Shown: piece by piece, positions 1-64,000 of the stretch | Layout: every line of letters starts with the position of its first letter | How positions within the stretch are numbered: the stretch's first letter is position 1 | Source of the DNA: an uncultured Acidobacteriota bacterium | GTDB taxonomy: Bacteria; Actinomycetota; Acidimicrobiia; Spongiisociales; ZC4RG35 | NCBI GenBank assembly: GCA_963778755.1 | Contig: CAVZVJ010000011.1 | Span: 10,226-74,225, forward strand | Direction of reading: 5' to 3' | DNA: 64,000 bases | Position numbers and translations under genes: made by a program | Notes under the pieces: model-generated | The model's input: only the letters and a program-made list of their open reading frames with translations | Told to the model about the DNA's origin: nothing | Databases searched by the model: none

Positions 1-1
1 T

Positions 2-850
2 GCAAGTTCTCTTTCTCTCCTGCTGGTCGCATGTGGATCGGGCGAGCCGGTCGCGTCGAGCTCTTCGACAATCCAAACCACCAGCACCACCGTCAGGGTT
101 GTCCAAACGACGACCACGAGCACCCTTCCGGTCACGACAACCACCGCGGGTGTCTCCACCACAGAATCGTCTTCCGGTCTTCCCGGAGATCCCATCGACT
201 TTGGTCCGGCCGAGGGAGACATCGTGGCGGTGATCGGAGTCGCCCACGATGACGTGCTCAATCTCAGGGCCGCGCCCGGTGCCGACCAGGACATCGTCGC
301 CGGCATCCCGCCCTTGTTCTCCGACTTGATTGCAGCCGGGGAGACCCGCCAACTGGCGGCCTCGATCTGGATCAAGGTGGATTACTCCGGCCTGGAAGGT
401 TGGGTCAATCTGCGTTTCGTCGCGTATCTCGGTGCCACCAACGACGCCACGGCTGACGTGGTGGCCAATCTGGGGGAAACTCCTGTGGCGGAAACCATGC
501 CCGAGCTCGGGCTGATCGTCGCAGAGAGCGTCGCCAGCGATGAGCCCAAATCGAACATAATCATGAGTGTCGAACCGACCACGGGAGACCTCGGTGAAGT
601 GACCTACGACGTGATCGGGCTCGGCGATGACGCGGTTCGAGGACTGAGGCTTCACGTCTTCGGCCAACCGGGAATCGGTGGTTTCTCCCTGGCCTCCGTC
701 GAAGCGACCCCACTTTGTGGTCGGGGCGTCGACGACAGCGGCCTGTGCGTTCTGAAGGGGAACGTTTCTCGCACCGGGCCTTATGACCATCCGATTAGGG
801 GAGCAGTCCTCTCGTCGCCACACCAGATGAGACCGAACATGACCGCATAG
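2..850 (+). CDS. Lipoprotein with Thr/Ser-rich linker and SH3b-like domain (5' partial)
   Basis: The frame of ORF 224..850 stays open back to position 2: ASSLSLLLVAC-GSG lipobox, Thr-rich stalk, then VLNLRAAPG...GWVNLRFV SH3-like motif. The true stop may be near 754 (LCV then out-of-frame TGA) if one base is extra. Confidence 0.7.
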   Translation, partial: ASSLSLLLVACGSGEPVASSSSTIQTTSTTVRVVQTTTTSTLPVTTTTAGVSTTESSSGLPGDPIDFGPAEGDIVAVIGVAHDDVLNLRAAPGADQDIVAGIPPLFSDLIAAGETRQLAASIWIKVDYSGLEGWVNLRFVAYLGATNDATADVVANLGETPVAETMPELGLIVAESVASDEPKSNIIMSVEPTTGDLGEVTYDVIGLGDDAVRGLRLHVFGQPGIGGFSLASVEATPLCGRGVDDSGLCVLKGNVSRTGPYDHPIRGAVLSSPHQMRPNMTA

Positions 851-879
851 GCAGTTCATTCTCATAGAAGGAGGCAGCG

Positions 880-1416
880 ATGACTGCAATCGAAAGCGAA
901 AGAGGAACCACAAGGGCAGTCGGCACTCCACGCACCATGACGGTCCTGCTCACAGCAGGGATCCTGGCGATGGTCGTCGGGTTCGGCTCAATGGCTGGAG
1001 GCATCTTCGGTGTCTGGTACACGTATGACCACGCAGTGGCCCAGGACGTGGTGACGCCCGATGACGCGGCAATCCCGACGACACCGGTGAGAGGGCCGTT
1101 CACGATGTGGGCGCAGGCCGACATCATCACCCACCACCAGCTCGAGTCGACCGGGGGCCTCTACTACGCCCAGATGGACCGCACTGTGCCCCAGTTGGAT
1201 GAGAGCGGAGCAGTCGTTCTCGATGCCAATGGCGACCCGGTGATGGTCCCCAACGAGGCACGTGCCTCCTGGGTGACAGCCACCACTCTGATCACGGCAC
1301 TCGGCCTCGGAATGATGGCATATGCCCTATCGGCCTTTGCGATCGCAGTCGGGTTGACCCTGGTGGCCACCGGATTCGTATTCCTCTACATCCGCAAGCG
1401 GGCTGTGATCGTCTGA
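880..1416 (+). CDS. Conserved actinobacterial membrane protein, function unknown
   Basis: AGAAGGAGG RBS, N- and C-terminal TM segments, central GPFTMWAQADII...TGGLYYAQM motif. Confidence 0.75.
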   Translation: MTAIESERGTTRAVGTPRTMTVLLTAGILAMVVGFGSMAGGIFGVWYTYDHAVAQDVVTPDDAAIPTTPVRGPFTMWAQADIITHHQLESTGGLYYAQMDRTVPQLDESGAVVLDANGDPVMVPNEARASWVTATTLITALGLGMMAYALSAFAIAVGLTLVATGFVFLYIRKRAVIV

Positions 1417-1435
1417 TCCAAGATCACAGCGAATC

Positions 1436-1467
1436 GAATCGAGCCCCCAGCGCTGGGGGCTCGATTC
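1436..1467. terminator. Perfect 32-bp palindrome between convergent genes, probable bidirectional terminator
   Basis: GAATCGAGCCCCCAGC|GCTGGGGGCTCGATTC lies between the stops at 1416 and 1491. Confidence 0.7.
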
Positions 1468-1490
1468 GCGTAATGGCCTGATCCTGGTCG

Positions 1491-2180
1491 CTAACCCTTT
1501 CGGTCCTGTCGGAGCAAGGTCCGAACGGCTGAGTTCTTCCAGATGTTCGACATCTGATTCCACTGCCGCTTCTTGTCGATCAAAGCTGCCGACGAGGTCA
1601 CCACGGGATCGGTGACACCGAAGTGATTGGCAAGCTGGGTGAGGGTGTGGGTCCAGATCTTGTCCTCGAGACGCGAGGTGTAGAGCTTGAAACTCGCCTC
1701 GTATAGAGGGTCGTTGGCTCTCACCAGCAGGTGGATCTTGGCCACCGAGGCGCCGTCGTCTCCTTCGTGGGCGCTAAAGGTGATGATTGCGGCCCAGGGG
1801 TGGCCTTCGGGGGTCATGTATGACCAGGAACGCTCGTCGGCGTAGATCACCCGCACCCCGGTCGTGACCTTTGCCGGACCCTTGCCACCACCGATCACTG
1901 CCACCTCACCAGGGGTGATCCCACCTGCCGGGGCGTAGAACTTGTTGGAGGGGGGCCAGAACTCGCCGAAGTTCTCCTTCCAGGTGGAGATGATCACTTC
2001 TGGAGTCGGGCCCGGCACCACAACTTCGTAGGTCTTCTGCCAGAGCTGGCCGAAGCCTTGCAACGGACCGGTCGGCTTGCGTCCTTCGACATTCCCCTTT
2101 CTGGCTCCGTCGGCAACCTCTCCGACATGGAAGGCGTCTACCGGGTCAGCCCAGTTCTCGGCGTCTCTCGGCTCTGTCAA
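1491..2180 (-). CDS. Conserved hypothetical protein (possible START/SRPBCC-like fold)
   Basis: 229-aa ORF with AAGAAAGGA RBS; motifs QGFGQLWQKTY, MTPEGHP, RANDPLYE. The fold call is inference. Confidence 0.7.
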   Translation of the reverse strand: MTEPRDAENWADPVDAFHVGEVADGARKGNVEGRKPTGPLQGFGQLWQKTYEVVVPGPTPEVIISTWKENFGEFWPPSNKFYAPAGGITPGEVAVIGGGKGPAKVTTGVRVIYADERSWSYMTPEGHPWAAIITFSAHEGDDGASVAKIHLLVRANDPLYEASFKLYTSRLEDKIWTHTLTQLANHFGVTDPVVTSSAALIDKKRQWNQMSNIWKNSAVRTLLRQDRKG

Positions 2181-2204
2181 CTCGGTCCTTTCTTTGATTC
2201 TCGA

Positions 2205-2236
2205 ATCAGATCAGGGACGCGTTCCGTGACCGTTAC
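2205..2236 (-). promoter_or_regulatory. 11-bp direct-repeat site A plus candidate -10
   Basis: GTAACG-gtcac-GGAACG-N9-TCTGAT upstream of 1491..2180. Confidence 0.55.
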
Positions 2237-2265
2237 GAAACAGGGCATGGCGGGGAGGACGGGCG

Positions 2266-2297
2266 GTCACCGTCTCGTAACGCAAGTGGGGCACAAT
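2266..2297 (+). promoter_or_regulatory. 11-bp direct-repeat site B plus -10, leaderless start
   Basis: GTCACC-gtctc-GTAACG-N9-CACAAT, then 8 nt to ATG 2306. Confidence 0.6.
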
Positions 2298-2305
2298 CAC
2301 TCGAG

Positions 2306-3700
2306 ATGACGAACTTCGACGCGGTGGTGGTCGGCGCCGGGCCGAATGGCCTGGCCGCAGCCGCCGAATTGACGCGGGCGGGCCAGCGCGTGTTGGTGAT
2401 CGAGCAAGCGGATGTGATCGGGGGCGGCACCAGAAGCGAAGAGCTCACCCTGCCCGGATTTCTCCATGACATTTGCTCGGCGATCCACCCCCTCGGCCTT
2501 GCGTCGCCCTTCTTTCGGGACCTGGATCTAGACGTGGAGTGGATTCACCCCCGGATCCCGATGTCCCACCCCTTGGGCGGAGGGCGGTCTGGCGCCCTGC
2601 TCCGTGACGTAGGCGAAACGGCTGCCCTCTTTGGGCCCGACGCCGACCGTTACTCCCGCATCATGAACCCCCTTGTCGAGTCCGCCGATGAAGTGATCGA
2701 GGACTTCCTGGGACCGATGACGGTCATCCCCAAGAACCCGACCAGCTTCATCAGGCTGGCCACCAGGGGAGCCCTGCCGGCATCCACCATCGCCGGCGGA
2801 TTCTCCTCTACGGAAGGAAGGGCGGTATTGGCGGGGCTTGCAGCCCACGCCATCGCACCTTTCAGCTCGCCGCTGACCGGAGGGGTGGCATTGCTGTTCG
2901 CCACCACCGGGCACGCCTATGGATGGCCACTGGTGAAGGGTGGATCGCAGAGGGTGGCCGAGGCGTTGGCCAGGGTGGTTCTCGACGGGGGCGGATCCAT
3001 CGAAACCGGAAGGCTCGTGTCGTCTCTCGACGAGCTTCCGGATGTCGGCACTGTGATCCTCGACGTGATGCCCCGCGCCGCGGTCCATATGGGCGGGGAC
3101 CGCATCCACCCGATGCACCGGCGCAGGCTCTCGGGGCAACAGCCCGGCCCCGCGGTGTTCAAGGTCGACTGGGCTTTGGACGGAGCCATCCCCTGGCTCG
3201 ACGAATTCAGCCCCGATGCGGGCACTGTTCACGTAGGCGGTACCTGGGAAGAGGTCGCGGAGGCCGAAGATGCGGTGCATTCGGGCCGTCATCCGGAGCG
3301 TCCCTTCGTCTTCGTCGCCCAGCAATCGCTATTCGATGAGTCGCGTGCGCCAGCCGGCAATCAGGTTGCTTGGGGCTACTGCCACGTCCCCAGTGGCTCG
3401 GATCTCGATATGACAGACGCGATCGAAAGCCAGATCGAGCGTTTCGCCCCGGGTTTTCGAGATCTCATCCTCGGGCGGCACACGATGAACGCCGCCGCCT
3501 TCGAGGCCCACAACCCGAACAACATCGGCGGCGACATCGCCGGCGGGGGGTTCGGGATGAGAAAGGTCTTCCAACTGGGAGCCACCAGGCCCTATCACCT
3601 TGGTGACGGCCTGTATCTGTGCTCCTCAGCTACCCCGCCTGGCGCAGGTGTTCACGGCATGTGTGGCTACTACGCCGCCCGTGCGGCCCTGAGGGGTTGA
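2306..3700 (+). CDS. Phytoene dehydrogenase-like NAD(P)/FAD-dependent oxidoreductase (COG1233 type)
   Basis: N-terminal VVVGAGPNGLAAA Rossmann motif, HDICSAIHP, C-terminal SSATPPGAGVHGMCGY. Confidence 0.9.
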   Translation: MTNFDAVVVGAGPNGLAAAAELTRAGQRVLVIEQADVIGGGTRSEELTLPGFLHDICSAIHPLGLASPFFRDLDLDVEWIHPRIPMSHPLGGGRSGALLRDVGETAALFGPDADRYSRIMNPLVESADEVIEDFLGPMTVIPKNPTSFIRLATRGALPASTIAGGFSSTEGRAVLAGLAAHAIAPFSSPLTGGVALLFATTGHAYGWPLVKGGSQRVAEALARVVLDGGGSIETGRLVSSLDELPDVGTVILDVMPRAAVHMGGDRIHPMHRRRLSGQQPGPAVFKVDWALDGAIPWLDEFSPDAGTVHVGGTWEEVAEAEDAVHSGRHPERPFVFVAQQSLFDESRAPAGNQVAWGYCHVPSGSDLDMTDAIESQIERFAPGFRDLILGRHTMNAAAFEAHNPNNIGGDIAGGGFGMRKVFQLGATRPYHLGDGLYLCSSATPPGAGVHGMCGYYAARAALRG

Positions 3701-3713
3701 GTCGGGCCCAGCT

Positions 3714-4067
3714 TCAGACTGCAGCTAAGGCTGATGCCTCGTTGTCGTAGATGCCAATCGCTTCGTCGAGACGGGTCAGGGAGAAGATCTGGCGGTAGTG
3801 ATCGGACAAGCCATAAGCCAGGAGTTGGTGTCCGTTGCGCTGGGCGCGGATCAAGGTGGTGACCAGGAGCCCGATCCCGCCACTGTTCATGTACTCGAGT
3901 CCGTCGAAGTTGAGGATGATGGCCGTCACTCCGCCCCGAGCGGCCTCGTCGTGGGTTGCCGCGATCTCCTGCTCGGAAAATGATGTGATCTCGCCCGAGA
4001 TATCGATCACACGCACCCCGGGGGCAGCATCGCGAACTGTCATGGTCAGGTTGGACGTAGGCACCAT
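3714..4067 (-). CDS. STAS-domain anti-anti-sigma factor
   Basis: 117 aa, ILNFDGLEYMNSGGIGLL phospho-Ser loop, IFSLTRLD. Confidence 0.9.
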   Translation of the reverse strand: MVPTSNLTMTVRDAAPGVRVIDISGEITSFSEQEIAATHDEAARGGVTAIILNFDGLEYMNSGGIGLLVTTLIRAQRNGHQLLAYGLSDHYRQIFSLTRLDEAIGIYDNEASALAAV

Positions 4068-4076
4068 TGTCTCCAG

Positions 4077-4418
4077 TTATCTGGCTGCCACGGCAGCGTC
4101 TTCATCTTCGTAGATGGCCATGAAATCGGCGAGTCGGGTGATCTGAAAGACCTCCCGGTAGTGGTCGGTGAGACCGAAGGCCCCGATTTCCCTCCCCTCG
4201 GCCCGAGCCCGAGCCAACACACCGACAATGACCGCGATCCCGGTCGAGTTGATGTAGTCGACCTCACCGAAATCCAGAAGGACTCGACCCGGCTTCGAGG
4301 TCGCCTCTTCGTAGGCGCCCTCCAGGCCTTCCTTGGCAAGCCGGTTCACGGTCCCGGTCAGGTGCACCACACCTCCGTCGTCGCCCCAGGCGACTCTCGC
4401 CTCGAAGCCGTCGTCCAT
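4077..4418 (-). CDS. STAS-domain anti-anti-sigma factor
   Basis: 113 aa, LLDFGEVDYINSTGIAVI, VFQITRL; overlaps the upstream stop by 1 nt. Confidence 0.9.
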   Translation of the reverse strand: MDDGFEARVAWGDDGGVVHLTGTVNRLAKEGLEGAYEEATSKPGRVLLDFGEVDYINSTGIAVIVGVLARARAEGREIGAFGLTDHYREVFQITRLADFMAIYEDEDAAVAAR

Positions 4419-6007
4419 CAGGAGACTCCTTCTCTGTTCATGACAAGCTCCACGGTGTGGGTCTTGTCGTGGCTCTCGGTCTTGATCTCGTCAACCATTT
4501 GCCCGATCAGGAACAACCCCCAGCCACGTGGGGTCTGCTCACCGGCCAACTTGGCCTCGAGATCAGGGGTCTCGGCGTCGGGAATCGTCTTCTCACCACC
4601 CTGGTCGCTGACCAGGACACTCACATTTGTGGCCGTGGCCCTGACCTCGATCTCCACCGGTATCTCGGCGCGATTCTCGTTGCCATGCTCGATGGCATTC
4701 ATCACGGTCTCACCAACCGCGGTCTTGAGCCGTTCGAGCCGCGAGACCTCCATGCCCAGATTGCCGACGACCTCGGTCACCTTGGAGATCGCGATCCGCT
4801 CGTTGCCTTCCTCGCTAGGGACACTGAATTTGGCCAGCACCTCAGCCTCCCCAGCATCGAACGTCTTGGCGGATTCCTTGGCCGAAGCCGTGCGCCGGAC
4901 AACAACGAGGGTGATGTCATCCTCCTGCTCGGCGCCGGCACCGGTGAAGTTCTCCAGGTCACCGACCAGGGCCGCCACCATGTCGTCGTTTGAAGGCTTG
5001 ATGGCAACCCGCCCCATGAGGCGCCCGAACCCGTACATCTCGCCTTCACTGTTGTGGGCCTCGGTGATGCCGTCGCTGGTGAGCACCATCACATCACCGC
5101 GCTCCAGGCGGTAGGTTCGCTCGTCGTAAGGCATCCCTGGCATCAGACCGAGGGGCATCCCGGTCGCCCGCAGCTCGACCACTCCGTTACTGCTTCTGAC
5201 ATAGGGAAGGTTGTGCCCGGCATTGGCAAAAATGATCTCGCCCTGGCTGGTGTCGATGATTGCGTAGAGGCAAGTTACGAACATGGCCGGGGGGATCTCG
5301 GGCACGAGAGCCTCGTTCACTTCGGCAAGCACAGCCGAGGGCGAATCATGCTTTTGCGCTGCGGCCCGAAGCATCGACCGGCACGTCGCCATTACCAGCG
5401 CGGCCGGTACTCCTTTGTCAGTGACGTCGCCGATCACCACCCCCAGCCTTCCGTCATCGAGGGTGATGAAGTCGTAGAAGTCCCCGCCGACGGCGCGAGC
5501 CGGGCGATAGAAGGCATCCACGTGCCAACCCGGAATCGCGGGTAGCTCTTTGGGAAGCAATGTCTGCTGGATGAGGGCGGCGACCTGGAGCTCCTGTTGG
5601 ATTCGCTCTCTCTCCTTGGCCTCGGCCTGCTGCTCCCTCACCAACTGGGCGACCTTCATCGCCGGCGCCACCTGTGAGGCAAGACTCCCGAGAAGATGCC
5701 GATCGTCGGTCGAATAGGGCTGGTCCGAGAGGCGGGGCCCGAGATAGAGGGCTCCGAGTAGCTCACCCTGGCCGATGAGCGGCACGATGAGCTCGACGCC
5801 TCGGTCCCGCATCGACTGCAGCGCCTCGGACTCAAAGTCGACAGAGTCCAGCTCCAGGGGTGCTCCGGTGGATAGCAGGGCCGTTTCCAGGGGATCGCCC
5901 GGCGGAATCGGCACCGCGTCGATGACCCTGGTCCCTGGCGAAAGGGAGGTCTCGGGGGCCTCAGACGGGGCTTCCTCGGACTTGCGACGTCTCAACAACT
6001 GGACCAT
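4418..6007 (-). CDS. Partial GAF + SpoIIE/PP2C phosphatase + RsbW-like HATPase kinase fusion
   Basis: IVPLIGQGELLGALYLG (GAF C-half); VGGDFYD, IGDVTDKG, NAGH, SDGITEA, EDDIT (PP2C); ETVMNAIEHG, SDQG, RGWGLFLI (anti-sigma kinase). Confidence 0.9.
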   Translation of the reverse strand: MVQLLRRRKSEEAPSEAPETSLSPGTRVIDAVPIPPGDPLETALLSTGAPLELDSVDFESEALQSMRDRGVELIVPLIGQGELLGALYLGPRLSDQPYSTDDRHLLGSLASQVAPAMKVAQLVREQQAEAKERERIQQELQVAALIQQTLLPKELPAIPGWHVDAFYRPARAVGGDFYDFITLDDGRLGVVIGDVTDKGVPAALVMATCRSMLRAAAQKHDSPSAVLAEVNEALVPEIPPAMFVTCLYAIIDTSQGEIIFANAGHNLPYVRSSNGVVELRATGMPLGLMPGMPYDERTYRLERGDVMVLTSDGITEAHNSEGEMYGFGRLMGRVAIKPSNDDMVAALVGDLENFTGAGAEQEDDITLVVVRRTASAKESAKTFDAGEAEVLAKFSVPSEEGNERIAISKVTEVVGNLGMEVSRLERLKTAVGETVMNAIEHGNENRAEIPVEIEVRATATNVSVLVSDQGGEKTIPDAETPDLEAKLAGEQTPRGWGLFLIGQMVDEIKTESHDKTHTVELVMNREGVS

Positions 6008-6015
6008 GTACTCAC

Positions 6016-6047
6016 TTTCTAACTCGCGATCGTCTCGGAATCGTTAC
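6016..6047 (-). promoter_or_regulatory. 11-bp direct-repeat site C plus -10, inside the 3' end of the membrane gene
   Basis: GTAACG-attcc-GAGACG-N9-TAGAAA, then 8 nt to ATG 6007. Confidence 0.55.
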
Positions 6048-7254
6048 GAAATGCTGATTTGGTCCAAACCGCAATCGAAACAGGCTGCATGGTCGCGCTG
6101 ACCACACCCATCCAACCCTCGACCACCCGGTCGGCGTCGAGTTGATCCCGCAACGATCCCGCGAACCCATCCATCACTCGTTGCGTGTCGTAGTGGGAAC
6201 GGTTGAACCGACGATCCACCCAACCCTGGACCCGTCTCCGCACCGGGTTGAATAGCGCAGCCACAGCCAACGTGGTCGCCGCCACCACCAACTCGGACTG
6301 GTCCGGAAGCAATGTGGTCAACCAGGTGACCCCGGCCACATACACCGCTGCTAGAGCCACCACCACGACCGTGTATGAGACAGTTCGAGCGATGATCCGA
6401 TCGATCTCATACAAACCGTGGCGGGTAATAGCGATCGCAATCGCGGCGGCGGCCCCGATTCCCCACAACGAGAGAATCACCAAAATCGGGTCTATGCCAT
6501 GGTCTCCGATAAGCCCTTCGAGAAGGTTTCCCAGGACGAAAAGGATGGGGAAGGTCGCGAAGGCAGCAAAGAACCATCGGAACTGCTGTCTCTCGGTGCC
6601 ACGCGAGTGGCGAAAGCGGACAAAGAGGTCGACGATCGCAAGCAGGAACAGCGCAGCCATCACCCAACCGAGAGCCTCGACAATCGGATCGAGGAACTGG
6701 TCGGAACCAGGTATGTCGAATGGATTATTGGGTGGCGCGACATCTCCTTCTACAGGACCCGGTCTCGTCGCGCGCGCAGCAGCGTTCAGCACGGCAACGG
6801 GCAGAATCGCTCGTATCACCAAACGTCCTGCGCTGGTGGTGGCAGACCCCGTCGGATAGAGCAGCACCAGGATCACGACCAGCGTCACCGGAACCATCAC
6901 CACCCAAGTCGTCAACCAGGCAGCAAGGCCGCCCAGTGGGAGTGATCCCGGCACCGTGACCAGCGCATAGCGGCCGTAGGCACTGGCAAAGGCCCCCAAA
7001 CCCACGGAGAAGGTGATGCCCGAAAGGATCCAGCCGATGCGATTGGAGGGGCGACTGGAAACCAGCAGAGCTCCGACGAGGCCGAATCCAACGAATGCGG
7101 AGAAGAAGATGAGCCCCTCCAACACCGTCGACGGCGGATCCGGTGGCGAGACTGACGGGTTGAGAGGAGTCAACACAGCCGCCGCCACCATGCCGGCCAC
7201 TCCTAGCAGCCACATGGTCCAACTCAGGAGCGCAGCGCGGCGCCGAGACATCAA
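6019..7254 (-). CDS. Polytopic membrane sensor-like protein ending in the N-terminal part of a GAF-like domain
   Basis: About 9-10 TM segments, RPSNRIGW, ERQQFRWF, LYEIDRII, PVRRRVQGWVDRRFNRSHYD, TMQPVSIAVW; clear paralogue of 41311..42456. Confidence 0.85.
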   Translation of the reverse strand: MMSRRRAALLSWTMWLLGVAGMVAAAVLTPLNPSVSPPDPPSTVLEGLIFFSAFVGFGLVGALLVSSRPSNRIGWILSGITFSVGLGAFASAYGRYALVTVPGSLPLGGLAAWLTTWVVMVPVTLVVILVLLYPTGSATTSAGRLVIRAILPVAVLNAAARATRPGPVEGDVAPPNNPFDIPGSDQFLDPIVEALGWVMAALFLLAIVDLFVRFRHSRGTERQQFRWFFAAFATFPILFVLGNLLEGLIGDHGIDPILVILSLWGIGAAAAIAIAITRHGLYEIDRIIARTVSYTVVVVALAAVYVAGVTWLTTLLPDQSELVVAATTLAVAALFNPVRRRVQGWVDRRFNRSHYDTQRVMDGFAGSLRDQLDADRVVEGWMGVVSATMQPVSIAVWTKSAFRNDSETIAS

Positions 7255-7385
7255 ATTCCGCCCGAGATCTCACTGGCGAGAGCCCACATCCCGAAGACAG
7301 CAATGAGGCAGACAGCCAACGTCCGGGTCAGCCCTGAGATTGTCCGTGATGTCGTCAGGGCTCGACTCCGTCATTCATCGGCGGC

Positions 7386-7417
7386 AGCATGCCATTGCTT
7401 CGTTACGTAACCGCAAC
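7386..7417 (-). promoter_or_regulatory. 11-bp direct-repeat site E (degenerate first repeat) plus -10
   Basis: GTTGCG-gttac-GTAACG-N9-CATGCT upstream of 6019..7254. Confidence 0.45.
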
Positions 7418-7454
7418 CGAGCTGAACGAACGGGGGAAGCTGCGACCGGTTCAT

Positions 7455-10260
7455 ATGCCGTTCCGTAATCTCAAGTTGCGCAAATCTCGTAACGCACCAA
7501 TATCTCCCCATCACAGGCACAACCATCGACATCAGGCTCCTCGGGCCGCCGCGGATCGAGAAGGCCGGAACGTCAATCGACGTGGACACCAGGAAGGCGA
7601 TTGCGCTCCTCGCCTACCTGACCGTCGAGACGACTGCCACGCGCGACCGGCTGGCGAGCCTCCTGTGGCCCGAGGCCAACACGGAGCGGTCACGAGCCAC
7701 CTTGCGGCGCACGCTCTCCTCGCTGCGCACCGCGGTCGGCCATGAGACAGTTACCGCCGACAGGATCGGCGTGGCTCTCGCTGAAGGCACGCCAAGTGAT
7801 ATCCGCACCTTCACCGACGAGCTCGAAGCGACCTACCACCACGACCATGACCGGGGCGACGTATGTGGTCTTTGCATTCCCCATCTCGAGAAGGCCACCG
7901 TTCTCTACCGGGGTGACTTCCTCGAGGGTTTCTCCATGCGAGACGCCGCCGAGTTCGAGGACTGGGCCCGCACCGTCACCGAGTCGCTTCGGATTCAAGC
8001 CGGGGTCGCCTTTCAACGTCTGGCCATGGCAAGAGCAGCCTCAGGCGACTACTCGGGCGCCCTCGGCGCTGTCCACAACTGGATCGAGCTCGATCCACTC
8101 CACGAGCCCGCCTACCGCCTTCTCATGCTGCTCAACGCCTGGGATGGCGACCGGCCGGGAGCGGTCGAGGCGTACCGGCGATGCGTCGGAGTTCTCGACC
8201 AGGAGCTTGGAGTTCCGCCCCTGGAGGAGACCACCGAGCTCTACGAGGCAATCCTCGATGAGGACCTCCCACCGGCGCCTGGTGTCAGGAGAAAGGTCAA
8301 GGCACAGGCGGTAGCAGTGGCGCAACGTGAGGCCATGATCGACCGGGAGGAGGAGACGGCCACTCTGCTCCAGGCCATGGACAGCCTCTCCGTCACAGGC
8401 AACGTGCTGGTTATCGCTGGGTCGGCATGGATGGGAAAGACCCGTCTGCTCGAGGAGTTGGGCCCGGCCTCGAGGATCTCGGGTCGCTCGGTGCTCTCTG
8501 GTCGCGCCTTCCGAATGGAACAAGATCTGCCTTTCGGGGTGGCGGCCCAACTACTCCGATCCGCCGCACCCCTGATCGACAGAAACCTCGAGTTGCTGCC
8601 CAACTGGGCCATGGGCGAGGTGGCGCGGCTGGTCCCCGAAATTCACCAGGCACCGGTGTCGACCGAAAGCGCCGATCCCTTCGGCGAGCTTCGTCTCTAT
8701 GACGGCGTGCACACGGTGCTCAGCGAACTGGCACGAATCCATCCGATCGTGATCATGATCGACGATGTGCAATGGCTTGACCCAGCGTCGGCGGGTCTCG
8801 TCTCTTACATCGCCAGCCGCCTCGAAACGTCGCCGTTGCTGCTCGTCCTCGCCGTGAGGTCAGGGGAACCACTCTCGGAGGTGACGAGCGAGCTGATCTC
8901 GGCCGCCGGTACCCACATCGACTTGCAGCCACTAACCATCGACCAACTGAGCGACGTTGCCGGCACTCTCGAAGCCGCCACGGAACTTCACCGGAGGACG
9001 GGAGGGATCCCACTTTTGGTGACCGAAGAGTTGTCGGACCGAGGCGACCACGGCCCCGAAGGCCTGGGGATGGTGCGCTACATGGAGTCACGCTTGAGGG
9101 ACATCAGCGACCTGGGTCGACAGGTGGCCACTGCGGCAGCGGTGCTCAACGGTGTCTGTGATGCCGCCTTGCTCCGAGAGACCAGCGGCCGCACCGAGGA
9201 CGAAGTAGTCGACGCCGTCGAGGAGTTGATTGCCGTCGGCTTGTTGCGGGAGCTGCCCGATGGAGACGGCCTGGCATTCAACCTCGATGCCCTGGAGCGG
9301 CTCACCTACGAGTCGACATCCCTGATCAGACGCCGGCTGCTCCACCGGCGTGCGGCATCAGCGCTGGCGGAACGCTCTCACTCCGCATCCGACCCCCGTC
9401 TCGCCGCTGCAGTGGCATTCCAGCTCGAGGGGGCCGGGTCGAGTGAGAGTGTCGAGTGGTACCGGCGCGCCGCCGACCTCTCGCGGGCCGTGTACGCATA
9501 TGCCGAGGCTCGGAGTCTCTACGAGAAGGCCCTCGGACTCGGTGACGCCGACCCCGCTGCAATCCATATGGCGCTTGGGGAGATCGCCATGTCAGTCGGC
9601 GAATACGACCAGGCCCTTCAAGAGCTCAACGGCGCCGCGGCCCTTGCTGACGGCGATCAGCTCGGCCTTGCCGAGCACCGTTTGGGTGAGGTTCAGCGTC
9701 TTGTTGGCCGGTTCCCCTTGGCGGCCGAGCATTACGAACGGGCTTTGGCCCTCCACCCGCAACCTGCGGAGGTGCATGCCGATTGGGCCCTGTTGTTGCA
9801 AAGGACGGGCGATGTCCCCGGAGCCCTCGAGCAGGCCGAGCTAGCTGTTGCGGCTGCCACCACCACCGGGGATCCGAGACAGCTCTCGCGAGCCCAGAAC
9901 ATCCTCGGAGTTATTTCGTCGGACCCGGACACCGCGATGGAGCATCTCGAAGAAGCAATGAGGCTCGCCGGCGAGGACGACCTGCTTCGAATGGCAGCCC
10001 TCAACAACCAGGCGCTGCTCCATACCGCGGCCGGGGAAGATCAACCAGCAGTGGAGTTGATCGAGGAGGCCATCCAGATCGCGGCCAGGACCGGTAATCG
10101 CCACCGGGAGGCCGCTTTGCACAATCATCTCGCCGATATTCACCACAGAGCAGGGCGGGAAGAGGAAGCGGAGCAACAGCTGATGCAAGCCGTCTCATTG
10201 TTCGCCGACGTCCACGCCGGAGGGCAGGAACCTGAGGTTTGGCTCCTCCGCCAGTGGTGA
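7455..10260 (+). CDS. SARP/BTAD transcriptional regulator with STAND-type AAA ATPase and TPR domains (start uncertain)
   Basis: IRLLGPPRI...TRKAIALLAYL wHTH, LYRGDFLEGF and DPLHEPAYRLLM BTAD, Walker A GSAWMGKT, Walker B IDDVQWLD, TPRs, C-terminal EPEVWLLRQW. Coding continues upstream of GTG 7582 with no in-frame start; ATG 7455 or TTG 7476 joins if one extra C near 7508 is removed. Confidence 0.85.
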
Positions 10261-10350
10261 AAGCAAGGATCTCCGACCTGCCTCCAGGTTGAGGCTGTCG
10301 ACCCAGACCGTTTCCTAAAGAACGGTGCTCTGTTTGCCGAAATAGGGCCT

Positions 10351-10623
10351 ATGACCGCATCAACAGCCGAATTCCTCACCGACTGGACTGCCCATCCGAT
10401 CGGCAAGGTTACAAGGGCGCTGATAGCTGTGGTTGGCGTGATCGTGGCCACCCTGGTCATGCTCCTGGCCACCCTCGGAGCCCAGAATCCCTGGATTCTC
10501 ACTTTGGTCGGAGTTGCGCTGGCCGCAACGTCGATCCGTGCGGCGATGGAGCCGAGTGCCATCCGACTGACCACGCTCGGCGTGGTCCTCATGGCAGTCC
10601 CCATCGTCGGCCAAGTCATCTAA
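10351..10623 (+). CDS. Small membrane protein (about 3 TM)
   Basis: 90-aa hydrophobic ORF followed by an intrinsic terminator. Confidence 0.65.
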   Translation: MTASTAEFLTDWTAHPIGKVTRALIAVVGVIVATLVMLLATLGAQNPWILTLVGVALAATSIRAAMEPSAIRLTTLGVVLMAVPIVGQVI

Positions 10624-10663
10624 AGCCCTCTGCGAACGGTCTCAACGACCCGACGCTGACCCA

Positions 10664-10698
10664 CACGGCCACCGGCTAACGGTGGCCGTGTTTTGTTT
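10664..10698 (+). terminator. Rho-independent terminator
   Basis: CACGGCCACCG-gctaa-CGGTGGCCGTG followed by TTTTGTTT. Confidence 0.85.
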
Positions 10699-10709
10699 CA
10701 CGACTTTGA

Positions 10710-10870
10710 CCCAGGGAAGCTCCATAGGGGACATCCCCCATAGGCGACACCACGGGCCCCCGTCAACATCACAGTCGGGGACTTCAGGGAAACCACGTCC
10801 CTTGAAGCGACAATGGGGAACCCATGGGGGGATCGCCTCGGCAGTCCCCCCATGGTTCAACCCCTGATTC
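10710..10870. promoter_or_regulatory. Cluster of GGGGA/TCCCC repeats, candidate NarL-type response regulator sites
   Basis: CCATAGGGGACATC and CCATAGGCGACACC (16-bp period), CAATGGGGAACC, and an inverted pair CCATGGGGG...CCCCCATGG upstream of the kinase. Confidence 0.4.
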
Positions 10871-10935
10871 TCCGAATGGCCATCAACTCAATGCAACGGG
10901 ATCCAATTGACGCCGAAGGGGTAGCTTCGGCCGTG

Positions 10936-12054
10936 ATGACCTCACGATTCAGCCATCGCGGGAGCCCTGAACTCGAGGCCACCCTTCGCCGGATGGTGGT
11001 CATCTTCCGGTTCCTCGGTTTGGTGTGGATGGCCATCCTGGTGGCCATCACCCTTGCAGTTGAGCCCCCACCGAGATTGTGGATCGTCTATGCGTCCGTC
11101 GCCCTCGCTCTGATCTGGACACTGCTCACCTGGTACATGTCCCGAGCCCACCCCAAAGCGATGAGCTCGATCGGGTGGTTTGCCCTCGACTCGCTGGCGA
11201 TGCTCGCCATCGGCGCCGCCTCGGTGGCGTCAGGCGCCGAGGAGTTGTTCCACGGCGGTCTTCCCCTGTCGTTGGTCTTCACCGGGGCGCTGGTCGGCGG
11301 GTTGCCGGGCTCGCTCATCGCCGCGTTGTTGCTCGGCGTGGAACAGTTCCTCGTCCACATCATCGCCAATCTCGGAGCGGTCAGAGCGGCGGGCAGTGTC
11401 ATCTTCTTCGTCGTCGGCGCGATTGTGGGCTGGACCTTCGACAAGCTGCGCGACTACGACATCGCCCGACAGGAGGCCCAGAATCGCCTCGCGGAGGAAC
11501 AGGCTGTGGTGTTGCTCCACGAGCAAAGGGCCGCACTCGCCGACCGGCTCCACGACTCTGTGTTGCAGACCCTGCATGCCATTCGGATGGGAGCCGACGA
11601 CCCAGCGCAATCTCGCTATCTCGCCAGACGCCAGGAACGCGAGCTCCGTCGCAATATCGAGGAGTGGCGCTCCGACTACCCCAACAGCTTCCGCGCCTCG
11701 CTGCTCGCGGTCCGAGACGAGATCGAAGACACTCATCGGGTCGAGATCGAGGCAGTGATCCGTGACGACGCCCAGCTCAACGCCAGTCTCAGCGCAGCCG
11801 TTGAGGCGGCCCGGGAGGCCTTGGCCAATGCCGCTAAACACTCCGGCTCGCCGAACATCGCCCTCTACGCCGAGTTCAGCAACGGTGATGCTCACATCCA
11901 CGTCAGGGACCGGGGAACCGGGTTCCGGGACGAGGCGGCGCGGATGCGGGTCCACGAGCGTCTAGCCAAACGAGTCGAATCGGTTGGTGGCGTGGTTGAC
12001 ATCGACTCAGGGCGCGAATCGGGCACCGAGATCAAAATCACCGTTGAGGTTTGA
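10936..12054 (+). CDS. Membrane sensor histidine kinase (NarX/LiaS-like, resembles actinobacterial PspC-associated kinases)
   Basis: About 6 TM, H-box RLHDSVLQTL, ARRQERELR, EALANAAKHS, VRDRGTGF; start uncertain (10891-10936). Confidence 0.85.
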   Translation: MTSRFSHRGSPELEATLRRMVVIFRFLGLVWMAILVAITLAVEPPPRLWIVYASVALALIWTLLTWYMSRAHPKAMSSIGWFALDSLAMLAIGAASVASGAEELFHGGLPLSLVFTGALVGGLPGSLIAALLLGVEQFLVHIIANLGAVRAAGSVIFFVVGAIVGWTFDKLRDYDIARQEAQNRLAEEQAVVLLHEQRAALADRLHDSVLQTLHAIRMGADDPAQSRYLARRQERELRRNIEEWRSDYPNSFRASLLAVRDEIEDTHRVEIEAVIRDDAQLNASLSAAVEAAREALANAAKHSGSPNIALYAEFSNGDAHIHVRDRGTGFRDEAARMRVHERLAKRVESVGGVVDIDSGRESGTEIKITVEV

Positions 12055-12704
12055 ACATGACGGACAGACTTCGCATCCTTCTCGTCGATGATCACGATGT
12101 CGTCCGCGCCGGGATGCGAGCCATCCTCGATCATTCGTTTGACATCGTCGGCGAAGCCGACAACGTGGACAGCGCGATCGAATTGACCCGGGAGCGAAAT
12201 CCGCAATTGGTCGTTCTCGATGTCAAGCTCCCGGGAGGCGGCGGGGCTTCGGTCATCGACGCCATTCGCCCCCAACAGCCAGACGTCCGGTTCATGGCGC
12301 TCACCGTTTCCACATCACGCGAGGACGTGGCGCGGCTGATGGAGGCCGGAGTCGACGGTTACATCACCAAGACCACCTTGGGGACCGACCTCCCCGACTT
12401 GATCCACCAGACCTACGCCGGAGCGCGACCGGTCTCACCTGATGTGGCCGGCTACCTGCTCGACATCGACGAAGACATCGTCGCCGAGTCGTCGATCTCG
12501 AGACTGACCCCACGGGAGCGGGAAGTGGTGAATCTGATCGCCAGGGGATACACCTACCGGGAGACCGCATCGAGGATGGGGATCCGGGTCAAGACCCTGG
12601 AGAACCACATGGCCCACATCTTCGACAAGCTGAGCGTGGCCAGCCGTCACGAATTGACCGCGCTGGCTTACGAAGAGGGTTATCTGCGGCCTGACGATCA
12701 CTGA
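12051..12704 (+). CDS. NarL/LuxR-family response regulator
   Basis: LLVDDH, VLDVKLP receiver; LTPREREVVNLIARG...TLENHMAHIFDKL LuxR HTH; 4-bp overlap with the kinase. Confidence 0.92.
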   Translation: MNMTDRLRILLVDDHDVVRAGMRAILDHSFDIVGEADNVDSAIELTRERNPQLVVLDVKLPGGGGASVIDAIRPQQPDVRFMALTVSTSREDVARLMEAGVDGYITKTTLGTDLPDLIHQTYAGARPVSPDVAGYLLDIDEDIVAESSISRLTPREREVVNLIARGYTYRETASRMGIRVKTLENHMAHIFDKLSVASRHELTALAYEEGYLRPDDH

Positions 12705-12716
12705 GCTCTACTGCCA

Positions 12717-12871
12717 ACCCCCCATCGTCCTCGCTTTGCTCGCCCCTTCAAAGGGGGGACAACCCCACCCCGGTGTCCGACCTAGGCCGTCTGGTGGGAC
12801 AACCGGGTTGTCCCCCTGGGAAGCGGGGGGACGACGCCAGCGAGCGCAGCGAGCGCGTCGAGGGGGGCGGA
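12717..12871. repeat. Inverted pair of REP-like units between convergent genes
   Basis: Both units read CCCCCC...TCGCT(T/G)(T/C)GCTCG...C-run/loop/G-run hairpin-ACAACCC, one on each strand. Confidence 0.6.
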
Positions 12872-12874
12872 CTC

Positions 12875-13852
12875 CTAAAACTGCAGCGCGGCAGAGGCCC
12901 AGTGCAGGCCGGCTCCGAAGGCGGTCAGCACCACCAGGTCCCCATCCTTGATCCGGCCGGTCTCGACCGCCTCCCATAGGGCGAAGGGCACCGTAGCCGA
13001 GCCGGTGTTCCCGTACTCCTGGATGTTCACGTAGACCTGTTCCTCGCTCAGACCCAGTCTGCGCCCGATGGCGTCGATGATCCTCAGATTCGCCTGATGA
13101 GGGATGACCAGGTCGACATCGTCGGTGGACTTCTCGATCCGGGCAAGAAGATCCTCCACGGAGGCACTCATCCGTTTCACCGCCTCGGTGAAGACTCTCG
13201 GGCCGTCCATGACCAGCCGGTTGTAGTCCCCGGCCGCCAGGCTCGCCTCGTTGAACGGGTTCCTGGTGCCCCCGGTGGCAAGGGTCAGGATCCCGGCCTG
13301 GGAGCCATCGGTTCCCGAGACCACCTCGAGCAGCTTTGCCCGCCCGCCCTCAGGACCCAGCACCACGGCACCGGCGGCGTCGCCAAAGAGGACCGAAGTG
13401 GCCCGGTCGGTCCAATCGAGGAGCCTGGTGATGAGCTCGACGCCGACTACAAGGATGTTCCGCGGGGAGAAGGCGATGCGGGCGCGTGCGATATCCAGCG
13501 CCTGGACAAACCCTGCGCAGCCGCTCCCACCAAGGTCGTAGACCGGTATGAAGTCACAGCCGAGACGATGCTGGAGGAGGGCGGCTGTGTCGGGGGTGTA
13601 GAGCTCTGGGGTGTCTGTGGCAATGATGATCTCGCCGATGTCGGCAGGGATCAGGCCGGCGTCCTTGATGGCGACCTCGGCGGCATTCGCTGCCAGGGTA
13701 AGCGTGGTCTCATCCTCGGCGGCAACCCGACGACGCTTGATGCCGGTCCGCTGGGTGATCCACTCGTCGGTGGTGTCAACCAGGAGAGCCCAATCGTCAT
13801 TGGTCATGACTCGTTCGGGGACATACCCCCCGAAACCAAGGAACGCTGCCAT
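12875..13852 (-). CDS. fabH: Beta-ketoacyl-ACP synthase III
   Basis: WITQRTGIKRRR, GSGCAGF catalytic Cys, FGDAAGA, PHQANLRII, YGNTGSA, FGAGL. Confidence 0.9.
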   Translation of the reverse strand: MAAFLGFGGYVPERVMTNDDWALLVDTTDEWITQRTGIKRRRVAAEDETTLTLAANAAEVAIKDAGLIPADIGEIIIATDTPELYTPDTAALLQHRLGCDFIPVYDLGGSGCAGFVQALDIARARIAFSPRNILVVGVELITRLLDWTDRATSVLFGDAAGAVVLGPEGGRAKLLEVVSGTDGSQAGILTLATGGTRNPFNEASLAAGDYNRLVMDGPRVFTEAVKRMSASVEDLLARIEKSTDDVDLVIPHQANLRIIDAIGRRLGLSEEQVYVNIQEYGNTGSATVPFALWEAVETGRIKDGDLVVLTAFGAGLHWASAALQF

Positions 13853-13936
13853 CGCGATTCAGGTTAGGGCCGTTCGCAGAGCACCCGACAACGGCCTAGA
13901 TTTCGTGAGAGGCTTCGAACAGGCAGGGAAGAACGA

Positions 13937-14209
13937 ATGGGATGGACTCGCGAACAACCACCTTGTGAGCACCTCGGCCTGATTCAAGAGGTCGAGCCGG
14001 CCAGCGCCGGCTGTGGCGAGTGCCTCGCGATCGGCGACACCTGGGTCCACCTTCGACTTTGCCTTATCTGCGGAAATGTCGGCTGCTGCGACCAGTCGAA
14101 GAACACACATGCCCGCAAGCACGCCGCCTCCTCCGGGCATCCGATTGTTCGCTCGTTCGAGCCCGGCGAAGATTGGCGTTGGTGTTTTCCGGACAATCGA
14201 TTCGTCTGA
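13937..14209 (+). CDS. Stand-alone UBP-type zinc finger protein
   Basis: CEH...CGEC...WVHLRLCLICGNVGCCDQSKNTHARKH...WRWCFPD. Confidence 0.88.
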   Translation: MGWTREQPPCEHLGLIQEVEPASAGCGECLAIGDTWVHLRLCLICGNVGCCDQSKNTHARKHAASSGHPIVRSFEPGEDWRWCFPDNRFV

Positions 14210-14212
14210 ACT

Positions 14213-15865
14213 ATGCCAAAGCCTGTGATCATGACCGTGGACGACGACCCTGAGGTGCTCCGGGCGGTCCAGCGCGATCTGCGGCGTCACTACAGCGAGG
14301 AGTTCCGGGTGGTTGCCGCCAATTCTGGCGCCGAAGCCCTGGAGACTCTCAAGGACCTGAGCCTCCGAAACGAGCCCGTCGCCTTGCTCCTGGTCGACCA
14401 GCGGATGCCTGACATGTCGGGAGTCCAATTCCTGGCGCAGACCCTGGAGCGCCTGCCAGACACAAAGAAGGCCCTGCTCACGGCCTATGCCGACACCGAA
14501 GCTGCGATCGCGGCCATCAACGAGGTGTCCCTCGACCACTACATCATGAAGCCCTGGGACCCGCCGGAAGAGCGTCTCTACCCGGTCCTCGACGACCTGC
14601 TCGAGGATTGGTGGGATCACTTCACACCGCGCTTCGAGGGAATCAGCGTGATCGGGAACCGTTGGGGGCGAGCCACTCACGACGTCCGAGCCTTCCTCGC
14701 CCGCAATCAGGTCCCCTATCGCTCGCTTGACCTCGGCACCGACGACCAGGCCGAGGCGCTGCTCGCCGATGTCGGCGGCGACCCCACACTGCTTCCGGTT
14801 GTGCTCTTGCCCGATGGGACCGTCCTCGTCCAGCCGACTACCGCTGATGTCGCCAACCGGATCGGTCTGAAGACCCAGCCCACCGAGCGCAACTACGACC
14901 TGGTGATCGTGGGCGCCGGGCCGGCCGGTCTCGCCGCCGCCGTGTATGGGGCGTCTGAGGGCCTGGCCACCCTTCTCGTCGAGAGTGAGGCTCCCGGAGG
15001 CCAGGCCGGCCAAAGCGCCCGCATCGAGAACTACCTCGGCTTCCCCAAGGGCCTGAGTGGCAGTGATCTCTCGAGACGGGCAGTCACCCAGGCGACCAGG
15101 TTCGGAGCCGAGATCCTGACCCCTGCCGAGGTCGTCTCAGTGACCCGGCACGACCCCTTCCGGACCGTCGGTCTCAACGATGGCACCGAGGTGAGCACCA
15201 AGGCGCTTCTGATCACAACCGGCGTCTCCTACACCAAGCTCGACGTACCTGGCATCGAGGACCTGACCGGTGCCGGCGTCTACTACGGGACCTCCCGGAT
15301 CGAGGGGGCCGCGCATCGCGATGAGCCAATGTTCATCATCGGGGCGGGCAACTCGGCGGGCCAGGCGGCCATGTTCCTCTCCCGATTTGGATCCAGCGTG
15401 ACGGTGATGGTGCGAGGCGATTCCCTGGCGGAATTCATGTCTCAATACCTGATCGACGCGATAACCGCGGAGGAAAACATCTTCGTCCGCTACCAAAGCC
15501 AACTCGTCGAGGCTCGGGGTGACACTCATCTCGAGCAGTTGGTGATCAAGGATCTGGCAACCGAGGAGACCGAGGTCGTTCCGGCCGGGGCGTTGTTCAT
15601 CTTCATCGGCCAATCCGCCCGCACCGAATGGGTCGGGGCCGACGTCGATCGAGATGACAGAGGGTTCATCCTCTCCGGTTCCGACTGCGGCCCGAACCCC
15701 AAGGGGTGGAATCTCCAGCGTTCACCCCTCCCCTTTGAGACTTCGGTCCCCGGGATCTTTGTCGCCGGCGACGTGCGCCACGGCTCGGTGAAGCGGGTCG
15801 CCTCATCGACCGGGGAGGGAGCAATGGCCGTCCGCTTCATTCACGAGCATCTGGCCGACTTGTGA
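14213..15865 (+). CDS. Receiver domain fused to thioredoxin reductase-like FAD/NADPH oxidoreductase
   Basis: TVDDD, LVDQRMP, LLTAY, KPW receiver; GAGPAGLAAA, GAGNSAGQAA, GIFVAGDVR flavoprotein motifs. Confidence 0.9.
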   Translation: MPKPVIMTVDDDPEVLRAVQRDLRRHYSEEFRVVAANSGAEALETLKDLSLRNEPVALLLVDQRMPDMSGVQFLAQTLERLPDTKKALLTAYADTEAAIAAINEVSLDHYIMKPWDPPEERLYPVLDDLLEDWWDHFTPRFEGISVIGNRWGRATHDVRAFLARNQVPYRSLDLGTDDQAEALLADVGGDPTLLPVVLLPDGTVLVQPTTADVANRIGLKTQPTERNYDLVIVGAGPAGLAAAVYGASEGLATLLVESEAPGGQAGQSARIENYLGFPKGLSGSDLSRRAVTQATRFGAEILTPAEVVSVTRHDPFRTVGLNDGTEVSTKALLITTGVSYTKLDVPGIEDLTGAGVYYGTSRIEGAAHRDEPMFIIGAGNSAGQAAMFLSRFGSSVTVMVRGDSLAEFMSQYLIDAITAEENIFVRYQSQLVEARGDTHLEQLVIKDLATEETEVVPAGALFIFIGQSARTEWVGADVDRDDRGFILSGSDCGPNPKGWNLQRSPLPFETSVPGIFVAGDVRHGSVKRVASSTGEGAMAVRFIHEHLADL

Positions 15866-17259
15866 ACACGATCTACGAACAGCTCAGAAAGCTCCCCTAC
15901 TTCGAAGATCTCCCCGAACGCCTCCTCCTACGGGTGTGCATTGCGTCCGAGCAACTTCACGCTGCTCCGGACGAGGTGATCATCGAAGAGGGCTCCATGA
16001 GCGACGGCCTCTACGTGGTGACCGAGGGCGAGCTCGAAGTCACCAAGATGAGTGCCGGGCGATCGATCGCATTGGCTCGCGTTGGCGCCGGCGCGGTGCT
16101 CGGCGAGATCTCCCTCCTCGACGATGTCCCCAGAATCGCCACGGTCAGGGCATTGACAGATGTGGAGTACATCAAGGTGCCCTCTGACACATTCACCGAG
16201 TTGTTGGACAACCCGAAGATGGTGCTCAGGATGCTGCGAACAGTCACCTCGCGCCTCAGGGAGACAGAGGGATTGGTGCGGAGTGAGGAGCGGATGGCCG
16301 GGCTCGGCCGCATGGCCGCCGGCCTCATGCACGAGATCAACAATCCGATGGCCGCCATCAGACACGGGACGAACTCGGGCCGGGCGATCATCGAGGACCT
16401 GGGTGACACCGCGCGCCGCCTCTCCACGAAGGGTGTGGTGCTGCCGGAGGAGACCCCATCGGAGCCACAGTCGGGGGAGATGAGTGCTCTGGCCAGGGCC
16501 GACGCCGAAGACGCCTTGGGTGAATGGCTCTCCGGTCTCGGGATCAGTGATGGCTGGGAGCTGGCCCCGTCGCTCCTCGACGCCGGTTGGACCGAGGAGA
16601 CCCTGGGCAAGCTCGTTCCCGACGCCGACCCTGAGACGAGGGCCGACCTGCTCCGTTGGCTCGGTCTCCGGCTGCTGGGGATCCAGGTCGCCACCGAGGT
16701 CAAGATCGGCGCCGACCGTGTCGCGGAGTTGATCCAGGCCGTCAAGGAGTTTTCTTACCTGGATCAGGGATCGATCCAGACCGTCAACCTCAAGTCCTCC
16801 ATCGAAAACGCCTTGGTGCTGCTGAAGCACAGATTGAAGGGAGGGGTCACGGTGATCAAGGAGTACGACCCTGACCTGCCCGAGATCGAGGCCTTCGGCG
16901 CCGAGCTGAGTCAGGTCTGGATCAATCTGATCGACAACGCCATCTACGCCATGGACGGCGAGGGCGTGCTGACCATCACTGCTACCCGGGACGGGGACGG
17001 CGTTCTGGTGACCATGGGCGACACGGGTACCGGCATTCCTGACGATGTCGCCTCCCGCATTTTCGACCCCTTTTTCACCACCAAGGAGCCGGGAGTGGGG
17101 ACCGGTCTCGGCCTGGCGACCGTGCATTCGATCGTGGCCCGCCATGGTGGCCAACTCGACTTCGTGACCGGTCCCTCGGGAACGACTTTTCGGGCCCGGC
17201 TCCTGCTCAAGCTCCCCGACGCCACTCGCGGCTCAGAGGGAGGCACAGGTCAGGGTTGA
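15862..17259 (+). CDS. Cytoplasmic histidine kinase with N-terminal cyclic nucleotide-binding domain
   Basis: LGEISLLDDVPRIATVRA cNBD; MHEINNP H-box; QVWINLIDNA, DTGTGIP, FFTTKEPGVGTGLGL. Confidence 0.92.
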   Translation: MNTIYEQLRKLPYFEDLPERLLLRVCIASEQLHAAPDEVIIEEGSMSDGLYVVTEGELEVTKMSAGRSIALARVGAGAVLGEISLLDDVPRIATVRALTDVEYIKVPSDTFTELLDNPKMVLRMLRTVTSRLRETEGLVRSEERMAGLGRMAAGLMHEINNPMAAIRHGTNSGRAIIEDLGDTARRLSTKGVVLPEETPSEPQSGEMSALARADAEDALGEWLSGLGISDGWELAPSLLDAGWTEETLGKLVPDADPETRADLLRWLGLRLLGIQVATEVKIGADRVAELIQAVKEFSYLDQGSIQTVNLKSSIENALVLLKHRLKGGVTVIKEYDPDLPEIEAFGAELSQVWINLIDNAIYAMDGEGVLTITATRDGDGVLVTMGDTGTGIPDDVASRIFDPFFTTKEPGVGTGLGLATVHSIVARHGGQLDFVTGPSGTTFRARLLLKLPDATRGSEGGTGQG

Positions 17260-17263
17260 CCGG

Positions 17264-18340
17264 TCAGACCTTCACCCGATAGCGCGCGAGGATCTCGGCC
17301 GTTCTGTCGAGAGGCAGGGCGTGAGCGACTCTCCCCGACCTCCCGGTGGTCGTCTCGGCTGCGAACAGGGCATTGACGATCGACTCCTCGGTGGCGTCGA
17401 CCACGGCATGAAACAGCGGGTCCATGACCTCGTTGGGCAGGGTGGTCACGGTTCGGGCCTTGCCGGGGTTGCGCTCGAGATGGTTGGCGGTCGAGAACGC
17501 AATGAACAGGTCGCCACTGGAGTCGTGCCCGTAACCGCCGACCCGGCCAACTCCAACCGTCGCTCGTTGCGCAAGGCGTTTGCACTGACCGGAGATCAGG
17601 GGGGCGTCCGTGGCGATCACGACGATTATCGAGCCCCCGTTAGTCGGCCCCACGCCAAGGGCGGGAACCTCATCGGTTCCGATCAGTGCCCCTACCGGCA
17701 CCCCGTCGATGCGGAAGTCCTCCCGCAACCCGTAATTCACCTGCACCAGGACACCGACTACATGGCGCGCGCCGCAAATGTCCACCGCCCTCGAAGAGGT
17801 GCCGATCCCCGACTTGAACTCGTGACAGATCATCCCGGTGCCACCTCCGACGCATCCCTCGGCCACGGTGCCAGTGGCCGCTGAGGAGAGGGCCGCCGCC
17901 GCATCATCTTCCGTCAGAGCAAACGCCTCCGCTTCGTTGAGATCTGAGTCGTCGGTCTCTCCCACCACGGGAAGCAGAAAATCGTCGACCACCCCGAGGT
18001 TCACTCCCTCCTTCGTCAAGAAGTCGCGCACCATCCCCACCTGGAAGGTGTTGGTGATCCCGATCGGCGAGCCCAGCATCCCCGATTCTTCCACCCAGGC
18101 GAGACCGGTCATCTCACCGTTGCCGTTGAAAACGTGGGAGCCGGCGTAGACGTAATCGGTCCAGATCTCGCCGTCGCGGGGGACGACCATCGTGATCCCG
18201 CTCCGGATCACATGAGGCGAATCCCTGACCACCGTGGCATGTCCGACCAATACGCCCGGAACATCGGTGATCGCATTCGATGGCCCGGTAGGCAGCTTTC
18301 CGATTCCATCACTCATATCACGCAGCCTGGCCTTCAACAC
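17264..18340 (-). CDS. DmpA/P1-family (S58) aminopeptidase
   Basis: NAITDVPGVLVGH, FNGNGEMTG, EGCVGGGTGM, GGSIIVVIATDAP, SSGDLFIAFST. Confidence 0.88.
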   Translation of the reverse strand: MLKARLRDMSDGIGKLPTGPSNAITDVPGVLVGHATVVRDSPHVIRSGITMVVPRDGEIWTDYVYAGSHVFNGNGEMTGLAWVEESGMLGSPIGITNTFQVGMVRDFLTKEGVNLGVVDDFLLPVVGETDDSDLNEAEAFALTEDDAAAALSSAATGTVAEGCVGGGTGMICHEFKSGIGTSSRAVDICGARHVVGVLVQVNYGLREDFRIDGVPVGALIGTDEVPALGVGPTNGGSIIVVIATDAPLISGQCKRLAQRATVGVGRVGGYGHDSSGDLFIAFSTANHLERNPGKARTVTTLPNEVMDPLFHAVVDATEESIVNALFAAETTTGRSGRVAHALPLDRTAEILARYRVKV

Positions 18341-18390
18341 ACCTTCCCTTCACAGCGAACGGTAACCGGAGGCCTAACGTCAGGTCACTG

Positions 18391-19722
18391 ATGACCCCGG
18401 ACCGTGATTCGATGAGCTCCGTCTTCCACCGCGGCTCGGGGTCTCTCCCAACTGCCACAACAGCAAGCGGATCCTGGGTGACCGACGCCGAGGGGAAGCC
18501 GTATCTGGACGCCGCCGGAGGAGCGATCGTGGTCGGGATCGGCCACGGTGTCCCCGAGGTCGCAGAAGCAATGGCTGCCCAAGCTGGAAATCTGGCGTAC
18601 GTCCATGGCTCGGCTTTCACGACGGAGCCATTGGAGGCCTATGCCTCTGAGCTGGCGGCAATTGTGCCCATGGACAGAGCCAGAGTGTTCCCGGTCTCCG
18701 GCGGATCGGAGGCGATGGAGAGCGCCTTGAAGATGGCTCGGGCGTACCACCTCGCCAAGAACCGCCCGGAACGGGCCGTCATCATCGCTCGGGGAGCCTC
18801 CTATCACGGAAACACCCGCGGGGCGCTCGATGTCTCCGGACGGGAGCCCCTCCGCCGGCCGTACGAGCCGTGGCTGGGCCAGACCAGGCGAGTCCCCGGT
18901 GTCACCGAGTACCGATGCCCCAATCCCGGACATCCGAACGGATGTGCGGAGTGGCATGCCAGTCAACTGGAGGCGGCCATCGCCGCGGAAGGGCCGGAGC
19001 GGGTTGCGGCGTTCGTCGCCGAGCCGATCGGAGGGGCTGCCAGCGGGGCGGCCCTCCCCCCAAACGGCTATTGGGACGCCATCGCAGAACTTTGTCGCCG
19101 ACACGACATCCTGGTCATTGCCGACGAGGTGATGACCGGATTCGGGAGGACAGGGGAATGGTTCGCCGCCGATCACTTCGGGCTGCGGCCGGACATTCTG
19201 GTCTCTGCCAAAGGCGCCTCCAGCGGGTATTGGCCCTTGGGCCTGGCGATCACCTCGGGTGACGTCCACGACACCATCGTGGGCGGCGGCGGCCTGATCC
19301 ACGGCTTCACCTGGTCCCACCATCCGGTCGGAGCAGCCGTTGGCTTGGCGGTGCTGGACCGGATTCGCGGGCTACGACTGATCGACCGGGCACGGACCCA
19401 GGGTGAGCGCTTGCTCCTGGCACTGCGCTCGGCGCTCGGGGACCATCCCCGAGTTGGCGACATCAGAGGAACCGGGCTCCTGCTTTGTGTGGAACTGGTC
19501 GCCGACCGTGACACCAAGACGCCGTTCGCCCGATCCGAACAGGTCACCGAGCAAACGCTTCTGAGGGCCCGGGAGAGCGGTCTCTTGCTGTATCCGTCGA
19601 CGGGCAACGCCGATGGAGTCAATGGGGACTATCTCCTCATCGGCCCGCCTCTGACCGTCACCGATGACGAGGTGGATCTGATAGTCGATCGGCTGTCGAC
19701 GACGCTGGGCGCCCTTCGATGA
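18391..19722 (+). CDS. Class III PLP aminotransferase
   Basis: YLDAAGGA, SGGSEAMESALK, SYHG, FVAEP, IADEVMTGFGRTG, SAKG PLP lysine, HGFT. Start may be 18412. Confidence 0.92.
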   Translation: MTPDRDSMSSVFHRGSGSLPTATTASGSWVTDAEGKPYLDAAGGAIVVGIGHGVPEVAEAMAAQAGNLAYVHGSAFTTEPLEAYASELAAIVPMDRARVFPVSGGSEAMESALKMARAYHLAKNRPERAVIIARGASYHGNTRGALDVSGREPLRRPYEPWLGQTRRVPGVTEYRCPNPGHPNGCAEWHASQLEAAIAAEGPERVAAFVAEPIGGAASGAALPPNGYWDAIAELCRRHDILVIADEVMTGFGRTGEWFAADHFGLRPDILVSAKGASSGYWPLGLAITSGDVHDTIVGGGGLIHGFTWSHHPVGAAVGLAVLDRIRGLRLIDRARTQGERLLLALRSALGDHPRVGDIRGTGLLLCVELVADRDTKTPFARSEQVTEQTLLRARESGLLLYPSTGNADGVNGDYLLIGPPLTVTDDEVDLIVDRLSTTLGALR

Positions 19723-20774
19723 GCCTCACCGCGGTCTGGTCTGAGGGATACCTGGCTCACGACGCCAACTGGCTGGTCTGGGTAGGAGTCCGCCTTCCCG
19801 GGGACGAGGAAGCAGATCGCGCCCTCATCATCAAGACCGCCCTGGAACAGGCCGGTGTGCCGATCGTCGAGGCCGTCGCGCATGATCGGAGCAACATCGA
19901 GGCGGTGCACGACCCGGGAATGGTCGACTACCTGGAGACCGCTCACCAACTCTGGGTCGAGGCCGGCTACCCGGAGGAGCCCGGTGTCGACAGAGTCGTG
20001 CCCTATGTCTTCCCGCATCCCGCCGCGGTCCGGTACCAGCCCGGCGTCATCCCCACGAGCAGGGCGGCCATGGCCGGGGTCTATTGCATGGATACCGCCA
20101 CCGTGATCGGCCCCGGGACCTATGCCGGCGCCCGTGCCGCTGTCGACGGGGCGATCACCGCAGCGGAGCTGGTCCGGGGCGGGACCGGCTCGGCCTACGC
20201 CCCGGTCCGACCCCCCGGCCATCACGCCGGGACCTCCTACTTCGGCGGGTCCTGCTACCTGAACAATGCTGCCGTGGCCACGGAATGGCTCGTGAGAAAC
20301 GACACGGGGCGGGTGGCCATCCTCGACATCGACGCCCATCACGGCAATGGGACCCAGGAGATCTTCTACGAGCGCGCTGACGTCCTCTACACCTCGACCC
20401 ATGTCGACCCGGGCCAAGGTTGGTTTCCCCACTTCTGCGGATTCGAGGGGGAAACCGGCGCCGGGCCAGGACGGGGGGCCAACCTCAACCTGCCGCTGAC
20501 GCCAGGGAGTGGCGACCGCGGCTTTCTCGAAGCCTTGGAACGAGGCTGTGAGGCGATTAAACGATTCAAACCCGACACGTTGGTGGTATCGATGGGGGTG
20601 GACGCCGGGGCCGAAGATCCCGAGAGCCCGCTTCAGGTGACCAACGATGGATTTACAGCGGCCGGGAAAACGATCGCTGCTCTCGGTCTGCCCAGCGTTC
20701 TGATCCAGGAGGGCGGGTATCACCTTGAATCACTTGGGTCGGACGTCATGGCTATCTTGGCCGCCTTCCCGTGA
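19719..20774 (+). CDS. Histone deacetylase-family protein (acetylpolyamine amidohydrolase-like)
   Basis: RPPGHHA, CYLNNAA, DIDAHHGNGTQ, GVD, QEGGY; 4-bp overlap with the aminotransferase. Confidence 0.9.
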   Translation: MSLTAVWSEGYLAHDANWLVWVGVRLPGDEEADRALIIKTALEQAGVPIVEAVAHDRSNIEAVHDPGMVDYLETAHQLWVEAGYPEEPGVDRVVPYVFPHPAAVRYQPGVIPTSRAAMAGVYCMDTATVIGPGTYAGARAAVDGAITAAELVRGGTGSAYAPVRPPGHHAGTSYFGGSCYLNNAAVATEWLVRNDTGRVAILDIDAHHGNGTQEIFYERADVLYTSTHVDPGQGWFPHFCGFEGETGAGPGRGANLNLPLTPGSGDRGFLEALERGCEAIKRFKPDTLVVSMGVDAGAEDPESPLQVTNDGFTAAGKTIAALGLPSVLIQEGGYHLESLGSDVMAILAAFP

Positions 20775-22597
20775 CCCAAGGAGGGTGGGTGACTGACGGA
20801 ATATGGGTGGGCGAAGACGTTCATCGGGGACCTCCAAGCGAGGATCTGGCCGATCGGCCCAAATCCGTGCACTGGCGACTCGAGGATGTGTGGGCCACAG
20901 CCCGGCCTTACCACGCCACGGTTTCCCCGGATGGCTCCGCGGTGGCATTCCTGCTCGACTTCGAGGGAACAACTGACATCTGGTTGGTTGATCTTGAAGG
21001 CCGCCTGTCCCGGCTGACGACGGACCGGGCACTCACCGCATATTGGGAGGATTCGGCGCCGGTCTGGTCGCCGGACAATGATCTGCTCGCGTACAACAGC
21101 GCCGGATGGGTCCACATCGTCAGCGCAGCCACCGGTCTCGGTCAAAGAGTGGTCGAGGGTTCGGCCGGGGCCTGGCTCGACGAAAAGAACCTTCTCATCA
21201 TCGTCGAGCACGACCACCTTTCCTGGCTGGCCGCGGTCGATATCGAGGATCCCGAGTCACCGCCAAAGACCCTGGGCCCCATCGACGGCGATGTCCACGA
21301 CCCGCAGGTGGCCGACGACGGAAGGGTGTTGGCCACCTATTTGCCCAAGGACGACCTCAACCGCTCCGACCTGATCCTGGTTGCAGCCGATGGGTCGTGG
21401 GTCACCGTTGTCGGCCACCCGGATCGGCGTGCCGAGGCGGCACGGCCCCGTGGCGGCCAGATCGCATACGTATTCGAGGACGAAGATCGGTTCTCGCTCT
21501 TCGTCTCCGATATCGACGGCAGCAACCCAAAGCGGCTTGCAACCGGTGACCTCGACTTTGGGGCTCCGGAGTGGATGCCAGACGGGAGCGGTCTGGTGGC
21601 CAGGGGCGCCCATCGCGGGCAGACCGACCTCATGACTGTGGGTCTCGATGGCTCGACCGAGGTTCTCGCCGCGGGAGGGGCCTGGGGGTCGCCACATCCT
21701 TCTTCGGACGGGGTTGTCGCCACTCATGAGTCGTGGGGATCACCACCACGGCTGAAGCTGCTGAGACCTGATGGCAAGGAAGTGACCCTCTACGACGGGG
21801 TGCCCACAGCGATTCGGCATGCCACCCACGTGTTGCCGGAGCGAATCACCTACAAGTCGCTGGACGGTTTGGAGATCGAAGGGTTCTTGTTCAAGCCGAG
21901 CCGATCATCACATCCGGTTCCAGCCGTGCTCTATGCCCACGGTGGGCCCACCGACGCCTACGCGGACGAATGGGATGGGCAGGCCCAGCACTTCATAGAG
22001 AACGGATATGGATGGCTCACGATCAATTTCCGGGGGTCGACCTCGTATGGCCTGGAATTCGAGCGGGCCAACCACGGTGACTGCGGGATTGGCGACGCCG
22101 GTGACTGCATCGCAGGCGGCAAATTCCTTCGGGGGTTGGATTGGGTCGATCCCGATCGAATCGCCATCTTCGGTGCCAGTTATGGAGCGTATTTGACCCT
22201 CGCCGCGCTCGTTCACCCCGAGAACCCATTCGTGTGCGGTATCGCCAAATACGGCGACTTCAACATGCTCACCTCTTGGGACCAGACCGACAGCGTGGGC
22301 CACGCCGAATTTCTTCGGTTGTACGGGCATCCCGACAAGAACCCGGAGGCATACCGGACAGGCTCACCGATTCATGGGGTGCCCAACCTGACGGCGCCGA
22401 TCCTCATCGCCCAGGGCCTCAAGGACCCTCGTATCCACCCGAAGCAGGCCGACGAATTGGTCGAGGCGTTGGAACGCAACGGCAAGACCTACGAATACGT
22501 CAGCTATCCCACCGAGGCGCACGGCCTTCTCCGCCGTGAGCCACAGCTTCATTTCTACCGCCGTCTCGGCCGATTTCTGGACTGGCACACCAGATAG
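20771..22597 (+). CDS. S9-family prolyl oligopeptidase/acylaminoacyl peptidase
   Basis: N-terminal propeller repeats, HGGP, GASYG nucleophile, QGLKDPRI Asp, EAHG His. Confidence 0.9.
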   Translation: MTQGGWVTDGIWVGEDVHRGPPSEDLADRPKSVHWRLEDVWATARPYHATVSPDGSAVAFLLDFEGTTDIWLVDLEGRLSRLTTDRALTAYWEDSAPVWSPDNDLLAYNSAGWVHIVSAATGLGQRVVEGSAGAWLDEKNLLIIVEHDHLSWLAAVDIEDPESPPKTLGPIDGDVHDPQVADDGRVLATYLPKDDLNRSDLILVAADGSWVTVVGHPDRRAEAARPRGGQIAYVFEDEDRFSLFVSDIDGSNPKRLATGDLDFGAPEWMPDGSGLVARGAHRGQTDLMTVGLDGSTEVLAAGGAWGSPHPSSDGVVATHESWGSPPRLKLLRPDGKEVTLYDGVPTAIRHATHVLPERITYKSLDGLEIEGFLFKPSRSSHPVPAVLYAHGGPTDAYADEWDGQAQHFIENGYGWLTINFRGSTSYGLEFERANHGDCGIGDAGDCIAGGKFLRGLDWVDPDRIAIFGASYGAYLTLAALVHPENPFVCGIAKYGDFNMLTSWDQTDSVGHAEFLRLYGHPDKNPEAYRTGSPIHGVPNLTAPILIAQGLKDPRIHPKQADELVEALERNGKTYEYVSYPTEAHGLLRREPQLHFYRRLGRFLDWHTR

Positions 22598-22649
22598 ACC
22601 TGAGGCTGGTTTCCTCAAGCAAAAGGCCAAAACAGCCGATTTTTCCCTC

Positions 22650-24128
22650 ATGGCGACCCGCGCCCCGAAAGGGACCCGACCGTCTCGCTGGTGGATCGCG
22701 CTGGCGGCGGTCTTTGCAACTCTGTCCATCGCCGTCGCTGTCGCCGCGATCGTGCATCAGCACAACGCCGGCCGACCGATCGGTGAAGGCCAATTGTTCC
22801 TCGCCGACGCTCAACTGGGCTCCGCTCAGATCAACGAGGCGGTTGATTCGGGAGTCGGTCCCAACGAAGCGGTGCGGCATCTGAGGAACGTGCTCGGGAT
22901 CGAAGGCGTTGCCCTGGTCGACTCGACAGGCACCATCACCGCCGCCACTTCGGATCCCTTGATCGGGAAGCAAGTCGACAACCCGGTCCTGGCTTACGCC
23001 CTGGATTCGGGGCGATTCGCTGCGGTGGCCGCCCCCATCGACCAGGACCTGAGGATCGACGGAGTGCCCGAATGGCAGACCGGCGACGCCCTCTACCTGG
23101 CAATGCTCCCCGGCGCAGAGGGCCGGCCGTCGCTCCTTCTCTACTACGACATCTCCGAGCTCTTGGCGAGGCGTGCCGGGGCGCTCGGAATCCAGACCGC
23201 CACCGTGCAGTTGGCGGCGGTCGCTCTGCTCTTCGCGATCGCCGGACTGGCTGTGATGATCGGCCGCTATCACTCGGTCCAGCGCTACCGGGAGATGGCT
23301 CTCGAAGCCGAGTTCCTCCGCAAGAACTCAGAGTCACTGCAAATCCACAATGCGGAATTGGAAGTGGCGCGGCATAACGCAGAGGCAGCGCTCACCCTGG
23401 CCGAGGAAAAGAACCGGATCCGCGCCGAGTTCGTCCTCATGATCAACCACGAGTTGCGAACTCCACTGACCAGCGTCGTGACCGGCGCCGAATTGCTCCT
23501 CATGACCGACACCGACGGAGCCGACCGTTATGAGATCCTCGAGGCCCTGGTCCATGACGGCAGAAGGTTGCAGACGATGATCGATCAGCTGCTGGCCGTG
23601 GCAAGAGTCGAGAATCGGGGCCTCTCGTTTGCTCCCCAGCCGGTGAAGTTCGCCAAGGTCTGTGACACGGTGGCGCTCTCGCACTCCAGAGTGATCTCGA
23701 GTCATGGCCCTGACTGCCACACCGCCGACCATGACCCGACGGTCATGACCGACCTTCAGACGCTGAGCAATCTGGCCTCCTCGCTCGCTGACAACGCCTT
23801 CACCCACGGAGCTCGCAACGTGAGGATCCACTGCAGCACGAACGAAGTGCATGAGCCTCATTTCGTCGTGGGCACTCCTCCGGAATCCGCCGTCTATCTG
23901 TCCATCAGCGACGACGGCCCCGGCATCCGCCCCGAATTCCTCCCCCGAGCCTTCGAGAAATTCGAAAAGGACAGCCGAAGCTCGGGCACTGGCTTGGGCC
24001 TCTATATGGCCCGTCTCATGGCAGAAGCCATGGGTGCCTCGCTATTGGTGTGGACCTCGTTCGAGGGAACCACGTTCACCATTGCCTTGCCGCTGGCCAG
24101 AGTCACAGCCCAGCTCGGGGCGGCATGA
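22650..24128 (+). CDS. Membrane sensor histidine kinase (orphan)
   Basis: Two TM with a periplasmic domain, INHELRTPL, LADNAFTHG, SDDGPGI, GTGLGL; ATG 22650 chosen. Confidence 0.88.
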   Translation: MATRAPKGTRPSRWWIALAAVFATLSIAVAVAAIVHQHNAGRPIGEGQLFLADAQLGSAQINEAVDSGVGPNEAVRHLRNVLGIEGVALVDSTGTITAATSDPLIGKQVDNPVLAYALDSGRFAAVAAPIDQDLRIDGVPEWQTGDALYLAMLPGAEGRPSLLLYYDISELLARRAGALGIQTATVQLAAVALLFAIAGLAVMIGRYHSVQRYREMALEAEFLRKNSESLQIHNAELEVARHNAEAALTLAEEKNRIRAEFVLMINHELRTPLTSVVTGAELLLMTDTDGADRYEILEALVHDGRRLQTMIDQLLAVARVENRGLSFAPQPVKFAKVCDTVALSHSRVISSHGPDCHTADHDPTVMTDLQTLSNLASSLADNAFTHGARNVRIHCSTNEVHEPHFVVGTPPESAVYLSISDDGPGIRPEFLPRAFEKFEKDSRSSGTGLGLYMARLMAEAMGASLLVWTSFEGTTFTIALPLARVTAQLGAA

Positions 24129-24499
24129 GAAAGGTCGCCATCCTCGTTGCCATCCTCGCGGTAACCGCCTGCCAGGGACCGACCGGCTCCTCCGCCGACG
24201 TCGATGTTTACGAGTTCAACATCGAGCCTTCGATCACCAACTTCGACGCGGGGACCGTGACCCTCAACGTCGATAACGAGGGAGAGTACGGACACACCCT
24301 GGTGATCACCGATGCCGGCGGCCACGTCCTTCATGCGGGGGGAGTGATCCCCCCCGGGGAAACCGCCCAAGTGTCAATCGACCTGGCCCCGGGCAAATAT
24401 TCGTTCACCTGCCGGATCGTCGCCCAGGACGACCAAGGCAATGTCATCGACCACTATGAACAGGGCATGTCTGCCGAAGTGGTGGTCAGGCCGGGCTGA
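24125..24499 (+). CDS. Cupredoxin-domain lipoprotein
   Basis: VTAC lipobox; HTL...CRIV...HYEQGM Cu ligand pattern; 4-bp overlap with the kinase. Confidence 0.8.
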   Translation: MRKVAILVAILAVTACQGPTGSSADVDVYEFNIEPSITNFDAGTVTLNVDNEGEYGHTLVITDAGGHVLHAGGVIPPGETAQVSIDLAPGKYSFTCRIVAQDDQGNVIDHYEQGMSAEVVVRPG

Positions 24500-24547
24500 G
24501 TTTTTTCTGAGGCTGCACAGGCACCGATTCATCGGTACCTTCGAGTT

Positions 24548-25228
24548 GTGACCTCGCCCCCCCGGCTCGCCATGGGCCTGTTTCGACCGATCGCTCGCAA
24601 CTACGAGAGGTGGGCGGCGATCCTCAGTCTGGGCCAGGACGGAAGATGGCGACGCCGCCTGGTCTCCTCCCTCCACATTCCTCAGGGCTCGCTGGTCCTC
24701 GACGTGGCCGCTGGGACGGGCTCGATCACGCGGCTTCTCCAAGCGAGTGGCTATCGGGTGGTCTCTCTGGACCAGAGCCGCGAGATGCTCGACGAACTCG
24801 ACGCGCCCGGTTCTCTCCGCCTTCTGGCGACTGCCGAAAGACTGCCAATCGGCGACGCAACCGTCGACGGTCTCACCGCCGGGTACCTGCTGCGGTACGT
24901 CGAGGACCTCTCCCTGGCCATGGACGAATTGGCCCGCGTGGTGAGACCAGGGGGCATGGTCGCCATGCTCGAATTCGGACGGCCGCAAGGGATATGGGGC
25001 CCATTGTGGTGGTTCTACACAAGGTTCACCTTGCCCATCGCCGGGTCTGTGGTCGGCGGCGGCTGGGGCCGAGTGGGCAGGTTTCTCGGGCCCGACATCG
25101 ACAGGTTCTGGACGAGAAACTCGTTGCAGAGCCTGGTTCAGTCATGGGAAGGAGCCGGCATAGGTCAGGTTCGCTGGGAACGGATGTCCCTCGGCGGGGG
25201 CTTCGTGATTTGGGGTATCAAGACGTGA
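24548..25228 (+). CDS. UbiE/MenG-like class I SAM methyltransferase
   Basis: IARNYE...LSLGQDGRWRR, LDVAAGTG, ARVVRPGG...LEFGRP. Confidence 0.82.
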   Translation: MTSPPRLAMGLFRPIARNYERWAAILSLGQDGRWRRRLVSSLHIPQGSLVLDVAAGTGSITRLLQASGYRVVSLDQSREMLDELDAPGSLRLLATAERLPIGDATVDGLTAGYLLRYVEDLSLAMDELARVVRPGGMVAMLEFGRPQGIWGPLWWFYTRFTLPIAGSVVGGGWGRVGRFLGPDIDRFWTRNSLQSLVQSWEGAGIGQVRWERMSLGGGFVIWGIKT

Positions 25229-25917
25229 CTGATTCACGTGCCTTCTACGCCCGCTCCGGATCGGCGTGGGACGACCTGGTGACGATGCTCCATCTTCCGT
25301 ACACCGTCTGGCATCTCTCCTACGTCGCCATCGGAGCCGGCCTGGCCGCCGTGCTCGACTGGAAGATCCTCGCCGGAACGCTCCTCGCCTTCTTCTTCGG
25401 CCTCGGTATCGGCGCCCACGCCCTCGACGAGGTCCACGACCGCCCTCTGCGCACCGGGATCAGCGACGCTGCATTGTGGGCACTCGGGATCGGCGGTCTG
25501 GTTGCCGGTGGCGCCATCGGTGTCGTCGGTGCCTTCGTCATCTCACCGATGCTCCTGGTCTGGGTTGCGATCGGGGTGGTGCTGGCCGCCGGATACGGGC
25601 TGGAGTGGTCTCCGATCCTCCACTCGGACTGGGGGTTCAGCGTGGCGTGGGGTGCTTTCCCGGTCCTGGTCGGCTATTGGGCACAGACAGAGTCCCTTTC
25701 CCTGGCGGCTGTCCTGATTGCATCGGCAACCACCGTCCTGAGTCGAGCCCAACGTGAATTGAGCACCCCGGCACGGAGGATTCGCCGGACCGACGACCCT
25801 GTCGAGGTCTCGGGTTGGACCCGTGACCAATTGTTGTCGACATGGGAACGAGCCCTGCGCCTGATGTCTTTGGCAATGCCGCTTCTTGCCCTCGGATTAC
25901 TGGCCGGGCACCTCTGA
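25225..25917 (+). CDS. Membrane protein with a degenerate UbiA-like Asp motif
   Basis: GTG 25225 overlaps the methyltransferase stop; LHLPYTVWHLSY, AHALDEVHDRPL, 7-8 TM. UbiA relationship is inference. Confidence 0.65.
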   Translation: MTDSRAFYARSGSAWDDLVTMLHLPYTVWHLSYVAIGAGLAAVLDWKILAGTLLAFFFGLGIGAHALDEVHDRPLRTGISDAALWALGIGGLVAGGAIGVVGAFVISPMLLVWVAIGVVLAAGYGLEWSPILHSDWGFSVAWGAFPVLVGYWAQTESLSLAAVLIASATTVLSRAQRELSTPARRIRRTDDPVEVSGWTRDQLLSTWERALRLMSLAMPLLALGLLAGHL

Positions 25918-26100
25918 AGGACTCCGATTCGATGTCGACTTGACATTCGGTGAATTTCGTAGAGTCGAAACGGACCAGGTAGATTCGCCCCCCGTTGTGA
26001 GCAGCGCGGTCCACAAAAGGGGTGATTCGGACCGAGCGCGGCCTGGAGCCGTAGCCTCACCTCGCTGATCAGCGTCGCCAACTGAAAGGACCAACCGACG

Positions 26101-28413
26101 ATGCCCATCGTCCTCGCCGCCGAGGGTGGCTTCCAGGAGTTCACACTCGGCCCCACCGAGTGGGCGTGGCTTATCTTCGCTCTCGCCACTTCTCTCCTGG
26201 CGATCACGGTTGGTTTCTTATTGTCCCGGGGAGTCCTTCGCGCTGATCAGGGCACGGAGAAGATGCGCGAGATCGCCGCCGCCATCCAGGAGGGCGCCAT
26301 GGCCTACCTGAAGCGTCAGTTCAAAACGATCGCATTCATCCTGATCCCTTTGGTGGTGGTGGTGTTCCTCACCTCCACCGTGGTCCTGAAACCGGACGGA
26401 TCTGAGGCGCTCTCGCTCTTCGAGTCGGGAAGCGCCAGAACCCTGGCCTTCATCGCGGGATGTTTGATGTCCGGGCTTACCGGCTTCATCGGGATGAGAC
26501 TCGCCGTTCAGGGCAACGTCAGGACCGCCGCCGCAGCTCGCAGCGGCTCTCTCCCCGCCGCCCTTCAGATCGCGTTTCGCACCGGAGGCGTCGCCGGGAT
26601 GTTCACCGTCGGCCTCGGGCTCCTCGGTGCCACGGTCATCATCATGATCTTCCAAAACACCTCGTCGGCGATCCTGATCGGGTTCGGCTTTGGCGGCTCG
26701 CTGCTCGCACTGTTCATGCGAGTAGGGGGCGGGATCTTCACCAAGGCGGCGGACGTGGGCGCCGACCTGGTCGGAAAGATCGAGCAAGGAATCCCCGAGG
26801 ACGACGCAAGGAACCCAGCGACCATCGCCGACAACGTCGGCGACAACGTCGGCGACTGCGCGGGTATGGCAGCCGACCTCTTCGAGAGCTACGAGGTGAC
26901 CCTGGTCGCTTCGATCATCCTCGGCGTCGCTGCCTTCGCCTCGATCGGGGCCAACCCGGTCCTGGGGCTCATCTTCCCGGTGATCGTCCGCGCCATCGGA
27001 GTCCTGGCCTCCATCGTCGGGGTGTTCCGGGTGCGGGCGACGGAGGACGACACCTCGGCCCTGGCACCTATCAACCGGGGATTCCTCACTGCCGGGATCC
27101 TGACCGTGCTCGGCACCGCAGCCGTGGCCTTGCTCTATGTGGGCAACGACCATGGAGGTGAGGGGTGGAGAGTCCTCGGCGCGGTGATAGCAGGGTTGCT
27201 CCTGGCTCAGGTCGTCAGCAGGCTCACCGAGTATTTCACCTCCACGGAGGACAAACCGGTTCAGGAGATCGCCGATGCCACCCAAACCGGGCCCGCGACC
27301 ACAGTTCTCGCCGGCATCTCTTCCGGCCTCGAGTCGTCGGTCTGGGCGATTGTGGCGATCGCAGGCGCCATCGCCATCGCCATCGGCCTTGGCAACGGCA
27401 ACATCCAGTTCTCGCTCTACCTGGTTGCCCTCACCGGGATGGGCATGCTGGCAACCACCGGCGTCATCGTCTCCGAGGACACCTTCGGCCCTGTGGCCGA
27501 CAATGCGGCCGGCATCGCCGAAATGTCGGGTGAGTTCCATGGTGAGGCCCAAAAGGTCATGATCAGCTTGGATGCAGTTGGCAACACCACCAAGGCGGTG
27601 ACTAAGGGCTTCGCCATCGGCTCCGCGGTAATCGCTGCGGTCGCCTTGTTCGCATCCTTCATCGAAACGATCGCCGCCGAGCTCGGTCTTGGGATCGAAG
27701 GGGCCGATATCTTCTCTGCTCCGGAGACCTCGATCAACGTGGCCAACCCCACGACCTTCATTGGGCTGCTCATAGGTGGATCAGTGGCCTTCATGTTTTC
27801 CGCCCTGGCGATTCGGGCTGTGGGACGAACCGCGGGAGTCGTCGTGGAGGAGGTCCGTCGTCAGTTCGCCGATGGAAAGATCATGGCCGGGCTCCGACGC
27901 CCCGACTACGGGCCGGTGATCGACATCTGCACCAAGGCCTCGCTGCGGGAACTGGCCACACCGGCATTGTTGGCGGTGCTGACCCCGGTGATCGTCGGCT
28001 TCGGGATCGGGTATCTCGCCCTTGGAGGCTTCCTGGCCGCGGCCATCCTCACCGGGCAGCTGATGGCCAACTTCCTGTCGAATTCGGGTGGCGCTTGGGA
28101 TAACGCCAAGAAATACATCGAAGACGGCCATTACGGCGGCAAAGGCTCCGACAGCCACACCGCAGCCGTGATCGGTGACACGGTCGGAGATCCGTTCAAG
28201 GACACGGCAGGGCCTGCCCTCAACCCCTTGATCAAGGTGATGAACCTGGTGTCGCTTCTCATGCTCCCTGCAGTGATCGCCCTTCGGGACAACACCACGG
28301 CCAGACTCACGATCGCCGGGGTGTCCCTCGTTGTCCTCCTGATCGCAATCGGGTACTCCAAGCGTGAGGCTTCGGTGGGCGGCGCCAGGGAAACCGCTCC
28401 GGCAGAGGTCTGA
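26101..28413 (+). CDS. hppA: Membrane H+-translocating pyrophosphatase, K+-independent type
   Basis: [45 protein letters not shown] (Lys at the K+-dependence position), [14 protein letters not shown]. Confidence 0.95.
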
Positions 28414-28501
28414 GCACCACAACAACGCGTAATTGCGCGCATGAGGGGTCATATTCGGACCTGTCCTGCCCAATTTGGAGGTAGGGACTTACCCTTGGCC
28501 C

Positions 28502-29671
28502 ATGACCTATGACGTCGTGATCGTCGGTGGTGGGGTGATGGGGTCGGCAACCGCCTATCACCTCATGAAGGACGACCCCACCCTGTCAGTGGCGGTCATC
28601 GAAAGAGATCCGACCTATCAGCGCGCCTCCACCGTGCTCTCTGACGGGAACGTCCGCATCCAATTCAATCTCGAGGAAAACGTGCGGATCTCACAACACA
28701 CCATGGAGGTGCTGGCGAGTTTCGCCGACGACATGGCCACACCCACCTATCGGCCCGAGGTTGGAGCCCGGCACCAGGGCAATCTCTTCATGGTGGATGA
28801 GCGTGGTGAGGAGGAGGCGCGAGCCGGGCTGGACCTGCAGCGAGGGCTTTCGTGCGAGGTGGAATGGCTGGACATCGAGGCCATCACTGAGGCCTACCCG
28901 GCGTTCGGCTCCGATCTGCTGGTCGGGGGCACCCTGGGCAGACGTGACGGTTCGGTGGATCCGAGCGCCGTGCTCCGCGGCTATCGGAGCAAGGCGATCG
29001 AACTCGGGGCCACGTACCTCCAGGACGAGGTGACATCCCTGGTGGTCCGGGACGGGAAGATGGATGGTGCATCGCTGGCGTCGGGCGACTCTGCCCGATC
29101 CGAGCGGGTAGTCAACACTGCAGGGGCCTGGGCCCCGGCGCTGCTCGCCGGGATCGGTGTGGAGATCCCGGTCCTGCCGGTGATGCGCACCGTCTACGTG
29201 GTTTCGACCACCGTCTCGACCCGGGGCCTGCCCAGCGTCTTCCTGCCCTCCGGGCTCTACGCCATCCCGGAAAGCGACACGACCTGGCTCATGGGCTGGT
29301 CGCAAACCAACGACCCGGTCGGGTTCGAGTTTCGACCTGCCGGTCACGATCGATTCATGGACCTGATGTGGCCCGAGCTGATTTCGTACCTGCCGTCGTT
29401 CGACAGTCTTCGAATCGAGCGATCCTGGGCCGGTCTCTACGACGTCAATACCCTCGACGGGAATGCCATCGTCGGCGAGTGGCCTTTGATCCAGGGCCTC
29501 TATCTGGCATCGGGCTTCTCCGGCCACGGTTTCCAGCAGGCCCCGGCCGTGGGTCGGTATCTGGCCGAATCAGCGATGCAGCGCCCACACGAGCTCGACC
29601 TTTCCCGGCTCGGGCCGCAGCGGATCCTGGAGAACGAGCCGCTCTTCGAACATGCCGGCCGTCTGATCTAG
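28502..29671 (+). CDS. FAD-dependent oxidoreductase (DAO/sarcosine oxidase family)
   Basis: IVGGGVMG, DGSVDP, NTAGAW, WAGLYD, GFSGHGFQQAPAVG. Confidence 0.88.
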   Translation: MTYDVVIVGGGVMGSATAYHLMKDDPTLSVAVIERDPTYQRASTVLSDGNVRIQFNLEENVRISQHTMEVLASFADDMATPTYRPEVGARHQGNLFMVDERGEEEARAGLDLQRGLSCEVEWLDIEAITEAYPAFGSDLLVGGTLGRRDGSVDPSAVLRGYRSKAIELGATYLQDEVTSLVVRDGKMDGASLASGDSARSERVVNTAGAWAPALLAGIGVEIPVLPVMRTVYVVSTTVSTRGLPSVFLPSGLYAIPESDTTWLMGWSQTNDPVGFEFRPAGHDRFMDLMWPELISYLPSFDSLRIERSWAGLYDVNTLDGNAIVGEWPLIQGLYLASGFSGHGFQQAPAVGRYLAESAMQRPHELDLSRLGPQRILENEPLFEHAGRLI

Positions 29672-29685
29672 GCGATCATCCCGCC

Positions 29686-30429
29686 ATGCCTCGCCCGATC
29701 TCCGACTTCACCACCATGACCTTCGATTGCTACGGCACATTGATCGATTGGGAAGCAGGCATTTGGGAAGCCCTGCAGCCACTTCTGGGGCGAAACGACG
29801 CTGTTGGCATGTCTCGTTCCCTGGCTCTCGAGGTCTTCGCCCTATCGGAGGGTCAGCAGGAGACGGCGATGCCGACCGCGCCTTATCCCGAGATCCTGGC
29901 TGCGGTCCATCGGGATCTGGCCGAGCACCTCCAGTTGAAGACCGACCCCGAGATGGATCGTGCGTTTGGCCAGTCGGTGCCTCTCTGGCCGGCCTTCCCC
30001 GACAGTAGAGCCGCGCTCCGGGACCTCGGGTCCCGCTACCGCCTCGTGATCCTCTCCAACGTCGACCGCGCCGGCTTCGCTGCCTCCAATATCAGGCTGG
30101 AAGCGGATTTCGATGCGGTCTACACGGCGGAGGACATTGGCTCCTACAAGCCCGATCCGCGCAACTTCCGCTACATGCTCCAACATCTGGCCACCGACTT
30201 CGGGATCGCTCCGGAGGAGATCCTTCACGTGGCTCAAAGTCTGTATCACGACCACATCCCGGCCCAGAGTTTCGGCCTGGCCACTGCGTGGATCGATCGA
30301 CAGCGCCTCTCCGAGGGCGGCGACTGGGGGGCCACTGCCCCTGTCGAGAATCTCCCCGTCACCGACTACAGGTTCTTCTCGATGGCACAGCTCGCAGATT
30401 CGGCGCGATCAGCCAACTCGGATACCTGA
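29686..30429 (+). CDS. HAD-superfamily hydrolase (haloacid dehalogenase type II-like)
   Basis: TFDCYGTLIDW, LSNVD, YKPD, HVAQSLYHD. Confidence 0.88.
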   Translation: MPRPISDFTTMTFDCYGTLIDWEAGIWEALQPLLGRNDAVGMSRSLALEVFALSEGQQETAMPTAPYPEILAAVHRDLAEHLQLKTDPEMDRAFGQSVPLWPAFPDSRAALRDLGSRYRLVILSNVDRAGFAASNIRLEADFDAVYTAEDIGSYKPDPRNFRYMLQHLATDFGIAPEEILHVAQSLYHDHIPAQSFGLATAWIDRQRLSEGGDWGATAPVENLPVTDYRFFSMAQLADSARSANSDT

Positions 30430-30540
30430 ATACCATCGGTGGCCCTGGTCGACCCGAAGCCCGGTACACGATCGGTCCGAGGGGCGGTTCGCCCTTCATG
30501 CCGATGGCCGCGTCGAACGACGCGACATGCAACCGGCGCG

Positions 30541-31509
30541 CTAACGGCCTAGATGCCTCGCGACGAACTCGACGGTCTTTCGCACCGCCAGGCGAGCCTC
30601 CGGTGACTCGGTCATCTTGTTCTGAAAACTATGAGGCATGCCCTCGTACAAATCGAGCTTCACCTCCACCCCACCGGCATCGATCGCTTGGTAGTGCCGG
30701 ACGAAATTGCTGAGGAAGATCTCCCTGATCCCGCCCTGGATGAGGGTGGGGGGAAAACCCTTCGAATAGTCGCCGTAAACCGGGGAGACGTAGGGGCTTT
30801 TCTGCTCGTCCGGGTCGGCATAGGCGTCGGCGGCGGGTTTGAGGTGGAGTTCGTAGAGATAGCTGCCTTCGAATCCGGCCAATGTCTCATAGGTGTCCCC
30901 GCGGTCGGTTATGTCCGACCAGGGCGACCACATCACCACCGCCGTGGGCATGCCGATGCCGAGATCACGCATCTTGAGAACCGATCCAGAGGCAAGCGAG
31001 CCGCCGGCAGATTCACCGAATATTGCGAGTCGGCCGAGGGGTGATCCCTCCACCACCAGATCTTGAAACACCGCTATCACCTGATCGGTGATCTCCTCCC
31101 ACCTGGCAAACGGGGCCAGGGTGTAGTCGATCGACACCACGCGGAGCCCGGACGCCCGGACCACACGCGCCGCGTTGCCGATAGTGGATCGGGCAGTGAA
31201 GGCCACGTACCCACCGCCGTGGGTGTACAGCAAGGCACGGTCGTCCTCTTGCCAATCGTGTGGTCGCAGATCCAGGACGGGAACGCCGCCGATCTCACGC
31301 TCGATGACCTCCACCCCGGGACCGGGATCGCCGAAGCCTGCTGCCAGTCGCTCTGCTTCAACCAACCGATTTCGCTCACGCCAAGCTTCGAGTTCTCCAG
31401 GGGCAGGCAACAAAGGAAGACGAGCAGGGTCGGGGAGCGTCTCGTAGTAGACAACCCAGTCCGCGGAGACTGTGGCCGGAACTCGGGAGTAGCCGGCAGG
31501 GATGCTCAA
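30541..31509 (-). CDS. Alpha/beta hydrolase (HSL family esterase)
   Basis: HGGGY, IDYTLAP, GESAGG, YEGMPH. Confidence 0.9.
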   Translation of the reverse strand: MSIPAGYSRVPATVSADWVVYYETLPDPARLPLLPAPGELEAWRERNRLVEAERLAAGFGDPGPGVEVIEREIGGVPVLDLRPHDWQEDDRALLYTHGGGYVAFTARSTIGNAARVVRASGLRVVSIDYTLAPFARWEEITDQVIAVFQDLVVEGSPLGRLAIFGESAGGSLASGSVLKMRDLGIGMPTAVVMWSPWSDITDRGDTYETLAGFEGSYLYELHLKPAADAYADPDEQKSPYVSPVYGDYSKGFPPTLIQGGIREIFLSNFVRHYQAIDAGGVEVKLDLYEGMPHSFQNKMTESPEARLAVRKTVEFVARHLGR

Positions 31510-31512
31510 GCC

Positions 31513-32109
31513 TCATCCATTGCTGAGATCGGCGCCGCCACTGACATCGATGGTCTGCAGAGCGGGGTCACCCTGAACCACGACATCGGCGCCGCCTGAA
31601 GCTGATCCGGTTATCGCATCGGTCACTTTCACGACCACATTCGCTCCGCCCGACGCGTCGAGGGTCATATCTGCGACCGGGAGCAAGGACAGGTCAACGT
31701 CGGCGCCGCCACTGGCATGGAGGTCGAGGACATCGATCGACCCTTCTCCGAGTACGTCGGCGCCCCCGGAGGCGGTCAGGCCCTGGAGAGTGGCAACGAA
31801 GACCTCTACGAAGCGATCCGAGCCACCGATGGTGTTGTAGGACCCATTGCTCTCGATCTTGAGCGTTGTGCCATCGACCCTGGTCTCGATCAGGTCGATG
31901 ATGTTGTCGTCGTAGTTGACGGTGACCGCCGTGGCGGCTGCCGGGTCAACGGTGAGTCGGAGGGCGATCCCACCGGAGACCTCGATGCTGTCGAATGCCC
32001 CGACGTCCCGGTCCTCGCTCACGATGTTTCCCGATCCGGACGGGCCACAGGCTGCCAGCAACATCACGGTCAGCACCAATGCCAAGCCCCGCCAACGCAT
32101 CATGAGCAT
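31513..32109 (-). CDS. DUF2807/GIN-domain lipoprotein
   Basis: LAAC lipobox, GSGNIVSEDR, repeated ASGGA strand-turn motifs; GGAG RBS before ATG 32109. Confidence 0.8.
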   Translation of the reverse strand: MLMMRWRGLALVLTVMLLAACGPSGSGNIVSEDRDVGAFDSIEVSGGIALRLTVDPAAATAVTVNYDDNIIDLIETRVDGTTLKIESNGSYNTIGGSDRFVEVFVATLQGLTASGGADVLGEGSIDVLDLHASGGADVDLSLLPVADMTLDASGGANVVVKVTDAITGSASGGADVVVQGDPALQTIDVSGGADLSNG

Positions 32110-32198
32110 CTTCTCCAGTCGACAATAACTCTGGAACCTATCCGAAAGAGCCGGCACCTAGCATCCGGCAGCTTGAGGTCAGACGACAAGATGCGCAC

Positions 32199-33458
32199 AT
32201 GATCGGCTTGGCGATCCTGGCCGTGGTGTTTCTCTGCTACTCGCTGGTGGCTGCTCGTCTGGAACGATGGTCGATCACAGCCCCGATGGTGTTTGTGGCG
32301 GCCGGCGCCCTGATCGGGCCCGTTGCACTCGGAGAGTTCGACGTCGCCTCGAATACCGAAGTAGTCCTGGTGATCACTGAGTTGACCCTCGCCATCATCC
32401 TTTTCGCCGATGCCTCGACCCTGAAGTGGAAGCAGGTTCGCCTCGACTCCACTCTTCCGGCCCGGCTGCTTCTGATCGGGTTTCCCCTCACCGTGCTCGC
32501 CGGTGCGTTGATGGCGGGATGGCTGGCGCCAGAGTTGGGATGGGCGGGAGCCGCCCTCGTGGGCAGCATTCTCGCTCCAACCGACGCAGCCCTGGGCTTG
32601 GGAGTCTTCTCGGATCGATCGGTCCCGGCTCGGATCCGACGCGGACTGAATATCGAGAGCGGGCTCAACGACGGGCTCGCCACCCCGTTGGTCGCAGTAT
32701 TCCTGGCGATCCTCGTGGCCGAGGCCGGTGCGGATCAGGGGCATTGGGTCGTCGAGGCACTCAAAGAGCTCGGCGTGGCAATTGTCGCGGCAACCGTCAT
32801 TGGATTCGTGTTTGGCCACTACGTGGCGGTGGCACGCCGGAAACAGTGGACCTCTGAAACCTCCGACCGCCTGGCCGTCCTCGCGACCGCCCTGCTTGCC
32901 TATACCGGCTCGATCACCGTTGGTGGCAACGGATTCGTGGCGGCCTTTGCGGCCGGGATCCTCTTTGCCGCCGCCTCCCGAGGGGAACTGGCCGAGGCCA
33001 CGTCGTTCACCGAGGACGTCGGCCTTCTTCTCTCGTTTGTCGTCTGGGCACTATTTGGAGCGATCCTCGTGGGTCCCCTCCTCACCCAGGAAATACACCC
33101 AATGACGGTCGTTTACGCCGTGCTCAGCCTCACAGTGATCCGCATGGTGCCGGTCGCCATTTCCCTGATAGGGGCTGGGCTCCGACCGGCTTCGGTGGCC
33201 TTCATGGGATGGTTCGGCCCGAGGGGGCTGGCCTCCGTGGTCTTCACCCTTATTGCGTTCGAATCGTTTCACGGCAACTCGATCGCGTCGGATTGGCTGT
33301 TTGAGATCGCCACCTGGACGATCCTCTTCTCCATACTCACCCATGGGATCACCGCCCGCCCCCTTGCGGCTGCTTACGGTCGCAAAGTCACCGATGGCGT
33401 GGCGGAGCATTTCACCCCATCCGATACGCTCGAGGAACCATCACCGAGGCGGTTGTGA
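32199..33458 (+). CDS. CPA1/NhaP-type cation:proton antiporter
   Basis: ILFADA, LAPTDAALG, NIESGLNDG, WFGPRGLAS, SILTHG. Confidence 0.9.
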   Translation: MIGLAILAVVFLCYSLVAARLERWSITAPMVFVAAGALIGPVALGEFDVASNTEVVLVITELTLAIILFADASTLKWKQVRLDSTLPARLLLIGFPLTVLAGALMAGWLAPELGWAGAALVGSILAPTDAALGLGVFSDRSVPARIRRGLNIESGLNDGLATPLVAVFLAILVAEAGADQGHWVVEALKELGVAIVAATVIGFVFGHYVAVARRKQWTSETSDRLAVLATALLAYTGSITVGGNGFVAAFAAGILFAAASRGELAEATSFTEDVGLLLSFVVWALFGAILVGPLLTQEIHPMTVVYAVLSLTVIRMVPVAISLIGAGLRPASVAFMGWFGPRGLASVVFTLIAFESFHGNSIASDWLFEIATWTILFSILTHGITARPLAAAYGRKVTDGVAEHFTPSDTLEEPSPRRL

Positions 33459-33485
33459 AGTAGGGACGAACATCGTGATCGCCTG

Positions 33486-33516
33486 ACGGGGGAGGGGGTA
33501 GCCCCTCCCCCGTTTT
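33486..33516. terminator. Intrinsic terminator between convergent antiporter and amt
   Basis: ACGGGGGAGGGG-gtag-CCCCTCCCCCGT followed by TTT. Confidence 0.75.
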
Positions 33517-33524
33517 GGTCTTGA

Positions 33525-35039
33525 TCAGACTTCGCTGGCGACCGATCCTTCGTCGATCTCCAATGCGGGACCGGTGAACTCCGGATAGGCGAGGACGCCC
33601 ATCTCCGGGATGTCCAGCCCGGTCAATTCCTCCTCCTCCGAGACCCTTATCCCACCCTTCATGAATATGTCCTGGAGCTTCCAGAAGAGGTAGGCGATGC
33701 CGAACATGACGGTCCAGATCACCACTACCCCTGTGAGCTGGGCCAGGAATTGCCCGGTTCCGCCATGGAGAAGCCCGATGATCTCGACCGGTTGCCCGGC
33801 GCTGTCCACGGCCAGGTTCCATCCGTCGCCGTAGCTGCCATCGGGGAAGATCCCGACCGCAAGCACACCGAAGGTGCCGCAGACACCATGAACCGCAATA
33901 GCGCCGACAACGTCATCGATTCCCCGCTTCTCGATGAAGAGAATCGCTTCCACAACCAGAACACCGGAAATGATGCCGATCACGGCTGAAGCACCTGGGG
34001 TGACGAAAGCGCAGGGGGCCGTGATGGCCACCAAGCCGGCGAGCATCCCATTCATCATCATCCCGGGATCTGGTTTCTTGCCCCGGAAGTACATGCAATA
34101 GAGCATGGAAACGACCGCTCCGAAGGCGGCTGCGATTGCAGTGTTGGCCGCCACCGTCGCGAACTGGACGTCCGTGGCCGCAAATGTCGAAGCGGCGTTG
34201 AACCCGAACCATCCAAACAGGAGGATGAACGTCCCCAACGCAGCCATCGGGATGTGATGGCCCGGAATGGCATTCGGCGTGCCATCGGCTTTGAACTTGC
34301 CGATCCGGGGACCGAGGACCAGGGCGCCAGCCAGCGCCGCCGCCCCACCCATTGCGTGAACTACTCCGGATCCGGCGAAGTCGGCATAGCCAACGCCCCA
34401 CCCCACCGAGCTCCAGAGTCGGTTCAGCCAGCCTCCACCCCAGGTCCAAGCGCCGAAGAGCGGGTAGTAGATCGCCCCACAGAAAAGACCCCACCCAACG
34501 AAACTCCGCCACTTCCACCGCTCCGCCATCGATCCGGTGGGAATGGTCGCCGTGGTGTCCATGAAGGCGGCCATGTAGAGGAAGAACCCGAGCACTGCCG
34601 GGGTGATTGCCTTGCCGGCGAGCAGGAAGCCACCCTTCCACAAGAAGGTCCAGTCGCCGGATCCGATGAGGGCGCCGCCCAGGGCCGTGTCGTATCCGAA
34701 GTCGAATCCGGGGAGGACATAGGAGAACCCGCCGAACATGAATGCATAGCCGACCAGGAAGTAGGCGACGAACCCCAAACCGAAGATTGCGAAGTTCGTG
34801 GAGACCACATGCGCCGCATGCTTGGCACGGGAGAACCCGGTTTCCACCAGCGCGAATCCGGCCTGCATGAAGATCACCAGGACCGCCCCGATAACGATCC
34901 AGAGCAGGTTCATCTGCTGACCCATGGCGGTCACGGGGTCGGTGTCCTGGGCCATCGCGGGTGCCGCCACTCCCACCACCATCAGGCCAATCAAGCCGGC
35001 GATTACTGACAGCTTCCTGACCCGGTGTCTCGGTCTCAT
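33525..35039 (-). CDS. amt: Ammonium transporter
   Basis: FMQAGFALVE, DFAGSGVVH and AIAVHG (twin His), ILLFGWFGFN; AAGGGAGG RBS before ATG 35039. Confidence 0.95.
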   Translation of the reverse strand: MRPRHRVRKLSVIAGLIGLMVVGVAAPAMAQDTDPVTAMGQQMNLLWIVIGAVLVIFMQAGFALVETGFSRAKHAAHVVSTNFAIFGLGFVAYFLVGYAFMFGGFSYVLPGFDFGYDTALGGALIGSGDWTFLWKGGFLLAGKAITPAVLGFFLYMAAFMDTTATIPTGSMAERWKWRSFVGWGLFCGAIYYPLFGAWTWGGGWLNRLWSSVGWGVGYADFAGSGVVHAMGGAAALAGALVLGPRIGKFKADGTPNAIPGHHIPMAALGTFILLFGWFGFNAASTFAATDVQFATVAANTAIAAAFGAVVSMLYCMYFRGKKPDPGMMMNGMLAGLVAITAPCAFVTPGASAVIGIISGVLVVEAILFIEKRGIDDVVGAIAVHGVCGTFGVLAVGIFPDGSYGDGWNLAVDSAGQPVEIIGLLHGGTGQFLAQLTGVVVIWTVMFGIAYLFWKLQDIFMKGGIRVSEEEELTGLDIPEMGVLAYPEFTGPALEIDEGSVASEV

Positions 35040-35149
35040 CGAACGTCCTCCCTTATCTGGTTGAGATGATGTCAACGAGCGTAAAGAAGGGCTGTTAATC
35101 GTCTTGAAACGCAATATTACGAGTGTGGATCAGATACCTGACAGCTTTC

Positions 35150-35734
35150 TTACAAGGCGGCAGGGAGTGACTCCAGGAGATAACCCCGGGATCTGATCGT
35201 CCGCACGGTGAGACCCACTGCTGGCAGACGCTGTCGGAGACGGAGCATGTGGGCGTCGAGGGCGTTGCGTCGCGGGCGATCCATCCCAGCCGACGGCCAC
35301 GCCGACTCGATCAGCGCCTGACGAGTGACCACCGCATCGGGACGCGAGATCAAGGCCGACACCAGACGGGATTCGAGCGGCGAGAGCGACACCCACTCAT
35401 CTCCGAATCTCAGGATCCCTTCGGGCTCGAGTTGTGGAGCGGGATGAGCTCGCTGGGCCACCTCGGCCTGGCTGGATCTGCGTCGCAGGGATTCGAGACG
35501 GGCCTCGATGTCGACCGCCGATGCGGGGACTCTGATCCATTCCTCGATGAGGGTGAGGTCGAGAGGTGGCGGCCCTGCTTCGACCAGCAACAAATGGGGC
35601 TGTCTGGCTGCCAGCAAGGAGGCACGTCTCTCCTCGTCGCCTGGCCAACGGATCAAGGCCACGTCCACGTCGGAACGCTCCCAGGGTCGTGTTTCACCCG
35701 TGTTTCCCCGATGTGAAGGATCCGCGACGGCCAA
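35150..35734 (-). CDS. OmpR-type winged-helix regulator with atypical N-terminal domain
   Basis: VSLSPLESRLVSAL, RNALDAHMLRLRQRL, IRTIRSRGYLL; no acidic receiver pocket. Confidence 0.8.
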   Translation of the reverse strand: MAVADPSHRGNTGETRPWERSDVDVALIRWPGDEERRASLLAARQPHLLLVEAGPPPLDLTLIEEWIRVPASAVDIEARLESLRRRSSQAEVAQRAHPAPQLEPEGILRFGDEWVSLSPLESRLVSALISRPDAVVTRQALIESAWPSAGMDRPRRNALDAHMLRLRQRLPAVGLTVRTIRSRGYLLESLPAAL

Positions 35735-35760
35735 ACGGTCGAAGACCTGCCCGCCAAGCC

Positions 35761-36381
35761 TCAGGCGATATGGGCGCCGTGGCGAACGGCGATGCTGAAT
35801 CGCGAGACCCGGCGCCGTCGAGCGTGACGCCCTGAGACCCGTGTCGCCGCCGCATCCGATTTCTTGGGCACCAACACCAACGAGACCGCTACACCGGCAG
35901 CGAGACTCGCGAGCACGAGGGGAGCCCGAAGGAAGGTCAGGACCAGCCCGACCGAGGGAATGTGGAAGACGGGGCGACCGACAATGTCTGAGTTCTTCGG
36001 ATACCAGATGTCCTTCTCCTGGTTGTTGTCGCCGAGAAGCGTGAATCCTGCCTCACCGGACCCGCCAATGATCCGATGGATCAAGATCAGGTCGGAAGCG
36101 ATGTCATCGTCAGGCACCCGGTAGGCGACAACGTCCCCTGGCCCGTACTCGGCCTCTTGTCGAACCAGAACCAGGTCGCCCGGTTGGTAGGTGGGCTGCA
36201 TGCTGGTCCCCCGTATCACGACGTAGGTGAGCGAGCCTCCCCAAATCGTGGGGCGGAGGAAGGCGAACCATCCTGCTGCGAGGATCAGAGTCACCGTCCA
36301 GACCAGGAGTCGACGCAAGAGATGGCCTCCACCTTCGGGAGGTGAGGAGACGGGACGAGCGATGACGAGGGATCCGGTCAT
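35761..36381 (-). CDS. ER/archaeal-type (SipW-like) signal peptidase I
   Basis: GTSMQP catalytic Ser, GDLVLV, GDVVAY, ILIHRIIG (His in place of Lys), C-terminal TM. Confidence 0.85.
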   Translation of the reverse strand: MTGSLVIARPVSSPPEGGGHLLRRLLVWTVTLILAAGWFAFLRPTIWGGSLTYVVIRGTSMQPTYQPGDLVLVRQEAEYGPGDVVAYRVPDDDIASDLILIHRIIGGSGEAGFTLLGDNNQEKDIWYPKNSDIVGRPVFHIPSVGLVLTFLRAPLVLASLAAGVAVSLVLVPKKSDAAATRVSGRHARRRRVSRFSIAVRHGAHIA

Positions 36382-37109
36382 GGGCGGAAGGTCACTGTGA
36401 GTTGAGGGGCCTGGGCGAGATTGGCAAGGTTCTTGGACGAGTAGCGCACGTTGCGCGCGGTGCCCGAAGCCTCGACGTCATCCCTGATCATCCAGCCGTT
36501 GTTGGTGACACTGCCAGCCACAAAGGCGCTGACATCTGCGGTCACGTCCCAGCCGTTGACGTATCCGACTGCGGTGTTCTGACATCCGGGCCCGACCGTG
36601 ATGAACGAGGTGCGAGAACCGCTCGCCGGCTGGTTGGCGGCGTTCCACCCAACGGGCTGGGTGTTCCAGGTGACGCCGGCCTCGGTCCAGGCAAAGGTGA
36701 CTCTGAAGATGTCCTCGGTTCGGCAGACGCCGGGGATGGCCGATGCGTAGAGACGGAGTGTTCCCGAGATCACCGTTGCGCTCGATGGGATGGCGGGACT
36801 GCACTGTGTCAGGTCGAAACGAATGAAGGCACGGCGATTCGTCGTGGCGCCTGCCGACTGGACGTCCATGAAGGTGTCGGTGCCGTTGTTCTGAGTCAGA
36901 TTGTTGTGGTTAACCCAGGAGTCAGCGACCGTGGTCGACCCCGCGGCCCAAGCGGTGAGGGTGCAAGTGCGATAGACCGCGAGCGTCTTTGCCGTCACGG
37001 TGAGCGGTGCCGCAGACGCCGCGGTCGGCAGGAGCGCCAGAAGCAGGATGCCGATCATCGGCCATGAGGCGAAGCGTCTGCCTGAGTCCGACATCTCAAG
37101 CACCGACAA
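36378..37109 (-). CDS. Secreted DNRLRE/CBM96-like domain protein
   Basis: Signal peptide, ADSWV...RRAFIRFDL...GTLRLY...WTEAGVTWN...WDVTADV...NNGWMIR...APQLTVT. Confidence 0.75.
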   Translation of the reverse strand: MSVLEMSDSGRRFASWPMIGILLLALLPTAASAAPLTVTAKTLAVYRTCTLTAWAAGSTTVADSWVNHNNLTQNNGTDTFMDVQSAGATTNRRAFIRFDLTQCSPAIPSSATVISGTLRLYASAIPGVCRTEDIFRVTFAWTEAGVTWNTQPVGWNAANQPASGSRTSFITVGPGCQNTAVGYVNGWDVTADVSAFVAGSVTNNGWMIRDDVEASGTARNVRYSSKNLANLAQAPQLTVTFRP

Positions 37110-37470
37110 TCGTCAGATCGGTGGTCATCGCATTGGCGGCGGCGATCGGGCTTGCCAGGGTCACCAGGATCGAGCCACCGCCGGCGGGAACCGTTGCGGT
37201 GCCGCTCACATTGGTTACCCCGTTGCTCACCGTCAGGGACAGCGCCCCGTTGCCACAGGCGGCAGCGATATTGGAAACGGTGACCGAGACGACATTCGTC
37301 CCCGAAAGTGTGCGGACGATGGTGACGCCGTCGGCGTCACACGCCGTCACGGCTGCGTTTGCGCCTGCCAGGGTCTGGGAGCCGGAGGGCAGGTTCGCTG
37401 CCAACCCGGGCGCGATGGTGGCCACGATCGTTACGACCGCGGCCACCATTCCGATCAACCAGCGTCTCAT
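37096..37470 (-). CDS. Small secreted pilin/fibre-like protein
   Basis: Signal peptide, then AANLPSGSQTLAG...TAC, a second Cys, beta-rich; paralogous to 37492..37881. Confidence 0.7.
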   Translation of the reverse strand: MRRWLIGMVAAVVTIVATIAPGLAANLPSGSQTLAGANAAVTACDADGVTIVRTLSGTNVVSVTVSNIAAACGNGALSLTVSNGVTNVSGTATVPAGGGSILVTLASPIAAANAMTTDLTIVGA

Positions 37471-37491
37471 CGCGTGGTTCTCTCGATACGT

Positions 37492-37881
37492 TTAGCCCGA
37501 GATGACCAGGTGCACTCCGAGGACACTGGCGGCGCTTATGTTGGCCGCACTGAAGTCGGCGGTGAACGAGGTACCGGAGCCTGGCGTGGTGCCGGTCATC
37601 TCGCCGAGCAATGCGTTTGCCGTGCCGGTGAGACTGATTCTGTAGGGCTTGGTGAAGCAGCCGGCAGCCATTCCGTTGACGGTCACGACGCCGACCCGAT
37701 AGCTGGACCCAGCCACATAGGAGGTCGCATAGGTCACGGTCAGCGGGGTCGCCTGGCAGGCCGCGACAGTGGCACTGCCGGCGCCGAGGGTGTCCGTATT
37801 GACGGTAAGGCTGGCAGCGAGCCCGAAGACGGCACCAAATACCGCTCCAGCCACCAGCAGGGCGATCAAGATTCGTTTCAT
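37492..37881 (-). CDS. Small secreted pilin/fibre-like protein (first gene of the SipW operon)
   Basis: MKRILIALL signal, then AASLTVNTDTLGAG...AAC, a second Cys, beta-rich; AGGAAG RBS. Confidence 0.75.
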   Translation of the reverse strand: MKRILIALLVAGAVFGAVFGLAASLTVNTDTLGAGSATVAACQATPLTVTYATSYVAGSSYRVGVVTVNGMAAGCFTKPYRISLTGTANALLGEMTGTTPGSGTSFTADFSAANISAASVLGVHLVISG

Positions 37882-38016
37882 ACCACGTCTTCCTAGATCA
37901 GGGAACCTGTGTTCTATCGCCACGAAAAGGCGGAACCTTGAGTAGGTCGCCCGACCTCAATCGTCAGACAGCAAGGGACTTTTGGCATGCTCTGATGGCG
38001 TATCGTCCGGCCGGAT

Positions 38017-39509
38017 ATGGCCACCGAATCGTTCGATGTCGTTGTCGTGGGCGCAGGCGCCGCTGGATGCGTTGCTGCCGCCCGGCTCGCCGAGTCGAGC
38101 TCCCGATCGGTGCTACTCCTCGAGGCCGGTCCCGACCTCAGAGCGACGCCGACCCCAGAGATCGCGCGATGGATGGGGCTTTCCCAAGGACCACCACTGG
38201 GGTCTCCAATCCGAGCCTGACCGGAACGGTGCTGCCGCTCCTTTGCGGAGGGGCAAGCTCGTAGGCGGAACGTCCTGGGTAACGAGGTTTGTCGTCCACG
38301 GGTCCCCGGCCGATTTCAACGAATGGGCCGACTTAGGCAACCCGGGGTGGGGATTCGATGATGTCCTCCCCTATTTCAAGAGGATCGAATCCGACCTCGA
38401 CTTCGGCCACCAGCTCTGGCATGGGGACAGCGGCCCGATCCCGGTGAATCGCTATCGCGACTTGTCGTCCAGCGCCACGCTGTCAGCCGCGAACGAAGCA
38501 ATAGCGGGCGTGGGCTTCCCAGCGATCGACGACCACAATGCGCCTGGAGCAGTGGGCGTGGGGAGGATGCCGATGAGCTCTCGAGGCGGCTCCAGAGTGA
38601 GCGCTGCAGACGCCTACCTCCCGGTCGGAGCAACACCTCCCAGCCTGACGATTCGATCCGGGACACAAGTCGCGCGGATCCTCTTTCGAGGGGACCCGCG
38701 CTCGCGGTGTGGAGCTCGTCGACGGATCGATTATTGAGGGGGGTCATGTCGTGCTCTCCGCCGGTGTCTTTGGAAGCCCTTCGATCCTGCAGCGTTCGGG
38801 GATCGGACCTTCGGACCATCTGGGCACGCTCGACATTCCCATCCTGGTTGACCTCCCCGGCGTCGGGGCCAATTTCGGCGACCATCCCAGCTTCGAGCTG
38901 GAGTGTGAGTTCACAGGCGAGGCTCTGGAGGCCCCGATTCTCCATTCGATAGCCACCTTCCACAGCCAGATGACCTCGGCGAACGAGCCACCGGACCTGA
39001 TGCTGTGGGTGGCGGACCCGATTGCATCTCCAGGGGAGCCGCCGGCGTTTGGGGTCGAGGTGGTTCTGCTCAGGCCGAAATCGAGGGGGAAGGTGCTGCT
39101 TGGTTCAGCCGATCCGATGGATCAACCCCGGGTCTATCGGCCCGATCTGGTGGAGGAAGTCGACGTCGACCGACTGGCAGAGGGCTATGCGGTGGCGCTC
39201 GAAGTGGTGAATCGTCCGGAGCTCCGCGACGTCTGCCGTCCACTTGGCCCTGACGCCACGGATTCCGAAGCGATTCGCCAGGCGATTCGCGGTGACAGCT
39301 ACTCGATCCCGCATTTCGTCGGAACCTGCTCGATGGGCCCGGACCCAGATCAGGGCGCCGTCGTCGATTCATCGGGTCGAATCCACGGAGCCCAGGGGCT
39401 CAGTGTGATCGACGCATCGATCATGCCCACCGTGCCCTCGGGGTTCACTCACATTTCAACGATCATGATCGCCGAGCGCCTCGCCGAAAGAGTGGGCGCC
39501 TCCGTCTAG
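38017..39509 (+). CDS. GMC-family oxidoreductase (two apparent +1 frameshifts near 38166 and 38695)
   Basis: [14 protein letters not shown] / [23 protein letters not shown] / [26 protein letters not shown] spread over three consecutive frames. Confidence 0.85.
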
Positions 39510-39510
39510 C

Positions 39511-39960
39511 TCAGGAACGTGGAGTCAGGAGGGCGATCGGGATGACGCGCTTCGCCTTCTCGTACTTGGCAAAACCCGGTGCCCGCTCGACCACCAGGTC
39601 CCGCCACAGCTCATCTCGTTCGGCGCGGTCGGCGATACGGACATCGACGTCGTGCTGCTGCTCCCCGATCTGAATCTGAGCCCGTCCAGCCGCGGCCAGG
39701 TTCTTGATCCATTGCGGTTCGGTATCCGAGCCGCCGGCGGTGGCGGCCAGCAGGTAGCCATTGTCGTGCTCGAAGTAGGCGACCGGAGTCCTTCGAGGCT
39801 TGCCCGTCGTACGACCAGGCACGGTGAGGATGAGGACAGGAACCCCTCGGGCGGAGCCTCCCACGCGCCCTTTTGATCGAACGTAGAGCCACGAGGCAAC
39901 CTTGTTGCCGGTTGCCATCATCGTCTTGGCCACTGGGTTCATCGCATTGCTCCTTGCCAA
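39511..39960 (-). CDS. Deazaflavin (F420)-dependent nitroreductase-family protein
   Basis: LTVPGRTTGKPRRTPV, ATAGG...PQWIKNL, FAKYE...RVIPIALL. Confidence 0.85.
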   Translation of the reverse strand: MARSNAMNPVAKTMMATGNKVASWLYVRSKGRVGGSARGVPVLILTVPGRTTGKPRRTPVAYFEHDNGYLLAATAGGSDTEPQWIKNLAAAGRAQIQIGEQQHDVDVRIADRAERDELWRDLVVERAPGFAKYEKAKRVIPIALLTPRS

Positions 39961-40058
39961 ACCCTAGGCCGCTTCAAGCCCATGACTGCTGACTAGTCAC
40001 TTTGTGCGTGACGTTTCTAGTCCTCTCGCGCGAAGGCCCTGTTTGCCGATCTGGAGAG

Positions 40059-40268
40059 ATGGACACTCGCACACCTGGAGATGGCACGAGCGGGCCAAAA
40101 TGCCGTGATTGCGGGAAACCGGCAAGATTCCTCATCTCCAAGGGTCTCGCTTGTGGAACCCATGCCTATGACTACCTGGTAGGGGACGAGGTCGACTCGG
40201 GCCCTCTGCCGGCACAGATCAGGTCGCTGTCGAGCAAGCACCAGCGAAGCCTGATGCGCCGTCCCTGA
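40059..40268 (+). CDS. Putative small Zn-binding protein
   Basis: GGAGAG RBS, 69 aa, CRDC...ACGTHA; no family recognised. Confidence 0.4.
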   Translation: MDTRTPGDGTSGPKCRDCGKPARFLISKGLACGTHAYDYLVGDEVDSGPLPAQIRSLSSKHQRSLMRRP

Positions 40269-40425
40269 GCAGGGAATTCACCGTCGGCCGTCCATTGCCC
40301 TGATCCCGCCTTCAGCGCGAAGTCGCCCTGTCGAGCAACCTTGGCCCGGGTCCGAACCGGCCATCGTTCTACCCACGTATGATCCTTGGGACGGCTGAGG
40401 CCACGTCTAAGGCGAAAGGACACAT

Positions 40426-40878
40426 GTGACTGACAACGACATCGAGGTCGGACCCGTCGACTACTTCGTAGTGGAGTGGCCGGCCGGCTCGCCTCCCACC
40501 GGGGAAGCTTTCCCCTACCTCGTCGATCTCGTCGACCGGGGTTTGATTCATATCCTCGACCTGGCGTTCGTCCAGAAAGACATGGAAGGCAACATCCTTG
40601 CCATGGCGCTGGGTGACTTCGACCTCGACGGCAACCCCGATCTGGCGATTTTCCAGGGCGCGGAATCAGGCCTGATTGACCACGAGGACAAGATGGAGGC
40701 CGGCGGCATCATCGAGCCAGGAACCGCAGCCGCGATATTGGTCTACGAGAACTCTTGGGCCGCCCCGTTCGCCACCGCGCTGCGCAAGACCGGCGCCAGG
40801 CTGGTGGCATATGGCCGCATCCCAATCAACGACCTGATCGCAACCCTCGACGAGCTCGAAGCCGCCGAGGCCAGCTAG
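40426..40878 (+). CDS. DUF6325/DUF1269-like protein
   Basis: GPVDYFVVEW, IHILDLAFV, ILVYENSWA, GRIP; GAAAGGA RBS. Confidence 0.8.
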   Translation: MTDNDIEVGPVDYFVVEWPAGSPPTGEAFPYLVDLVDRGLIHILDLAFVQKDMEGNILAMALGDFDLDGNPDLAIFQGAESGLIDHEDKMEAGGIIEPGTAAAILVYENSWAAPFATALRKTGARLVAYGRIPINDLIATLDELEAAEAS

Positions 40879-40889
40879 GAGGATCGAAA

Positions 40890-41180
40890 ATGCCAAGACT
40901 TATGAGAACGATGGCCCGCACGGCGGTAGTCGCTGGCACGGCAACCGCGGTTTCCAATCGGGTTTCCCGACGGCAGGCAAACAAGTGGTCGGATCAGGCT
41001 GAGGCTCAGGCCTACGAGGAGCAGCAGGCTGCCCCGCAGGCCTACGCAGCGCCCGCACCCGCGGCCCCCAGCACCGACGACAAGCTTGCACAGCTCAAGG
41101 AGTTGGGCGCCCTCAAGGAGGCCGGAGTCCTCAACGACGCCGAATTCGAGGCACAAAAGGCGAAGATCCTCGCCGGCTAG
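40890..41180 (+). CDS. SHOCT domain protein
   Basis: ARTAVVAGTATAVSNRVSRRQ N-terminus, LAQLKELGALKEAGVLNDAEFEAQKAKIL; AGGAGG RBS. Confidence 0.85.
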   Translation: MPRLMRTMARTAVVAGTATAVSNRVSRRQANKWSDQAEAQAYEEQQAAPQAYAAPAPAAPSTDDKLAQLKELGALKEAGVLNDAEFEAQKAKILAG

Positions 41181-41205
41181 CACCAGCGGGATAGCAGATT
41201 CGGAT

Positions 41206-41240
41206 ACGGGAGCGGCGCAGCCGCTCCCGTTTCTCTTGTT
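41206..41240 (+). terminator. Rho-independent terminator
   Basis: ACGGGAGCGGC-gca-GCCGCTCCCGT followed by TTCTCTTGTT. Confidence 0.8.
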
Positions 41241-41272
41241 CAGGCCCAAGAGCGCTAACCGGTCCGGGGCAA

Positions 41273-41304
41273 GTAACGATCCCGTAACGGGTCCCTCTTA
41301 GCAT
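41273..41304 (+). promoter_or_regulatory. 11-bp direct-repeat site D plus -10, leaderless start
   Basis: GTAACG-atccc-GTAACG-N9-TAGCAT, then 6 nt to GTG 41311. Confidence 0.65.
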
Positions 41305-41310
41305 CGCGGG

Positions 41311-42456
41311 GTGAGGCTCCTGAAGTTCGTGATCCTCGTCGCCGTGGGCATAGCGTTATTGGCGGCCCAACTCGGCCAAAGGCCTGCAGGTGATGTGTTA
41401 CTCGCCTGCATGGCTTTCATCATTTATGCCGCTATGGGCGGTCTGATCATCTTTCGCCACGACGGTCATCTCACTGGCTGGTTGTTGAGCTCCCTGGGCT
41501 TGGCCATTGTCCTCGCCGATGGGATCCATTCGATCCCGGGCCTATCGGAGGTGTTCGCTCAATGGGTGTCGAGCTTGTCCTGGCCCACGGTCTTTGCCCT
41601 CTTCGCCGCGTTGACCCTGACCTTTCCGTCCGGACACGGGCCTCAAGGGGGTAGTCGATGGGCCCGGCTTGGCCGGTTGACCCTGTGGGCACTCCCCGGC
41701 CTGATTGTTGTCTGCGCTTTCATTCAGACACTCGGAGGGCCTGAGGCAGATTCTCATACCCGAAATCCGATCGGCTTCCTCCCAGCCTGGGTCGGAGCCG
41801 CGGCGTTGATCCTGATCGTGGCGATCCTGATCGGTGGCTCGATCTCACTGGTGGTGAAACGGCGCCGAGCCAGCGGGGTCGAGCGCGCTCAGCTCACCTG
41901 GGTGGTCTTCGGCGTCACGCTCCTTGCTGCCTCGGTGACCCTCACCTATATCTTCCTAATCGCGTCTGTCGCCATGGGTGGAAGCGACCCGGGGGACTCG
42001 GCCTGGATAGTCGCATTTCTGGTGATGATCCTGTTTCCGGCTTCATTCGGGGTGGCGGTGCTCCGCTATCGGCTCTTCGACATCGACCGGATCGTGTCTC
42101 GGACCGTTGGATACACGCTGGTGGCCGGGACCCTGGCAGCCATATTCGCACTGGTCGTCACCGTGCTGACCTCACTTCTGAAGTCCGAGAGCGACATCGT
42201 GGTTGCCGGATCGACCCTCGCGGTCGCCGCATTGTTTAACCCGGTGAGGAGGAGAATCCAGGACTGGGTCGACCGTAGGTTCAACCGGTCCCACTATGAC
42301 GCGCGACGTGTGAGTGACGACTTCGGCCGCCAGGTCAGAGATGAGCTAGATATGGAGCGAATCGTCGAAGGTTGCGAAGAGGTCATCTCGAGGATCCTCG
42401 AGCCGACGACGCTCGGGGTCTGGATCAGAGATGATGCCACGGCGGTGCACCCATAG
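41311..42456 (+). CDS. Polytopic membrane sensor-like protein, paralogue of 6019..7254
   Basis: ERAQLTWV, LFDIDRIVSRT, NPVRRRIQDWVDRRFNRSHYD, ILEPTTLGVW; no output domain follows. Confidence 0.85.
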   Translation: MRLLKFVILVAVGIALLAAQLGQRPAGDVLLACMAFIIYAAMGGLIIFRHDGHLTGWLLSSLGLAIVLADGIHSIPGLSEVFAQWVSSLSWPTVFALFAALTLTFPSGHGPQGGSRWARLGRLTLWALPGLIVVCAFIQTLGGPEADSHTRNPIGFLPAWVGAAALILIVAILIGGSISLVVKRRRASGVERAQLTWVVFGVTLLAASVTLTYIFLIASVAMGGSDPGDSAWIVAFLVMILFPASFGVAVLRYRLFDIDRIVSRTVGYTLVAGTLAAIFALVVTVLTSLLKSESDIVVAGSTLAVAALFNPVRRRIQDWVDRRFNRSHYDARRVSDDFGRQVRDELDMERIVEGCEEVISRILEPTTLGVWIRDDATAVHP

Positions 42457-42491
42457 TCAGAGCCAGTCTCGTGACCAAGGAAGCCTGAAAG

Positions 42492-42565
42492 CGCGCCCGG
42501 GGCGACTCGAACACCCAACCTCCTGATCCGTAGTCAGACGCTCTATCCAATTGAGCTACGGGCGC
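42492..42565 (-). tRNA. tRNA-Arg(ACG)
   Basis: GCGCCCG acceptor stem, TCTGA-CTACGGA-TCAGG anticodon arm, GGGTG-TTCGAGT-CGCCC T arm; CCA not encoded. Confidence 0.95.
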
Positions 42566-42781
42566 GGAACCCTGGATTATCGCAGGGGTCTCGGGCGAAG
42601 ACCAGCCGATCGAGGACTTGGCAGCCCGTCAGACTTTCAACCTGACCGGGAATGAGACACCCCCGAATCCTCAACCGTCGTTGGGTTTGTCATCCGTTGG
42701 GGTGACCTAGGATAACTACCAGCGCGCGACTCGAAAACGCGATGATCGGCGACAGGGCAACAAAGACGAAGGGACCGAACG

Positions 42782-43105
42782 ATGAGCAATGATCGACTTT
42801 TGTTGGACACACTGATGGACATGACGGCTGCGTCGGTAGAGCGTGCCGATCTGAACAGTCGAGAGCTGATGATGGTTCGGCTAGCGGCACTTGCTGCGGT
42901 CGGCGCACCCACCGGCTCGTATCTTTTGAACATCGTCGCCGCAGCCGAAACTGACATGACCCTCGAGGACGCGCGCAGCGTCCTGATCGCTGTCGCGCCG
43001 ATCATCGGCTCCCCGAAGGTCTTGGCCGCTGCGGGCACGATTGCCGAGGCCCTCGGGATCGCCATCGAAATCGAGCTTGACGAGCTCGAGGCCAGTAGCA
43101 GCTAG
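42782..43105 (+). CDS. Carboxymuconolactone decarboxylase (CMD/AhpD)-like protein
   Basis: LNSRELMMVRLAALAAVGAP..SY, AVAPIIGSPKV. Confidence 0.75.
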   Translation: MSNDRLLLDTLMDMTAASVERADLNSRELMMVRLAALAAVGAPTGSYLLNIVAAAETDMTLEDARSVLIAVAPIIGSPKVLAAAGTIAEALGIAIEIELDELEASSS

Positions 43106-43204
43106 GCCTCTATCCACTACGCCGAGAAGGCGTTATCGAATCCACCGGAAGACTGGACACTTGAACCGTCTCAGACGGGACCGCCGCGTCTAAGGAACGA
43201 ACCC

Positions 43205-43928
43205 ATGGCACTGGATGATCGAGACGGGCTCGGCGTCGCGCCTGGCCGCGACGCCGACGTCGAGGGTTCTCGGGTCGACACGCGAGTAGATGGCGTGCAG
43301 GCGCGGCTCCGCAGCCCCGACCGAGTATTGGCGCTGAGCGACGGTGTGTTCGCGATCATTGTCACGATCCTGGTCCTTGAGCTCAAGGTGCCGCCGTCCC
43401 TGTCGAGCGAGTCACTGCCGCGGGCTCTTCGAGGAGCTCCGACCCACGCTGATTGCGTGGGTGATCAGCTTCTTGATCGCGGGCATGTACTGGGTTGCGC
43501 ATCGTGACCTCTTCGCTCGGGTCCGCTTCGTCAACAGGGACCTCGTATGGCTGAACTTGTTGTTCCTTATGCCCGCGAGCATCATTCCCTTCGCCGCGTC
43601 AGTCCTCGGCGAATACCCCGACGAGCCGGTCGCCATCTACCTTTACGGCGTCGTCATGATCACGGCATCGGTCATGCGACTCGTCCTGTACTCGTACGTG
43701 ATCAGACGTCCCAGTCTGTTATGGACCGCGGAGGGCACCCGGTACGGGCTCGGCTACTTCCTCGTCTCAGCTCCGATCGCCGTTTACGCCCTCGCTATGG
43801 TCGTCGCCGAGGCGGCGCCATCGGTGAGCGTCGTCCTGTACTTCGCGGTCCCGATACTCTATTTCCTTCTCGTCACGATCCTGCGCGAAGGACGCAACAC
43901 GTGGGCCACGGCCGACGACTTCTCGTAA
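43205..43928 (+). CDS. TMEM175/DUF1211-family K+ channel (apparent +1 frameshift near 43412)
   Basis: RVLALSDGVFAIIVTILVL (FSD-like motif), then ISFLIAGMYWVAH, WLNLLFL...IPF in the next frame. Confidence 0.8.
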
Positions 43929-44139
43929 CGTGAGACCGCCCCAACGGCCGACTCGTCGAGCCAGGTCAATAGTCAAACGCTTCATCCAATTCAGGTACGG
44001 GCGCTGACCACAGGATGGAACGCGAGCTTCCCATTGATCGGAAGCCTCGGCCCTGTCCCGTTGAGCGACGATTCCCAAGGCGACGCAAACTCACACGATT
44101 TCAACCTCCGTCCCGGACTACATGAAACGCAGAACGATA

Positions 44140-44180
44140 TCAACATTGTTGTTGACAAAGTGGAAGTTCGACTTAAGAAT
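44140..44180 (+). promoter_or_regulatory. SigA-like promoter with overlapping palindromic operator
   Basis: TCAACA-ttgt-TGTTGA overlaps TTGACA (44152); 17 nt to AAGAAT; ATG 8 nt later. Confidence 0.5.
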
Positions 44181-44188
44181 ATTCAAAT

Positions 44189-44500
44189 ATGGAATCAGAT
44201 CGCTGGGTTGACCGGCTTTCGGTGGAGGATCTCGCTTTCCTGAAGCGGTTCCTCCTCGCCTCCGGCACGCTGAAGGACTTGGCCGCCGAATACGGCATCT
44301 CATATCCGACGGTGCGTCTGCGACTCGACCGGCTTATCGAGAAGGTCAGGCTTCTCGATGAGGCGGCCCCGAACGGAAAGTTCGAGACTCAGCTCATCTC
44401 ACTGTTCGCCGAAGGAGCCATCGATGAGAAGAACTTTCGCACGCTGGTCGAGGCACACAGAGCCGACCTGGAACAGAAATCGAGGATCGAAGGTGCGTGA
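44189..44500 (+). CDS. DUF2089-family HTH protein
   Basis: EDLAFLKRFLLASGTLKDLAAEYGISYPTVRLRLDRLI. Confidence 0.85.
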   Translation: MESDRWVDRLSVEDLAFLKRFLLASGTLKDLAAEYGISYPTVRLRLDRLIEKVRLLDEAAPNGKFETQLISLFAEGAIDEKNFRTLVEAHRADLEQKSRIEGA

Positions 44501-45185
44501 TCGACACCGGTGGCTCATGCTCATACCCGTGGCATTCGTCGTGGCCGCACCGCTGGTGGCCCTGGCAAAGTCGGAGATCGATTGGAGTTCGACCGAGCCC
44601 CTCACGGGGACGGTGGTGGAGGGAAACCTATTTGTCGAAGCCAATGAAGGGGGCGTCTATCCCCTCCTGGTGATCGAAGAGCCGGAAGTGCAGCCGCCGC
44701 ATTTCCAGATCGACGGCACCATCCGTCATGAGGACGTCGTCGGAACTGCCTACTTCGAGATGTGGACCGTGCTCCCGGATGGAAGCCGGTACTTCACCCG
44801 CACCCTTGCCGACTCAGGGCCGCTCGAATCAATGACCGGCACCTCTGAGGAGCGGCCATTCTCTCTGCCATTTGAATTGGGCGAAGGGGGACCGGTCCCG
44901 ATCCGGCTCGAGATCAACCTGGTTACCGAGGGCTCGGGGCAATTCTGGGTGGGCCCATTGACCATCGGCCCTACCGTTGCCGAGGCGGCCACGACCACGG
45001 CCCCACCCACCACATCTGGGGCGACTGAGGACAACGGAGCGGTCGGCGAGACGACTATTCGGTGGGGCATTGCTGCCCTGCTGGTGGTTGGCGCCGCCGC
45101 TTCATTCGGTTGGTTTCGTTCCGTCCGCAGAAGACGTGCGGAGGAGCAACGCCGGATGAACGCGATGGACTCGCTCGGGTCCTAG
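44493..45185 (+). CDS. Hypothetical secreted, C-terminally membrane-anchored protein
   Basis: Signal peptide, beta-rich domain (AYFEMW...YFTRTL), Thr-rich linker, C-terminal TM with basic tail; overlaps the DUF2089 stop. Confidence 0.65.
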   Translation: MRDRHRWLMLIPVAFVVAAPLVALAKSEIDWSSTEPLTGTVVEGNLFVEANEGGVYPLLVIEEPEVQPPHFQIDGTIRHEDVVGTAYFEMWTVLPDGSRYFTRTLADSGPLESMTGTSEERPFSLPFELGEGGPVPIRLEINLVTEGSGQFWVGPLTIGPTVAEAATTTAPPTTSGATEDNGAVGETTIRWGIAALLVVGAAASFGWFRSVRRRRAEEQRRMNAMDSLGS

Positions 45186-45276
45186 CGACTCGGGCTGACG
45201 TCGGTGAATGTTGCCCGCATCGGTTGGACTGGCCGACGTAGCATCTGCGCACGATGCCGTACCAAGGAGTGCACCC

Positions 45277-45661
45277 GTGATCAGATGGCTCATTTCAGCC
45301 CTTCTCTACCTCGCCGCTAATGCCCTCGGACTCTGGATCGCCGACCTCGTATTGGACGGCATGAGCCTCTCCGGGTCGGCGTTCATCACAGCGGTCCTGC
45401 TCTTCACCCTCGTCGAGGTACTCGTTTCGCCGCTGTTCACGCAGATGACGTTGAAAGGCTCTGGGGCCATGCGAGGAAGTGTGGCCTTGGTTGCTACCTT
45501 CGTGGGCCTTCTGGTCACGTCACTGGTCAACGAAGGCCTCACGATCGATGGCTTCACGCACCTGGATCGCGGCGACGGTGATCGTCTGGCTGGCTGCATT
45601 GCTCGCAGGTCTGATCCTGCCTCTGATCTTCGTGAAGAAGGCAGTGGAGGACAACAACTAA
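45277..45661 (+). CDS. 4-TM phage-holin-family (superfamily IV-like) membrane protein (apparent +1 frameshift near 45557)
   Basis: AAGGAG RBS; ANALGLWIADLVLDG...LTIDGF continues as TWIAATVIVWL in the next frame. Confidence 0.7.
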
Positions 45662-45678
45662 CACGGCGCGAGGCAGCG

Positions 45679-46382
45679 TTGAGCCCTGATTGTTGCGGTC
45701 AACCCGCGGACCCGGACGGTGGGAAAGAGGAAGACTCGACAGCCCGCATTGCGCGAGCTTTCGACCGCCAGAACGCGGGCCTATCGAGCGACCCTGCCAA
45801 ATGGCCCAGGCCGTCCCCGGTTACGTTGCGTCTGCTCGAGATGCTCGACGACGTGACCACGGTTCGCCCAACAGTGCTCGAGATCGGCTGCGGAACAGGA
45901 GCGGCATCGGTCCGACTTGCCCAGCAGGGCGCCCGCCAGGTAACCGGGATCGACCTTTCGCCCTCCAGTATCGAGATTGCCCTGCAGCGGGCGGAGAATG
46001 CCGGCCTGGATGACACCCAGATCAGTTTCGTGGTGGGTGACGGAGCCTCGTCAGCCCTCGAGCCCCATGATTGGGTAATCCTGGATCGGGTGATCTGCTG
46101 CTATCCCAGCGTCGAGCGTCTGCTCGCCAATGCTGCCGCCGCGGCGGGAAGTCGGTTGGCCTTTGCCGTGCCTGAGTCGAAGGGGTGGCGAGGTTCACTG
46201 GTGGCCTGTCGGATGGAAGGCAGAGCACCTGTGGGACTCTGATGCTCCTGCGCCCGACGTCTCCCGGTTATGTCCATGACGTGTCTGCCATACAGGGCAT
46301 CATCGAAGGCGCTGGTTTCCGGATGACCAGAGACACTCGCCACGGTCTCTGGTACGCGGCGGTATTCGATCGGGTGAGTTGA
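45679..46382 (+). CDS. Class I SAM methyltransferase, BchM-like (frameshift(s) near 46200-46240)
   Basis: LEIGCGTG, GIDLS, ILDRVICCYP; C-terminus PGYVHD...AGF...LWYAAVF is in another frame. Confidence 0.7.
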
Positions 46383-46496
46383 CGACCTATTGATCCTGAG
46401 GCCCAGGCAACTGGACCACGCACCAAGTATGTCAGCGGCGCCACACGGGTACATCCCGCTCATGTCGACCCGGTGTGGTGCCGATCTTTGAGGGCG

Positions 46497-48173
46497 ATGA
46501 GGATGCGAGGTTTGGTGCTGCTGGTGGCCGCGATTTGGCTGATCGCCCCAGCGGTGTCCGCTGCGGATACGGTTGGCCTGGTCGATCCCCAAGCTGGTCT
46601 GTGGTACCTGCGCGACCAGAACGGGGTGGTCACGAGTTTCTACTACGGCAACCCGGGTGACTATCCGATCGTTGGGGACTGGAACTGTGACGGCGTCGAC
46701 ACTCCCGGCTTGTACCGCCAGTCCGACGGCTTCGTCTACCTCCGCAACTCCAACAGTCAGGGTGTCGCCAACATCCGGTTCTTCTTCGGCAACCCCGGCG
46801 ACATCCCATTGGCCGGCGACTTCGACAACGACGGGTGCGACACAGTGTCCATCTACCGGCCCTCGGAGTCCCGGATCTACATCATCAACGAGCTGGGCGC
46901 CAACGGCGGAGGGTTGGGAGCGGCCGACCTCAGCTACATCTTCGGCAACCCAGGCGACAAGCCGTTCGTCGGGGACTTCAACGGTGACGGGATCGACACC
47001 ATCGGGTTGCACCGGGAGTCGACCGGATTTGTCTACTTCCGCCAAACCCACACCCAAGGCAACGCCAACTCGCAGTTCTTCTTCGGCAACCCTGGAGACC
47101 GTCTGGTGGCTGGTGACTGGGGAATCGTCGACAACATCGACACGCCGGCCGTTTTCCGACCCTCCAACACGACCTTCTATTTCCGCCATACCAACACCCA
47201 GGGCAACGCCGACTCTCAGTTCGGCTGGGGAGCCTCCTCGTGGCTTCCGGTAGGCGGCTCCTACGGCTCACTCCCGGGCACCGGGCCTCCCGGTGGCTGC
47301 CCGGTCTTCCCCGCCGACAACATCTGGAACACGCCGGTCAACACACTTCCGGTGCATGCCAGGTCGGCCCAGTACGTGGCCAGGATCGGCGCCTCATCGA
47401 ATGTCCACGCCGACTTCGGAAGCGGTGTGTGGCCACCGGGCTCGACCAGCCCGATCGGCATCCCATACGTCAAGGTGGGCGCCAGCCAACCTGACGTGGC
47501 GGTTCAGTTCACCTCCTGGCCCGGGGAGAGCGATCCCGGGCCCTATCCGATACCGGCCAATGCGCCGGTCGAAGGGGGACCGTCCGCCGGCGGCGACCGG
47601 CACGTCATCGTGGTCGACACCGCTGACTGCGTCCTCTATGAGCTGTTCTCGGCCTTCCCCAATGGGAACGGCACCTGGAGGGCAGCCAACGGGGCCCGTT
47701 ACAACCTGCGCTCGAACGCCCTGCGGCCGGCGGGCTGGACATCGGGAGATGCGGCAGGTCTGCCGATCTATGCCGGCCTGGTGCGCTACGACGAGGTGGC
47801 GTCAGGAGTCATCCGGCATGCCATCCGCTTCACCGCACCTGACACACTGTCGGCCTACGTCTGGCCCGCCCGCCACGAGGCGTCGGATATCACCGACCTC
47901 TCGTACCCGGCGATGGGCCAGCGATTCCGCCTCAAGGCGTCGTTCGACATCTCGGGCTTCTCCACACAGGCCCGCGTCATCCTTCAGGCGATGAAGACCT
48001 ACGGGATCGTCCTGGCCGACAACGGGTCTCCGTGGTACATCTCGGGGGCGCCAGACGAACGATTCGACAACGACGTTCTCCACGAGTTGGACGTCGTCGT
48101 GGGCTCGGACTTCGAAGCCGTCGACGTGTCCAGTCTGATGGTCGACCCGAACAGCGGGCAAGCTGCGCCCTAG
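46497..48173 (+). CDS. Secreted protein with FG-GAP-like propeller repeats and a conserved C-terminal domain
   Basis: Signal peptide; four to five (F/Y)xGNPGD.P..GD(W/F)..DG.DT repeats; CPVFPADNIWNTPV...GDRH...DAAGLPI...DNG. Confidence 0.8.
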   Translation: MRMRGLVLLVAAIWLIAPAVSAADTVGLVDPQAGLWYLRDQNGVVTSFYYGNPGDYPIVGDWNCDGVDTPGLYRQSDGFVYLRNSNSQGVANIRFFFGNPGDIPLAGDFDNDGCDTVSIYRPSESRIYIINELGANGGGLGAADLSYIFGNPGDKPFVGDFNGDGIDTIGLHRESTGFVYFRQTHTQGNANSQFFFGNPGDRLVAGDWGIVDNIDTPAVFRPSNTTFYFRHTNTQGNADSQFGWGASSWLPVGGSYGSLPGTGPPGGCPVFPADNIWNTPVNTLPVHARSAQYVARIGASSNVHADFGSGVWPPGSTSPIGIPYVKVGASQPDVAVQFTSWPGESDPGPYPIPANAPVEGGPSAGGDRHVIVVDTADCVLYELFSAFPNGNGTWRAANGARYNLRSNALRPAGWTSGDAAGLPIYAGLVRYDEVASGVIRHAIRFTAPDTLSAYVWPARHEASDITDLSYPAMGQRFRLKASFDISGFSTQARVILQAMKTYGIVLADNGSPWYISGAPDERFDNDVLHELDVVVGSDFEAVDVSSLMVDPNSGQAAP

Positions 48174-48246
48174 GCCTATTTCAGGGTGACGGCGTGTCCT
48201 GGGGTGGCGTCGTCGCGGCCCAACCCGTGACCTCCCGTCTTGTGAT

Positions 48247-48944
48247 TCACTTCTCGACGAAGGTTGCGAGACCCCGCACTAGAAGTTCGACCCCGAACTC
48301 GAAGCGGTCGTCGGCTCCACCGGCCACCATTTCGGAGGTGACCGCCTTGAGATTGGGGAAACGGTCAGGCGATAGCCCGCCCATGTATTCACCCATGGCA
48401 GCCACCACTGGATCGTCTCCCATGGTGGCGAGGTGATCTTCGACCGCCTGAGCAGCACCAAACAGGGCGATCAGGTCACCAAACCAGGCAGCAGGGCGGT
48501 CGGGAATCCCCGCACCTCGCAGCACGCTGAGAAGCCATTCCACGATCCGCACCAGATTGGGCCCCATCGGCACTCGCCCGAGCGTGGCCAGGGCGATGTC
48601 GCGATGACGACCGAACATTCGCGTCCGGCCTGGGCGAACTCCCTTATCTGTTCTTCCCAACGAGCGGGATCTGGTTCGGGTAGTTCGATCTCGCCCATGA
48701 CGCGATCGAGGATCAAATGGATGAGCTGCTCCTTGTCGGCAACGTGCCAGTAGAGGCTGGCGGCGCCGGTTCCCAACTCCTCGGCGACCCGGCGCATGCT
48801 CAGGCCTTCCAGCCCGGCCTCGTCCAGCACCTGAAGTGCCACGGTAACAATCGCCTCCCGGGTCAGCGCCGAACGTGTCCCACTTCGCTTGGGGGAATCC
48901 CACCAGGGCGGGTCTGGAGCACGGTCGGCAGGGCGGGATTCCAC
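48247..48944 (-). CDS. TetR-family regulator with TetR_C domain (apparent 1-nt deletion near 48620)
   Basis: LTREAIVTVAL..LDEAGLEGLSMRRVAEELG.GAASLYWHV; C-terminus FEFGVELLVRGL is in the adjacent frame. Confidence 0.85.
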
Positions 48945-48975
48945 CGGGCCATTCTACCCTTTTCCCGGATCCAAC

Positions 48976-49044
48976 TAGAACACCGATCGTCTGAATCGAA
49001 CACCGTTTGACAACCCATGGGCGTCTTTATGGAATGATGTTCGA
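48976..49044. promoter_or_regulatory. Three GAAC-N3-GTTC-like operator sites with a SigA -35
   Basis: TAGAACACCGATCG, TCGAACACCGTTTGA (overlapping TTGACA 49007) and GGAATGATGTTCGA between the divergent TetR and ABC genes. Confidence 0.55.
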
Positions 49045-49047
49045 GTT

Positions 49048-50043
49048 ATGACGAACGATGTTCTGCACAACGACGAGGGAACCCCCGCCCTGGCGATTGA
49101 CTCCCTTCGCAAGAGTTACCCAGGCGACGTGACAGCCCTCGATGGGCTCGACCTGACGGTCACCGCCGGCACCGTTTTCGGATTGCTCGGGCCCAACGGC
49201 GCCGGCAAGACGACCACGGTGAAGATCCTCACCACGCTCTCTCGACCGGACGAAGGAACGGCCTTGGTCGCCGGAGTCGACGTCCTAACCGAGCCTGAGG
49301 CCGTGAGGCGTTTGGTGGGGTACGTTGCCCAGAAATCGGGTGCCGACCTCCAGGCGACCGGCACCGAGAACCTCGTGCTGCAAGCTCGAGTGTTTGGACT
49401 CGACCGGTCCCAGGCCCATGACCGTTCGGCTCAGCTGATGGTCCGCTTCGGACTCACCGAAGCGGCCGGTCGCCTGGTCAAGACCTGGTCGGGCGGGATG
49501 CGCAGACGGCTGGACATCGCCCTGGCGCTGATCCACACACCGCAGGTGCTGTTCATGGATGAGCCCACGACCGGGCTCGACCCCGAGGTCCGCGCCGATC
49601 TTTGGGGTGAGATCAGGCGGCTTCGGGACCAAGACGGGGTCACGGTCCTGTTGACCACTCACTATCTCGAAGAAGCCGACCAATTGGCGGATCGGCTTGC
49701 CATCATCGATCGCGGCCGCGTGGTCGCCGAAGGCACCCCATCCGAGCTCAAGGACAGCATGCAAGGAGACGGGGTTCACATCGAGTTGACCTCGACCGAA
49801 AACGCCGACAGGGCGGTGCAGGCACTCGACGGAGACTCCGGGCTGCGAGAGATGGTTGTCGAGGGTCGGAGCGTTCACGCCCGGGCGACACGAGGGGCAG
49901 AGGCAGTTCCTCGGGTCCTGGCCACCGTCAACGCTGCCGGCATCGAGGTAGTTGCGGTGACCGTCAACCGTCCTTCGCTCGACGATGTCTTCCTGAGGCA
50001 CGCCGGCCGCAGATTCACCGCCAGAGAAATGGAGTTCTCATGA
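49048..50043 (+). CDS. DrrA-like ABC exporter ATP-binding subunit
   Basis: GPNGAGKTT, WSGGMRRRL, FMDEPTTGLDP, TTHYLEEAD. Confidence 0.92.
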   Translation: MTNDVLHNDEGTPALAIDSLRKSYPGDVTALDGLDLTVTAGTVFGLLGPNGAGKTTTVKILTTLSRPDEGTALVAGVDVLTEPEAVRRLVGYVAQKSGADLQATGTENLVLQARVFGLDRSQAHDRSAQLMVRFGLTEAAGRLVKTWSGGMRRRLDIALALIHTPQVLFMDEPTTGLDPEVRADLWGEIRRLRDQDGVTVLLTTHYLEEADQLADRLAIIDRGRVVAEGTPSELKDSMQGDGVHIELTSTENADRAVQALDGDSGLREMVVEGRSVHARATRGAEAVPRVLATVNAAGIEVVAVTVNRPSLDDVFLRHAGRRFTAREMEFS

Positions 50044-50816
50044 CTGCTTTGGCCCACGCCACTTACATCGCCGGCCGCCACACCAAAGCGCTGATCCGCC
50101 AGCCCTGGTACGTGGTGGCCTCGCTGGCCCAGCCGCTGATCTGGCTGCTCATCTTCAGCCAGCTCTTCGAACAGGTTGCCGCCCTCCCCGGCTTCCCCAC
50201 CGACAGCTACGTCGCATACCTGACTCCTGGGATCATCCTGATGACGGCGATGTTCGCCAACAGCTGGAACGGCATGGGTCTGCTCGACGACATGGAGAGC
50301 GGGGTGTTGGATCGCTTCCTCACCTCGCCAGTTCGACGGAGCGCGATCCTCACGGGGGTCAACATCCAGCAGACCGCCTCGCTGGCGATTCAGGGGTTGA
50401 TCCTGATCGGGCTGGCCCTGTTACTCGGTGCCCGTTTCGAGGGAGGCCCATTGGGGGTCACAGTCCTGATCGGAGTCGCGGTCCTGTTGGGAGCCGGATT
50501 CGGAGGGATCTCGATGGGAACAGCGCTGAGCATTCGCCAGCGGGAGTCGGTCATCGGAATGAACCAGCTCCTAGTCCTACCAGGCCTCTTTCTCTCCACA
50601 GCCCTGATGCCGGCCGATCTACTGCCGGGGTGGATCGCGACCGTTGCGCGGTACAACCCGGTGAACTGGGCTGCCGTGGCCGCCCAGGAGGCATTGCTCT
50701 CAGCCAACCCGGAATGGGATGTCGTGCTGGGAAGAGTCGGGCTGCTTGGAGCTTTCAGCATCGCCGCGATCCTGCTCGGTACCGGTGCCTTCCGGAGCTA
50801 TCAACGCTCCATCTGA
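50040..50816 (+). CDS. ABC-2 type exporter permease (DrrB-like)
   Basis: Six TM, YLTPG, ARYNPVNWA; 4-bp overlap with the ATPase. Confidence 0.9.
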   Translation: MTALAHATYIAGRHTKALIRQPWYVVASLAQPLIWLLIFSQLFEQVAALPGFPTDSYVAYLTPGIILMTAMFANSWNGMGLLDDMESGVLDRFLTSPVRRSAILTGVNIQQTASLAIQGLILIGLALLLGARFEGGPLGVTVLIGVAVLLGAGFGGISMGTALSIRQRESVIGMNQLLVLPGLFLSTALMPADLLPGWIATVARYNPVNWAAVAAQEALLSANPEWDVVLGRVGLLGAFSIAAILLGTGAFRSYQRSI

Positions 50817-50880
50817 GCCAGTGGAGCGGGCACTGAAGCCGATCTGATCCGCATGGCATTTCCCCGACCAGCGGATATTG

Positions 50881-50970
50881 CGGAGAGGGAGGGATTTGAA
50901 CCCTCGAGGAGGCTTAACGCCCCCTACTCGCTTAGCAGGCGAGCGCCTTCGACCACTCGGCCACCTCTCC
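50881..50970 (-). tRNA. tRNA-Ser(GCU)
   Basis: GGAGAGG/CCTCTCC acceptor, CTCGC-CTGCTAA-GCGAG, long variable arm, G discriminator. Confidence 0.95.
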
Positions 50971-51002
50971 AGATGACGCCGGCGGCGAGCCGCCGACATA
51001 CA

Positions 51003-51030
51003 AAGTACCAAGTACTTGGTACCAAGTACG
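51003..51030. repeat. Four tandem GTAC heptamers
   Basis: AAGTACC AAGTACT TGGTACC AAGTACG abuts the tRNA-Ser(UGA) 3' end. Confidence 0.85.
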
Positions 51031-51117
51031 CGGAGGGGGTGGGATTCGAACCCACGAGACCCTATTGGGCCCAACGGTTTTCAAGACCGTCTCCTTAGAC
51101 CACTCGGACACCCCTCC
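51031..51117 (-). tRNA. tRNA-Ser(UGA)
   Basis: GGAGGGG/CCCCTCC acceptor, ACGGT-CTTGAAA-ACCGT, long variable arm. Confidence 0.95.
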
Positions 51118-51165
51118 ATGTGGTGCTTGACGTCGCACCCATGGCGTAGAACGTACAACGGGTCG

Positions 51166-51256
51166 CGGAGGGGGAGGGATTCGAACCCTCGAGGAGGCGT
51201 CAGCCCCCTACGGCATTTCGAGTGCCGCGCACTAGACCGGACTATGCGACCCCTCC
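51166..51256 (-). tRNA. tRNA-Ser(CGA)
   Basis: CGGCA-CTCGAAA-TGCCG anticodon arm, long variable arm, GAGGG-TTCGAAT-CCCTC. Confidence 0.93.
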
Positions 51257-51267
51257 AGGGTCGGTCG

Positions 51268-51358
51268 CGGAGGGAGAGGGATTTGAACCCTCGAGGGAGC
51301 GTAAACCCCCAACGGCATTTCCAGTGCCGCGCACTAGACCAGACTATGCGATCCCTCC
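51268..51358 (-). tRNA. tRNA-Ser(GGA)
   Basis: CGGCA-CTGGAAA-TGCCG anticodon arm, long variable arm, GAGGG-TTCAAAT-CCCTC. Confidence 0.93.
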
Positions 51359-51405
51359 TGGACGCCGGCCGGGACCGGCCAGCAGGGAAAGGATAATCCG
51401 CGACC

Positions 51406-51876
51406 GTGCCCCAACCCATATCGCCCTCTCGATACGAACCAGCGATGCGAATCGCCATCGAGGCCGCCTCTGCCGCCCTGGCGACCGGTGACGTGCCAGT
51501 CGGCGCGGTGCTTCTCGACGCCACGGGCGAGGTCGTCGAATCCGATCACAACCGCCGAGAGGAGCTGACTGACCCGACCGCACATGCCGAGATGCTGGTG
51601 CTCTCACGTCGGGCCCGGGCAATCGGCGATTGGCGCCTGAGCGGGCACACCCTTGTAGTCACCCTCGAGCCTTGCCCGATGTGCGCCGGCGCGGCGGTGT
51701 TAGCCCGCCTGGATCGGATCGTCTATGGCGCCACCGATCTCAAGACAGGCGCCGCCTGGTCCCTGTACAACATCCCGCAGGACCGGAGGCTCAACCACCG
51801 CATCGAGTTGGTCGAGGGGGTCCTGGCTGAGGAATGCGGGGAACTGCTCGAGACCTTCTTCCAATCGAGGCGATGA
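51406..51876 (+). CDS. tadA: tRNA adenosine(34) deaminase
   Basis: DVPVGAV, DPTAHAEM, TLEPCPMCAGA, YGATDLKTGA, FFQSRR. Confidence 0.93.
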   Translation: MPQPISPSRYEPAMRIAIEAASAALATGDVPVGAVLLDATGEVVESDHNRREELTDPTAHAEMLVLSRRARAIGDWRLSGHTLVVTLEPCPMCAGAAVLARLDRIVYGATDLKTGAAWSLYNIPQDRRLNHRIELVEGVLAEECGELLETFFQSRR

Positions 51877-51877
51877 C

Positions 51878-53039
51878 TCAGACCAGGGCGGCCTGAGCGA
51901 CTATGCGTCGATCCCAAATCGCTGTAAACGGTGGCTCCCAGCCCAAGGGCGATCGCAACACACCCGAAGGCGACCTTGTAGTTGAAGCCGTCGATCAGGA
52001 CGCCGACCGATGGCGCCGCGAGGAGAAGCGCAATATCAAAGATCGAGGTGAAGATCGCCATCGCCGATCCTCGCTCCGAAGTTCGGGCGCGACCAACGAC
52101 CTGGCTGGTCAGAATTGGGAAGATCGCTCCATGGGCCAACCCACCGAAGATCGCGGCGACAATCAACAACGGCACTGAACCTGCGATGGCGAGCATGGTG
52201 AGGCTCAGCCCATACGACACGAGAGCACTCACGACGAAAAGCCTTTGTGGAACCCGGTCGTAATGGGCGCCTCCCAGGATTCGCATCGTGGCCGCGGTGA
52301 CGCCATACACCCCGAAGAAGAGCCCGGTCGATCCGATCTGGCGCTCGTCCACATAGGTTCGGGTGAAAGTGAACACCGTCTCGAGGCCGATGCTGAAGAA
52401 CAGGGTGACCCACCAGATGGGAAGCAGGTTGCGTTGGACCAGCGAGTGCCAAAAGCCACGCCGGGGCCGTCGCCCCATAACTGGAAGGACGGGGAGCCTC
52501 CACACCAGGAGCCAGGAGATGACACCAGCGGTGGCTGACAAAACGAAGAGGGCAGGGAAACCGAATGCGTCGATCACCAGGTCGCCGGCTACCCCACCAA
52601 TCGCGATCGGGAGCAATCCGGATAGCCCGTACAGTGCCAACCCCTGGGTCCTGCGCTCGATCGGAATCGAGTCGGCGGCATAGGTGAGAATCGTCGTGAA
52701 CATGGAGATCTGGAGAACCCGCTGGGCGAGGAAGAGACCCCAGAGCCAAGGACCCCAAACCGTTGTCGTGGCGAGCAGCAGAACCACTACCGCGTTGAAC
52801 AGCCCGGTCACCAGCAGGACGGTCCTTCGGTGAGTGAGATCGAGAACCCGGCCCAACAGGGGACGAGCAGCGAGACCAAGGAACGCGGCGGCGGCATAGA
52901 GGACCCCGATCAGGGACTCGGTCACACCCAGACTGTCGAGGTAGCCCGGAAAATGGACCAAGAGAACGAAGGAAATCTCCTGCAGCAGGGCAGCTGCGAA
53001 CAGCTTTCCGAAGTTGGGGCCGTACCGGTTGGAAGACAT
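51878..53039 (-). CDS. MFS transporter (apparent +1 frameshift near 51927)
   Basis: About 12 TM with GRVLDLTHRR motif A. Removing one A gives VYAIWDRRIVAQAALV* ending at 51878 and removes a 150-bp overlap with tadA. Confidence 0.85.
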
Positions 53040-53113
53040 CGGTCGGCCGAAGGTAACAGGCGATGAGCCCGGACATGTCGCTCTACCTGATGGGCCTCGG
53101 TAGCCTTGCCTCC

Positions 53114-53386
53114 GATCGTGCTAGGTGGGGCGCTAGGGGTGCCCTGTACCCGAAATCCTCTACATGCGGGACCGAATTCCCCGCCCGAGGGGTGGCGTGA
53201 CGCCGGCCTGAGGGTGGATACGTGGCGTTGACGGTTGGGTCCTGCGCGGCGGGACACCGCGAATCGGGTCAGATCCGGAAGGAAGCAGCCCTAAGTGGAG
53301 CGTCCCGGGTGACGCAGGGCAGCCTGACCTGAGCCGGCGGCCATCGTCACCGTCGTCCACGTCTCCTCGACGGCGGGGGCACGATC
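53114..53386 (+). ncRNA. ffs: Large (Alu-domain) bacterial SRP RNA
   Basis: S-domain TCAGATCCGGAAGGAAGCAGC; Alu-like 5' GTGCTAGGTGGGG..GGTGCCCTGTACCCGAAATCC; 5' GATCGTGC pairs with 3' GCACGATC; -10 TAGCCT 7 nt before G53114. Confidence 0.9.
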
Positions 53387-53390
53387 ATTT

Positions 53391-53481
53391 GCTCGCTGCG
53401 CTCGCGGTACTGAGGTACTCGGTACGAAGGGTACTTGGACATGGTTCTGGTCCGGGTACCAAGTACCAGGTACCAAGTACG
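53391..53481. repeat. REP-like GCTCGCTGCGCTCGC followed by GTAC heptamer array and hairpin
   Basis: Eight GTAC words, the last four at exact 7-bp period (GGGTACC AAGTACC AGGTACC AAGTACG). Confidence 0.8.
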
Positions 53482-53504
53482 ACTTCGAGGAGGCAACGCC
53501 GGCT

Positions 53505-55382
<1,878 letters not shown>

Positions 55383-55406
55383 GGGGCGCCGGATGGTACC
55401 GGTTGA

Positions 55407-56402
55407 CTAGCCGCCCTCATTGACGGTGAAGTCGACTGAGATCTCATTGTCCGTGAGATCGATGTCGGCGGCCAGCCCCACGAGGGTGGCCGTCACCTGG
55501 TATTCCCCGCCGGGCTCGACCGACACATCTTCGAAGGCGACCGAGGTTTGGGCGTCCGGTTGAAGAGCGCTGACCTCCTGGTCCAGAGTCACCGCCTCGG
55601 CACCACCGGTCAGCACGAGGCGAACAGTGGATGGGGTGCTCATGACATTGCCCAGATTCGAGATCACCACTTGGAAGGTCACCGTGTCAGTGGAGGGAAG
55701 GACGACAACGTGGCTCGGGTCCACCTCCCACTGGGGAACAGTCATCACCTGACTAACTGACAGGCCCGGCCGCAAAGCCAAACCGCTGTTTGGTGAGCGC
55801 GCCGCCTCGGCATAGGCCGAGGAAAGGCTGACCAGCTCCCCATTGGCAGGGATGAGGATCACAGTTGGCATCGGAGCGGCGGCGTCCGGCACGTCTTGGC
55901 GGCCCATTTCCTCGACAAGCGCCAGGTAGAGGCGATCACCGGCGCGCAGCTCGGCGAGGGAGTTGGCGATATTGTCGACAACCACCGTGCTCGACGGATC
56001 GTCGGCCGCCGCGAGCAGCCCGGAGGTGTATCCCCCGATCCCGGCCTCCCAGGCGTCCAATGCCTGCCGGTAAAGAGCGTTGACCGCGAACAACGTGCCC
56101 GAGGGTGGGTCCTGGGCGGCGAATTCCCGCCCGACCGCGATATCGGCGCGAACGCCGTCAACGAGGGTCACCAGCTCGGTCCGATCGATCCGTGCGAGTC
56201 GTGAGACCACCTCGCGCAGGGCGTCACCCCTTGTGGAAAGGGCGACTGCTTGCTCCTGAATCGTGTTCAGATACTCGAGATCGGCGCGGGTATCGCGACC
56301 GGCGCTGGAGACGCCAACCGCGATCAGAGCCGCTGCCGTGATGAGGATCGGCCAAAGAAACCGGCCCAGCACTCGCTTTCGGGGCCTAGGTGGGTCGAGC
56401 AT
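55407..56402 (-). CDS. Membrane-anchored protein with C-terminal CARDB-like Ig domain
   Basis: N-terminal TM, helical region, VVISNLGN...EIDLTDNE-type CARDB signature (DIDLTDNE). Confidence 0.7.
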   Translation of the reverse strand: MLDPPRPRKRVLGRFLWPILITAAALIAVGVSSAGRDTRADLEYLNTIQEQAVALSTRGDALREVVSRLARIDRTELVTLVDGVRADIAVGREFAAQDPPSGTLFAVNALYRQALDAWEAGIGGYTSGLLAAADDPSSTVVVDNIANSLAELRAGDRLYLALVEEMGRQDVPDAAAPMPTVILIPANGELVSLSSAYAEAARSPNSGLALRPGLSVSQVMTVPQWEVDPSHVVVLPSTDTVTFQVVISNLGNVMSTPSTVRLVLTGGAEAVTLDQEVSALQPDAQTSVAFEDVSVEPGGEYQVTATLVGLAADIDLTDNEISVDFTVNEGG

Positions 56403-56500
56403 TACGTGGGCGAAAGTACACAGCTTTGGGAACCACCGGTAACTGCGCCGGGGCAAAAGTTGACGTTCTGCCGGAGCCTTGTGTGACAACATGCCCGGAG

Positions 56501-57754
56501 ATGGCCAAGAGCCTGTGGCGGAATCGCGACTTCCTTCTGGTCCTGGGTGGCGGCTTCGTCAACAACGTCGGCGACTGGCTGTTGGCCGTGGCTCTGCCCG
56601 CGTATGTCTACACCCAGACAGGCTCGGGGCGAGCTACCGCCACGATCGTGGTCACAGAGCTCGTGATCGGAGTCGTCTTCGGGCCCTATGGGGGCAGTCT
56701 CGCGGACCGGTGGGACCTGCGGCGCACCATCATCGCCACCAACGTCGCTCAGGCCGCCGGAATGCTGCCGCTGCTCGCGGTTACCCAAGACCGTGTGTGG
56801 CCGGCGTTCTTGGTGGCGGCCATCCAGGGGCTCTTGGCTCAGATCAACGACCCGGCTTCGTTTGCAATCGTGCCAAGGATCGTGCCAACGGACCAGCTGG
56901 TGACAGCAAACTCAGCCAATAGCGCAGGGCAATCGATTGCCAGGTTGATTGGTGCTCCGCTCGGCGGAATCGCGGTGGCTTTGGGCGGGCTCAGCACCGT
57001 TGTCGTTGTCGATGCGATCACGTTTCTTGCCGTAGCCGTCGCTACGACGTTGGTGAGAACACCAACAACCAGCCTCGCCACAAGCGACGGGGCCGAACAA
57101 GGAGGTGCCAGTGTCAGAGCCGGCCTGCGCGAGGTGCGTCTCCACGCTGGGCTCAAAGGCTATCTCGGCGCAGAATCTCTGGCCGCTTTGACCTTCGCCA
57201 TGTTTCCTGTCCTGTTCATTGTCTTTGTGGTCGACGTGCTCAAAGGCGACGAGGCAACCGTGGGGATCATTCGCGGAAGCGCGGCGTTCGGCGGCATAGC
57301 CGCCGCTGTCATCGTCGGCCGTCTGGGAAACCGAGCGAACCCGACCCGGCTGATGATGTGGGGCTATCTAGGACTTGGTGCCGTGGCTTTCGTCTTCGTC
57401 AACATCACGGCGATCACGACTTCTTTGTGGGTGTTCCTCCTGCTATTCGCCCTGAGCGGGTTGCCGAACATCACCTCACAGGTCGGCGCGACCACGACCG
57501 CGCAACGTCTTTGCCCACCGGCCGCCCTCGGCCGACTCCAAGGCCTGCTCTCGGCGGCCACCTCCAGCGGAGCCATCGTCGGGTCGGTCGCCGTCGGGCT
57601 GTTGGTCGACTCCGTCGACGTCAAAGCCCTGCTCAACGCGCAGGCGATCCTCTTCGTTCTCTCCGGAGTCGTCACCTACGTGGGCATCATCCGCCGAATC
57701 GAGCACCAGCTGCCGATCGACGCGGACGGAACCCTCCCGCTAACCGGTGCCTGA
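56501..57754 (+). CDS. MFS transporter (DHA3/H+ antiporter-like)
   Basis: LWRNRDFLLV, GSLADRWDLRR, 12 TM; stop abuts tRNA-Leu. Confidence 0.88.
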   Translation: MAKSLWRNRDFLLVLGGGFVNNVGDWLLAVALPAYVYTQTGSGRATATIVVTELVIGVVFGPYGGSLADRWDLRRTIIATNVAQAAGMLPLLAVTQDRVWPAFLVAAIQGLLAQINDPASFAIVPRIVPTDQLVTANSANSAGQSIARLIGAPLGGIAVALGGLSTVVVVDAITFLAVAVATTLVRTPTTSLATSDGAEQGGASVRAGLREVRLHAGLKGYLGAESLAALTFAMFPVLFIVFVVDVLKGDEATVGIIRGSAAFGGIAAAVIVGRLGNRANPTRLMMWGYLGLGAVAFVFVNITAITTSLWVFLLLFALSGLPNITSQVGATTTAQRLCPPAALGRLQGLLSAATSSGAIVGSVAVGLLVDSVDVKALLNAQAILFVLSGVVTYVGIIRRIEHQLPIDADGTLPLTGA

Positions 57755-57841
<87 letters not shown>

Positions 57842-57925
57842 TCGAGGGTCGGGAAATCGTAACCCTGCGCCCGGTGTTGCGGTAGTCGGCCTCCTCTATC
57901 CCCGACCGACCGTAACCTCTCCCGC

Positions 57926-58588
57926 GTGAACCTTGCCAGAAGTCTCGAACGCCGGCTCGAGCGCCTTTTTGAAGGTGCTGCAGGTCGGGTTTTCTCGGGT
58001 CGCCTTCACCCATCGGAGATAGCGGGCCGGATCGCCCGCGAGGCAGATCTCACCAGTTTCGAGCACATCACCGGGCCCGCTACCTCCAACCAGTACGTGC
58101 TGAAGGTGAATCCCGCCGACTTGGACGTCGACCCCACCAGGCTGCAGAAAAGGCTGGAGTTGGCCTTGTCCGAGCACGCTGCGGAGGCCGGCCTGCGTCT
58201 CGAAGGCCCACCGACTGTCCTCATCGAGGCGTCCGCAAAGGTGTCGCCGGGTCAGTTCACCTGCGTGCCCTCGGTGGTGCCTGGAAAGATCCCTGCATGG
58301 GCGCGTTTGGTAGGAAACAACGCCTCGTATGACCTAGGCCCGAATCGGGTCATGGTTGGCCGATCCAGCGACGCAGATGTCGTCCTCCCCTACGAGGAGG
58401 TCAGCCGACGCCACTCATTGATCTGGCGCGCCGACGGTCAGATCTGGATCGAGGATCTCGGCTCCGCCAACGGCACCGAGGTCGACGGGGTCCGGGTCGG
58501 CTCCACACCTCGTCCCGTGCACCGGGGCGACATGATCGGGTTCTCAGGGCATCGATTCAGGTTCCACGAAGGACCGGAACATGCCTGA
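57926..58588 (+). CDS. fhaA: FhaA (DUF3662 + FHA)
   Basis: ERRLERLFEG...LHPSEI, GRSSDAD, VSRRH, DLGSANGT; leaderless GTG 7 nt after TAACCT. Confidence 0.9.
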   Translation: MNLARSLERRLERLFEGAAGRVFSGRLHPSEIAGRIAREADLTSFEHITGPATSNQYVLKVNPADLDVDPTRLQKRLELALSEHAAEAGLRLEGPPTVLIEASAKVSPGQFTCVPSVVPGKIPAWARLVGNNASYDLGPNRVMVGRSSDADVVLPYEEVSRRHSLIWRADGQIWIEDLGSANGTEVDGVRVGSTPRPVHRGDMIGFSGHRFRFHEGPEHA

Positions 58589-58991
58589 CCTGATCCTCGC
58601 ACTGCTCCGGATCATCTTCCTCGGACTGGTCTACCTCTTCGTGTGGCAGGTGGCGCGGGCGATTGGATCCCACCTGGGGATCTCACTTCGTCGTAAGCGC
58701 CGGGAGGGGACAAAAATCGTCATGGTCAAATCCGATACTCAGCAGGGCATGGAGTTGGAAGTGCAAGACGTGAGCGTCCTGGGGCGGTCGGACGAGGCGG
58801 ATGTGCTGTTGAACGATCCCTACGCTTCCGAGTTCCACATGAGGCTGGTCGCTCAGGAGAACGGCATGGTTCTCCACGACCTGGGCAGCACCAATGGCAC
58901 CTATGTCAATGGGCGCCGGGTCACGGCTCCGACGTCTCTGCGGCGGGGCGACACCATCCAGGTGGGCAAGACGGTCATGGAGGTGCGGTGA
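58581..58991 (+). CDS. fhaB: FhaB/FipA FHA protein
   Basis: N-terminal TM, LGRS...YASEFH, DLGSTNGTYVNG. Confidence 0.88.
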   Translation: MPDLILALLRIIFLGLVYLFVWQVARAIGSHLGISLRRKRREGTKIVMVKSDTQQGMELEVQDVSVLGRSDEADVLLNDPYASEFHMRLVAQENGMVLHDLGSTNGTYVNGRRVTAPTSLRRGDTIQVGKTVMEVR

Positions 58992-59710
58992 GATACATAT
59001 GGGCCGCCGCCACCCATCAGGGCATGGCGAGGACAAACAACGAGGACACCGTTTTCCCCGAGACTTCAGGGGAATCGAGCGGTCCTGCAGTCCTGATGGT
59101 GGCCGATGGCATGGGAGGGCACATCGCCGGTGAGGTGGCCTCACGACTGGCCGTGAACACCGCTGCCTCCGCAGACCTTTCCCCGGCCGATCGGGTGGCC
59201 GCCGCCAATCGCGCCATCAGGGAGCAAGTGGCCCGACAGCCCGACCTCGAAGGGATGGCAACCACGCTCACCCTTGTGGAGCTGACCGCCGATGGAAAGG
59301 CACATTTTGGCCATATTGGTGACAGTCGCGCCTACCTGCACCGGGACGGAGAGCTACGTCAACTGACCGACGACCACACGGTGGTAGCCCAATACGTCGC
59401 CGCTGGCACTCTCTCGCCGGAGGAAGCCGCTGACCATCCCCACAGCCACATGCTCACCCGATGTCTAGGGCTCACCCGATTCGTGAATGTGGACGAAATC
59501 GAGTTGCCGCTTCAGCCCGCCGATCGCCTCCTGCTCTGCTCCGATGGCCTGACGCTGATGCTCAGCGATGACGAGATCGCAAAGAGCCTGACCACCGAGT
59601 CTGCCGACGAGACCGTTTGGGGTTTGATCGAACAGGCCAACCAAGCAGGCGGCCAGGACAACATCAGCGTCATCATCGTGGATGTCCTCCCCGGAGCGAA
59701 TGACACGTAA
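58988..59710 (+). CDS. pstP: PP2C Ser/Thr phosphatase
   Basis: NNED, VADGMGGH, GHIGDSRAY, LCSDGL, GGQDNIS. Confidence 0.92.
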   Translation: MRYIWAAATHQGMARTNNEDTVFPETSGESSGPAVLMVADGMGGHIAGEVASRLAVNTAASADLSPADRVAAANRAIREQVARQPDLEGMATTLTLVELTADGKAHFGHIGDSRAYLHRDGELRQLTDDHTVVAQYVAAGTLSPEEAADHPHSHMLTRCLGLTRFVNVDEIELPLQPADRLLLCSDGLTLMLSDDEIAKSLTTESADETVWGLIEQANQAGGQDNISVIIVDVLPGANDT

Positions 59711-60995
59711 CGCCGAAGGCGCAACCGTGGTCGCGGCGTCGGTGCTCGCCGCTTTCGGGGTCACATTGGTGAACTTCGCCCGCGAGCAAAGCGTCGACGC
59801 CCAGACTGCACTGACCTTTCTGGTGTTCTTGATCGCCTTCGGCGGGCTGCACCTGGCGGTGCGCACATGGGCGCCACGGGCAACCCCGCTCCTGATCGCA
59901 CCCATCACCGCCCTCACCGCCATCGGATTCATTGAGATCTACCGGCTTGACCCGGTCAAGGCGGGGTTGCAACGATGGTGGATGCTGATCGCTGCGGGGG
60001 CAGCCATCGCAGTCCTCGCCTTATTCGCCCGTAGCTCCACCACCATTCTCCGCCGCTACCGCAACATCACACTGCTGATCTCATTGATCCTGTTGGCGCT
60101 CCCCAACCTGCCACTCGACTGGAGCGTTCCCCTCAAGGGGCTAGTGGTGAACGGGTCTCGCCTCTGGATCGTCCTCGACCTCGGCTTCACGACCCTTCAA
60201 TTCCAGCCGGCCGAGTTGGCCAAGCTCGGGTTCGTCATCTACGTCGCTGCCTATCTCGCCGACCATCAGAAGGCATTGCGCGAGGCACGCCGTCATCTGG
60301 GCCCGATCCGCTTCCCCGAGCCCCGCCAGCTGATCCCGCTGGTCATCACCTGGCTGGTCAGCATCCTGATCCTGGTCTCTCAACGAGACCTGGGGGCCTC
60401 TCTGCTCTTGTTCGCCGGATTCGTCCTTTTGCTCTATGCCGCCACTGGGACCACCGGTTATCTCGTAGCGGGAGGCTTCATGGCGGCCGCGGCTGGCGTC
60501 GCCTCATATTTCATGTTCGACCACGTGCAGCGGCGGGTAATCGCCTGGCTGGCCCCGTTCGAGCACTTCGACGACCAGGGCTACCAAATCGCCCAGGGCC
60601 TGTTCGGGATGGGAACGGGCAGTCTCTCCGGGGCAGGGCCCGGTCTTGGCCGCCCCGATCTGATCCCCAACGCAACGACCGACTTCATCTTCGCCGCGGT
60701 AGGCGAGGAGTTGGGCTTCGCCGGGACTGTGTCGGTGCTCGCCCTGTTCTCACTGGTGATCGCGGTCGGCCTCGGAATCTCCTTTCGGAGCAGGGACATG
60801 TTCCGCAAGCTGCTCGCTGCCGGGCTCACCTTCGTGTTCGCGGTTCAGACCTTCCTGATCATCGGAGGAGTGGTCAGAGTTGTCCCCTTGACCGGGATCA
60901 CGCTCCCATTCATGTCGTACGGGGGCTCGGCCTTGGTGGGGAATCTGATCCTGATCGCCCTCCTGCTCCGGATCAGTCACGAGGAAGCGTCATGA
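59700..60995 (+). CDS. rodA: SEDS-family peptidoglycan polymerase RodA
   Basis: VNGSRLW, FQPAELAK, QRDLG, YQIAQG, TTDFIF, GITLPFMSYGGS. Confidence 0.92.
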   Translation: MTRNAEGATVVAASVLAAFGVTLVNFAREQSVDAQTALTFLVFLIAFGGLHLAVRTWAPRATPLLIAPITALTAIGFIEIYRLDPVKAGLQRWWMLIAAGAAIAVLALFARSSTTILRRYRNITLLISLILLALPNLPLDWSVPLKGLVVNGSRLWIVLDLGFTTLQFQPAELAKLGFVIYVAAYLADHQKALREARRHLGPIRFPEPRQLIPLVITWLVSILILVSQRDLGASLLLFAGFVLLLYAATGTTGYLVAGGFMAAAAGVASYFMFDHVQRRVIAWLAPFEHFDDQGYQIAQGLFGMGTGSLSGAGPGLGRPDLIPNATTDFIFAAVGEELGFAGTVSVLALFSLVIAVGLGISFRSRDMFRKLLAAGLTFVFAVQTFLIIGGVVRVVPLTGITLPFMSYGGSALVGNLILIALLLRISHEEAS

Positions 60996-62447
60996 ACGGC
61001 CCGGTGCGCCGGATCGCGATCGGGGTATTCACCGCGTTCTGCGCCCTTCTCCTGGCGGTGACCTGGATCCAGGTAGTCCACGCCGACGCTCTCAAGGCCG
61101 ACCCACGCAATGCTCGCCCGGCCCTTTCCGAGCGGGGCAAGGAGCGTGGTCTGATCGTCTCCATCGACGGGACCGTGGTGGCCGAGTCAGTGGTAGATCC
61201 GTTGGATCCCCGCTCGTTCGTGCGCACCTATCCGGAGGGAGAAGCCTTTGCCCATGTGGTCGGATATAACTCGTTCATCGTCGGTGACTCCGGTCTGGAG
61301 GCCGCCTATGCGCCCGTCCTCAGATCAAAGCGCGACCTGACGATCAGCGACATGATCTCGGTGATCCTGGGCCGTGACCTGCGGCCCCACAGCATCGAGA
61401 TGACGGTCAATGGCCCATTGCAGCGAGCCGCCTTCGAAGCCCTTGGAGGGCAAACCGGAGCCGTGATCGCTCTCGACCCGAAAACCGGCGCTGTCCTGGC
61501 GGCGGTGTCCTCACCTTCCTCGACCCCGAATCGCTGCTCGGGGAGGACGCAGCGGCAGTTTGGGACGAGCTTCTTGCCGACCCCACCAGCCCGCTGAGCG
61601 ACCGCTCGACGAAAGAGCTGTTTGCCCCGGGATCGACCTTCAAGACGGTGGTGACGGCCACTGCCTTGGACACCGGCGAGGCCAACCCCGAGACCCAGTT
61701 TCCCGATCCCCTCGAGTATCAGCTGGAAGGATCGACGGACACCATCTCCAACTTCGACGGGGAGGTCTGCAACGACGGCGAGTCCGTCACCCTGCTGGTC
61801 GCCTTCGTACGCTCCTGTAACACGGTATTTGCCGACCTATCGGTCCGACTAGGCGCCGAGGACATCGGGATCACCGCCGAGGCTCTCGGGTTCAACACCG
61901 ACCTCGACTTCCCGTGGCCGGTTCCCGGGCCAACTTCCCGGTGGACGACCTGATCGATGACCCCGCCGCCTTGGCGCAGAGTGGAATTCGGGAACGCGAC
62001 GTGCGCGCTACTCCGTTGCATATGGCAATGATCGCCGCAGCAGTCGCCAATCAGGGCGAGGTTTCCAACCCGTACCTGGTGAATCGGGTGTTCGACGCCG
62101 ACGGGAACACCCTGGATACCACGGTGCCTGTCTCCATGGGACGGGCGATGGCGCCTGCCACCGCATCGGTTCTGGCCCAAATGATGGAGCGGGTGGTCAC
62201 CGAGGGCACGGGGCGCAACGCCGCCGTGCCCGGGATCAGGGTCGCCGGCAAGACCGGGACCGCCGAAGGCGCCGGTGACGGGCGACATGCCTGGTTTATC
62301 GGTTTTGCCCCGGTGGAGATCTCCACGATCGCGATCGCCGTCTTGATCGCTGGAGGTGGGAACATCGGAGAATCCGCAACCGGCGGCGGTGTGGCTGCCC
62401 CAATCGCCGCCGACCTCATTTCACTCTGGCTGCAAGGAACTTCATGA
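60992..62447 (+). CDS. pbpA: Class B penicillin-binding protein PbpA (apparent 1-nt deletions near 61519 and 61929)
   Basis: RTYP, PGSTFK (SxxK), SCN (SxN), AGKTGTAE (KTG) across three frames. Confidence 0.9.
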
Positions 62448-62484
62448 GTTGGCGCCAGGGCGTTCCTACAATCCAGCGCCTTCC

Positions 62485-63158
62485 ATGAACACCCCAAGTG
62501 AACTGACCGATCGTTATCACATCACGTCCCACCTGGCCCGGGGCGGGATGGCCGACGTCTATGAGGGCCAGGACACCTTGCTCAACCGCAGGGTTGCGAT
62601 CAAGGTCCTCCACGCCCAGTACTCGGCGGACGAGGCCTTTGTGAAGCGGTTCCGCCGGGAAGCGCAGGCAGCCGCGAATCTTCAGCCACCCCAACATCGT
62701 GGGCATTTACGACTGGGGTCAGGCTCAGGGCACCTATTTCATCGTCATGGGGAACTCGTCGACGGCCGCTCTCTGCGTGACGTGCTCAAGTCGGAGGGGG
62801 CTCTTTGGCCCGCCGGGCCACCGAAATCGCGGCCGAGGTCGCCGCTGCGCTCTCCATCGCTCATCAGGCCGGCCTCGTCCATCGCGACGTCAAGCCGGGA
62901 AACATCCTTCTCGCCAAGGACGGAACGGTGAAAGTCACCGACTTCGGGATTGCAAGGGCATGGGACGACAGTGCCGAGTTGACCAAGACAGGCGCCGTCA
63001 TCGGCACCGCCACCTATTTCAGCCCGGAGCAGGCTCAAGGGGCCGCAGCTGACGCCCGGAGTGACGTCTATGCGCTCGGGGTCGTTCTCTACGAGATGCT
63101 CACTGGCAGGCCGCCATTCACCGGCGACAGCCCAATGTCGGTTGCGTTCCAGCATCGA
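62485..63158 (+). CDS. pknB: Ser/Thr kinase PknB, N-terminal kinase domain only (frameshifted, truncated at the junction)
   Basis: [60 protein letters not shown], then the sequence switches. Confidence 0.9.
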
Positions 63159-63165
63159 ACCACGT
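63150..63165. other. Abrupt GC-to-AT junction, probable chimera
   Basis: pknB ends at ...TTC CAG CAT and addA ends at ...GAA CGT GGT, head-to-head, with no repeat, att site or IS end visible. Confidence 0.85.
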
Positions 63166-64000
63166 TCAGCTGGACTTAATTGTTTTTCCTGCATAAATTT
63201 CGGACGTTTAACGATCGATTTTTTAAAGTGTTTCACAAGGTCTGTCCCACTTTGTTCATCTGTCATTTCTCTTTGGCGTTTCATTTCAGAAACAGATTGC
63301 TTCGAGCGATGGACAGCGGCATTTGGGAAGGAATATTCCCAGTCTAAGCGCGACTTGATTTCGTCCAGAAATGGGGAAGTGGTCGGGATATGCTCCCCTT
63401 TTTGGACCAGTTCAAGAAATTGGTCTTCTTTCATTCCTGCTTCTATTTCCTTCTTCTTTATTTCTTCTGCACTTATTTGTGAAACTTTCCATAAAGAAGG
63501 GTGATTTCTAATTTCCTCTGGAACAAGGACATTTCCCATACTGCCAATCCTTAATTCATTGGCGTCGTGATGGCGAACAAGCGCTGGCCCAATCCAATCA
63601 ATATAGCTTGTAACCGCTGCCCGTTCATAATCCTTTAATAACCATTCTGTGTTAGAAACAACGTCATTCCATTGGTCGAATTTTTTTAGCGCATCTTTTA
63701 GTGTGGCGGTTAAATACAGCTTTTCCTTCGCCCTTGTCATCGCCACATATAGCACGCGCATTTCTTCCGCGAGCATTTCCATTTTCTTTTTTCGTTTAAA
63801 AGCAATTTGCGGTAAGGAAGGGTATGAAATTCTTTTTTCCGCATTTACATACTTAGATGCAAATCCGTATTCTTTATCGAGCATATATGGTTTGCGAACA
63901 TCGGCCATATTAAAAGTTCGTGCCATTCCCGCCATGAATACAACAGGAAATTCAAGTCCTTTACTACTATGGATAGTCATAATCCGGACCACGTCTTCTT
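63159..64000 (-). CDS. addA: Internal fragment of ATP-dependent helicase/nuclease subunit A (Bacillaceae-like, AT-rich)
   Basis: [64 protein letters not shown]; runs off the window end. Confidence 0.92.

Follow-up and report, generated by a model that had tools for sequence, protein, structure and literature searches.

Six sites in the 1.8-Mb genome studied here share an identical geometry (hexamer, 5 nt, hexamer, 9 nt and a −10 box), and all are oriented towards a gene start. Five lie in the window, the whole 64,000-nucleotide stretch of DNA that was analysed. The sites are probably best explained as activator-dependent promoters without a −35 box, and it is likely that they are activated by the neighbouring protein, a large SARP regulator. 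The predicted regulon is small and self-contained, and consists of a PP2C–RsbW and two-STAS partner-switching operon, 7TM membrane paralogues, a gene for a 229-aa protein and a CrtI-like oxidoreductase. The predicted targets are signalling genes, not antibiotic genes; inspection of genes around the cluster turned up no polyketide or non-ribosomal peptide genes.

Repeat promoters and predicted targets

Re-reading of the sequence bore out the five window sites (A to E) that the initial annotation had described, in position as well as in spacing. With the sixth, the predicted promoters are:

Site A, 2236–2205, minus strand: GTAACG gtcac GGAACG N9 TCTGAT; promoter of the 229-aa hypothetical gene
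Site B, 2266–2297, plus strand: GTCACC gtctc GTAACG N9 CACAAT; promoter of the CrtI-like oxidoreductase gene
Site C, 6047–6016, minus strand: GTAACG attcc GAGACG N9 TAGAAA; promoter of the PP2C–RsbW/STAS/STAS operon
Site E, 7417–7386, minus strand: GTTGCG gttac GTAACG N9 CATGCT; promoter towards memE
Site D, 41273–41304, plus strand: GTAACG atccc GTAACG N9 TAGCAT; upstream of memD
Site F, G000:C4:44603–44572 (another contig, outside the window), minus strand: GTAACG actcc GTAACG N9 CAGAAT; upstream of a third membrane-protein paralogue

Three sites had been said to reach a start codon 6–8 nt past the −10 box. This is true for B (8 nt, ATG 2306), C (8 nt, ATG 6007) and D (6 nt, GTG 41311), so their mRNAs are most likely leaderless. 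Site A has instead a 24-nt leader with the Shine–Dalgarno sequence AAAGGA before TTG 2180, and a leader of about 125 nt, with short open frames from ATG 7378 and ATG 7374, separates site E from memE. The counterpart of site E in the relative G001 leads directly to a leaderless membrane gene. Across this genome and its relatives, 29 of 58 sites have a start codon 6–9 nt past the −10 box, and leaderless mRNAs are predicted from about half of the sites.

The genes downstream of these sites are:

229-aa hypothetical protein, 1491–2180, minus strand: weak, sub-threshold DUF1990 match; conserved cluster member
CrtI-like oxidoreductase, 2306–3700, plus strand: FAD-dependent, phytoene-desaturase (CrtI) superfamily, with a strong score limited to the N-terminal dinucleotide-binding part
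Two STAS-domain genes, 4077–4418 and 3714–4067, minus strand: anti-sigma-antagonist type, in the phosphatase operon (Pfam, synteny)
PP2C–RsbW protein, 4418–6007, minus strand: partial GAF, PP2C (SpoIIE) phosphatase and RsbW-like kinase (HATPase_c_2) fused (Pfam, NCBIfam)
memE, 6019–7254, minus strand: polytopic membrane protein with the C-terminal motif ALFNPVRRRVQGWVDRRFNRSHYD; paralogous to memD and the gene at C4:43334–44482
memD, 41311–42456, plus strand: membrane paralogue, 35% identical to memE (E = 6e-55)
Third membrane paralogue, C4:43334–44482: downstream of site F

A Pfam search assigned no family to memE, for which 2,785 homologues were found. Among the 120 homologues listed, the named ones are all hypothetical except for one ‘MFS family permease’, and one bears PF16927. 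The number of 7TM paralogues varies, with copies both inside and outside the cluster. The predicted regulon extends beyond the one given in the initial annotation: the third membrane paralogue has to be added, and complete relatives carry more sites.

Architecture of the motif

The motif consists of two 11-bp direct repeats (repeat 1, yC-GTAACG-nTy; repeat 2, yC-G(G/T)(A/G)ACG), and either half can be the weaker copy. The proximal repeat ends 9 nt upstream of the −10 box and the distal repeat 20 nt upstream. In SARP promoters, repeats recur every 11 bp and 8 bp separate the 3′ repeat from the −10 box; the AfsR box occupies −40 to −19 (PMC10936776). The repeats here cover the same interval (about −40 to −19), in line with the resemblance to SARP geometry proposed from the window.

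The −10 box is of the sigma-A type, G-n-(T/C)-A-n-n-A-(T/A). It has A at position 2 in 81% of sites and G two bases upstream in 68%, and A is enriched at the expected transcript start. These signals were read from alignment columns left out of site selection. Transcripts would start where the −10 box predicts.

Support within the genome and conservation

The plain GTAACG hexamer is not enriched across the whole window (14 copies, 9.7 expected), and 7 of the 14 copies fall within 2231–7494, where the genome-wide density of 0.144 per kb predicts about 0.8. We scanned the whole genome with a weight matrix trained solely on sites from other genera. Sites A to F were the six best matches in 1.8 Mb (C, 38.1; F, 31.9; A, 27.9; D, 24.3; E, 20.7; B, 18.6), followed by a match at 15.9. 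Maxima in the reversed genome and five simulated genomes were 13.7–20.5. Sites C, F, A and D thus exceed every null, E is barely above the highest null and B is inside the null range; what rescues E and B is that they are intergenic, point towards a gene and are conserved in orthologous loci.

The hexamers and −10 box are conserved in more than 25 related loci, with regulator identity down to 35%, while the spacers drift. Site A is kept in ten orthologous loci (L001, L003, L045, L039, L041, L080–L083 and L088), and the repeat core of site D (GTAACGATCCCGTAACG) is found again in G010 and G012. Site C lies within the final 29 nt of memE, the stop codon of which is the TAG of the −10 box, and is kept in about 22 loci, whether or not a membrane gene lies upstream. 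Its CGTAACG is unchanged whether coding or intergenic, and more than 20 loci lack even synonymous changes, which rules out protein-coding constraint as the cause of conservation. Most sites (47 of 59) lie upstream of four families: PP2C (20), membrane paralogues (14), the 229-aa gene (9) and crtI (4). Synteny is order-wide, with the SARP, membrane, PP2C, STAS, STAS and 229-aa genes holding their arrangement.

An orthologue of the SARP is present in 24 of 61 relatives. The PP2C–RsbW orthologue occurs in all 24 of these genomes, and in two more in which contigs end at the cluster. A stringent form of the motif has 62 matches in the 24 SARP-positive genomes (2.6 per genome; at least one in 23 of them) compared with 2 control matches, whereas 34 unambiguous SARP-negative genomes have 6 matches, which is the control (background) rate. 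Equal frequency without the regulator, which the initial annotation had named as counting against its proposal, was thus not observed; this outcome favours the proposal, as do those of the other refuting conditions that were examined. Part of the co-occurrence is trivial, since the cluster itself contains both the SARP gene and four of the six sites.

Four relatives bear on the link between motif and regulator. The STAS–PP2C–membrane–SARP block is missing from G005 and G013, and both retain CACAAT at the crtI promoter; the proximal hexamer has degraded to GTAAAG with one extra base in G005 and is absent in G013. No SARP-domain gene was found in G005, which still holds an intact remnant of site A together with a site upstream of a membrane paralogue; the pattern is consistent with a recent deletion, although it does not prove one. 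Good sites also occur in G008 and G038, in which no SARP orthologue was detected. These two genomes are uninformative rather than contradictory, because G008 lacks the whole locus including flanking genes and G038 is highly fragmented.

The SARP regulator

Large SARP regulator, 7525–10260, plus strand: winged helix and BTAD, AAA_16 ATPase, TPR (Pfam)
Site S, the promoter region of the regulator itself, 7459–7506, plus strand: CGTTCC (7459–7464), 24 nt, GTAACG (7489–7494), 6 nt, TATCTC (7501–7506)

The regulator is 911 residues long and is the sole DNA-binding protein retained in the cluster. Comparison of orthologous loci places its apparent start codon at ATC 7525. The ATPase has Walker A (GSAWMGKT) and Walker B (IMIDD) motifs, and an HxH-x5-CxxC insert sits between the winged helix and BTAD. 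Its best PDB sequence match is EmbR (2FEZ; E = 6e-7, residues 1 to 279), and AfsR (8HVR) also matches from residue 1. An AlphaFold2 model (pLDDT 88) has AfsR (8K60 and 8HVR) and EmbR as its top Foldseek matches (E about 1e-10), with TM scores of 0.64–0.76 between the SARP domain and AfsR 8K60 and 8HVR. The modelled regulator thus has the SARP-domain fold of AfsR and EmbR. Among 15 orthologues, the recognition helix RATLRRTLSxLR is near-invariant and its LRRTLS invariant; a near-constant helix would match a near-invariant motif.

Site S has a lone repeat 2–3 bp nearer the −10 box than in A to F, with an inverted GGAACG upstream. It takes the form CGTTCC-N23–25-GTAACG-N6/7-TATCTT in orthologous loci; in the 15 shown, GTAACG is kept in 11 and the upstream CGTTCC in 10. 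A lone repeat in another register at the SARP promoter suggests autoregulation of some kind. This geometry, with GTAACG 6–7 nt rather than 9 nt from the −10 box, is absent from the initial annotation and is not explained by the simple model.

Co-location and co-occurrence point to the neighbouring SARP as the binder and activator of the repeats. We hypothesize that this AfsR-like protein most likely binds each repeat pair as a side-by-side dimer, and that the bound dimer would substitute for the absent −35 contact and recruit RNA polymerase, as structurally shown for AfsR. The ATPase and TPR parts may gate this activity upon some signal.

Alternative explanations

A different winged-helix regulator of the OmpR/PhoB family (GlnR-, MtrA-, PhoP- or AfsQ1-like) could bind the repeats, with the SARP as a co-regulated neighbour. 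PhoB, PhoP and GlnR recognize direct repeats of 11-bp period that overlap the −35 region, and as response regulators of this type share the geometry seen here, geometry alone does not single out the SARP. At least seven further Trans_reg_C proteins are encoded in this genome, including one in the window (about 35174–35392), and the two sites retained in G005 without a SARP-domain gene would also suit such a binder. However, the cluster retains no OmpR/PhoB-family response regulator, and the motif is at background in the 34 SARP-negative relatives, although the two that were checked have 8–12 Trans_reg_C genes. There are only six sites genome-wide, all upstream of the same few cluster gene families and none upstream of the nitrogen, phosphate or cell-wall genes that a global regulator would be expected to control; a global regulon of the GlnR, MtrA or PhoP type is therefore unlikely. 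The initial annotation had raised GlnR and MtrA as alternative binders. Overall, we regard an OmpR/PhoB-type binder as improbable, although it is the strongest competitor to the SARP.

The adjacent two-component pair is a very improbable binder:

Histidine kinase, 10813–12054
NarL/GerE-type response regulator, 12051–12704

Throughout the examined members of the genus, the pair lies directly downstream of the SARP gene and a small membrane gene. Yet G005 and G013 keep it beside crtI and have lost the block and the crtI repeat, and in other genera the motif is present while the pair is unlinked to the cluster. GerE-type regulators, moreover, usually bind inverted rather than tandem repeats.

Still less probable is that GTAACG serves, without any activator, as the −35 element recognized by an alternative sigma factor, whether a SigD-like ECF factor or a SigB/F-type factor under the RsbW-like kinase. 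The regulon holds an RsbW-like domain and STAS proteins, SigB/F-type sigma genes are present in the genome, and GTAACG falls within the −35 consensus of SigD in mycobacteria and corynebacteria, GTAACA/G-N16–18-(C)GAT (PMC13537577). CGAT, however, stands at N16 after GTAACG in none of 57 cases, and in 2 of 44 at N17. The downstream element, TAnnn(T/A), lies 9 nt past the proximal and 20 nt past the distal repeat, which fits no sigma-70-family −35/−10 spacing, and GGGTA-type −10 boxes are absent from the sites. SigB/F-type sigma genes occur equally in the SARP-negative G005 and G013, where the motif is absent or at background. What emerges instead, from columns left out of selection, is a sigma-A-type −10 box at a constant distance of 9 nt from the proximal repeat. 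The ECF/SigD reading that had been put forward as an alternative fails, and a SigD-type promoter is excluded.

Chance or coding constraint, by which hexamers recur through gene-end codon usage or local composition, could draw on the unenriched bare hexamer, the place of site C in the last memE codons and the low scores of E and B, but is effectively refuted by the nucleotide-level conservation in more than 20 loci, intergenic ones included, and is further opposed by the four sites above every null and the uniform geometry and orientation of all six.

Comparison with known systems

The closest likeness to the proposed SARP-dependent promoters is AfsR of Streptomyces coelicolor, which has the same order of winged helix, BTAD, AAA/NOD ATPase and TPR. 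The AfsR afs box in the afsS promoter is built likewise, from two 11-bp direct repeats overlapping a −35 box that is poor or missing, with the 3′ repeat 8–9 bp from the −10 box (PMC10936776). Over the SARP domain, however, the two proteins are only about 25% identical, and the protein here scores 60 bits with the NCBIfam AfsR model, the cut-off of which is 1,430. The recognition-helix residues differ, the repeat core here is CGTAACG, and the HxH-x5-CxxC insert is missing from both AfsR and EmbR. The predicted targets here are signalling and membrane genes rather than afsS or antibiotic clusters, and the host is an uncultured member of the Acidimicrobiia.

The small pathway-specific SARPs ActII-ORF4, DnrI and RedD also use tandem repeats of 11-bp period, the 3′ one at a fixed 8 bp from the −10 box (PMC10936776), but they consist of the SARP domain alone and are encoded inside biosynthetic clusters, whereas the 911-residue protein here adds an ATPase and TPR. 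SigD promoters have the hexamer GTAACG in common with these sites, as a −35 element (PMC13537577). They need (C)GAT 16–18 nt downstream, an element missing from the sites here, which have tandem repeats and a TAnnnT-type −10 box. EmbR of Mycobacterium tuberculosis is, like the protein here, a SARP-domain regulator of non-antibiotic genes, with a C-terminal FHA domain in place of the ATPase and TPR; its targets are the embCAB arabinosyltransferase genes. In PhoB/PhoP pho boxes and GlnR boxes, direct repeats of 11-bp period replace the −35 box and are bound by winged-helix proteins, which are receiver-domain response regulators with global nutrient regulons. The regulon described here is instead confined to one cluster family and tracks the presence of the SARP gene.

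Six predicted promoters with paired GTAACG-type hexamers

The initial annotation proposed five promoters in the window (sites A, B, C, E and D), and each, read directly, has the arrangement claimed for it: hexamer, 5 nt, hexamer, 9 nt and a −10-like hexamer. The three start codons that it placed 6–8 nt past the −10 are those behind sites B, C and D. The window spans C11:10226-74225 of the source genome G000, an Acidimicrobiia assembly recovered from a metagenome (1.8 Mb, 11 contigs, 58% complete). We searched G000 for exact GTAACG-N5-GTAACG and found it in two places only, site D and a sixth site, F. Behind site F lies a third membrane-protein gene, paralogous to memE and memD; the products of these two share 35% identity.

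Paired-hexamer sites in G000 (window positions unless a contig is named)
Site A: 24-nt leader with a Shine–Dalgarno sequence, then TTG at 2180
Site B: start codon ATG at 2306, 8 nt past the −10
Site C: 6016–6047; start codon ATG at 6007, 8 nt past the −10
Site E: two very short open frames and a leader of about 125 nt, then the membrane gene memE, starting at 7254
Site D: start codon GTG at 41311, 6 nt past the −10
Site F: contig C4, 44603 (−); GTAACG actcc GTAACG N9 CAGAAT

The bare hexamer GTAACG is not significantly enriched across the window (14 copies versus 9.7 expected) and was dropped as a signal; significance is reached only by the composite motif and by its clustering. Half of the window copies (7 of 14) fall within 2231–7494, an interval expected to hold less than one copy at the genome-wide frequency of 0.144 per kb. 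A weight matrix trained on sites from other genera only ranks the six known sites highest in G000 (C, F, A, D, E and B, scores 38.1 to 18.6), with the next match at 15.9. The reversed genome and five simulated genomes, used as nulls, gave maxima of 13.7–20.5; four of the six sites lie above every null, and sites E and B are borderline on score, yet conserved in position and orientation.

The regulon is probably not fully seen in this genome, because additional sites occur in more complete relatives, one example being behind a second PP2C paralogue. In three relatives this paralogue, which has no RsbW domain, is directly followed by a repeat site (GTAACG atttc GAAACG or GGAACG); it was not found in the incomplete G000. 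In one of the three (L126), a membrane paralogue lies upstream of it.

Second PP2C paralogue with repeat site in relatives
G001:C4:30243-31531
G010:C3:254889-255928
L126 (G038:C167)

Promoter anatomy

The promoters are described from an alignment of 55 non-redundant sites, for which the sole selection criteria were the two hexamers and the C preceding the second hexamer. Outside the selected columns, yC precedes the first hexamer and T occupies spacer position 2 (83%). The 9-nt spacer carries no information; past it come G (68%), any nucleotide, T/C, A (81%), two variable positions, A (67%) and T/A, with A enriched a further 7–8 nt downstream. The element that emerges at this fixed distance reads as an actinobacterial sigma-A −10 with an upstream G. 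If the transcript starts at the start codon, the repeats lie at about −40 to −19, and no −35-like hexamer occurs at 17 ± 1 nt at the aligned sites. The sites are predicted, from sequence, to be activator-type promoters, with the repeats in place of the −35.

In SARP promoters the −35 region is overlapped by direct repeats that recur every 11 bp (or 22 bp), and 8 bp separate the 3′ repeat from the −10; a dimer, its subunits side by side, occupies the AfsR box (−40 to −19) and takes the place of the −35 contact (PMC10936776). If the repeat here is taken to be a heptamer, its distance from the −10 is likewise 8 nt. The resemblance to SARP geometry noted in the initial annotation holds in all six G000 sites and in 59 sites (score >18) across 28 loci, and the sites agree with the AfsR/SARP promoter rule to within one base pair. 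The gene following the site is a PP2C gene (20), a membrane paralogue (14), the 229-aa gene (9) or crtI (4) in 47 of these 59 cases, and a start codon occurs 6–9 nt past the −10 in 29 of 58.

Conservation of the cluster and its sites

Orthologues of the SARP regulator occur in 24 of 61 related genomes. Comparison of about 30 loci fetched from relatives showed that gene order is conserved across the order, down to 35% regulator identity: regulator, 0–8 paralogous membrane genes, the PP2C–RsbW fusion, STAS, STAS, sometimes a CrtI-like gene, and the 229-aa gene. The membrane paralogues between regulator and PP2C, from 0 to about 8 among relatives, include several frameshifted copies.

Site C lies upstream of every PP2C–RsbW orthologue, in the form (c)C-GTAACG-nTTyC-G(G/A)(G/A)ACG, 9 nt and a TAGAAA-like hexamer, with a start codon 6–9 nt further on in most loci; neither the repeats nor the −10 TA change, in contrast to the freely varying 9-nt spacer. 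In the window this site falls within the last codons of memE, the stop codon TAG of which forms the first half of the −10 TAGAAA. Because the same nucleotides are unchanged where no membrane gene sits upstream and they are intergenic, and because no synonymous variants of CGT-AAC-G occur at site C among the loci compared, we rejected coding constraint as the source of this conservation; the constraint acts on DNA, not protein. We also rejected TAGAAA as a Shine–Dalgarno sequence: in its counterparts in orthologues (TAACAA, TAGACA, TAGCAA, TACAAC and TATAAA), the TA is retained and the GAAAG core is not. Conservation extends to sites A, B and E and to the region upstream of the regulator gene.

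Behind promoter E (window 7254–7385), the frame opened by the ATG at 7378 spans 7 codons, and that opened by the ATG at 7374 spans 34 codons in frame with memE before a TGA. The equivalent ATG in the relative G001 opens the membrane gene directly, so the window copy of memE may have lost its original N-terminus.

An AfsR-type regulator adjoins the sites

A SARP domain consists of an N-terminal OmpR-type winged-helix DNA-binding domain directly preceding a BTAD domain. The regulator encoded in the cluster has both: Pfam detects BTAD (E 1.9e-19) and, weakly, Trans_reg_C (E 0.028), and phmmer aligns residues 1–279 with EmbR (2FEZ) and residues 5–247 with AfsR (8HVR). An AlphaFold2 model built from 15 orthologues (pLDDT 88) has AfsR (in transcription complexes) or EmbR as each of its six best Foldseek matches in the PDB (E 9e-11 to 2e-9). 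The protein also has the nucleotide-binding domain and TPRs of a large, STAND-type SARP, with AAA_16 at E 1.7e-17, several Pfam TPR families, and Walker A (GSAWMGKT) and Walker B (VIMIDD) motifs in the translation. On the strength of these domains, alignments and structural matches, the regulator is a large SARP of the AfsR type. Its recognition helix, RATLRRTLSxLR, is near-invariant in 15 of 15 orthologues (LRRTLS is invariant), which fits the constancy of the motif.

The loop between winged helix and BTAD carries an H-x-H-x5-C-x2-C motif (HHDHDRGDVCGLC; window 7840–7875, residues 106–117), at least 90% conserved in the 15 orthologues and absent in AfsR and EmbR, which could be a metal or redox site.

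No ATG, GTG or TTG precedes the winged helix in the open frame of the SARP (window 7468–7530). An ATC at 7525 is invariant, after a variable codon, in five orthologues; a GGGAGGAG Shine–Dalgarno sequence lies 7 nt upstream of it in two loci from relatives (L002 and L004), and more distant orthologues start one codon earlier, with ATG or GTG. We take this ATC as the apparent start codon, and its rarity may keep levels of the regulator low. In L045 (G001:C3) and L046 (G002:C2), from assemblies of few contigs, the regulator gene is spread across several reading frames, either as a pseudogene or through long-read indel errors.

The promoter of the regulator itself (site S, 7459–7506) reads CGTTCC, 24 nt, GTAACG, 6 nt, TATCTC. 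Most orthologues have a single GTAACG 6–7 nt from a conserved TATCTT and an inverted GGAACG 23–25 nt upstream. The register is 2–3 bp off the activating N9 geometry of the target promoters; autoregulation is possible, and the site could serve in autorepression or as a poised half-site.

The motif occurs with the regulator

The SARP is the sole DNA-binding protein kept in the cluster. PP2C–RsbW and the regulator occur together in 24 of 24 SARP genomes, and only two additional genomes have the PP2C gene, on contigs that end at the cluster. A loose tandem pattern was noisy across the 61 genomes (5.3 versus 3.8 control matches per SARP-positive genome), and we substituted the stringent pattern GTAACG-N4-C-GNNACG-N10-A.

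Matches to the stringent pattern in 61 genomes
Genomes with a SARP orthologue (n = 24): 62 pattern matches; 2 control matches
Genomes without a SARP orthologue, all (n = 37): 16 pattern matches; 7 control matches
Genomes without a SARP orthologue, minus G006, G007 and G038 (n = 34): 6 pattern matches; control, 7 in all 37

At least one stringent match is present in 23 of the 24 genomes that have the SARP. Where it is clearly absent (34 genomes), the rate, 0.18 per genome, equals that of the control (0.19 per genome over all 37 SARP-negative genomes). Equal abundance of the motif in genomes without the regulator, an outcome that the initial annotation had named as contrary to its proposal, is thus not what we found: the motif is at background there (6 matches in 34 genomes, versus 62 in 24 with the SARP).

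The three genomes left out, which hold 10 matches among them, are broken assemblies. Contigs of G006 and G007 stop 214–364 bp upstream of the PP2C gene, and G038 is too fragmented to score; a SARP paralogue found there, about 10 kb from crtI, was rejected as an orthologue, as its recognition helix differs and no motif lies close by. We also dropped G008 as a SARP-less control. It has a perfect site upstream of a membrane paralogue and no regulator, and the locus lies outside the assembly, because crtI and the flanking kinase gene are missing too.

Two genomes of the same genus, G005 (L117, G005:C21) and G013 (L124, G013:C24), lack part of the cluster. In both, crtI directly adjoins the small membrane gene, and therefore a block of about 6.5 kb (STAS, STAS, PP2C, membrane gene and regulator) is missing as a unit. 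The crtI promoter of G013 keeps CACAAT and an 8-nt gap with no repeats; in that of G005 the proximal GTAACG has become GTAAAG, with one extra base. G005 has no SARP-domain gene, yet it retains an intact remnant of site A with its Shine–Dalgarno sequence, the 229-aa gene behind it being deleted, and a site upstream of a membrane paralogue. These retained sites count against the link between motif and regulator; anecdotally, they fit a recent deletion.

The reading given in the initial annotation held up in each test that we ran, and we consider it probable that the SARP regulator is the activator acting at these sites. A residual probability stays with another OmpR-type response regulator, given that the geometry is common to that class and that G000 has at least seven such regulators; a tiny, cluster-bound regulon and the background rate of the motif in SARP-less relatives argue against a global regulator of this type. 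Regulons of GlnR, MtrA or PhoP have sites before nitrogen, phosphate or cell-division genes, and their motif occurs wherever the response regulator does. G000 has only six strong sites, all at cluster gene families, and together with the background rate in the 34 SARP-less relatives this makes GlnR or MtrA, which the initial annotation had listed as competing binders, unlikely.

A histidine kinase and a NarL/GerE-type response regulator are encoded at 10813–12704, just downstream of the genes for the regulator and for a 90-aa membrane protein; across the genus the pair is conserved whether or not the SARP block is present. Binding of the sites by this pair is improbable, as kinase and NarL-type regulator are still present in G005 and G013 and are unlinked to the cluster in other genera. 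SigB/F-type sigma factors are the usual partners of RsbW domains; we rejected a promoter of this type, since the sites have no GGGTA-type −10 and SigB/F-type sigma genes occur in genomes with and without the cluster. Use of GTAACG as the −35 of a SigD-type ECF sigma factor, the consensus of which is GTAACA/G, then 16–18 nt and (C)GAT (PMC13537577), is likewise rejected: of 57 cases none has CGAT at N16, and of 44 two have it at N17.

A small signalling-type regulon

With the SARP as the probable activator, its regulon would be made up of signalling parts. The conserved neighbours of the regulator are PP2C–RsbW, STAS, the membrane paralogues, the hypothetical gene and the CrtI-like gene; no polyketide or non-ribosomal peptide genes were seen among those examined around the cluster, and a FabH-like gene (12875–13852) is outside the conserved block. 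Position within a secondary-metabolite cluster is typical of SARPs, not defining. This one lies outside any antibiotic cluster, as first annotated, and is not a cluster-situated antibiotic regulator.

Partner-switching modules of the RsbU/RsbW/RsbV type combine a PP2C phosphatase and an RsbW-like serine kinase/anti-sigma domain with at least one STAS antagonist and a cognate sigma factor. The target operon has SpoIIE, HATPase_c_2 and two STAS genes; there is no sigma gene in the cluster, and SigB/F-type sigma genes lie elsewhere in the genome. The membrane family has at least 2,785 homologues; among the named matches listed, all are hypothetical bar one ‘MFS family permease’, and one listed homologue has a HisKA_7TM Pfam domain. 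Pfam, NCBIfam and homologue names gave nothing useful for this family or for the 229-aa protein. The predicted regulon links this uncharacterized membrane family to a regulator.

One speculative reading, to which we give little credence, is that the cluster forms a closed signalling circuit of an undescribed kind: the STAND-type SARP would drive a sigma-less partner switch (PP2C–RsbW and two STAS proteins) with variable 7TM inputs, and the RsbW-like domain would act back on the SARP. The SARP would then be both activator and output of the switch, and the single repeat at its own promoter and the HxH-CxxC insert might be further control points. Our literature search found no paper linking SARPs to partner-switching modules.

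To our knowledge, SARPs are known almost only as antibiotic-biosynthesis switches in Streptomyces, and few large SARPs have defined binding sites. Here, for an AfsR-like regulator of an uncultured Acidimicrobiia lineage, comparative genomics alone predicts the binding motif to the base pair, and the compact system could be used in heterologous hosts to test DNA recognition by STAND-type SARPs and the range of their targets beyond secondary metabolism. The predicted promoter geometry agrees with the AfsR structure, and the regulon is small, with phosphatase/kinase, STAS and 7TM components rather than biosynthetic genes. In comparison with characterized SARPs, the regulator differs in its repeat core, its HxH-x5-CxxC insert, its signalling-type regulon and its host lineage.

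Follow-up and report, generated by a model that had tools for sequence, protein, structure and literature searches.

A GAF domain encoded in two halves by a membrane protein gene and a phosphatase-kinase gene

In the window, namely the whole stretch of 64,000 nucleotides that was analysed, taken from a genome that is 58% complete, two neighbouring genes, A and B, are real, separately translated genes that jointly encode one GAF domain, a conclusion reached from sequence alone. Regarding how the two proteins relate, the favoured reading, to which we assign a probability of roughly 0.6, is that the tail of A docks on B and thereby completes the GAF fold of one switch; docking in trans is an inference, and there are no binding data. 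The pair was called as two separate minus-strand ORFs, with reading frames that differ across the junction:

7254..6019, minus strand: gene A, 411 aa, multi-pass membrane protein; C-terminal end ...FAGSLRDQLDADRVVEGWMGVVSATMQPVSIAVWTKSAFRNDSETIAS followed by the stop
6008..6018, minus strand: spacer from the A stop to the B ATG, 11 nt, genes out of frame
6007..4418, minus strand: gene B, 529 aa; start MVQLLRRRKSEE...TRVIDAVPIPPGDPLE...VELIVPLIGQGELLGALYLGP...DDRHLLGSLASQVAPAM

The frame of B is -1 relative to A, just 12 codons are open 5' of the B ATG, and they contain no alternative start. The 11-nt spacing recurs in four related genomes (G002, G003, G009, G010), and other spacings are found elsewhere.

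As for gene A, it has no Pfam match at E ≤ 0.1 and no NCBIfam match, and it is divided as follows, with a second module of the same type further along the window:

6250..7254, minus strand: A residues 1-335, membrane part, ~8-9 transmembrane helices by hydropathy peaks
6139..6249, minus strand: A residues 336-372, juxtamembrane helix, Arg-rich, NPVRRRVQGWVDRRFNRSHYD...SLRDQL, the family signature
6058..6138, minus strand: A residues 373-399, GAF alpha1 + beta1 "plug", DADRVVEGWMGVVSATMQP-VSIAVWTK
6019..6057, minus strand: last 12 codons of A and TAG stop, SAFRNDSETIAS, extension beyond the GAF plug
41311..42456, plus strand: second A-type module, 381 aa, same alpha1-beta1 end, ...EPTTLGVWIRDDATAVHP followed by the stop

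The membrane part is variable and is inferred to be a putative sensor region; the matching region of P0102, a fused homologue, is predicted to be helical by AF2 (pLDDT 82-94). In the juxtamembrane helix, ten positions are nearly invariant in the family alignment (P337, R339, R341, D347, R348, R349, F350, R352, Y355 and D356), and the corresponding segment of a relative, L036, is predicted as a single long helix (residues 2-33 of the AF2 construct). A profile search of solved structures aligned the A tail to alpha1-beta1 of the GAF domains 8w26 and 2lb5, and stand-alone proteins of the A family terminate 0-10 residues beyond this plug. The last ~12 codons of A lie outside the fold and overlap a conserved DNA element 5' of B; this extension is confined to the B-adjacent copy (64 aa after RRFNR vs 52-57 aa in non-adjacent paralogues) because that ORF reads into the DNA element upstream of B.

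Gene B and the two genes that follow it are organised as listed here:

5933..6007, minus strand: B residues 1-25, N-terminal stretch, basic then acidic, MVQLLRRRKSEEAPSEAPE..., probably disordered
5633..5932, minus strand: B residues ~26-125, headless GAF "socket", beta2 to the last strand plus the C-terminal helix
5459..5632, minus strand: B residues ~126-183, helical linker, a long helix joining GAF and phosphatase
4892..5458, minus strand: B residues 184-372, PP2C-type Ser/Thr phosphatase, SpoIIE family, PF07228
4442..4813, minus strand: B residues 399-522, RsbW/SpoIIAB-like ATPase, anti-sigma-type Ser kinase domain, PF13581
4077..4418, minus strand: STAS protein 1, 113 aa, PF01740 with E = 1e-10; base 4418 is shared with the B stop codon
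3714..4067, minus strand: STAS protein 2, 117 aa, PF01740 with E = 1.2e-14

The start of B, hydrophobic and then RRR(K/R), is kept across classes, and the L036 counterpart of the N-terminal stretch has a pLDDT below 50 in the AF2 model; the counterpart of the linker is modelled as a continuous helix both in L036 (197-247) and in fused P0102 (487-537). The phosphatase domain belongs to the PP2C/SpoIIE family by a full-length profile match (PF07228, profile 1-191 of 192, 181.6 bits with the cut-off at 25, E = 2e-53), its catalysis being inferred from sequence alone. The ATPase domain matches HATPase_c_2 (PF13581) with 66.8 bits (cut-off 27.4, E = 2.4e-18), and it scores under the cut-offs of the NCBIfam models SpoIIAB (54.1 of 135 bits) and RsbW (36.8 of 145), hence it is a member of the family and not an equivalog of either. 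The criterion of a partner-switching system, STAS antagonists encoded with the phosphatase and the kinase, is fulfilled by the two genes directly downstream, whose products are likely, by inference, the substrates of the B kinase and phosphatase; among the ORFs of the window, no sigma factor gene is adjacent to this locus.

The evidence that A and B share one domain comes from profiles and models. B matches the GAF profile PF01590 with residues 32-116 (28.2 bits, cut-off 22.4), covering only positions 47-132 of the 133 in the profile, and the matches of the B head among solved structures are almost exclusively GAF domains. Fused P0102 covers positions 1-132 (35.6 bits), with the match beginning exactly at the segment homologous to the A tail, and an artificial concatenation of the A tail and the B head gives a single GAF match, profile 12-132, that spans the junction; since A on its own has no match, neither protein is a complete GAF domain and together they are one. 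In the GAF topology, the strand missing from B is internal to the sheet, so that stability of the headless domain by itself is unlikely.

The AF2 target was the natural in-frame read-through of L036, comprising A-tail, TAG (as Gln) and B-head in one tethered chain; thus the modelled chain is that of a relative, with a B protein ~55% identical to that of the window, and not the window's own pair, and the alignment had trimmed rows, 14 of which covered both halves. The model contains one GAF-like domain (mean pLDDT 82, pTM 0.71): in the A tail, a helix at 39-54 and a strand at 58-63 assigned as paired reach a pLDDT of ~94-95, the B head has 89-98, and the segment linking tail to head is disordered. 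The top Foldseek matches of this model are all GAF domains (5w10, 3jab, 4y2f, 3eea; target-normalised TM-score 0.6-0.69), with alignments that extend across the linker between the halves; the three-dimensional GAF fold is therefore predicted to be met by the composite of the relative. Given the tethered single chain and the 14 spanning rows, the model speaks for compatibility of fold, not for affinity. In the model of P0102, built on 46 aligned rows, confidence is high for the membrane part and the PP2C domain, and the tail and GAF have a pLDDT below 50, which makes that run uninformative on the GAF domain.

These results bear out the layout proposed in the first-pass annotation, since all of its statements on the layout held: A ends in the helices and first strand that open a GAF domain (the juxtamembrane helix and alpha1-beta1), the next gene begins with the rest of the domain (Pfam positions 47-132 only), and the genes are 11 nt apart and out of frame. 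Its further proposal, a split receptor docking by completion of the GAF domain, is supported, with physical docking in trans still an inference; modelling does show the complementary GAF, in the single-chain read-through of L036. The possibility it had left open, that relatives would show one continuous ORF cut here by an indel, is not upheld: the split form, with the start Met of B unchanged, prevails among relatives at 75-97% identity, and it also prevails within the genus, the family and the order, in other classes and in a second phylum.

Homologues of B of ~529 aa with the same start Met form >100 protein clusters at 73-97% identity, drawn from JGI, ENA, NCBI and Logan assemblies, many of them independent and including both short-read and long-read data. 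The two-gene layout is also present in Acidimicrobiia, Gaiellales, Rubrobacteraceae, Blastococcus, Ktedonobacter and Chloroflexia, including the isolate genomes of Ktedonobacter racemifer DSM 44963 and Blastococcus saxobsidens DSM 44509. The form of the junction depends on the lineage, with gaps of 11, 10 or 5 nt, gaps of 93-156 nt, 4-nt ATGA overlaps, in-frame stops and divergent orientation, and the genes nevertheless remain two; hence the split is old and maintained, and is not one shared error. Both genes are under purifying selection, with dN/dS values of 0.29 (A), 0.13 (A tail) and 0.05 (B). Natural fusions are rare and carry a full-length GAF domain (profile 1-132); in fused paralogues from the same genus, the distance from tail to head is only ~6 residues, within one ORF. 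Two further candidates were rejected as fusions: P0018 (1410 aa) joins two membrane modules and B via Arg/Pro-rich, out-of-frame-looking stretches and probably derives from an error-prone assembly, and the 731-aa ORF of L052 was discarded on the same grounds.

A DNA element precedes B:

6031..6048, minus strand: DNA element "site C", CGTAACGATTCCGAGACG, within the last codons of A

Its pattern, CGTAACG-N4-CGRGACG, is a direct repeat of ~7 nt with its two copies 11 nt apart, located 20-40 nt before the B ATG; a TAGAAA-like hexamer (6016-6021) comes next, 8 nt before this ATG. It occurs upstream of B in 19/19 aligned related loci, whatever gene sits upstream, and the window has two matches to the pattern vs 0.07 expected; copies of its core with zero mismatches are also found at 2221-2236 (minus strand) and 41273-41288 (plus strand), the GTAACG element of the latter lying 22 nt upstream of the second A-type module. 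In other genera, the nucleotides of the element are translated in any of the three frames, or are present without an upstream A gene. The peptide SRNDFGT was accordingly rejected as a conserved protein motif: it turns up in each of the three frames, and also where A is missing, so that conservation is at the DNA level. The site had been read as the phosphatase's own promoter inside A: it is real and conserved, but a scan of 5800-7700 found neither a sigma-70 consensus promoter nor a terminator. Reading the element as a SigB/SigF-type (GTTT...GGGTA) or an ECF-type promoter was rejected on spacing. A small hairpin (stem CCCG/CGGG) was also discarded, the stem having 3-6 bp only and being broken in one related locus (L018), and Rfam gave no match in 5800-6300 at E ≤ 10, frameshift elements included.

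Beyond what the first-pass annotation had claimed, A is a member of a very large family of membrane modules without an output, several per single B. Stand-alone A-like proteins of ~400 aa make up 18,536 representative clusters (E ≤ 1e-3); they are covered by neither a Pfam nor an NCBIfam model, and most have no output domain. A genome encodes 2-16 A paralogues, often as tandem arrays beside a single B gene, and within a genome their tails are 52-82% identical vs 32-39% for the membrane parts, a conservation to which gene conversion within the arrays has possibly contributed. Arrays of 3-10 A genes adjoin B or run divergent from it in at least nine genomes and, beyond these, in other classes; every member is an intact ORF of the usual length that has a start of its own, and the stop of one often overlaps the start of the next.

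Regarding co-occurrence, A-tails (2-13 copies) and the B-head were detected in exactly the same 9 of the 151 genomes sampled across the class, and both were absent from the remaining 142/142, congeners of the 9 included; the positive genomes all belong to one family, so these counts are not phylogenetically independent. Co-occurrence is imperfect, as three related genomes have only one partner: G005 (98% complete) and G008 (92%) contain one A-type gene each and lack B, and G007 (97% complete) has B with no stand-alone A tail found at E ≤ 1e-5. In close relatives with B proteins 92% identical, the B-adjacent A is a different copy with only 40% identity overall. A modules and B are gained, lost and positioned together, with several A per B. 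The A family may be much larger than the B family, in which case many A proteins would act without B.

In the mechanism we favour, the strand of the A tail would insert into the incomplete sheet of B, and the A helix would pack on the C-terminal helix of B's GAF half; docking would both complete the fold and tether B to the membrane, so that the membrane domain would be connected without a break, via the GAF helices, to the phosphatase. Signals would be coupled in the manner of fused TM-GAF-PP2C sensors and of RsbU-type phosphatases, for which activation through a linker helix has been described (PMC12143880); depending on its state, the membrane module would shift the balance of the two activities, phosphatase and kinase, on the STAS proteins, and this balance is the output of partner switching. 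Since the A tails of one genome resemble each other, its various sensors would either share the single B or compete for it, and many inputs would be wired to one switch. In addition, B and the orphan A, 35 kb apart, have the same upstream element, and co-regulation is possible without co-transcription. It is likely, docking itself being inferred, that one signalling enzyme accepts several membrane sensors that can replace one another.

A bolder version, for which the odds appear evenly balanced, regards the GAF domain as plug and socket for up to 13-16 interchangeable membrane receptors per genome and one cytosolic phosphatase-kinase. Until a receptor supplies the missing part of its GAF domain, B would remain unfolded or inactive; natural fragment complementation would account for the choice of receptor, the recruitment to the membrane and the allosteric control alike, and this wiring of many inputs to one output would be conserved across Actinomycetota and Chloroflexota.

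The alternative that survives best, and that remains possible, is that A and B are linked functionally without complementation of the fold: the truncated GAF domain of B would fold or dimerise alone, for instance with beta2 paired directly to the last strand or through a domain-swapped homodimer, and the A tail would serve A-A oligomerisation or another partner, its effect on B being indirect or nil. This reading is favoured by the orphan cases (A without B in G005 and G008, B without a stand-alone A in G007), by the size of the A family, whose members mostly stand alone, and by the GAF domain of fused P0102, which AF2 did not build confidently. Against it, a headless GAF domain is unlikely to be stable without its internal strand, the strand at the end of the A tail (VSIAVW / VSLWL) is strongly hydrophobic and requires something to pair with, and the confident composite, a model prediction, favours complementation; the phyletic match (9/9 together, 142/142 absent) and the tight synteny require a functional link.

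A second alternative, very unlikely, sees the A arrays as a store of cassettes, where recombination through the tail DNA swaps the B-adjacent sensor and only the adjacent copy is functional, acting by translational coupling or local assembly. The tails are indeed far better conserved than the membrane parts, and different paralogues hold the B-adjacent slot in close relatives; on the other hand, the array members are intact, with their own starts and a dN/dS below 1, the orphan A at 41311-42456 has its own upstream element, and the array of G019 is divergent from B. Cassette exchange is compatible with docking of the A tail on B and does not exclude it.

Less likely still is that a programmed frameshift or stop read-through also yields a fused receptor during translation. 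In its favour, the frame of B is -1 to that of A and stays open over the 12 codons that precede its ATG, and the L036 genes are in frame with a single TAG between them; however, 6019-6057 contains no slippery heptamer and no Rfam frameshift element, the shift required varies between lineages, which excludes a single conserved recoding mechanism, and orphan and non-adjacent A genes could not be fused by such a route. Finally, an assembly artefact or a recent pseudogenisation, i.e. a single-base indel that cut one TM-GAF-PP2C gene, would be suggested by the one indel within 6022-6050 that would join the frames, by the known fused homologues (P0102, L057, L064), by frameshifts in related long-read MAGs (B of G001 at L013, the truncated A of G010) and by the long-read-like character of the window MAG itself, but even without raw-read data it is all but excluded by the identical split and B start in >100 clusters from independent assemblies including short-read and isolate genomes, the inconstant junction geometry, the thousands of stand-alone A-type proteins that terminate at the same point, and the conserved upstream element and start that B has of its own.

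Among known systems, the closest are the fused TM-GAF-(PAS)-SpoIIE proteins (Rubrobacter P0102 and P0151, and the fused paralogues in the genus of the window's bacterium), which have the same membrane module, RRFxRxRYD helix, GAF and PP2C domains, with 44-48% identity to A/B over the junction region. In A/B, unlike these sensors, the chain is cut inside the GAF domain after beta1, the input half is found as several paralogues that stand alone, and the output half carries an extra RsbW-like kinase domain. The RsbU/RsbP-RsbV-RsbW and SpoIIE-SpoIIAA-SpoIIAB modules, like the B locus, combine a PP2C phosphatase and an RsbW-type kinase acting, for B by inference, on STAS proteins, and in RsbU-type enzymes the phosphatase is controlled via a regulatory domain at the N-terminus and a linker of helical structure (PMC12143880), which B resembles; the B locus differs by having phosphatase and kinase in one chain, two STAS genes and no nearby sigma factor. 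Unlike RsbT, A would supply part of the regulatory domain of its target instead of acting as a separate folded partner.

Multi-pass membrane input modules that precede cytoplasmic GAF/PAS and output domains (PMC11109136) offer a general analogy for A. None of 42 diverse members of the A family matches HisKA_7TM (PF16927) or 5TMR-LYT (PF07694) at E ≤ 0.01, and HisKA_7TM was rejected as the closest family; A proteins, unlike the sensors of these two families, are mostly without any output domain. Split inteins (Npu DnaE) and the donor-strand complementation of chaperone-usher pili are cases in which one fold is encoded by two genes, or a strand completes a sheet. The likeness of A/B to them is a resemblance by analogy and not membership, given that A/B has no splicing and no polymerisation and concerns a signalling domain with many donors and one acceptor. 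The two-gene criterion for a naturally split protein is met, and reconstitution of fold and function by non-covalent association is inferred; the literature searched contained nothing relevant on a natural split GAF domain.

As for its meaning, the boundary between the two genes falls inside a domain, and this cut is conserved in two phyla, whereas bacterial signalling proteins are usually viewed as strings of complete domains, and separate ones as communicating via the surfaces of folded domains. The membrane halves have multiplied and diversified, and the enzyme half is still single-copy. If the halves do reassemble, A/B would be a naturally evolved equivalent of engineered split-protein sensors and would reveal a simple evolutionary route by which new sensors reach a switch already in place, the duplication of a plug-bearing receptor with the enzyme unchanged, and it would give a function to a large, unannotated family of ~400-aa membrane proteins.

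The membrane protein (A) and the phosphatase-kinase (B) are encoded side by side, with two STAS genes directly after B:

7254..6019, minus strand: ORF A, multi-pass membrane protein of 411 aa, TTG start
6007..4418, minus strand: ORF B, phosphatase-kinase of 529 aa, beginning 11 nt after A
4418..4077, minus strand: small STAS-domain protein (Pfam)
4067..3714, minus strand: small STAS-domain protein (Pfam)

Regarding B, Pfam places a SpoIIE/PP2C domain at residues 184-372 (E = 2e-53) and an RsbW-like HATPase_c_2 domain at residues 399-522; the GAF match (residues 32-116) covers profile positions 47-132 of 133 only, and NCBIfam is consistent with these calls. As for A, neither Pfam nor NCBIfam has a model matching it; its hydrophobic helices, about 8-9, lead into a cytoplasmic tail rich in Arg, NPVRRRVQGWVDRRFNRSHYD...DADRVVEGWMGVVSATMQPVSIAVWTK. 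The two frames differ, and upstream of the ATG of B the same frame is open for just 12 codons, none of which is an alternative start. The description of A and B in the first-pass annotation was thus accurate. The joining of a PP2C phosphatase and an RsbW-like kinase in one chain, followed by two STAS genes (3714-4418, minus strand), is a partner switch whose output cannot be identified from the neighborhood, as no sigma factor gene lies near B and the STAS genes.

The missing part of the GAF of B is found in the tail of A. Natural fusions of the two exist: P0102, a TM-GAF-PP2C homologue, and about 85 Rubrobacter-type TM-GAF-(PAS)-SpoIIE proteins, loci L057 (Chloroflexota) and L064 (Acidimicrobiia), and a 1211-aa ORF in the related genome G118. 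In P0102, the Pfam GAF match extends over profile positions 1-132 and starts at the segment homologous to the tail of A. A profile derived from fused sequences together with tail-only and head-only ones, searched against the PDB, gave significant matches almost exclusively to GAF domains, with full-length alignments including 4mcw (profile 28-162 to residues 16-167) and 3eea (31-161 to 6-159); here the tail of A aligned with α1-β1 of cyanobacteriochrome GAFs. Taken together, the fusions and the Pfam and PDB profile alignments indicate that A carries α1 and β1, and B the remainder of the domain. In GAF domains, β1 sits inside the sheet, between β2 and the last strand; the domain of B therefore lacks this internal strand, and of the two helices that pack on the sheet it has only one.

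Most genomes of this genus also have a fused paralogue, in which about 6 residues separate the tail from the head, so that fused and split forms coexist within one genome. These paralogues (G006:C129, G007:C32, G001:C4, G002:C7, G011:C275, G012:C303, G010:C3) have open frames of 571-822 aa in which the GAF is complete; they are 37-43% identical to the split pair in the tail and 39-43% in the head.

As for structure prediction, AlphaFold2 on the fused P0102 (46-row alignment) was confident for the membrane and PP2C parts; the tail and GAF had pLDDT below 50, and this run gives no information on the GAF region. The second target was not the out-of-frame pair of the window but that of locus L036 ("Actinobacteria bacterium isolate 23"), where a single TAG separates A from B in one reading frame; the B of this locus shares about 55% identity with that of the window. 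The modeled chain of 266 aa joined A-tail, natural spacer and B-head, with TAG read as Gln; of the 87 rows in its cleaned alignment, 55 cover the tail, 46 cover the head and 14 span the two. The mean pLDDT was 82 and the pTM 0.71. The juxtamembrane segment is a single long helix (residues 2-33), α1 spans residues 39-54, and strand 58-63 of the tail is predicted as a paired strand, with pLDDT of about 94-95; the spacer of ~45 residues and the N-terminus of B are disordered, and the head of B has pLDDT of 89-98. Since all other strands of the chain belong to B, the model puts a strand of A in the sheet of B. Foldseek matches to the PDB were, when significant, all GAF domains (Lcd1 5w10, PDE6 3jab, KdpD 4y2f, 3eea), with target-normalized TM of 0.6-0.69 and alignments of 200-225 columns for targets of 150-170 residues, which bridge the spacer. 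Tail and head are thereby predicted to be compatible with one GAF fold; the prediction concerns a tethered chain from a relative, is informed by the fused homologues in its alignment, and does not show binding.

The extreme N-terminus of B (residues 1-12), disordered in the model, has a hydrophobic-then-basic motif, MVQLLRRRK, kept across classes; other loci among L035-L068 have ...ALSRPFRRL, ...RVIRRS or ...IGLRRGR. It is possible that this is a membrane-binding or docking motif.

The gene boundary itself is widely conserved. With the concatenated junction region as query, 6,270 proteins were significant; the best 120, from JGI, ENA, NCBI and Logan assemblies, are almost all of ~529 aa, 73-97% identical and with the architecture of B, and those B homologues examined at full length share the MVQL... 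start. In genomes of the genus, family and order, the match to B always starts at its own Met, and A-type tails either stop just ahead of it or are located elsewhere. The gap is 11 nt in G002, G003, G009 and G010, 10 nt in G004, 5 nt in G021 and 600 nt in G037; L041, L044 and L047 have a 4-nt ATGA overlap, L036, L040 and G030/L068 have both genes in frame with a stop codon between, and in G019 the genes are divergent. As the junction varies between lineages, one assembly error cannot account for the split. The same two-gene system is also found in Gaiellales, Thermoleophilia, Rubrobacteraceae, Chloroflexia and Ktedonobacteria, with Ktedonobacter racemifer DSM 44963 and Blastococcus saxobsidens DSM 44509 as isolates that carry it. 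Purifying selection acts on both A and B: dN/dS against G012 is 0.29 for the whole of A, 0.13 for the tail of A and 0.05 for B.

At L013 (G001:C3), L032 (G010:C21), L052 and P0018, copies of A or B are frameshifted or truncated, or ORFs merge neighboring modules; the few-contig MAGs behind them are likely long-read assemblies. Such MAGs carry indel errors, and single-genome ORF calls here therefore need comparison with relatives.

The A family is large: phmmer against 1.84 billion representatives gave 18,536 matches at E ≤ 1e-3 and 2,999 at E ≤ 1e-30. Nearly all of the best 150 are ~400 aa long, and their aligned region ends at residue ~399-401 of A, a few residues short of the C-terminus of the matched protein itself. 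Pfam membrane-sensor models matched none of 42 diverse members; HisKA_7TM, considered as the closest family, failed this membership test and was rejected. Genomes have 2-16 A-type tails, often in tandem, translationally coupled arrays adjoining B (G004 has six copies, G030 about ten, and G002, G003, G009, G015 and G016 at least four); in G019 the array is divergent from B, and arrays with B also occur in Gaiellaceae and Chloroflexia. The genome of the window has a third module on contig 4, and the window itself a second:

41311-42456, plus strand: second A module, ending at the same point as the A family

Within a genome, the membrane parts of paralogues share 32-39% identity and the tails 52-82%. 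The A copy next to B varies among close relatives: between the window genome and G012 it is just 40% identical overall, and the B proteins 92%. In an even sample of the class (151 genomes), tails and B-heads co-occur in exactly the same 9, whose congeners lack both; exceptions among close relatives are G005 and G008, with one A and no B, and G007, with B and no stand-alone tail. The only A-type gene of G005 (L033, G005:C179:953-1975; genome 98% complete) is a shorter copy of 340 aa, possibly an orphan or decaying module, beside a 129-aa ORF that we take, by appearance and without a family library, to be a PIN/VapC-type toxin and another that we take by appearance to be a glycoside hydrolase.

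Compared with its paralogues, the A copy adjacent to B has ~8 additional residues. This added peptide, (S/F)RND(F/S)(G/E)T..., was rejected as a conserved protein motif because the nucleotides encoding it are found in any of the frames; they also lie upstream of B without a preceding A gene in G007, G015, G016, G019, G037 and G038, so the conserved unit is DNA. The element, CGTAACG-N4-CGRGACG, consists of two heptamers 11 nt apart, with a TAGAAA-like hexamer 8-9 nt after it and 6-9 nt before the ATG of B; it is conserved upstream of B across classes (L036, L040).

6031-6048 (core 6032-6047), minus strand: element upstream of B, by sequence match
2221-2236, minus strand: core copy, zero mismatch, upstream of gene 2180..1491 (229 aa, unknown function)
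41273-41288, plus strand: core copy, zero mismatch, 22 nt upstream of the second (orphan) A module
7402-7417, plus strand: core copy, one mismatch, before the 892-aa regulator
7582-10260, plus strand: 892-aa regulator, divergent from A, with strong TPR-repeat matches

Allowing ≤1 mismatch, GTAACG-N4-CG(N)RAC has 5 matches in the window versus 1.7 expected. The element precedes gene 2180..1491, B, the orphan A and probably the regulator; judged on sequence alone, these copies look like a small regulon. The region has no Rfam match and no sigma-70 consensus. In SARP-type regulation, direct repeats replace the -35 element, and the geometry here could fit such an activator-dependent promoter, although this is only inferred. 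The regulator resembles the SARP-family AfsR only weakly in NCBIfam (E = 5e-14, well under the cut-off) and is a tentative candidate for binding the 11-bp direct repeats, without binding data. The first-pass annotation placed a promoter for B inside A: the conserved element is real, the promoter role unproven. If the promoter reading is true, B gets its own, possibly leaderless, transcript.

The same annotation interpreted A and B as a split receptor, proposing that fused and split homologues be compared and the proteins co-folded. Computation supports this as far as it can: the split form is the rule in relatives, with fusions also existing, and a complementary GAF was found, albeit only in the tethered single chain of L036. 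Docking of A modules on B, with the tail of A completing the GAF of B, is inferred, without binding data, and we give it a probability of about 0.6. The main rival, that A and B are functionally linked and their folds not complementary, is less likely but not excluded. Cassette swapping of A modules is unlikely and would in any case be compatible with docking; translational recoding joining A and B is less likely still. That the split is an assembly artefact is all but excluded, given that independent assemblies, isolates and differing junction geometries all keep two genes.

In conclusion, the parts of the system are ordinary (TM sensor, GAF, PP2C, RsbW/STAS partner switch); what is new is that a gene boundary cuts through the GAF, at a conserved position, and that the half bearing α1-β1 has expanded into many paralogues. 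No natural split GAF is described in the literature searched. In the docking model, A would recruit B to the membrane, the membrane domain would be coupled to both PP2C and kinase through the N- and C-terminal helices of the GAF, which lie side by side, and the two STAS proteins would carry the output as their state of phosphorylation.

Follow-up and report, generated by a model that had tools for sequence, protein, structure and literature searches.

A three-gene operon encoding a soluble sensor kinase, a thioredoxin reductase-shaped response regulator without redox cysteines and a small zf-UBP protein

Operon layout and the two-component pair

The window, a 64,000-nucleotide stretch of DNA from an uncultured Acidobacteriota bacterium, contains three consecutive genes on the plus strand, which also carries all features described within these genes. 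The first gene (13937–14209) encodes a stand-alone bacterial zf-UBP protein of 90 aa. The second (14213–15865) encodes a response regulator of 550 aa, consisting of a receiver, a Cys-less glutaredoxin (Grx) fold and a CxxC-less low-Mr thioredoxin reductase (TrxR) fold. The third (15862–17259) encodes a soluble histidine kinase of 465 aa, consisting of a CAP_ED sensor, a DHp domain into which a helical subdomain is inserted, and an ATPase domain. The open reading frames lie exactly where a preliminary description, made from the sequence alone, had placed them, and the translational coupling it proposed agrees with both junctions. At the zf-UBP/regulator junction (TGA-act-ATG, 14207–14215), read directly from the sequence, the stop codon TGA (14207–14209) is separated by the 3-nt gap "act" from the regulator ATG at 14213, and the regulator stop overlaps the GTG start of the kinase in the sequence GTGA (15862–15865). 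The genes on both flanks, FabH-like (12875–13852) and peptidase S58 (17264–18340), are situated on the opposite strand; hence, the unit comprises three genes. The same order is retained in relatives at 85–95% identity (L001–L011), so the arrangement is not due to chance. The locus is a real operon that joins a soluble sensor kinase, a TrxR-shaped flavoprotein without redox cysteines, predicted to be under the control of this kinase, and a small ubiquitin-type zinc finger (zf-UBP).

The flavoprotein–kinase pair is spread over many bacterial phyla and Thaumarchaeota. In the literature searched, no function is reported for any operon component. Among the PADLOC anti-phage models, nothing matches beyond the cNMP domain of the kinase, which alone resembles the sensors of Pycsar effectors, and the regulator and zf-UBP proteins are without any match.

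In the kinase, the CAP_ED β-roll (residues 30–107 in the AF2 model) corresponds to the Pfam cNMP_binding match (PF00027, residues 33–116, E 9e-21). Its phosphate-binding cassette GEISLLDDVPRIATVRA (residues 81–97, 16102–16152) contains Glu82 and Arg91 (GEISLLDDVPRIATV), and such a canonical cassette, with both the phosphate-binding Glu and Arg, is found in the window's clade only. Since both residues are intact, cAMP or cGMP is probably the ligand in this organism. Across the family, the Glu is present in 27 of 51 kinases and the cNMP-contacting Arg in 12 of 51; therefore, a cyclic nucleotide is not the family-wide ligand, and the cNMP input put forward earlier probably holds for the window kinase and not for its relatives at large. 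A continuous helix (residues 118–189) links the CAP_ED domain to the DHp, where the phospho-accepting His157 (16330–16332) is located in the invariant H-box AAGLxHE[IL]NNP. Pfam HisKA covers residues 149–167 only (19.7 bits, cut-off 26.9); both DHp helices are seen in the AF2 model, with a helical insertion of ~65 residues at the tip. This subdomain at the tip of the hairpin (residues ~190–256, 16429–16629), delimited by AF2 secondary structure and conservation, carries the conserved motif SDxED...WL...W.LAP. The HATPase_c catalytic domain follows (16774–17211; Pfam E 2e-21, AF2 model). The protein is soluble, as had been supposed, with no membrane segment (the maximal Kyte–Doolittle 19-residue window is 1.53) and an all-soluble model (pLDDT 84).

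The receiver (residues 1–122, 14213–14578; Pfam Response_reg, residues 6–118, E 1e-15) has its nearest matches among receivers of the RpfG/NosR type (NF053512, E 7e-33 for this domain) and of the HupR type. D10, D11, D62, T90 and K113 are invariant among 35 sequences from many phyla, D62 (14396–14398) being the phospho-acceptor. In 59 of 80 loci, a kinase gene of the same orientation adjoins the regulator gene, and 8 of the other 21 loci end less than 1 kb from the regulator. As judged from its sequence, the receiver is complete in phospho-acceptor residues and has its cognate kinase adjacent. The system, formerly termed a phosphorelay, is a plain His–Asp two-component pair without the several steps of such a relay.

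Flavoprotein output and the origin of its cysteine loss

The C-terminal part of the regulator (residues 226–550, 14888–15862) is a TrxR-like FAD/NAD(P)H body of two Rossmann domains, recognized by Pyr_redox_2 (residues 228–536, E 5e-35), TrxR relatives and Foldseek. The GxGxxG, GGQAG...IENYLGFP, GxGNSAGQ and GD motifs are conserved, and the glycine motifs for FAD and NAD(P)H are invariant. The best solved relatives are true TrxRs (E 2e-45). In the AF2 model of the regulator (pLDDT 87.5), the flavoprotein superimposes on FR-state TrxRs with a Foldseek TM of 0.89–0.91 and an rmsd of 2.2–2.9 Å, and poorly on FO-state TrxRs (TM ~0.63, rmsd ~7 Å).

In the alignments, the former active-site loop GVYYGTSRIEG (residues 355–365, 15275–15307) replaces GVSxCxxCDG with a one-residue insertion, GVYYGTSRIEGA being aligned to GVSYC-AVCDGA of the L. 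lactis TrxR 5MH4. Y357 and Y358 are invariant, and conservation reaches at least 90% at G359 and E364. The 550 residues of the regulator include a single Cys (C492), and the CxxC is absent throughout the alignments of the Cys-less flavoprotein family, which extends to the whole family the lack of a catalytic disulfide noticed earlier at this site. The NADPH 2'-phosphate motif HRRxxxR, represented by HRRDKLR, aligns to VRGDSLA, in which only the invariant R401 is kept; with HRRD changed to VRGD, nucleotide use and specificity are uncertain. Furthermore, the alignments reveal a family-specific insertion, SDCGPNPKGWNLQRSPLPFE (residues ~487–509, 15671–15739), with invariant G489, W499, R503, P505 and E509, which is missing from TrxB and from Cys-containing Grx–TrxR fusions.

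Several database labels would make the protein an ordinary thioredoxin reductase incidentally carrying a receiver: homologues are named "thioredoxin reductase (NADPH)" by JGI, and the fold and best PDB matches agree. Such an assignment has practically no chance of being right and is refuted at the sequence level by the missing CxxC, with the cysteines lost clade-wide, by a TrxB equivalog score (TIGR01292) of 217.3 bits, below the cut-off of 343.45, and by the VRGD substitution. On this reading of its motifs, the flavoprotein has preserved its FAD and NAD(P)H sites but is incapable of dithiol reduction.

Between the receiver and the TrxR-like part, the AF2 model, phmmer and alignment place a glutaredoxin/thioredoxin-fold domain (residues ~140–220, 14630–14872), a Cys-less element undescribed in the preliminary description. 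Its modelled order is β-α-β-α-β-β-α. It has W-G-R-A-T in place of the W-C-P-D-C found in the Cys-containing sister proteins, and the cis-Pro P195 is retained. The domain matches the Grx domain of the Cys-containing fusions in phmmer (E 1e-7 to 1e-11). Pfam Glutaredoxin recognizes the latter at E 4e-13 and the window's own domain at a sub-threshold E of 0.07.

In the tree, the receiver-fused and cNMP-fused Cys-less flavoproteins form one clade (support 100/99), and the Grx(WCPDC)–TrxR(CATC) fusions of Actinomycetota form its sister clade, with 100/100 support against TrxB. Because the Cys-less proteins are a single clade sister to Cys-containing fusions, the redox cysteines were probably lost once; this one-clade origin is new. 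The direct fusion of a cNMP domain to the same body in other versions marks the flavoprotein body as the regulated part.

The zf-UBP protein and its linkage to flavoprotein and kinase

The zf-UBP protein matches Pfam PF02148 at E 8e-15 (55 bits, cut-off 22.7) and contains 8 Cys and 5 His in its 90 residues, consistent with its earlier characterization as Cys/His-rich. Across phyla (47–91% identity), C10, H12, C26, C29, C42, C45, C50, H58, H62, H68 and C83 are invariant and D86 is near-invariant; these 12 putative ligands are enough for three Zn sites, and the ligand columns align with the Zn sites of HDAC6, USP49 and other USP ZnF-UBP domains. A solved homologue, 2IDA (E 1e-37), is deposited as a hypothetical protein. 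Bacterial-specific features are an invariant C51-D52, S54, R40 and a "VHLR" insertion. In ZnF-UBP domains, a key Arg guides the GlyGly tail of ubiquitin (PMC13493902). Here, Gln53 (consensus Ser), directly preceded by the invariant C51-D52, stands where HDAC6 has its GRY Arg; this missing arginine with the adjoining Cys-Asp is a new observation. With Ser/Gln in place of the key Arg, the bacterial zf-UBP is unlikely to be a reader of the ubiquitin tail.

Of 80 regulator loci, 22 include an adjacent zf-UBP gene, whose position varies, and a Cys-less flavoprotein is found in 28 of 80 loci sampled by zf-UBP. In 201 Actinomycetota genomes, the two occur together in 41 and are both missing from 137, whereas 11 have just the flavoprotein and 12 just the zf-UBP (odds ratio 43, p 7e-22). 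At the genus level the odds ratio is 47 (p 8e-17), the collapse to genus being the sole correction for phylogeny. The co-conservation on which the preliminary description had staked its interpretation is thus seen both at the loci and genome-wide. No zf-UBP at all is present in 15 of 37 (~40%) checked genomes carrying the regulator without an adjacent zf-UBP, some of them incomplete MAGs; hence, the zf-UBP is not obligatory. It is absent from genomes holding only Grx(WCPDC)–TrxR(CATC) fusions.

This co-occurrence is new, as are the fusions. Single-ORF cNMP-kinase–zf-UBP fusions, with the zf-UBP at the kinase C-terminus, adjoin the regulator gene in two loci (L173, L174). The fusion exists in many genomes: among the 120 homologue clusters that best match this kinase, 54 share its architecture; the zf-UBP signature residues are retained in the fused copies. 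In addition, the zf-UBP is fused to Na+/H+ exchangers (L063, L176, L177), the one in L063 being adjacent to the regulator gene, and to an MFS transporter. The zf-UBP also adjoins kinase-less flavoproteins, both cNMP-fused and N-terminally bare (L145 and others). The fusion pattern suggests a regulatory or docking module more than a diffusible electron carrier; the kinase fusion is equally compatible with the zf-UBP as a sensory input.

An electron-transfer role, as proposed in the preliminary description, would make the regulator a phosphorylation-gated NAD(P)H oxidoreductase with the zf-UBP metal centre as dedicated electron acceptor, similar to rubredoxin reductase–rubredoxin or FNR–ferredoxin. 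CxxC-less TrxR folds that reduce metalloproteins do exist, and the TrxR-type FNRs 3LZW, 3AB1 and 6GAS are distant relatives of the flavoprotein, but their similarity (E 3e-14) is far lower than that to true TrxRs (E 2e-45). The strong co-conservation, the zf-UBP beside even kinase-less flavoproteins and the extra Cys-Asp, unneeded by three Zn sites, point the same way; however, the ligand sets align with structural, non-redox-active Zn sites of HDAC6 and USP domains, an electron carrier would not usually be fused to kinases and membrane transporters, and many flavoprotein-bearing genomes have no zf-UBP. Such a role is considered unlikely.

Alternatively, the flavoprotein may reduce a small molecule instead of a protein, for example a quinone, a metal ion, sulfane sulfur, or an oxidised thiol or thione of low molecular weight. 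The zf-UBP would then belong to the kinase, as its input or regulatory subunit, and would not be a partner of the flavoprotein. This is very unlikely. The zf-UBP at the kinase C-terminus is in keeping with it, but the zf-UBP beside kinase-less cNMP-fused flavoproteins indicates that its constant neighbour is the flavoprotein, not the kinase. Also in keeping with it, expression of SCO7298, the "trxB3" of S. coelicolor, is induced upon exposure to polysulfide and upon acid shock (PMC9952706, PMC2631018), and the Streptomyces cNMP-fused version lies between clpB/dnaJ, a Trx2-type thioredoxin and hsp20; against this, no substrate-specific gene is conserved beside the flavoprotein–kinase pair across phyla.

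Proposed mechanism and comparison with known systems

In the reading favoured here, which has about an even chance of being correct, an NAD(P)H/FAD flavoprotein that works independently of thiols is gated by a His–Asp switch, and the zf-UBP serves as a partner for docking or regulation and not just as an electron sink. The CAP_ED β-roll would sense a ligand, here probably cAMP or cGMP, and the continuous helix would relay the signal to the DHp, where His157 would autophosphorylate and hand the phosphoryl group to Asp62 of the regulator. The output would be an FAD/NAD(P)H flavoprotein whose ancestor was a glutaredoxin–TrxR fusion enzyme and which is predicted to be unable to reduce thioredoxin because both dithiol centres are lost and family-specific loops are gained. 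The effect of receiver phosphorylation may be transmitted through the linker helix and the Cys-less Grx fold to the flavoprotein, altering its domain rotation or dimer state. In this way, an NAD(P)H/flavin activity that is independent of thiols, or else a binding surface that depends on redox state, may be switched on or off. The zf-UBP would be a physical partner of the kinase–regulator complex, a metal-scaffolded docking or regulatory module rather than a reader of ubiquitin tails. Through it, the kinase may be coupled to the state of the flavoprotein, as may cation/proton and MFS transporters in other genomes.

A decidedly unlikely variant treats the flavoprotein body as a sensor or pseudoenzyme reading the NAD(P)H/NAD(P)+ ratio or flavin redox state, which together with receiver phosphorylation would set a protein–protein interaction, for example with zf-UBP-bearing targets or the kinase. 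The loss of all catalytic thiols from a body that keeps its cofactor sites agrees with it, as do the lack of a DNA-binding or other obvious output in the pathway and the zf-UBP on transporters and kinase, which fits regulation by binding with KefF–KefC as precedent. However, the regulator alignment has a very high mean column identity across phyla (67%), and the new insertion with its invariant W, R, P and E resembles a preserved active or binding site, catalysis and binding being undistinguished.

Compared with low-Mr TrxB (EC 1.8.1.9; L. lactis 5MH4, E. coli 1F6M), the flavoprotein of the window has the same two-Rossmann FAD/NAD(P)H fold, shares the GGQ...ENxxGFP, GxGxSA and GD motifs, and finds there its best sequence (E 2e-45) and fold (TM 0.9) matches. 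It differs in having no CxxC, VRGD for HRRD, a score below the TrxB equivalog cut-off and a fused receiver and Grx fold, and it adds one residue in the old active-site loop, a two-residue MSxYL insertion and an insertion of ~16 residues. The Grx(WCPDC)–TrxR(CATC) fusions (~400 aa, L169–L172), for which no paper was found in the literature searched and which appear uncharacterised, have, as in the regulator, an N-terminal glutaredoxin fold followed by the TrxR body, with GGQAG and GDVRxGSxK[QR][LV]AS in common with the Cys-less flavoproteins; they differ in keeping both dithiol centres and in having no regulatory domain. A looser likeness exists with AhpF and NTRC, in which a TrxR body is likewise joined to a Trx-fold module. 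In the case of TrxR-type ferredoxin-NADP+ reductase (YumC/TRLF), a reductase of ferredoxin or flavodoxin, the absence of CxxC and a GxGV[HY]Y motif are common to both, but the sequence match to FNRs is much weaker (E 3e-14) than that to TrxRs (E 2e-45).

In KefF–KefC and KefG–KefB, a flavoprotein ancillary subunit regulates a CPA2 cation/proton antiporter. The likeness is an analogy without a claim of homology, in that a soluble NAD(P)H flavoprotein is linked genetically to the C-terminal cytoplasmic regulatory domain of a transporter of the Na_H_Exchanger family; here, the flavoprotein fold is another one and the putative regulatory domain is zf-UBP instead of KTN. The ZnF-UBP (BUZ) domains of HDAC6, USP5 and USP16, together with 2IDA, have in common with the window protein a Pfam zf-UBP match above cut-off and the ligand positions of three Zn sites. 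Compared with the eukaryotic domains, the bacterial zf-UBP has Ser/Gln for the key Arg, the VHLR insertion and Asp for one Cys ligand.

Regulators of the "TrxB" class are catalogued (P2CS/P2RP), including SCO7298 with kinase SCO7297 of S. coelicolor, and the "Mycobacterium-like REC-thioredoxin reductase" of Galperin et al. 2018 is a catalogue entry (PMC9739842, PMC5847659). SCO7298/SCO7297, likened here by catalogue domain label only, has the receiver, the TrxB-like domain and the adjacent kinase in common with the window's pair; streptomycete members of the Cys-less regulator family are L077 and L162. As had been remarked before, such fusions are catalogued; the entries consist of a domain label, and no biochemical characterisation was found in the literature searched; the only data found on the class are expression changes. 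Finally, the regulator would resemble CheB, the REC-HD-GYP protein RpfG and the REC-GGDEF proteins PleD/WspR in that a phospho-Asp receiver gates a fused catalytic domain; unlike theirs, its output is a flavoprotein, neither a methylesterase nor a nucleotide-signalling enzyme.

Operon structure and genomic surroundings

The zf-UBP gene (protein 1; 13937–14209, plus strand, 90 aa), the regulator gene (protein 2; 14213–15865, plus strand, 550 aa) and the kinase gene (protein 3; 15862–17259, plus strand, 465 aa) follow one another closely. The TGA stop of the zf-UBP gene (14207–14209) is separated by three bases from the regulator ATG, and the regulator stop and the GTG start of the kinase share GTGA. 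Both flanking genes, a FabH-like KAS III gene on the left (12875–13852) and a peptidase S58 gene on the right (17264–18340), lie on the minus strand and are unrelated to the unit; hence, the close junctions and these flanks together define a predicted three-gene operon. A wider operon is ruled out by the same flanks and by the lack of any further gene family kept around the kinase–regulator pair across phyla. A promoter and terminator scan gave no signal over background, and the G+C content around the operon is even (0.63–0.65). At 62001–64000 of the window, the G+C content falls to 0.54, compared with ~0.63 elsewhere. A defence system is ruled out, as the PADLOC matches correspond to the generic cNMP domain only. 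The source assembly has a size of 1.8 Mb and a completeness of only 58%, for which reason the housekeeping TrxB sought as a yardstick was missing from it.

Just upstream of the three-gene operon, a 413-aa membrane protein with a histidine-kinase-like C-terminus (10813–12054; no Pfam match at E <= 1e-5) and a NarL/LuxR-type response regulator (12051–12704), whose genes overlap by 4 nt, constitute a second two-component pair. Further upstream, 7582–10260 encodes an 892-aa BTAD + AAA_16 + TPR protein, a SARP/AfsR-like large regulator. On the other side, 18391–22597 contains three genes chained by 4-nt overlaps, encoding a class-III aminotransferase, a histone-deacetylase-family amidohydrolase and an S9 prolyl-oligopeptidase-family protein. 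The HDAC-family gene (19719–20774), situated 2.5 kb downstream, was considered as a counterpart of the zf-UBP, as in HDAC6; the arrangement is kept only in close relatives and is thus taken as coincidence.

Lost cysteines and descent of the flavoprotein regulator

Protein 2 consists of Response_reg (residues 6–118) and Pyr_redox_2 (residues 228–536) in Pfam. Sequences from many phyla all share the receiver residues D10, D11, D62, T90 and K113, and the closest receiver types are those of RpfG/NosR and HupR. The best solved relatives of protein 2 are true low-Mr thioredoxin reductases (5MH4, E 2e-45), with TrxR-type ferredoxin reductases as much weaker matches (E 3e-14). In the HMMER alignments, GVYYG-TSRIEGA of protein 2 is placed on GVSYC-AVCDGA, and VRGDSLA on HRRDKLR. 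An ordinary TrxB is ruled out by the missing CxxC and by the score of 217 bits on the NCBIfam TrxB equivalog model, below the cut-off of 343. The regulator and the kinase each possess a single cysteine, C492 in the former. The preliminary description, which had reported these reading frames and domains and the replacement of the CxxC, is right in every detail that can be checked.

A regulator model computed by AlphaFold2 from 35 family members (pLDDT 87.5) places a beta-alpha-beta-alpha-beta-beta-alpha arrangement, a predicted glutaredoxin/thioredoxin fold, at residues 144–217 between the receiver and the flavoprotein. This middle domain matches Pfam Glutaredoxin only below threshold (E 0.07), and it matches the N-terminal domain of ~400-aa Actinomycetota proteins (E 1e-7 to 1e-11), itself a bona fide Glutaredoxin (E 4e-13). 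The Grx motif reads W-C-P-D-C in the ~400-aa proteins, W-G-R-A-T in the window and W-S-P-x-S in the consensus of the Cys-less family. The TrxR body of the model superimposes on structures in the flavin-reducing (FR) state (5MH4, 1F6M and 3CTY) with TM scores of 0.89–0.91 and an rmsd of 2.2–2.9 Å, compared with a TM score of only ~0.63 and an rmsd of ~7 Å on FO-state structures.

The ~400-aa proteins (L169–L172, from the Actinomycetota genomes G139, G207, G051 and G125) are Grx-TrxR fusions without a regulatory domain, in which both redox centres are intact (WCPDC and CATCDG) and the HRRD motif is absent. They could act as a self-contained disulfide reductase, and themselves appear uncharacterised. 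In a maximum-likelihood tree made from the TrxR-like body, every Cys-less protein, whether receiver- or cNMP-fused, belongs to a single clade (support 100/99), the sister of which is formed by the Cys-containing Grx-TrxR fusions; both are split from canonical TrxB (100/100). The Cys-less clade has gained one residue in the former CxxC loop, a two-residue MSxYL insertion and a ~16-residue insertion, GPNPKGWNLQRSPLPFE, in which W499, R503, P505 and E509 are invariant. The simplest reading of the tree is a single loss of both dithiols in a self-contained Grx-TrxR disulfide reductase, which later came under receiver or cNMP control. The lineage would thereby offer a clean case of thiol chemistry lost once and an enzyme recruited as a regulated module, in a family often mislabelled "thioredoxin reductase" in databases.

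The Cys-less family retains invariant FAD and NAD(P)H glycine motifs, GGQAG...IENYLGFP and GD. Judged from its sequence, the flavoprotein body is thiol-free, of Grx-TrxR descent and predicted to be cofactor-competent. Once Asp62 is phosphorylated, the linker helix and the inactive Grx fold would relay the signal to the flavoprotein and change its rotation or dimer state, which would in turn switch either an NAD(P)H/flavin activity that needs no thiol or a binding surface that depends on the redox state. That the flavoprotein is a pure sensor, a reading favoured by the loss of both dithiols alongside the retained cofactor motifs, is improbable.

Kinase architecture and distribution of the kinase–flavoprotein pair

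Protein 3 contains cNMP_binding (residues 33–116) and HATPase_c (residues 348–449), together with a HisKA fragment at the H-box that is sub-threshold in Pfam. The H-box AAGLxHE[IL]NNP is invariant, and no membrane segment was found in the kinase. In the AlphaFold2 model of the kinase (pLDDT 84), a single helix, residues 118–189, extends from the CAP_ED C-helix and includes His157, and a conserved helical subdomain (residues ~190–256; window 16429–16629) interrupts the DHp hairpin at its tip; hence, the weak Pfam HisKA match. The regulator or the zf-UBP may dock on this subdomain. By its conserved residues, the kinase–receiver pair is evidently intact, and proteins 2 and 3 correspond to a simple His-Asp pair rather than to the phosphorelay that had been proposed.

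Ligand binding to CAP_ED would set the autophosphorylation of His157. The window kinase possesses a canonical phosphate-binding cassette, GEISLLDDVPRIATV, and a cyclic nucleotide is a reasonable candidate ligand here. For the family as a whole this is not plausible, because the phosphate-binding Arg occurs in only 12 of 51 kinases and the Glu in 27 of 51, counts that rule out universal cNMP sensing. In some genomes (L175, L180 and L016), the gene for the receiver-flavoprotein is followed by a tandem array of two or three paralogous kinases of the cNMP type.

More than 8000 homologue clusters were scored, and 167 relatives were found in one-genome-per-species contigs. The closest relatives occur in Acidimicrobiia MAGs, and the wider set extends over phyla including Actinomycetota, Cyanobacteria and Thaumarchaeota: Acidimicrobiia, streptomycetes, Ktedonobacteria and other Chloroflexota, Nostocales, Bryobacterales and other Acidobacteriota, Gemmatimonadota, Bacteroidota, Verrucomicrobiota and Nitrososphaeraceae archaea. 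In 59 of 80 regulator loci, a kinase of the same type adjoins the regulator on its strand, and the contig ends within 1 kb of the regulator in 8 of the 21 others. Across lineages, the pair has no other conserved neighbouring gene family. The soluble kinase and receiver-flavoprotein are thus among the more widespread two-component outputs without an assigned function.

The "TrxB" class of regulators, with SCO7298 and its kinase SCO7297, has been catalogued in a census (PMC9739842), SCO7298 being matched here by the catalogued architecture alone, and a "Mycobacterium-like REC-thioredoxin reductase" appears in another (PMC5847659). The expression of SCO7298 ("trxB3") changes after acid shock and polysulfide (PMC2631018, PMC9952706), and beyond these changes no data on TrxB-class regulators were found in the literature. 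Literature searches likewise returned no functional studies of REC-TrxB, bacterial zf-UBP, RPA1320/2IDA or cNMP-TrxR fusions, and no papers on the bacterial zf-UBP or the cNMP-fused flavoprotein form. The kinase–flavoprotein system is real and well conserved, a two-component system with an enzymatic output, catalogued by architecture and unexplained in function.

The zf-UBP module and its linkage to the flavoprotein

Protein 1 matches Pfam zf-UBP (E 8e-15), and the structure of a close homologue (E 1e-37) has been deposited as 2IDA, under no more specific label than "hypothetical protein". An alignment with HDAC6 and the USPs shows that the window zf-UBP keeps the ligands for three Zn sites, with Asp86 in place of one Cys. 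The Arg that is the key residue guiding the ubiquitin GlyGly tail in ZnF-UBP (PMC13493902) is replaced by Gln53 in the window and by Ser in the bacterial consensus. An invariant Cys51-Asp52, surplus to the zinc scaffold, precedes Gln53, and a VHLR insertion includes the invariant Arg40. Because of the replaced Arg and the preceding Cys51-Asp52, GlyGly-tail binding should not be assumed for the bacterial domain, and a candidate functional site is most obviously sought at the spare Cys51-Asp52 of the pocket region.

The zf-UBP is present in 22 of 80 regulator loci, at varying positions. Acidimicrobiia, Thaumarchaeota and Kitasatospora have it upstream, Ktedonobacteria and Bryobacteraceae downstream of the kinase, and one Bacteroidota genome directly after the regulator. 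Conversely, among 80 loci sampled by zf-UBP, 16 contain the receiver-fused flavoprotein and 12 the same Cys-less Grx-TrxR body (cNMP-fused where checked, N-terminally bare in L145). In another six, all Terriglobia, a canonical trxB lies directly upstream, so that the tie to TrxR-fold proteins goes beyond the Cys-less clade; in these loci (L089, L097, L098, L106, L113 and L119), trxB has CATC and HRRD, and the zf-UBP gene is stand-alone. In four Streptomyces loci (L129, L144, L152 and L154), the order is a dnaJ-C-terminal protein, clpB, a Trx2-type zinc-ribbon thioredoxin, zf-UBP, a cNMP-Grx-TrxR-like protein and hsp20, which places this one-component version within a chaperone and stress cluster.

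Across 201 Actinomycetota genomes, 41 contain both zf-UBP and flavoprotein, 11 the flavoprotein only, 12 the zf-UBP only and 137 neither (odds ratio 43, Fisher p 7e-22); kinship was handled by collapse to genera only, which gives an odds ratio of 47 (p 8e-17). The zf-UBP is absent from all nine genomes with only the Cys-containing fusion. Among 37 regulator genomes without an adjacent zf-UBP, 22 encode it at another place and 15, some of them incomplete MAGs, lack it. A lack of co-conservation, which would have refuted the preliminary description, was not found: the zf-UBP is really linked to the flavoprotein, though not obligatory. The proposal in that description that the zf-UBP is the electron acceptor of the flavoprotein is favoured by the spare Cys51-Asp52 and disfavoured by the genomes lacking any zf-UBP, and we regard it as unlikely. 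The partly conserved Cys329/Cys368 columns of the flavoprotein, in an alignment judged by eye, have no correlation with zf-UBP adjacency.

Fusions extend this linkage. In two Actinomycetota genomes, cNMP_binding, HATPase_c and zf-UBP are encoded in one ORF adjoining the regulator (L173, 3274–4941; L174, 3627–5375), and L173 has a free zf-UBP gene upstream besides the fused kinase. The fused architecture is common, as all three Pfam domains occur in 54 of the 120 best-matching clusters of homologues of this kinase, with sources including Nitriliruptorales, Pseudonocardia and one Chloroflexota MAG. No direct flavoprotein–zf-UBP fusion was found among the top 120 of the more than 8000 scored homologue clusters. 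A small-molecule reductase with the zf-UBP as kinase input would accommodate the fused kinases; this reading is very doubtful. A C-terminal zf-UBP is also found in Na_H_Exchanger proteins (L063, L176 and L177), the gene of which directly adjoins the regulator gene in L063, and in an MFS transporter (L178). The bacterial signature LRxC...GCCDxS...WxWC is kept in all fused copies. Two further proteins with a C-terminal zf-UBP (L175, 7945–9384, 479 aa; L179, 2141–3286, 381 aa) have N-terminal parts that match no Pfam family. As a small domain attached to both kinases and transporters, the zf-UBP seems to behave like a regulatory or docking module, and gene order and fusions indicate that it is genetically, and through fusion physically, tied to the kinase–regulator complex.

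The zf-UBP would then be the partner reading or receiving the flavoprotein state. It is possible, though we hold it with low confidence, that the bacterial zf-UBP is an unrecognised regulatory module physically coupling a signal-gated, thiol-free flavoprotein to its targets, with feedback when tethered to the kinase; on Na+/H+ exchangers and MFS transporters, the NAD(P)H/flavin state and a second messenger would gate ion or solute transport. The fusions and the co-occurrence yield concrete, testable hypotheses. To our knowledge, the ZnF-UBP is otherwise known only as a eukaryotic ubiquitin-tail reader, and the system would provide the first functional context for a prokaryotic one. If this coupling holds, it would resemble the logic of KefF-KefC, built from wholly different parts and present across many bacterial phyla and Thaumarchaeota.
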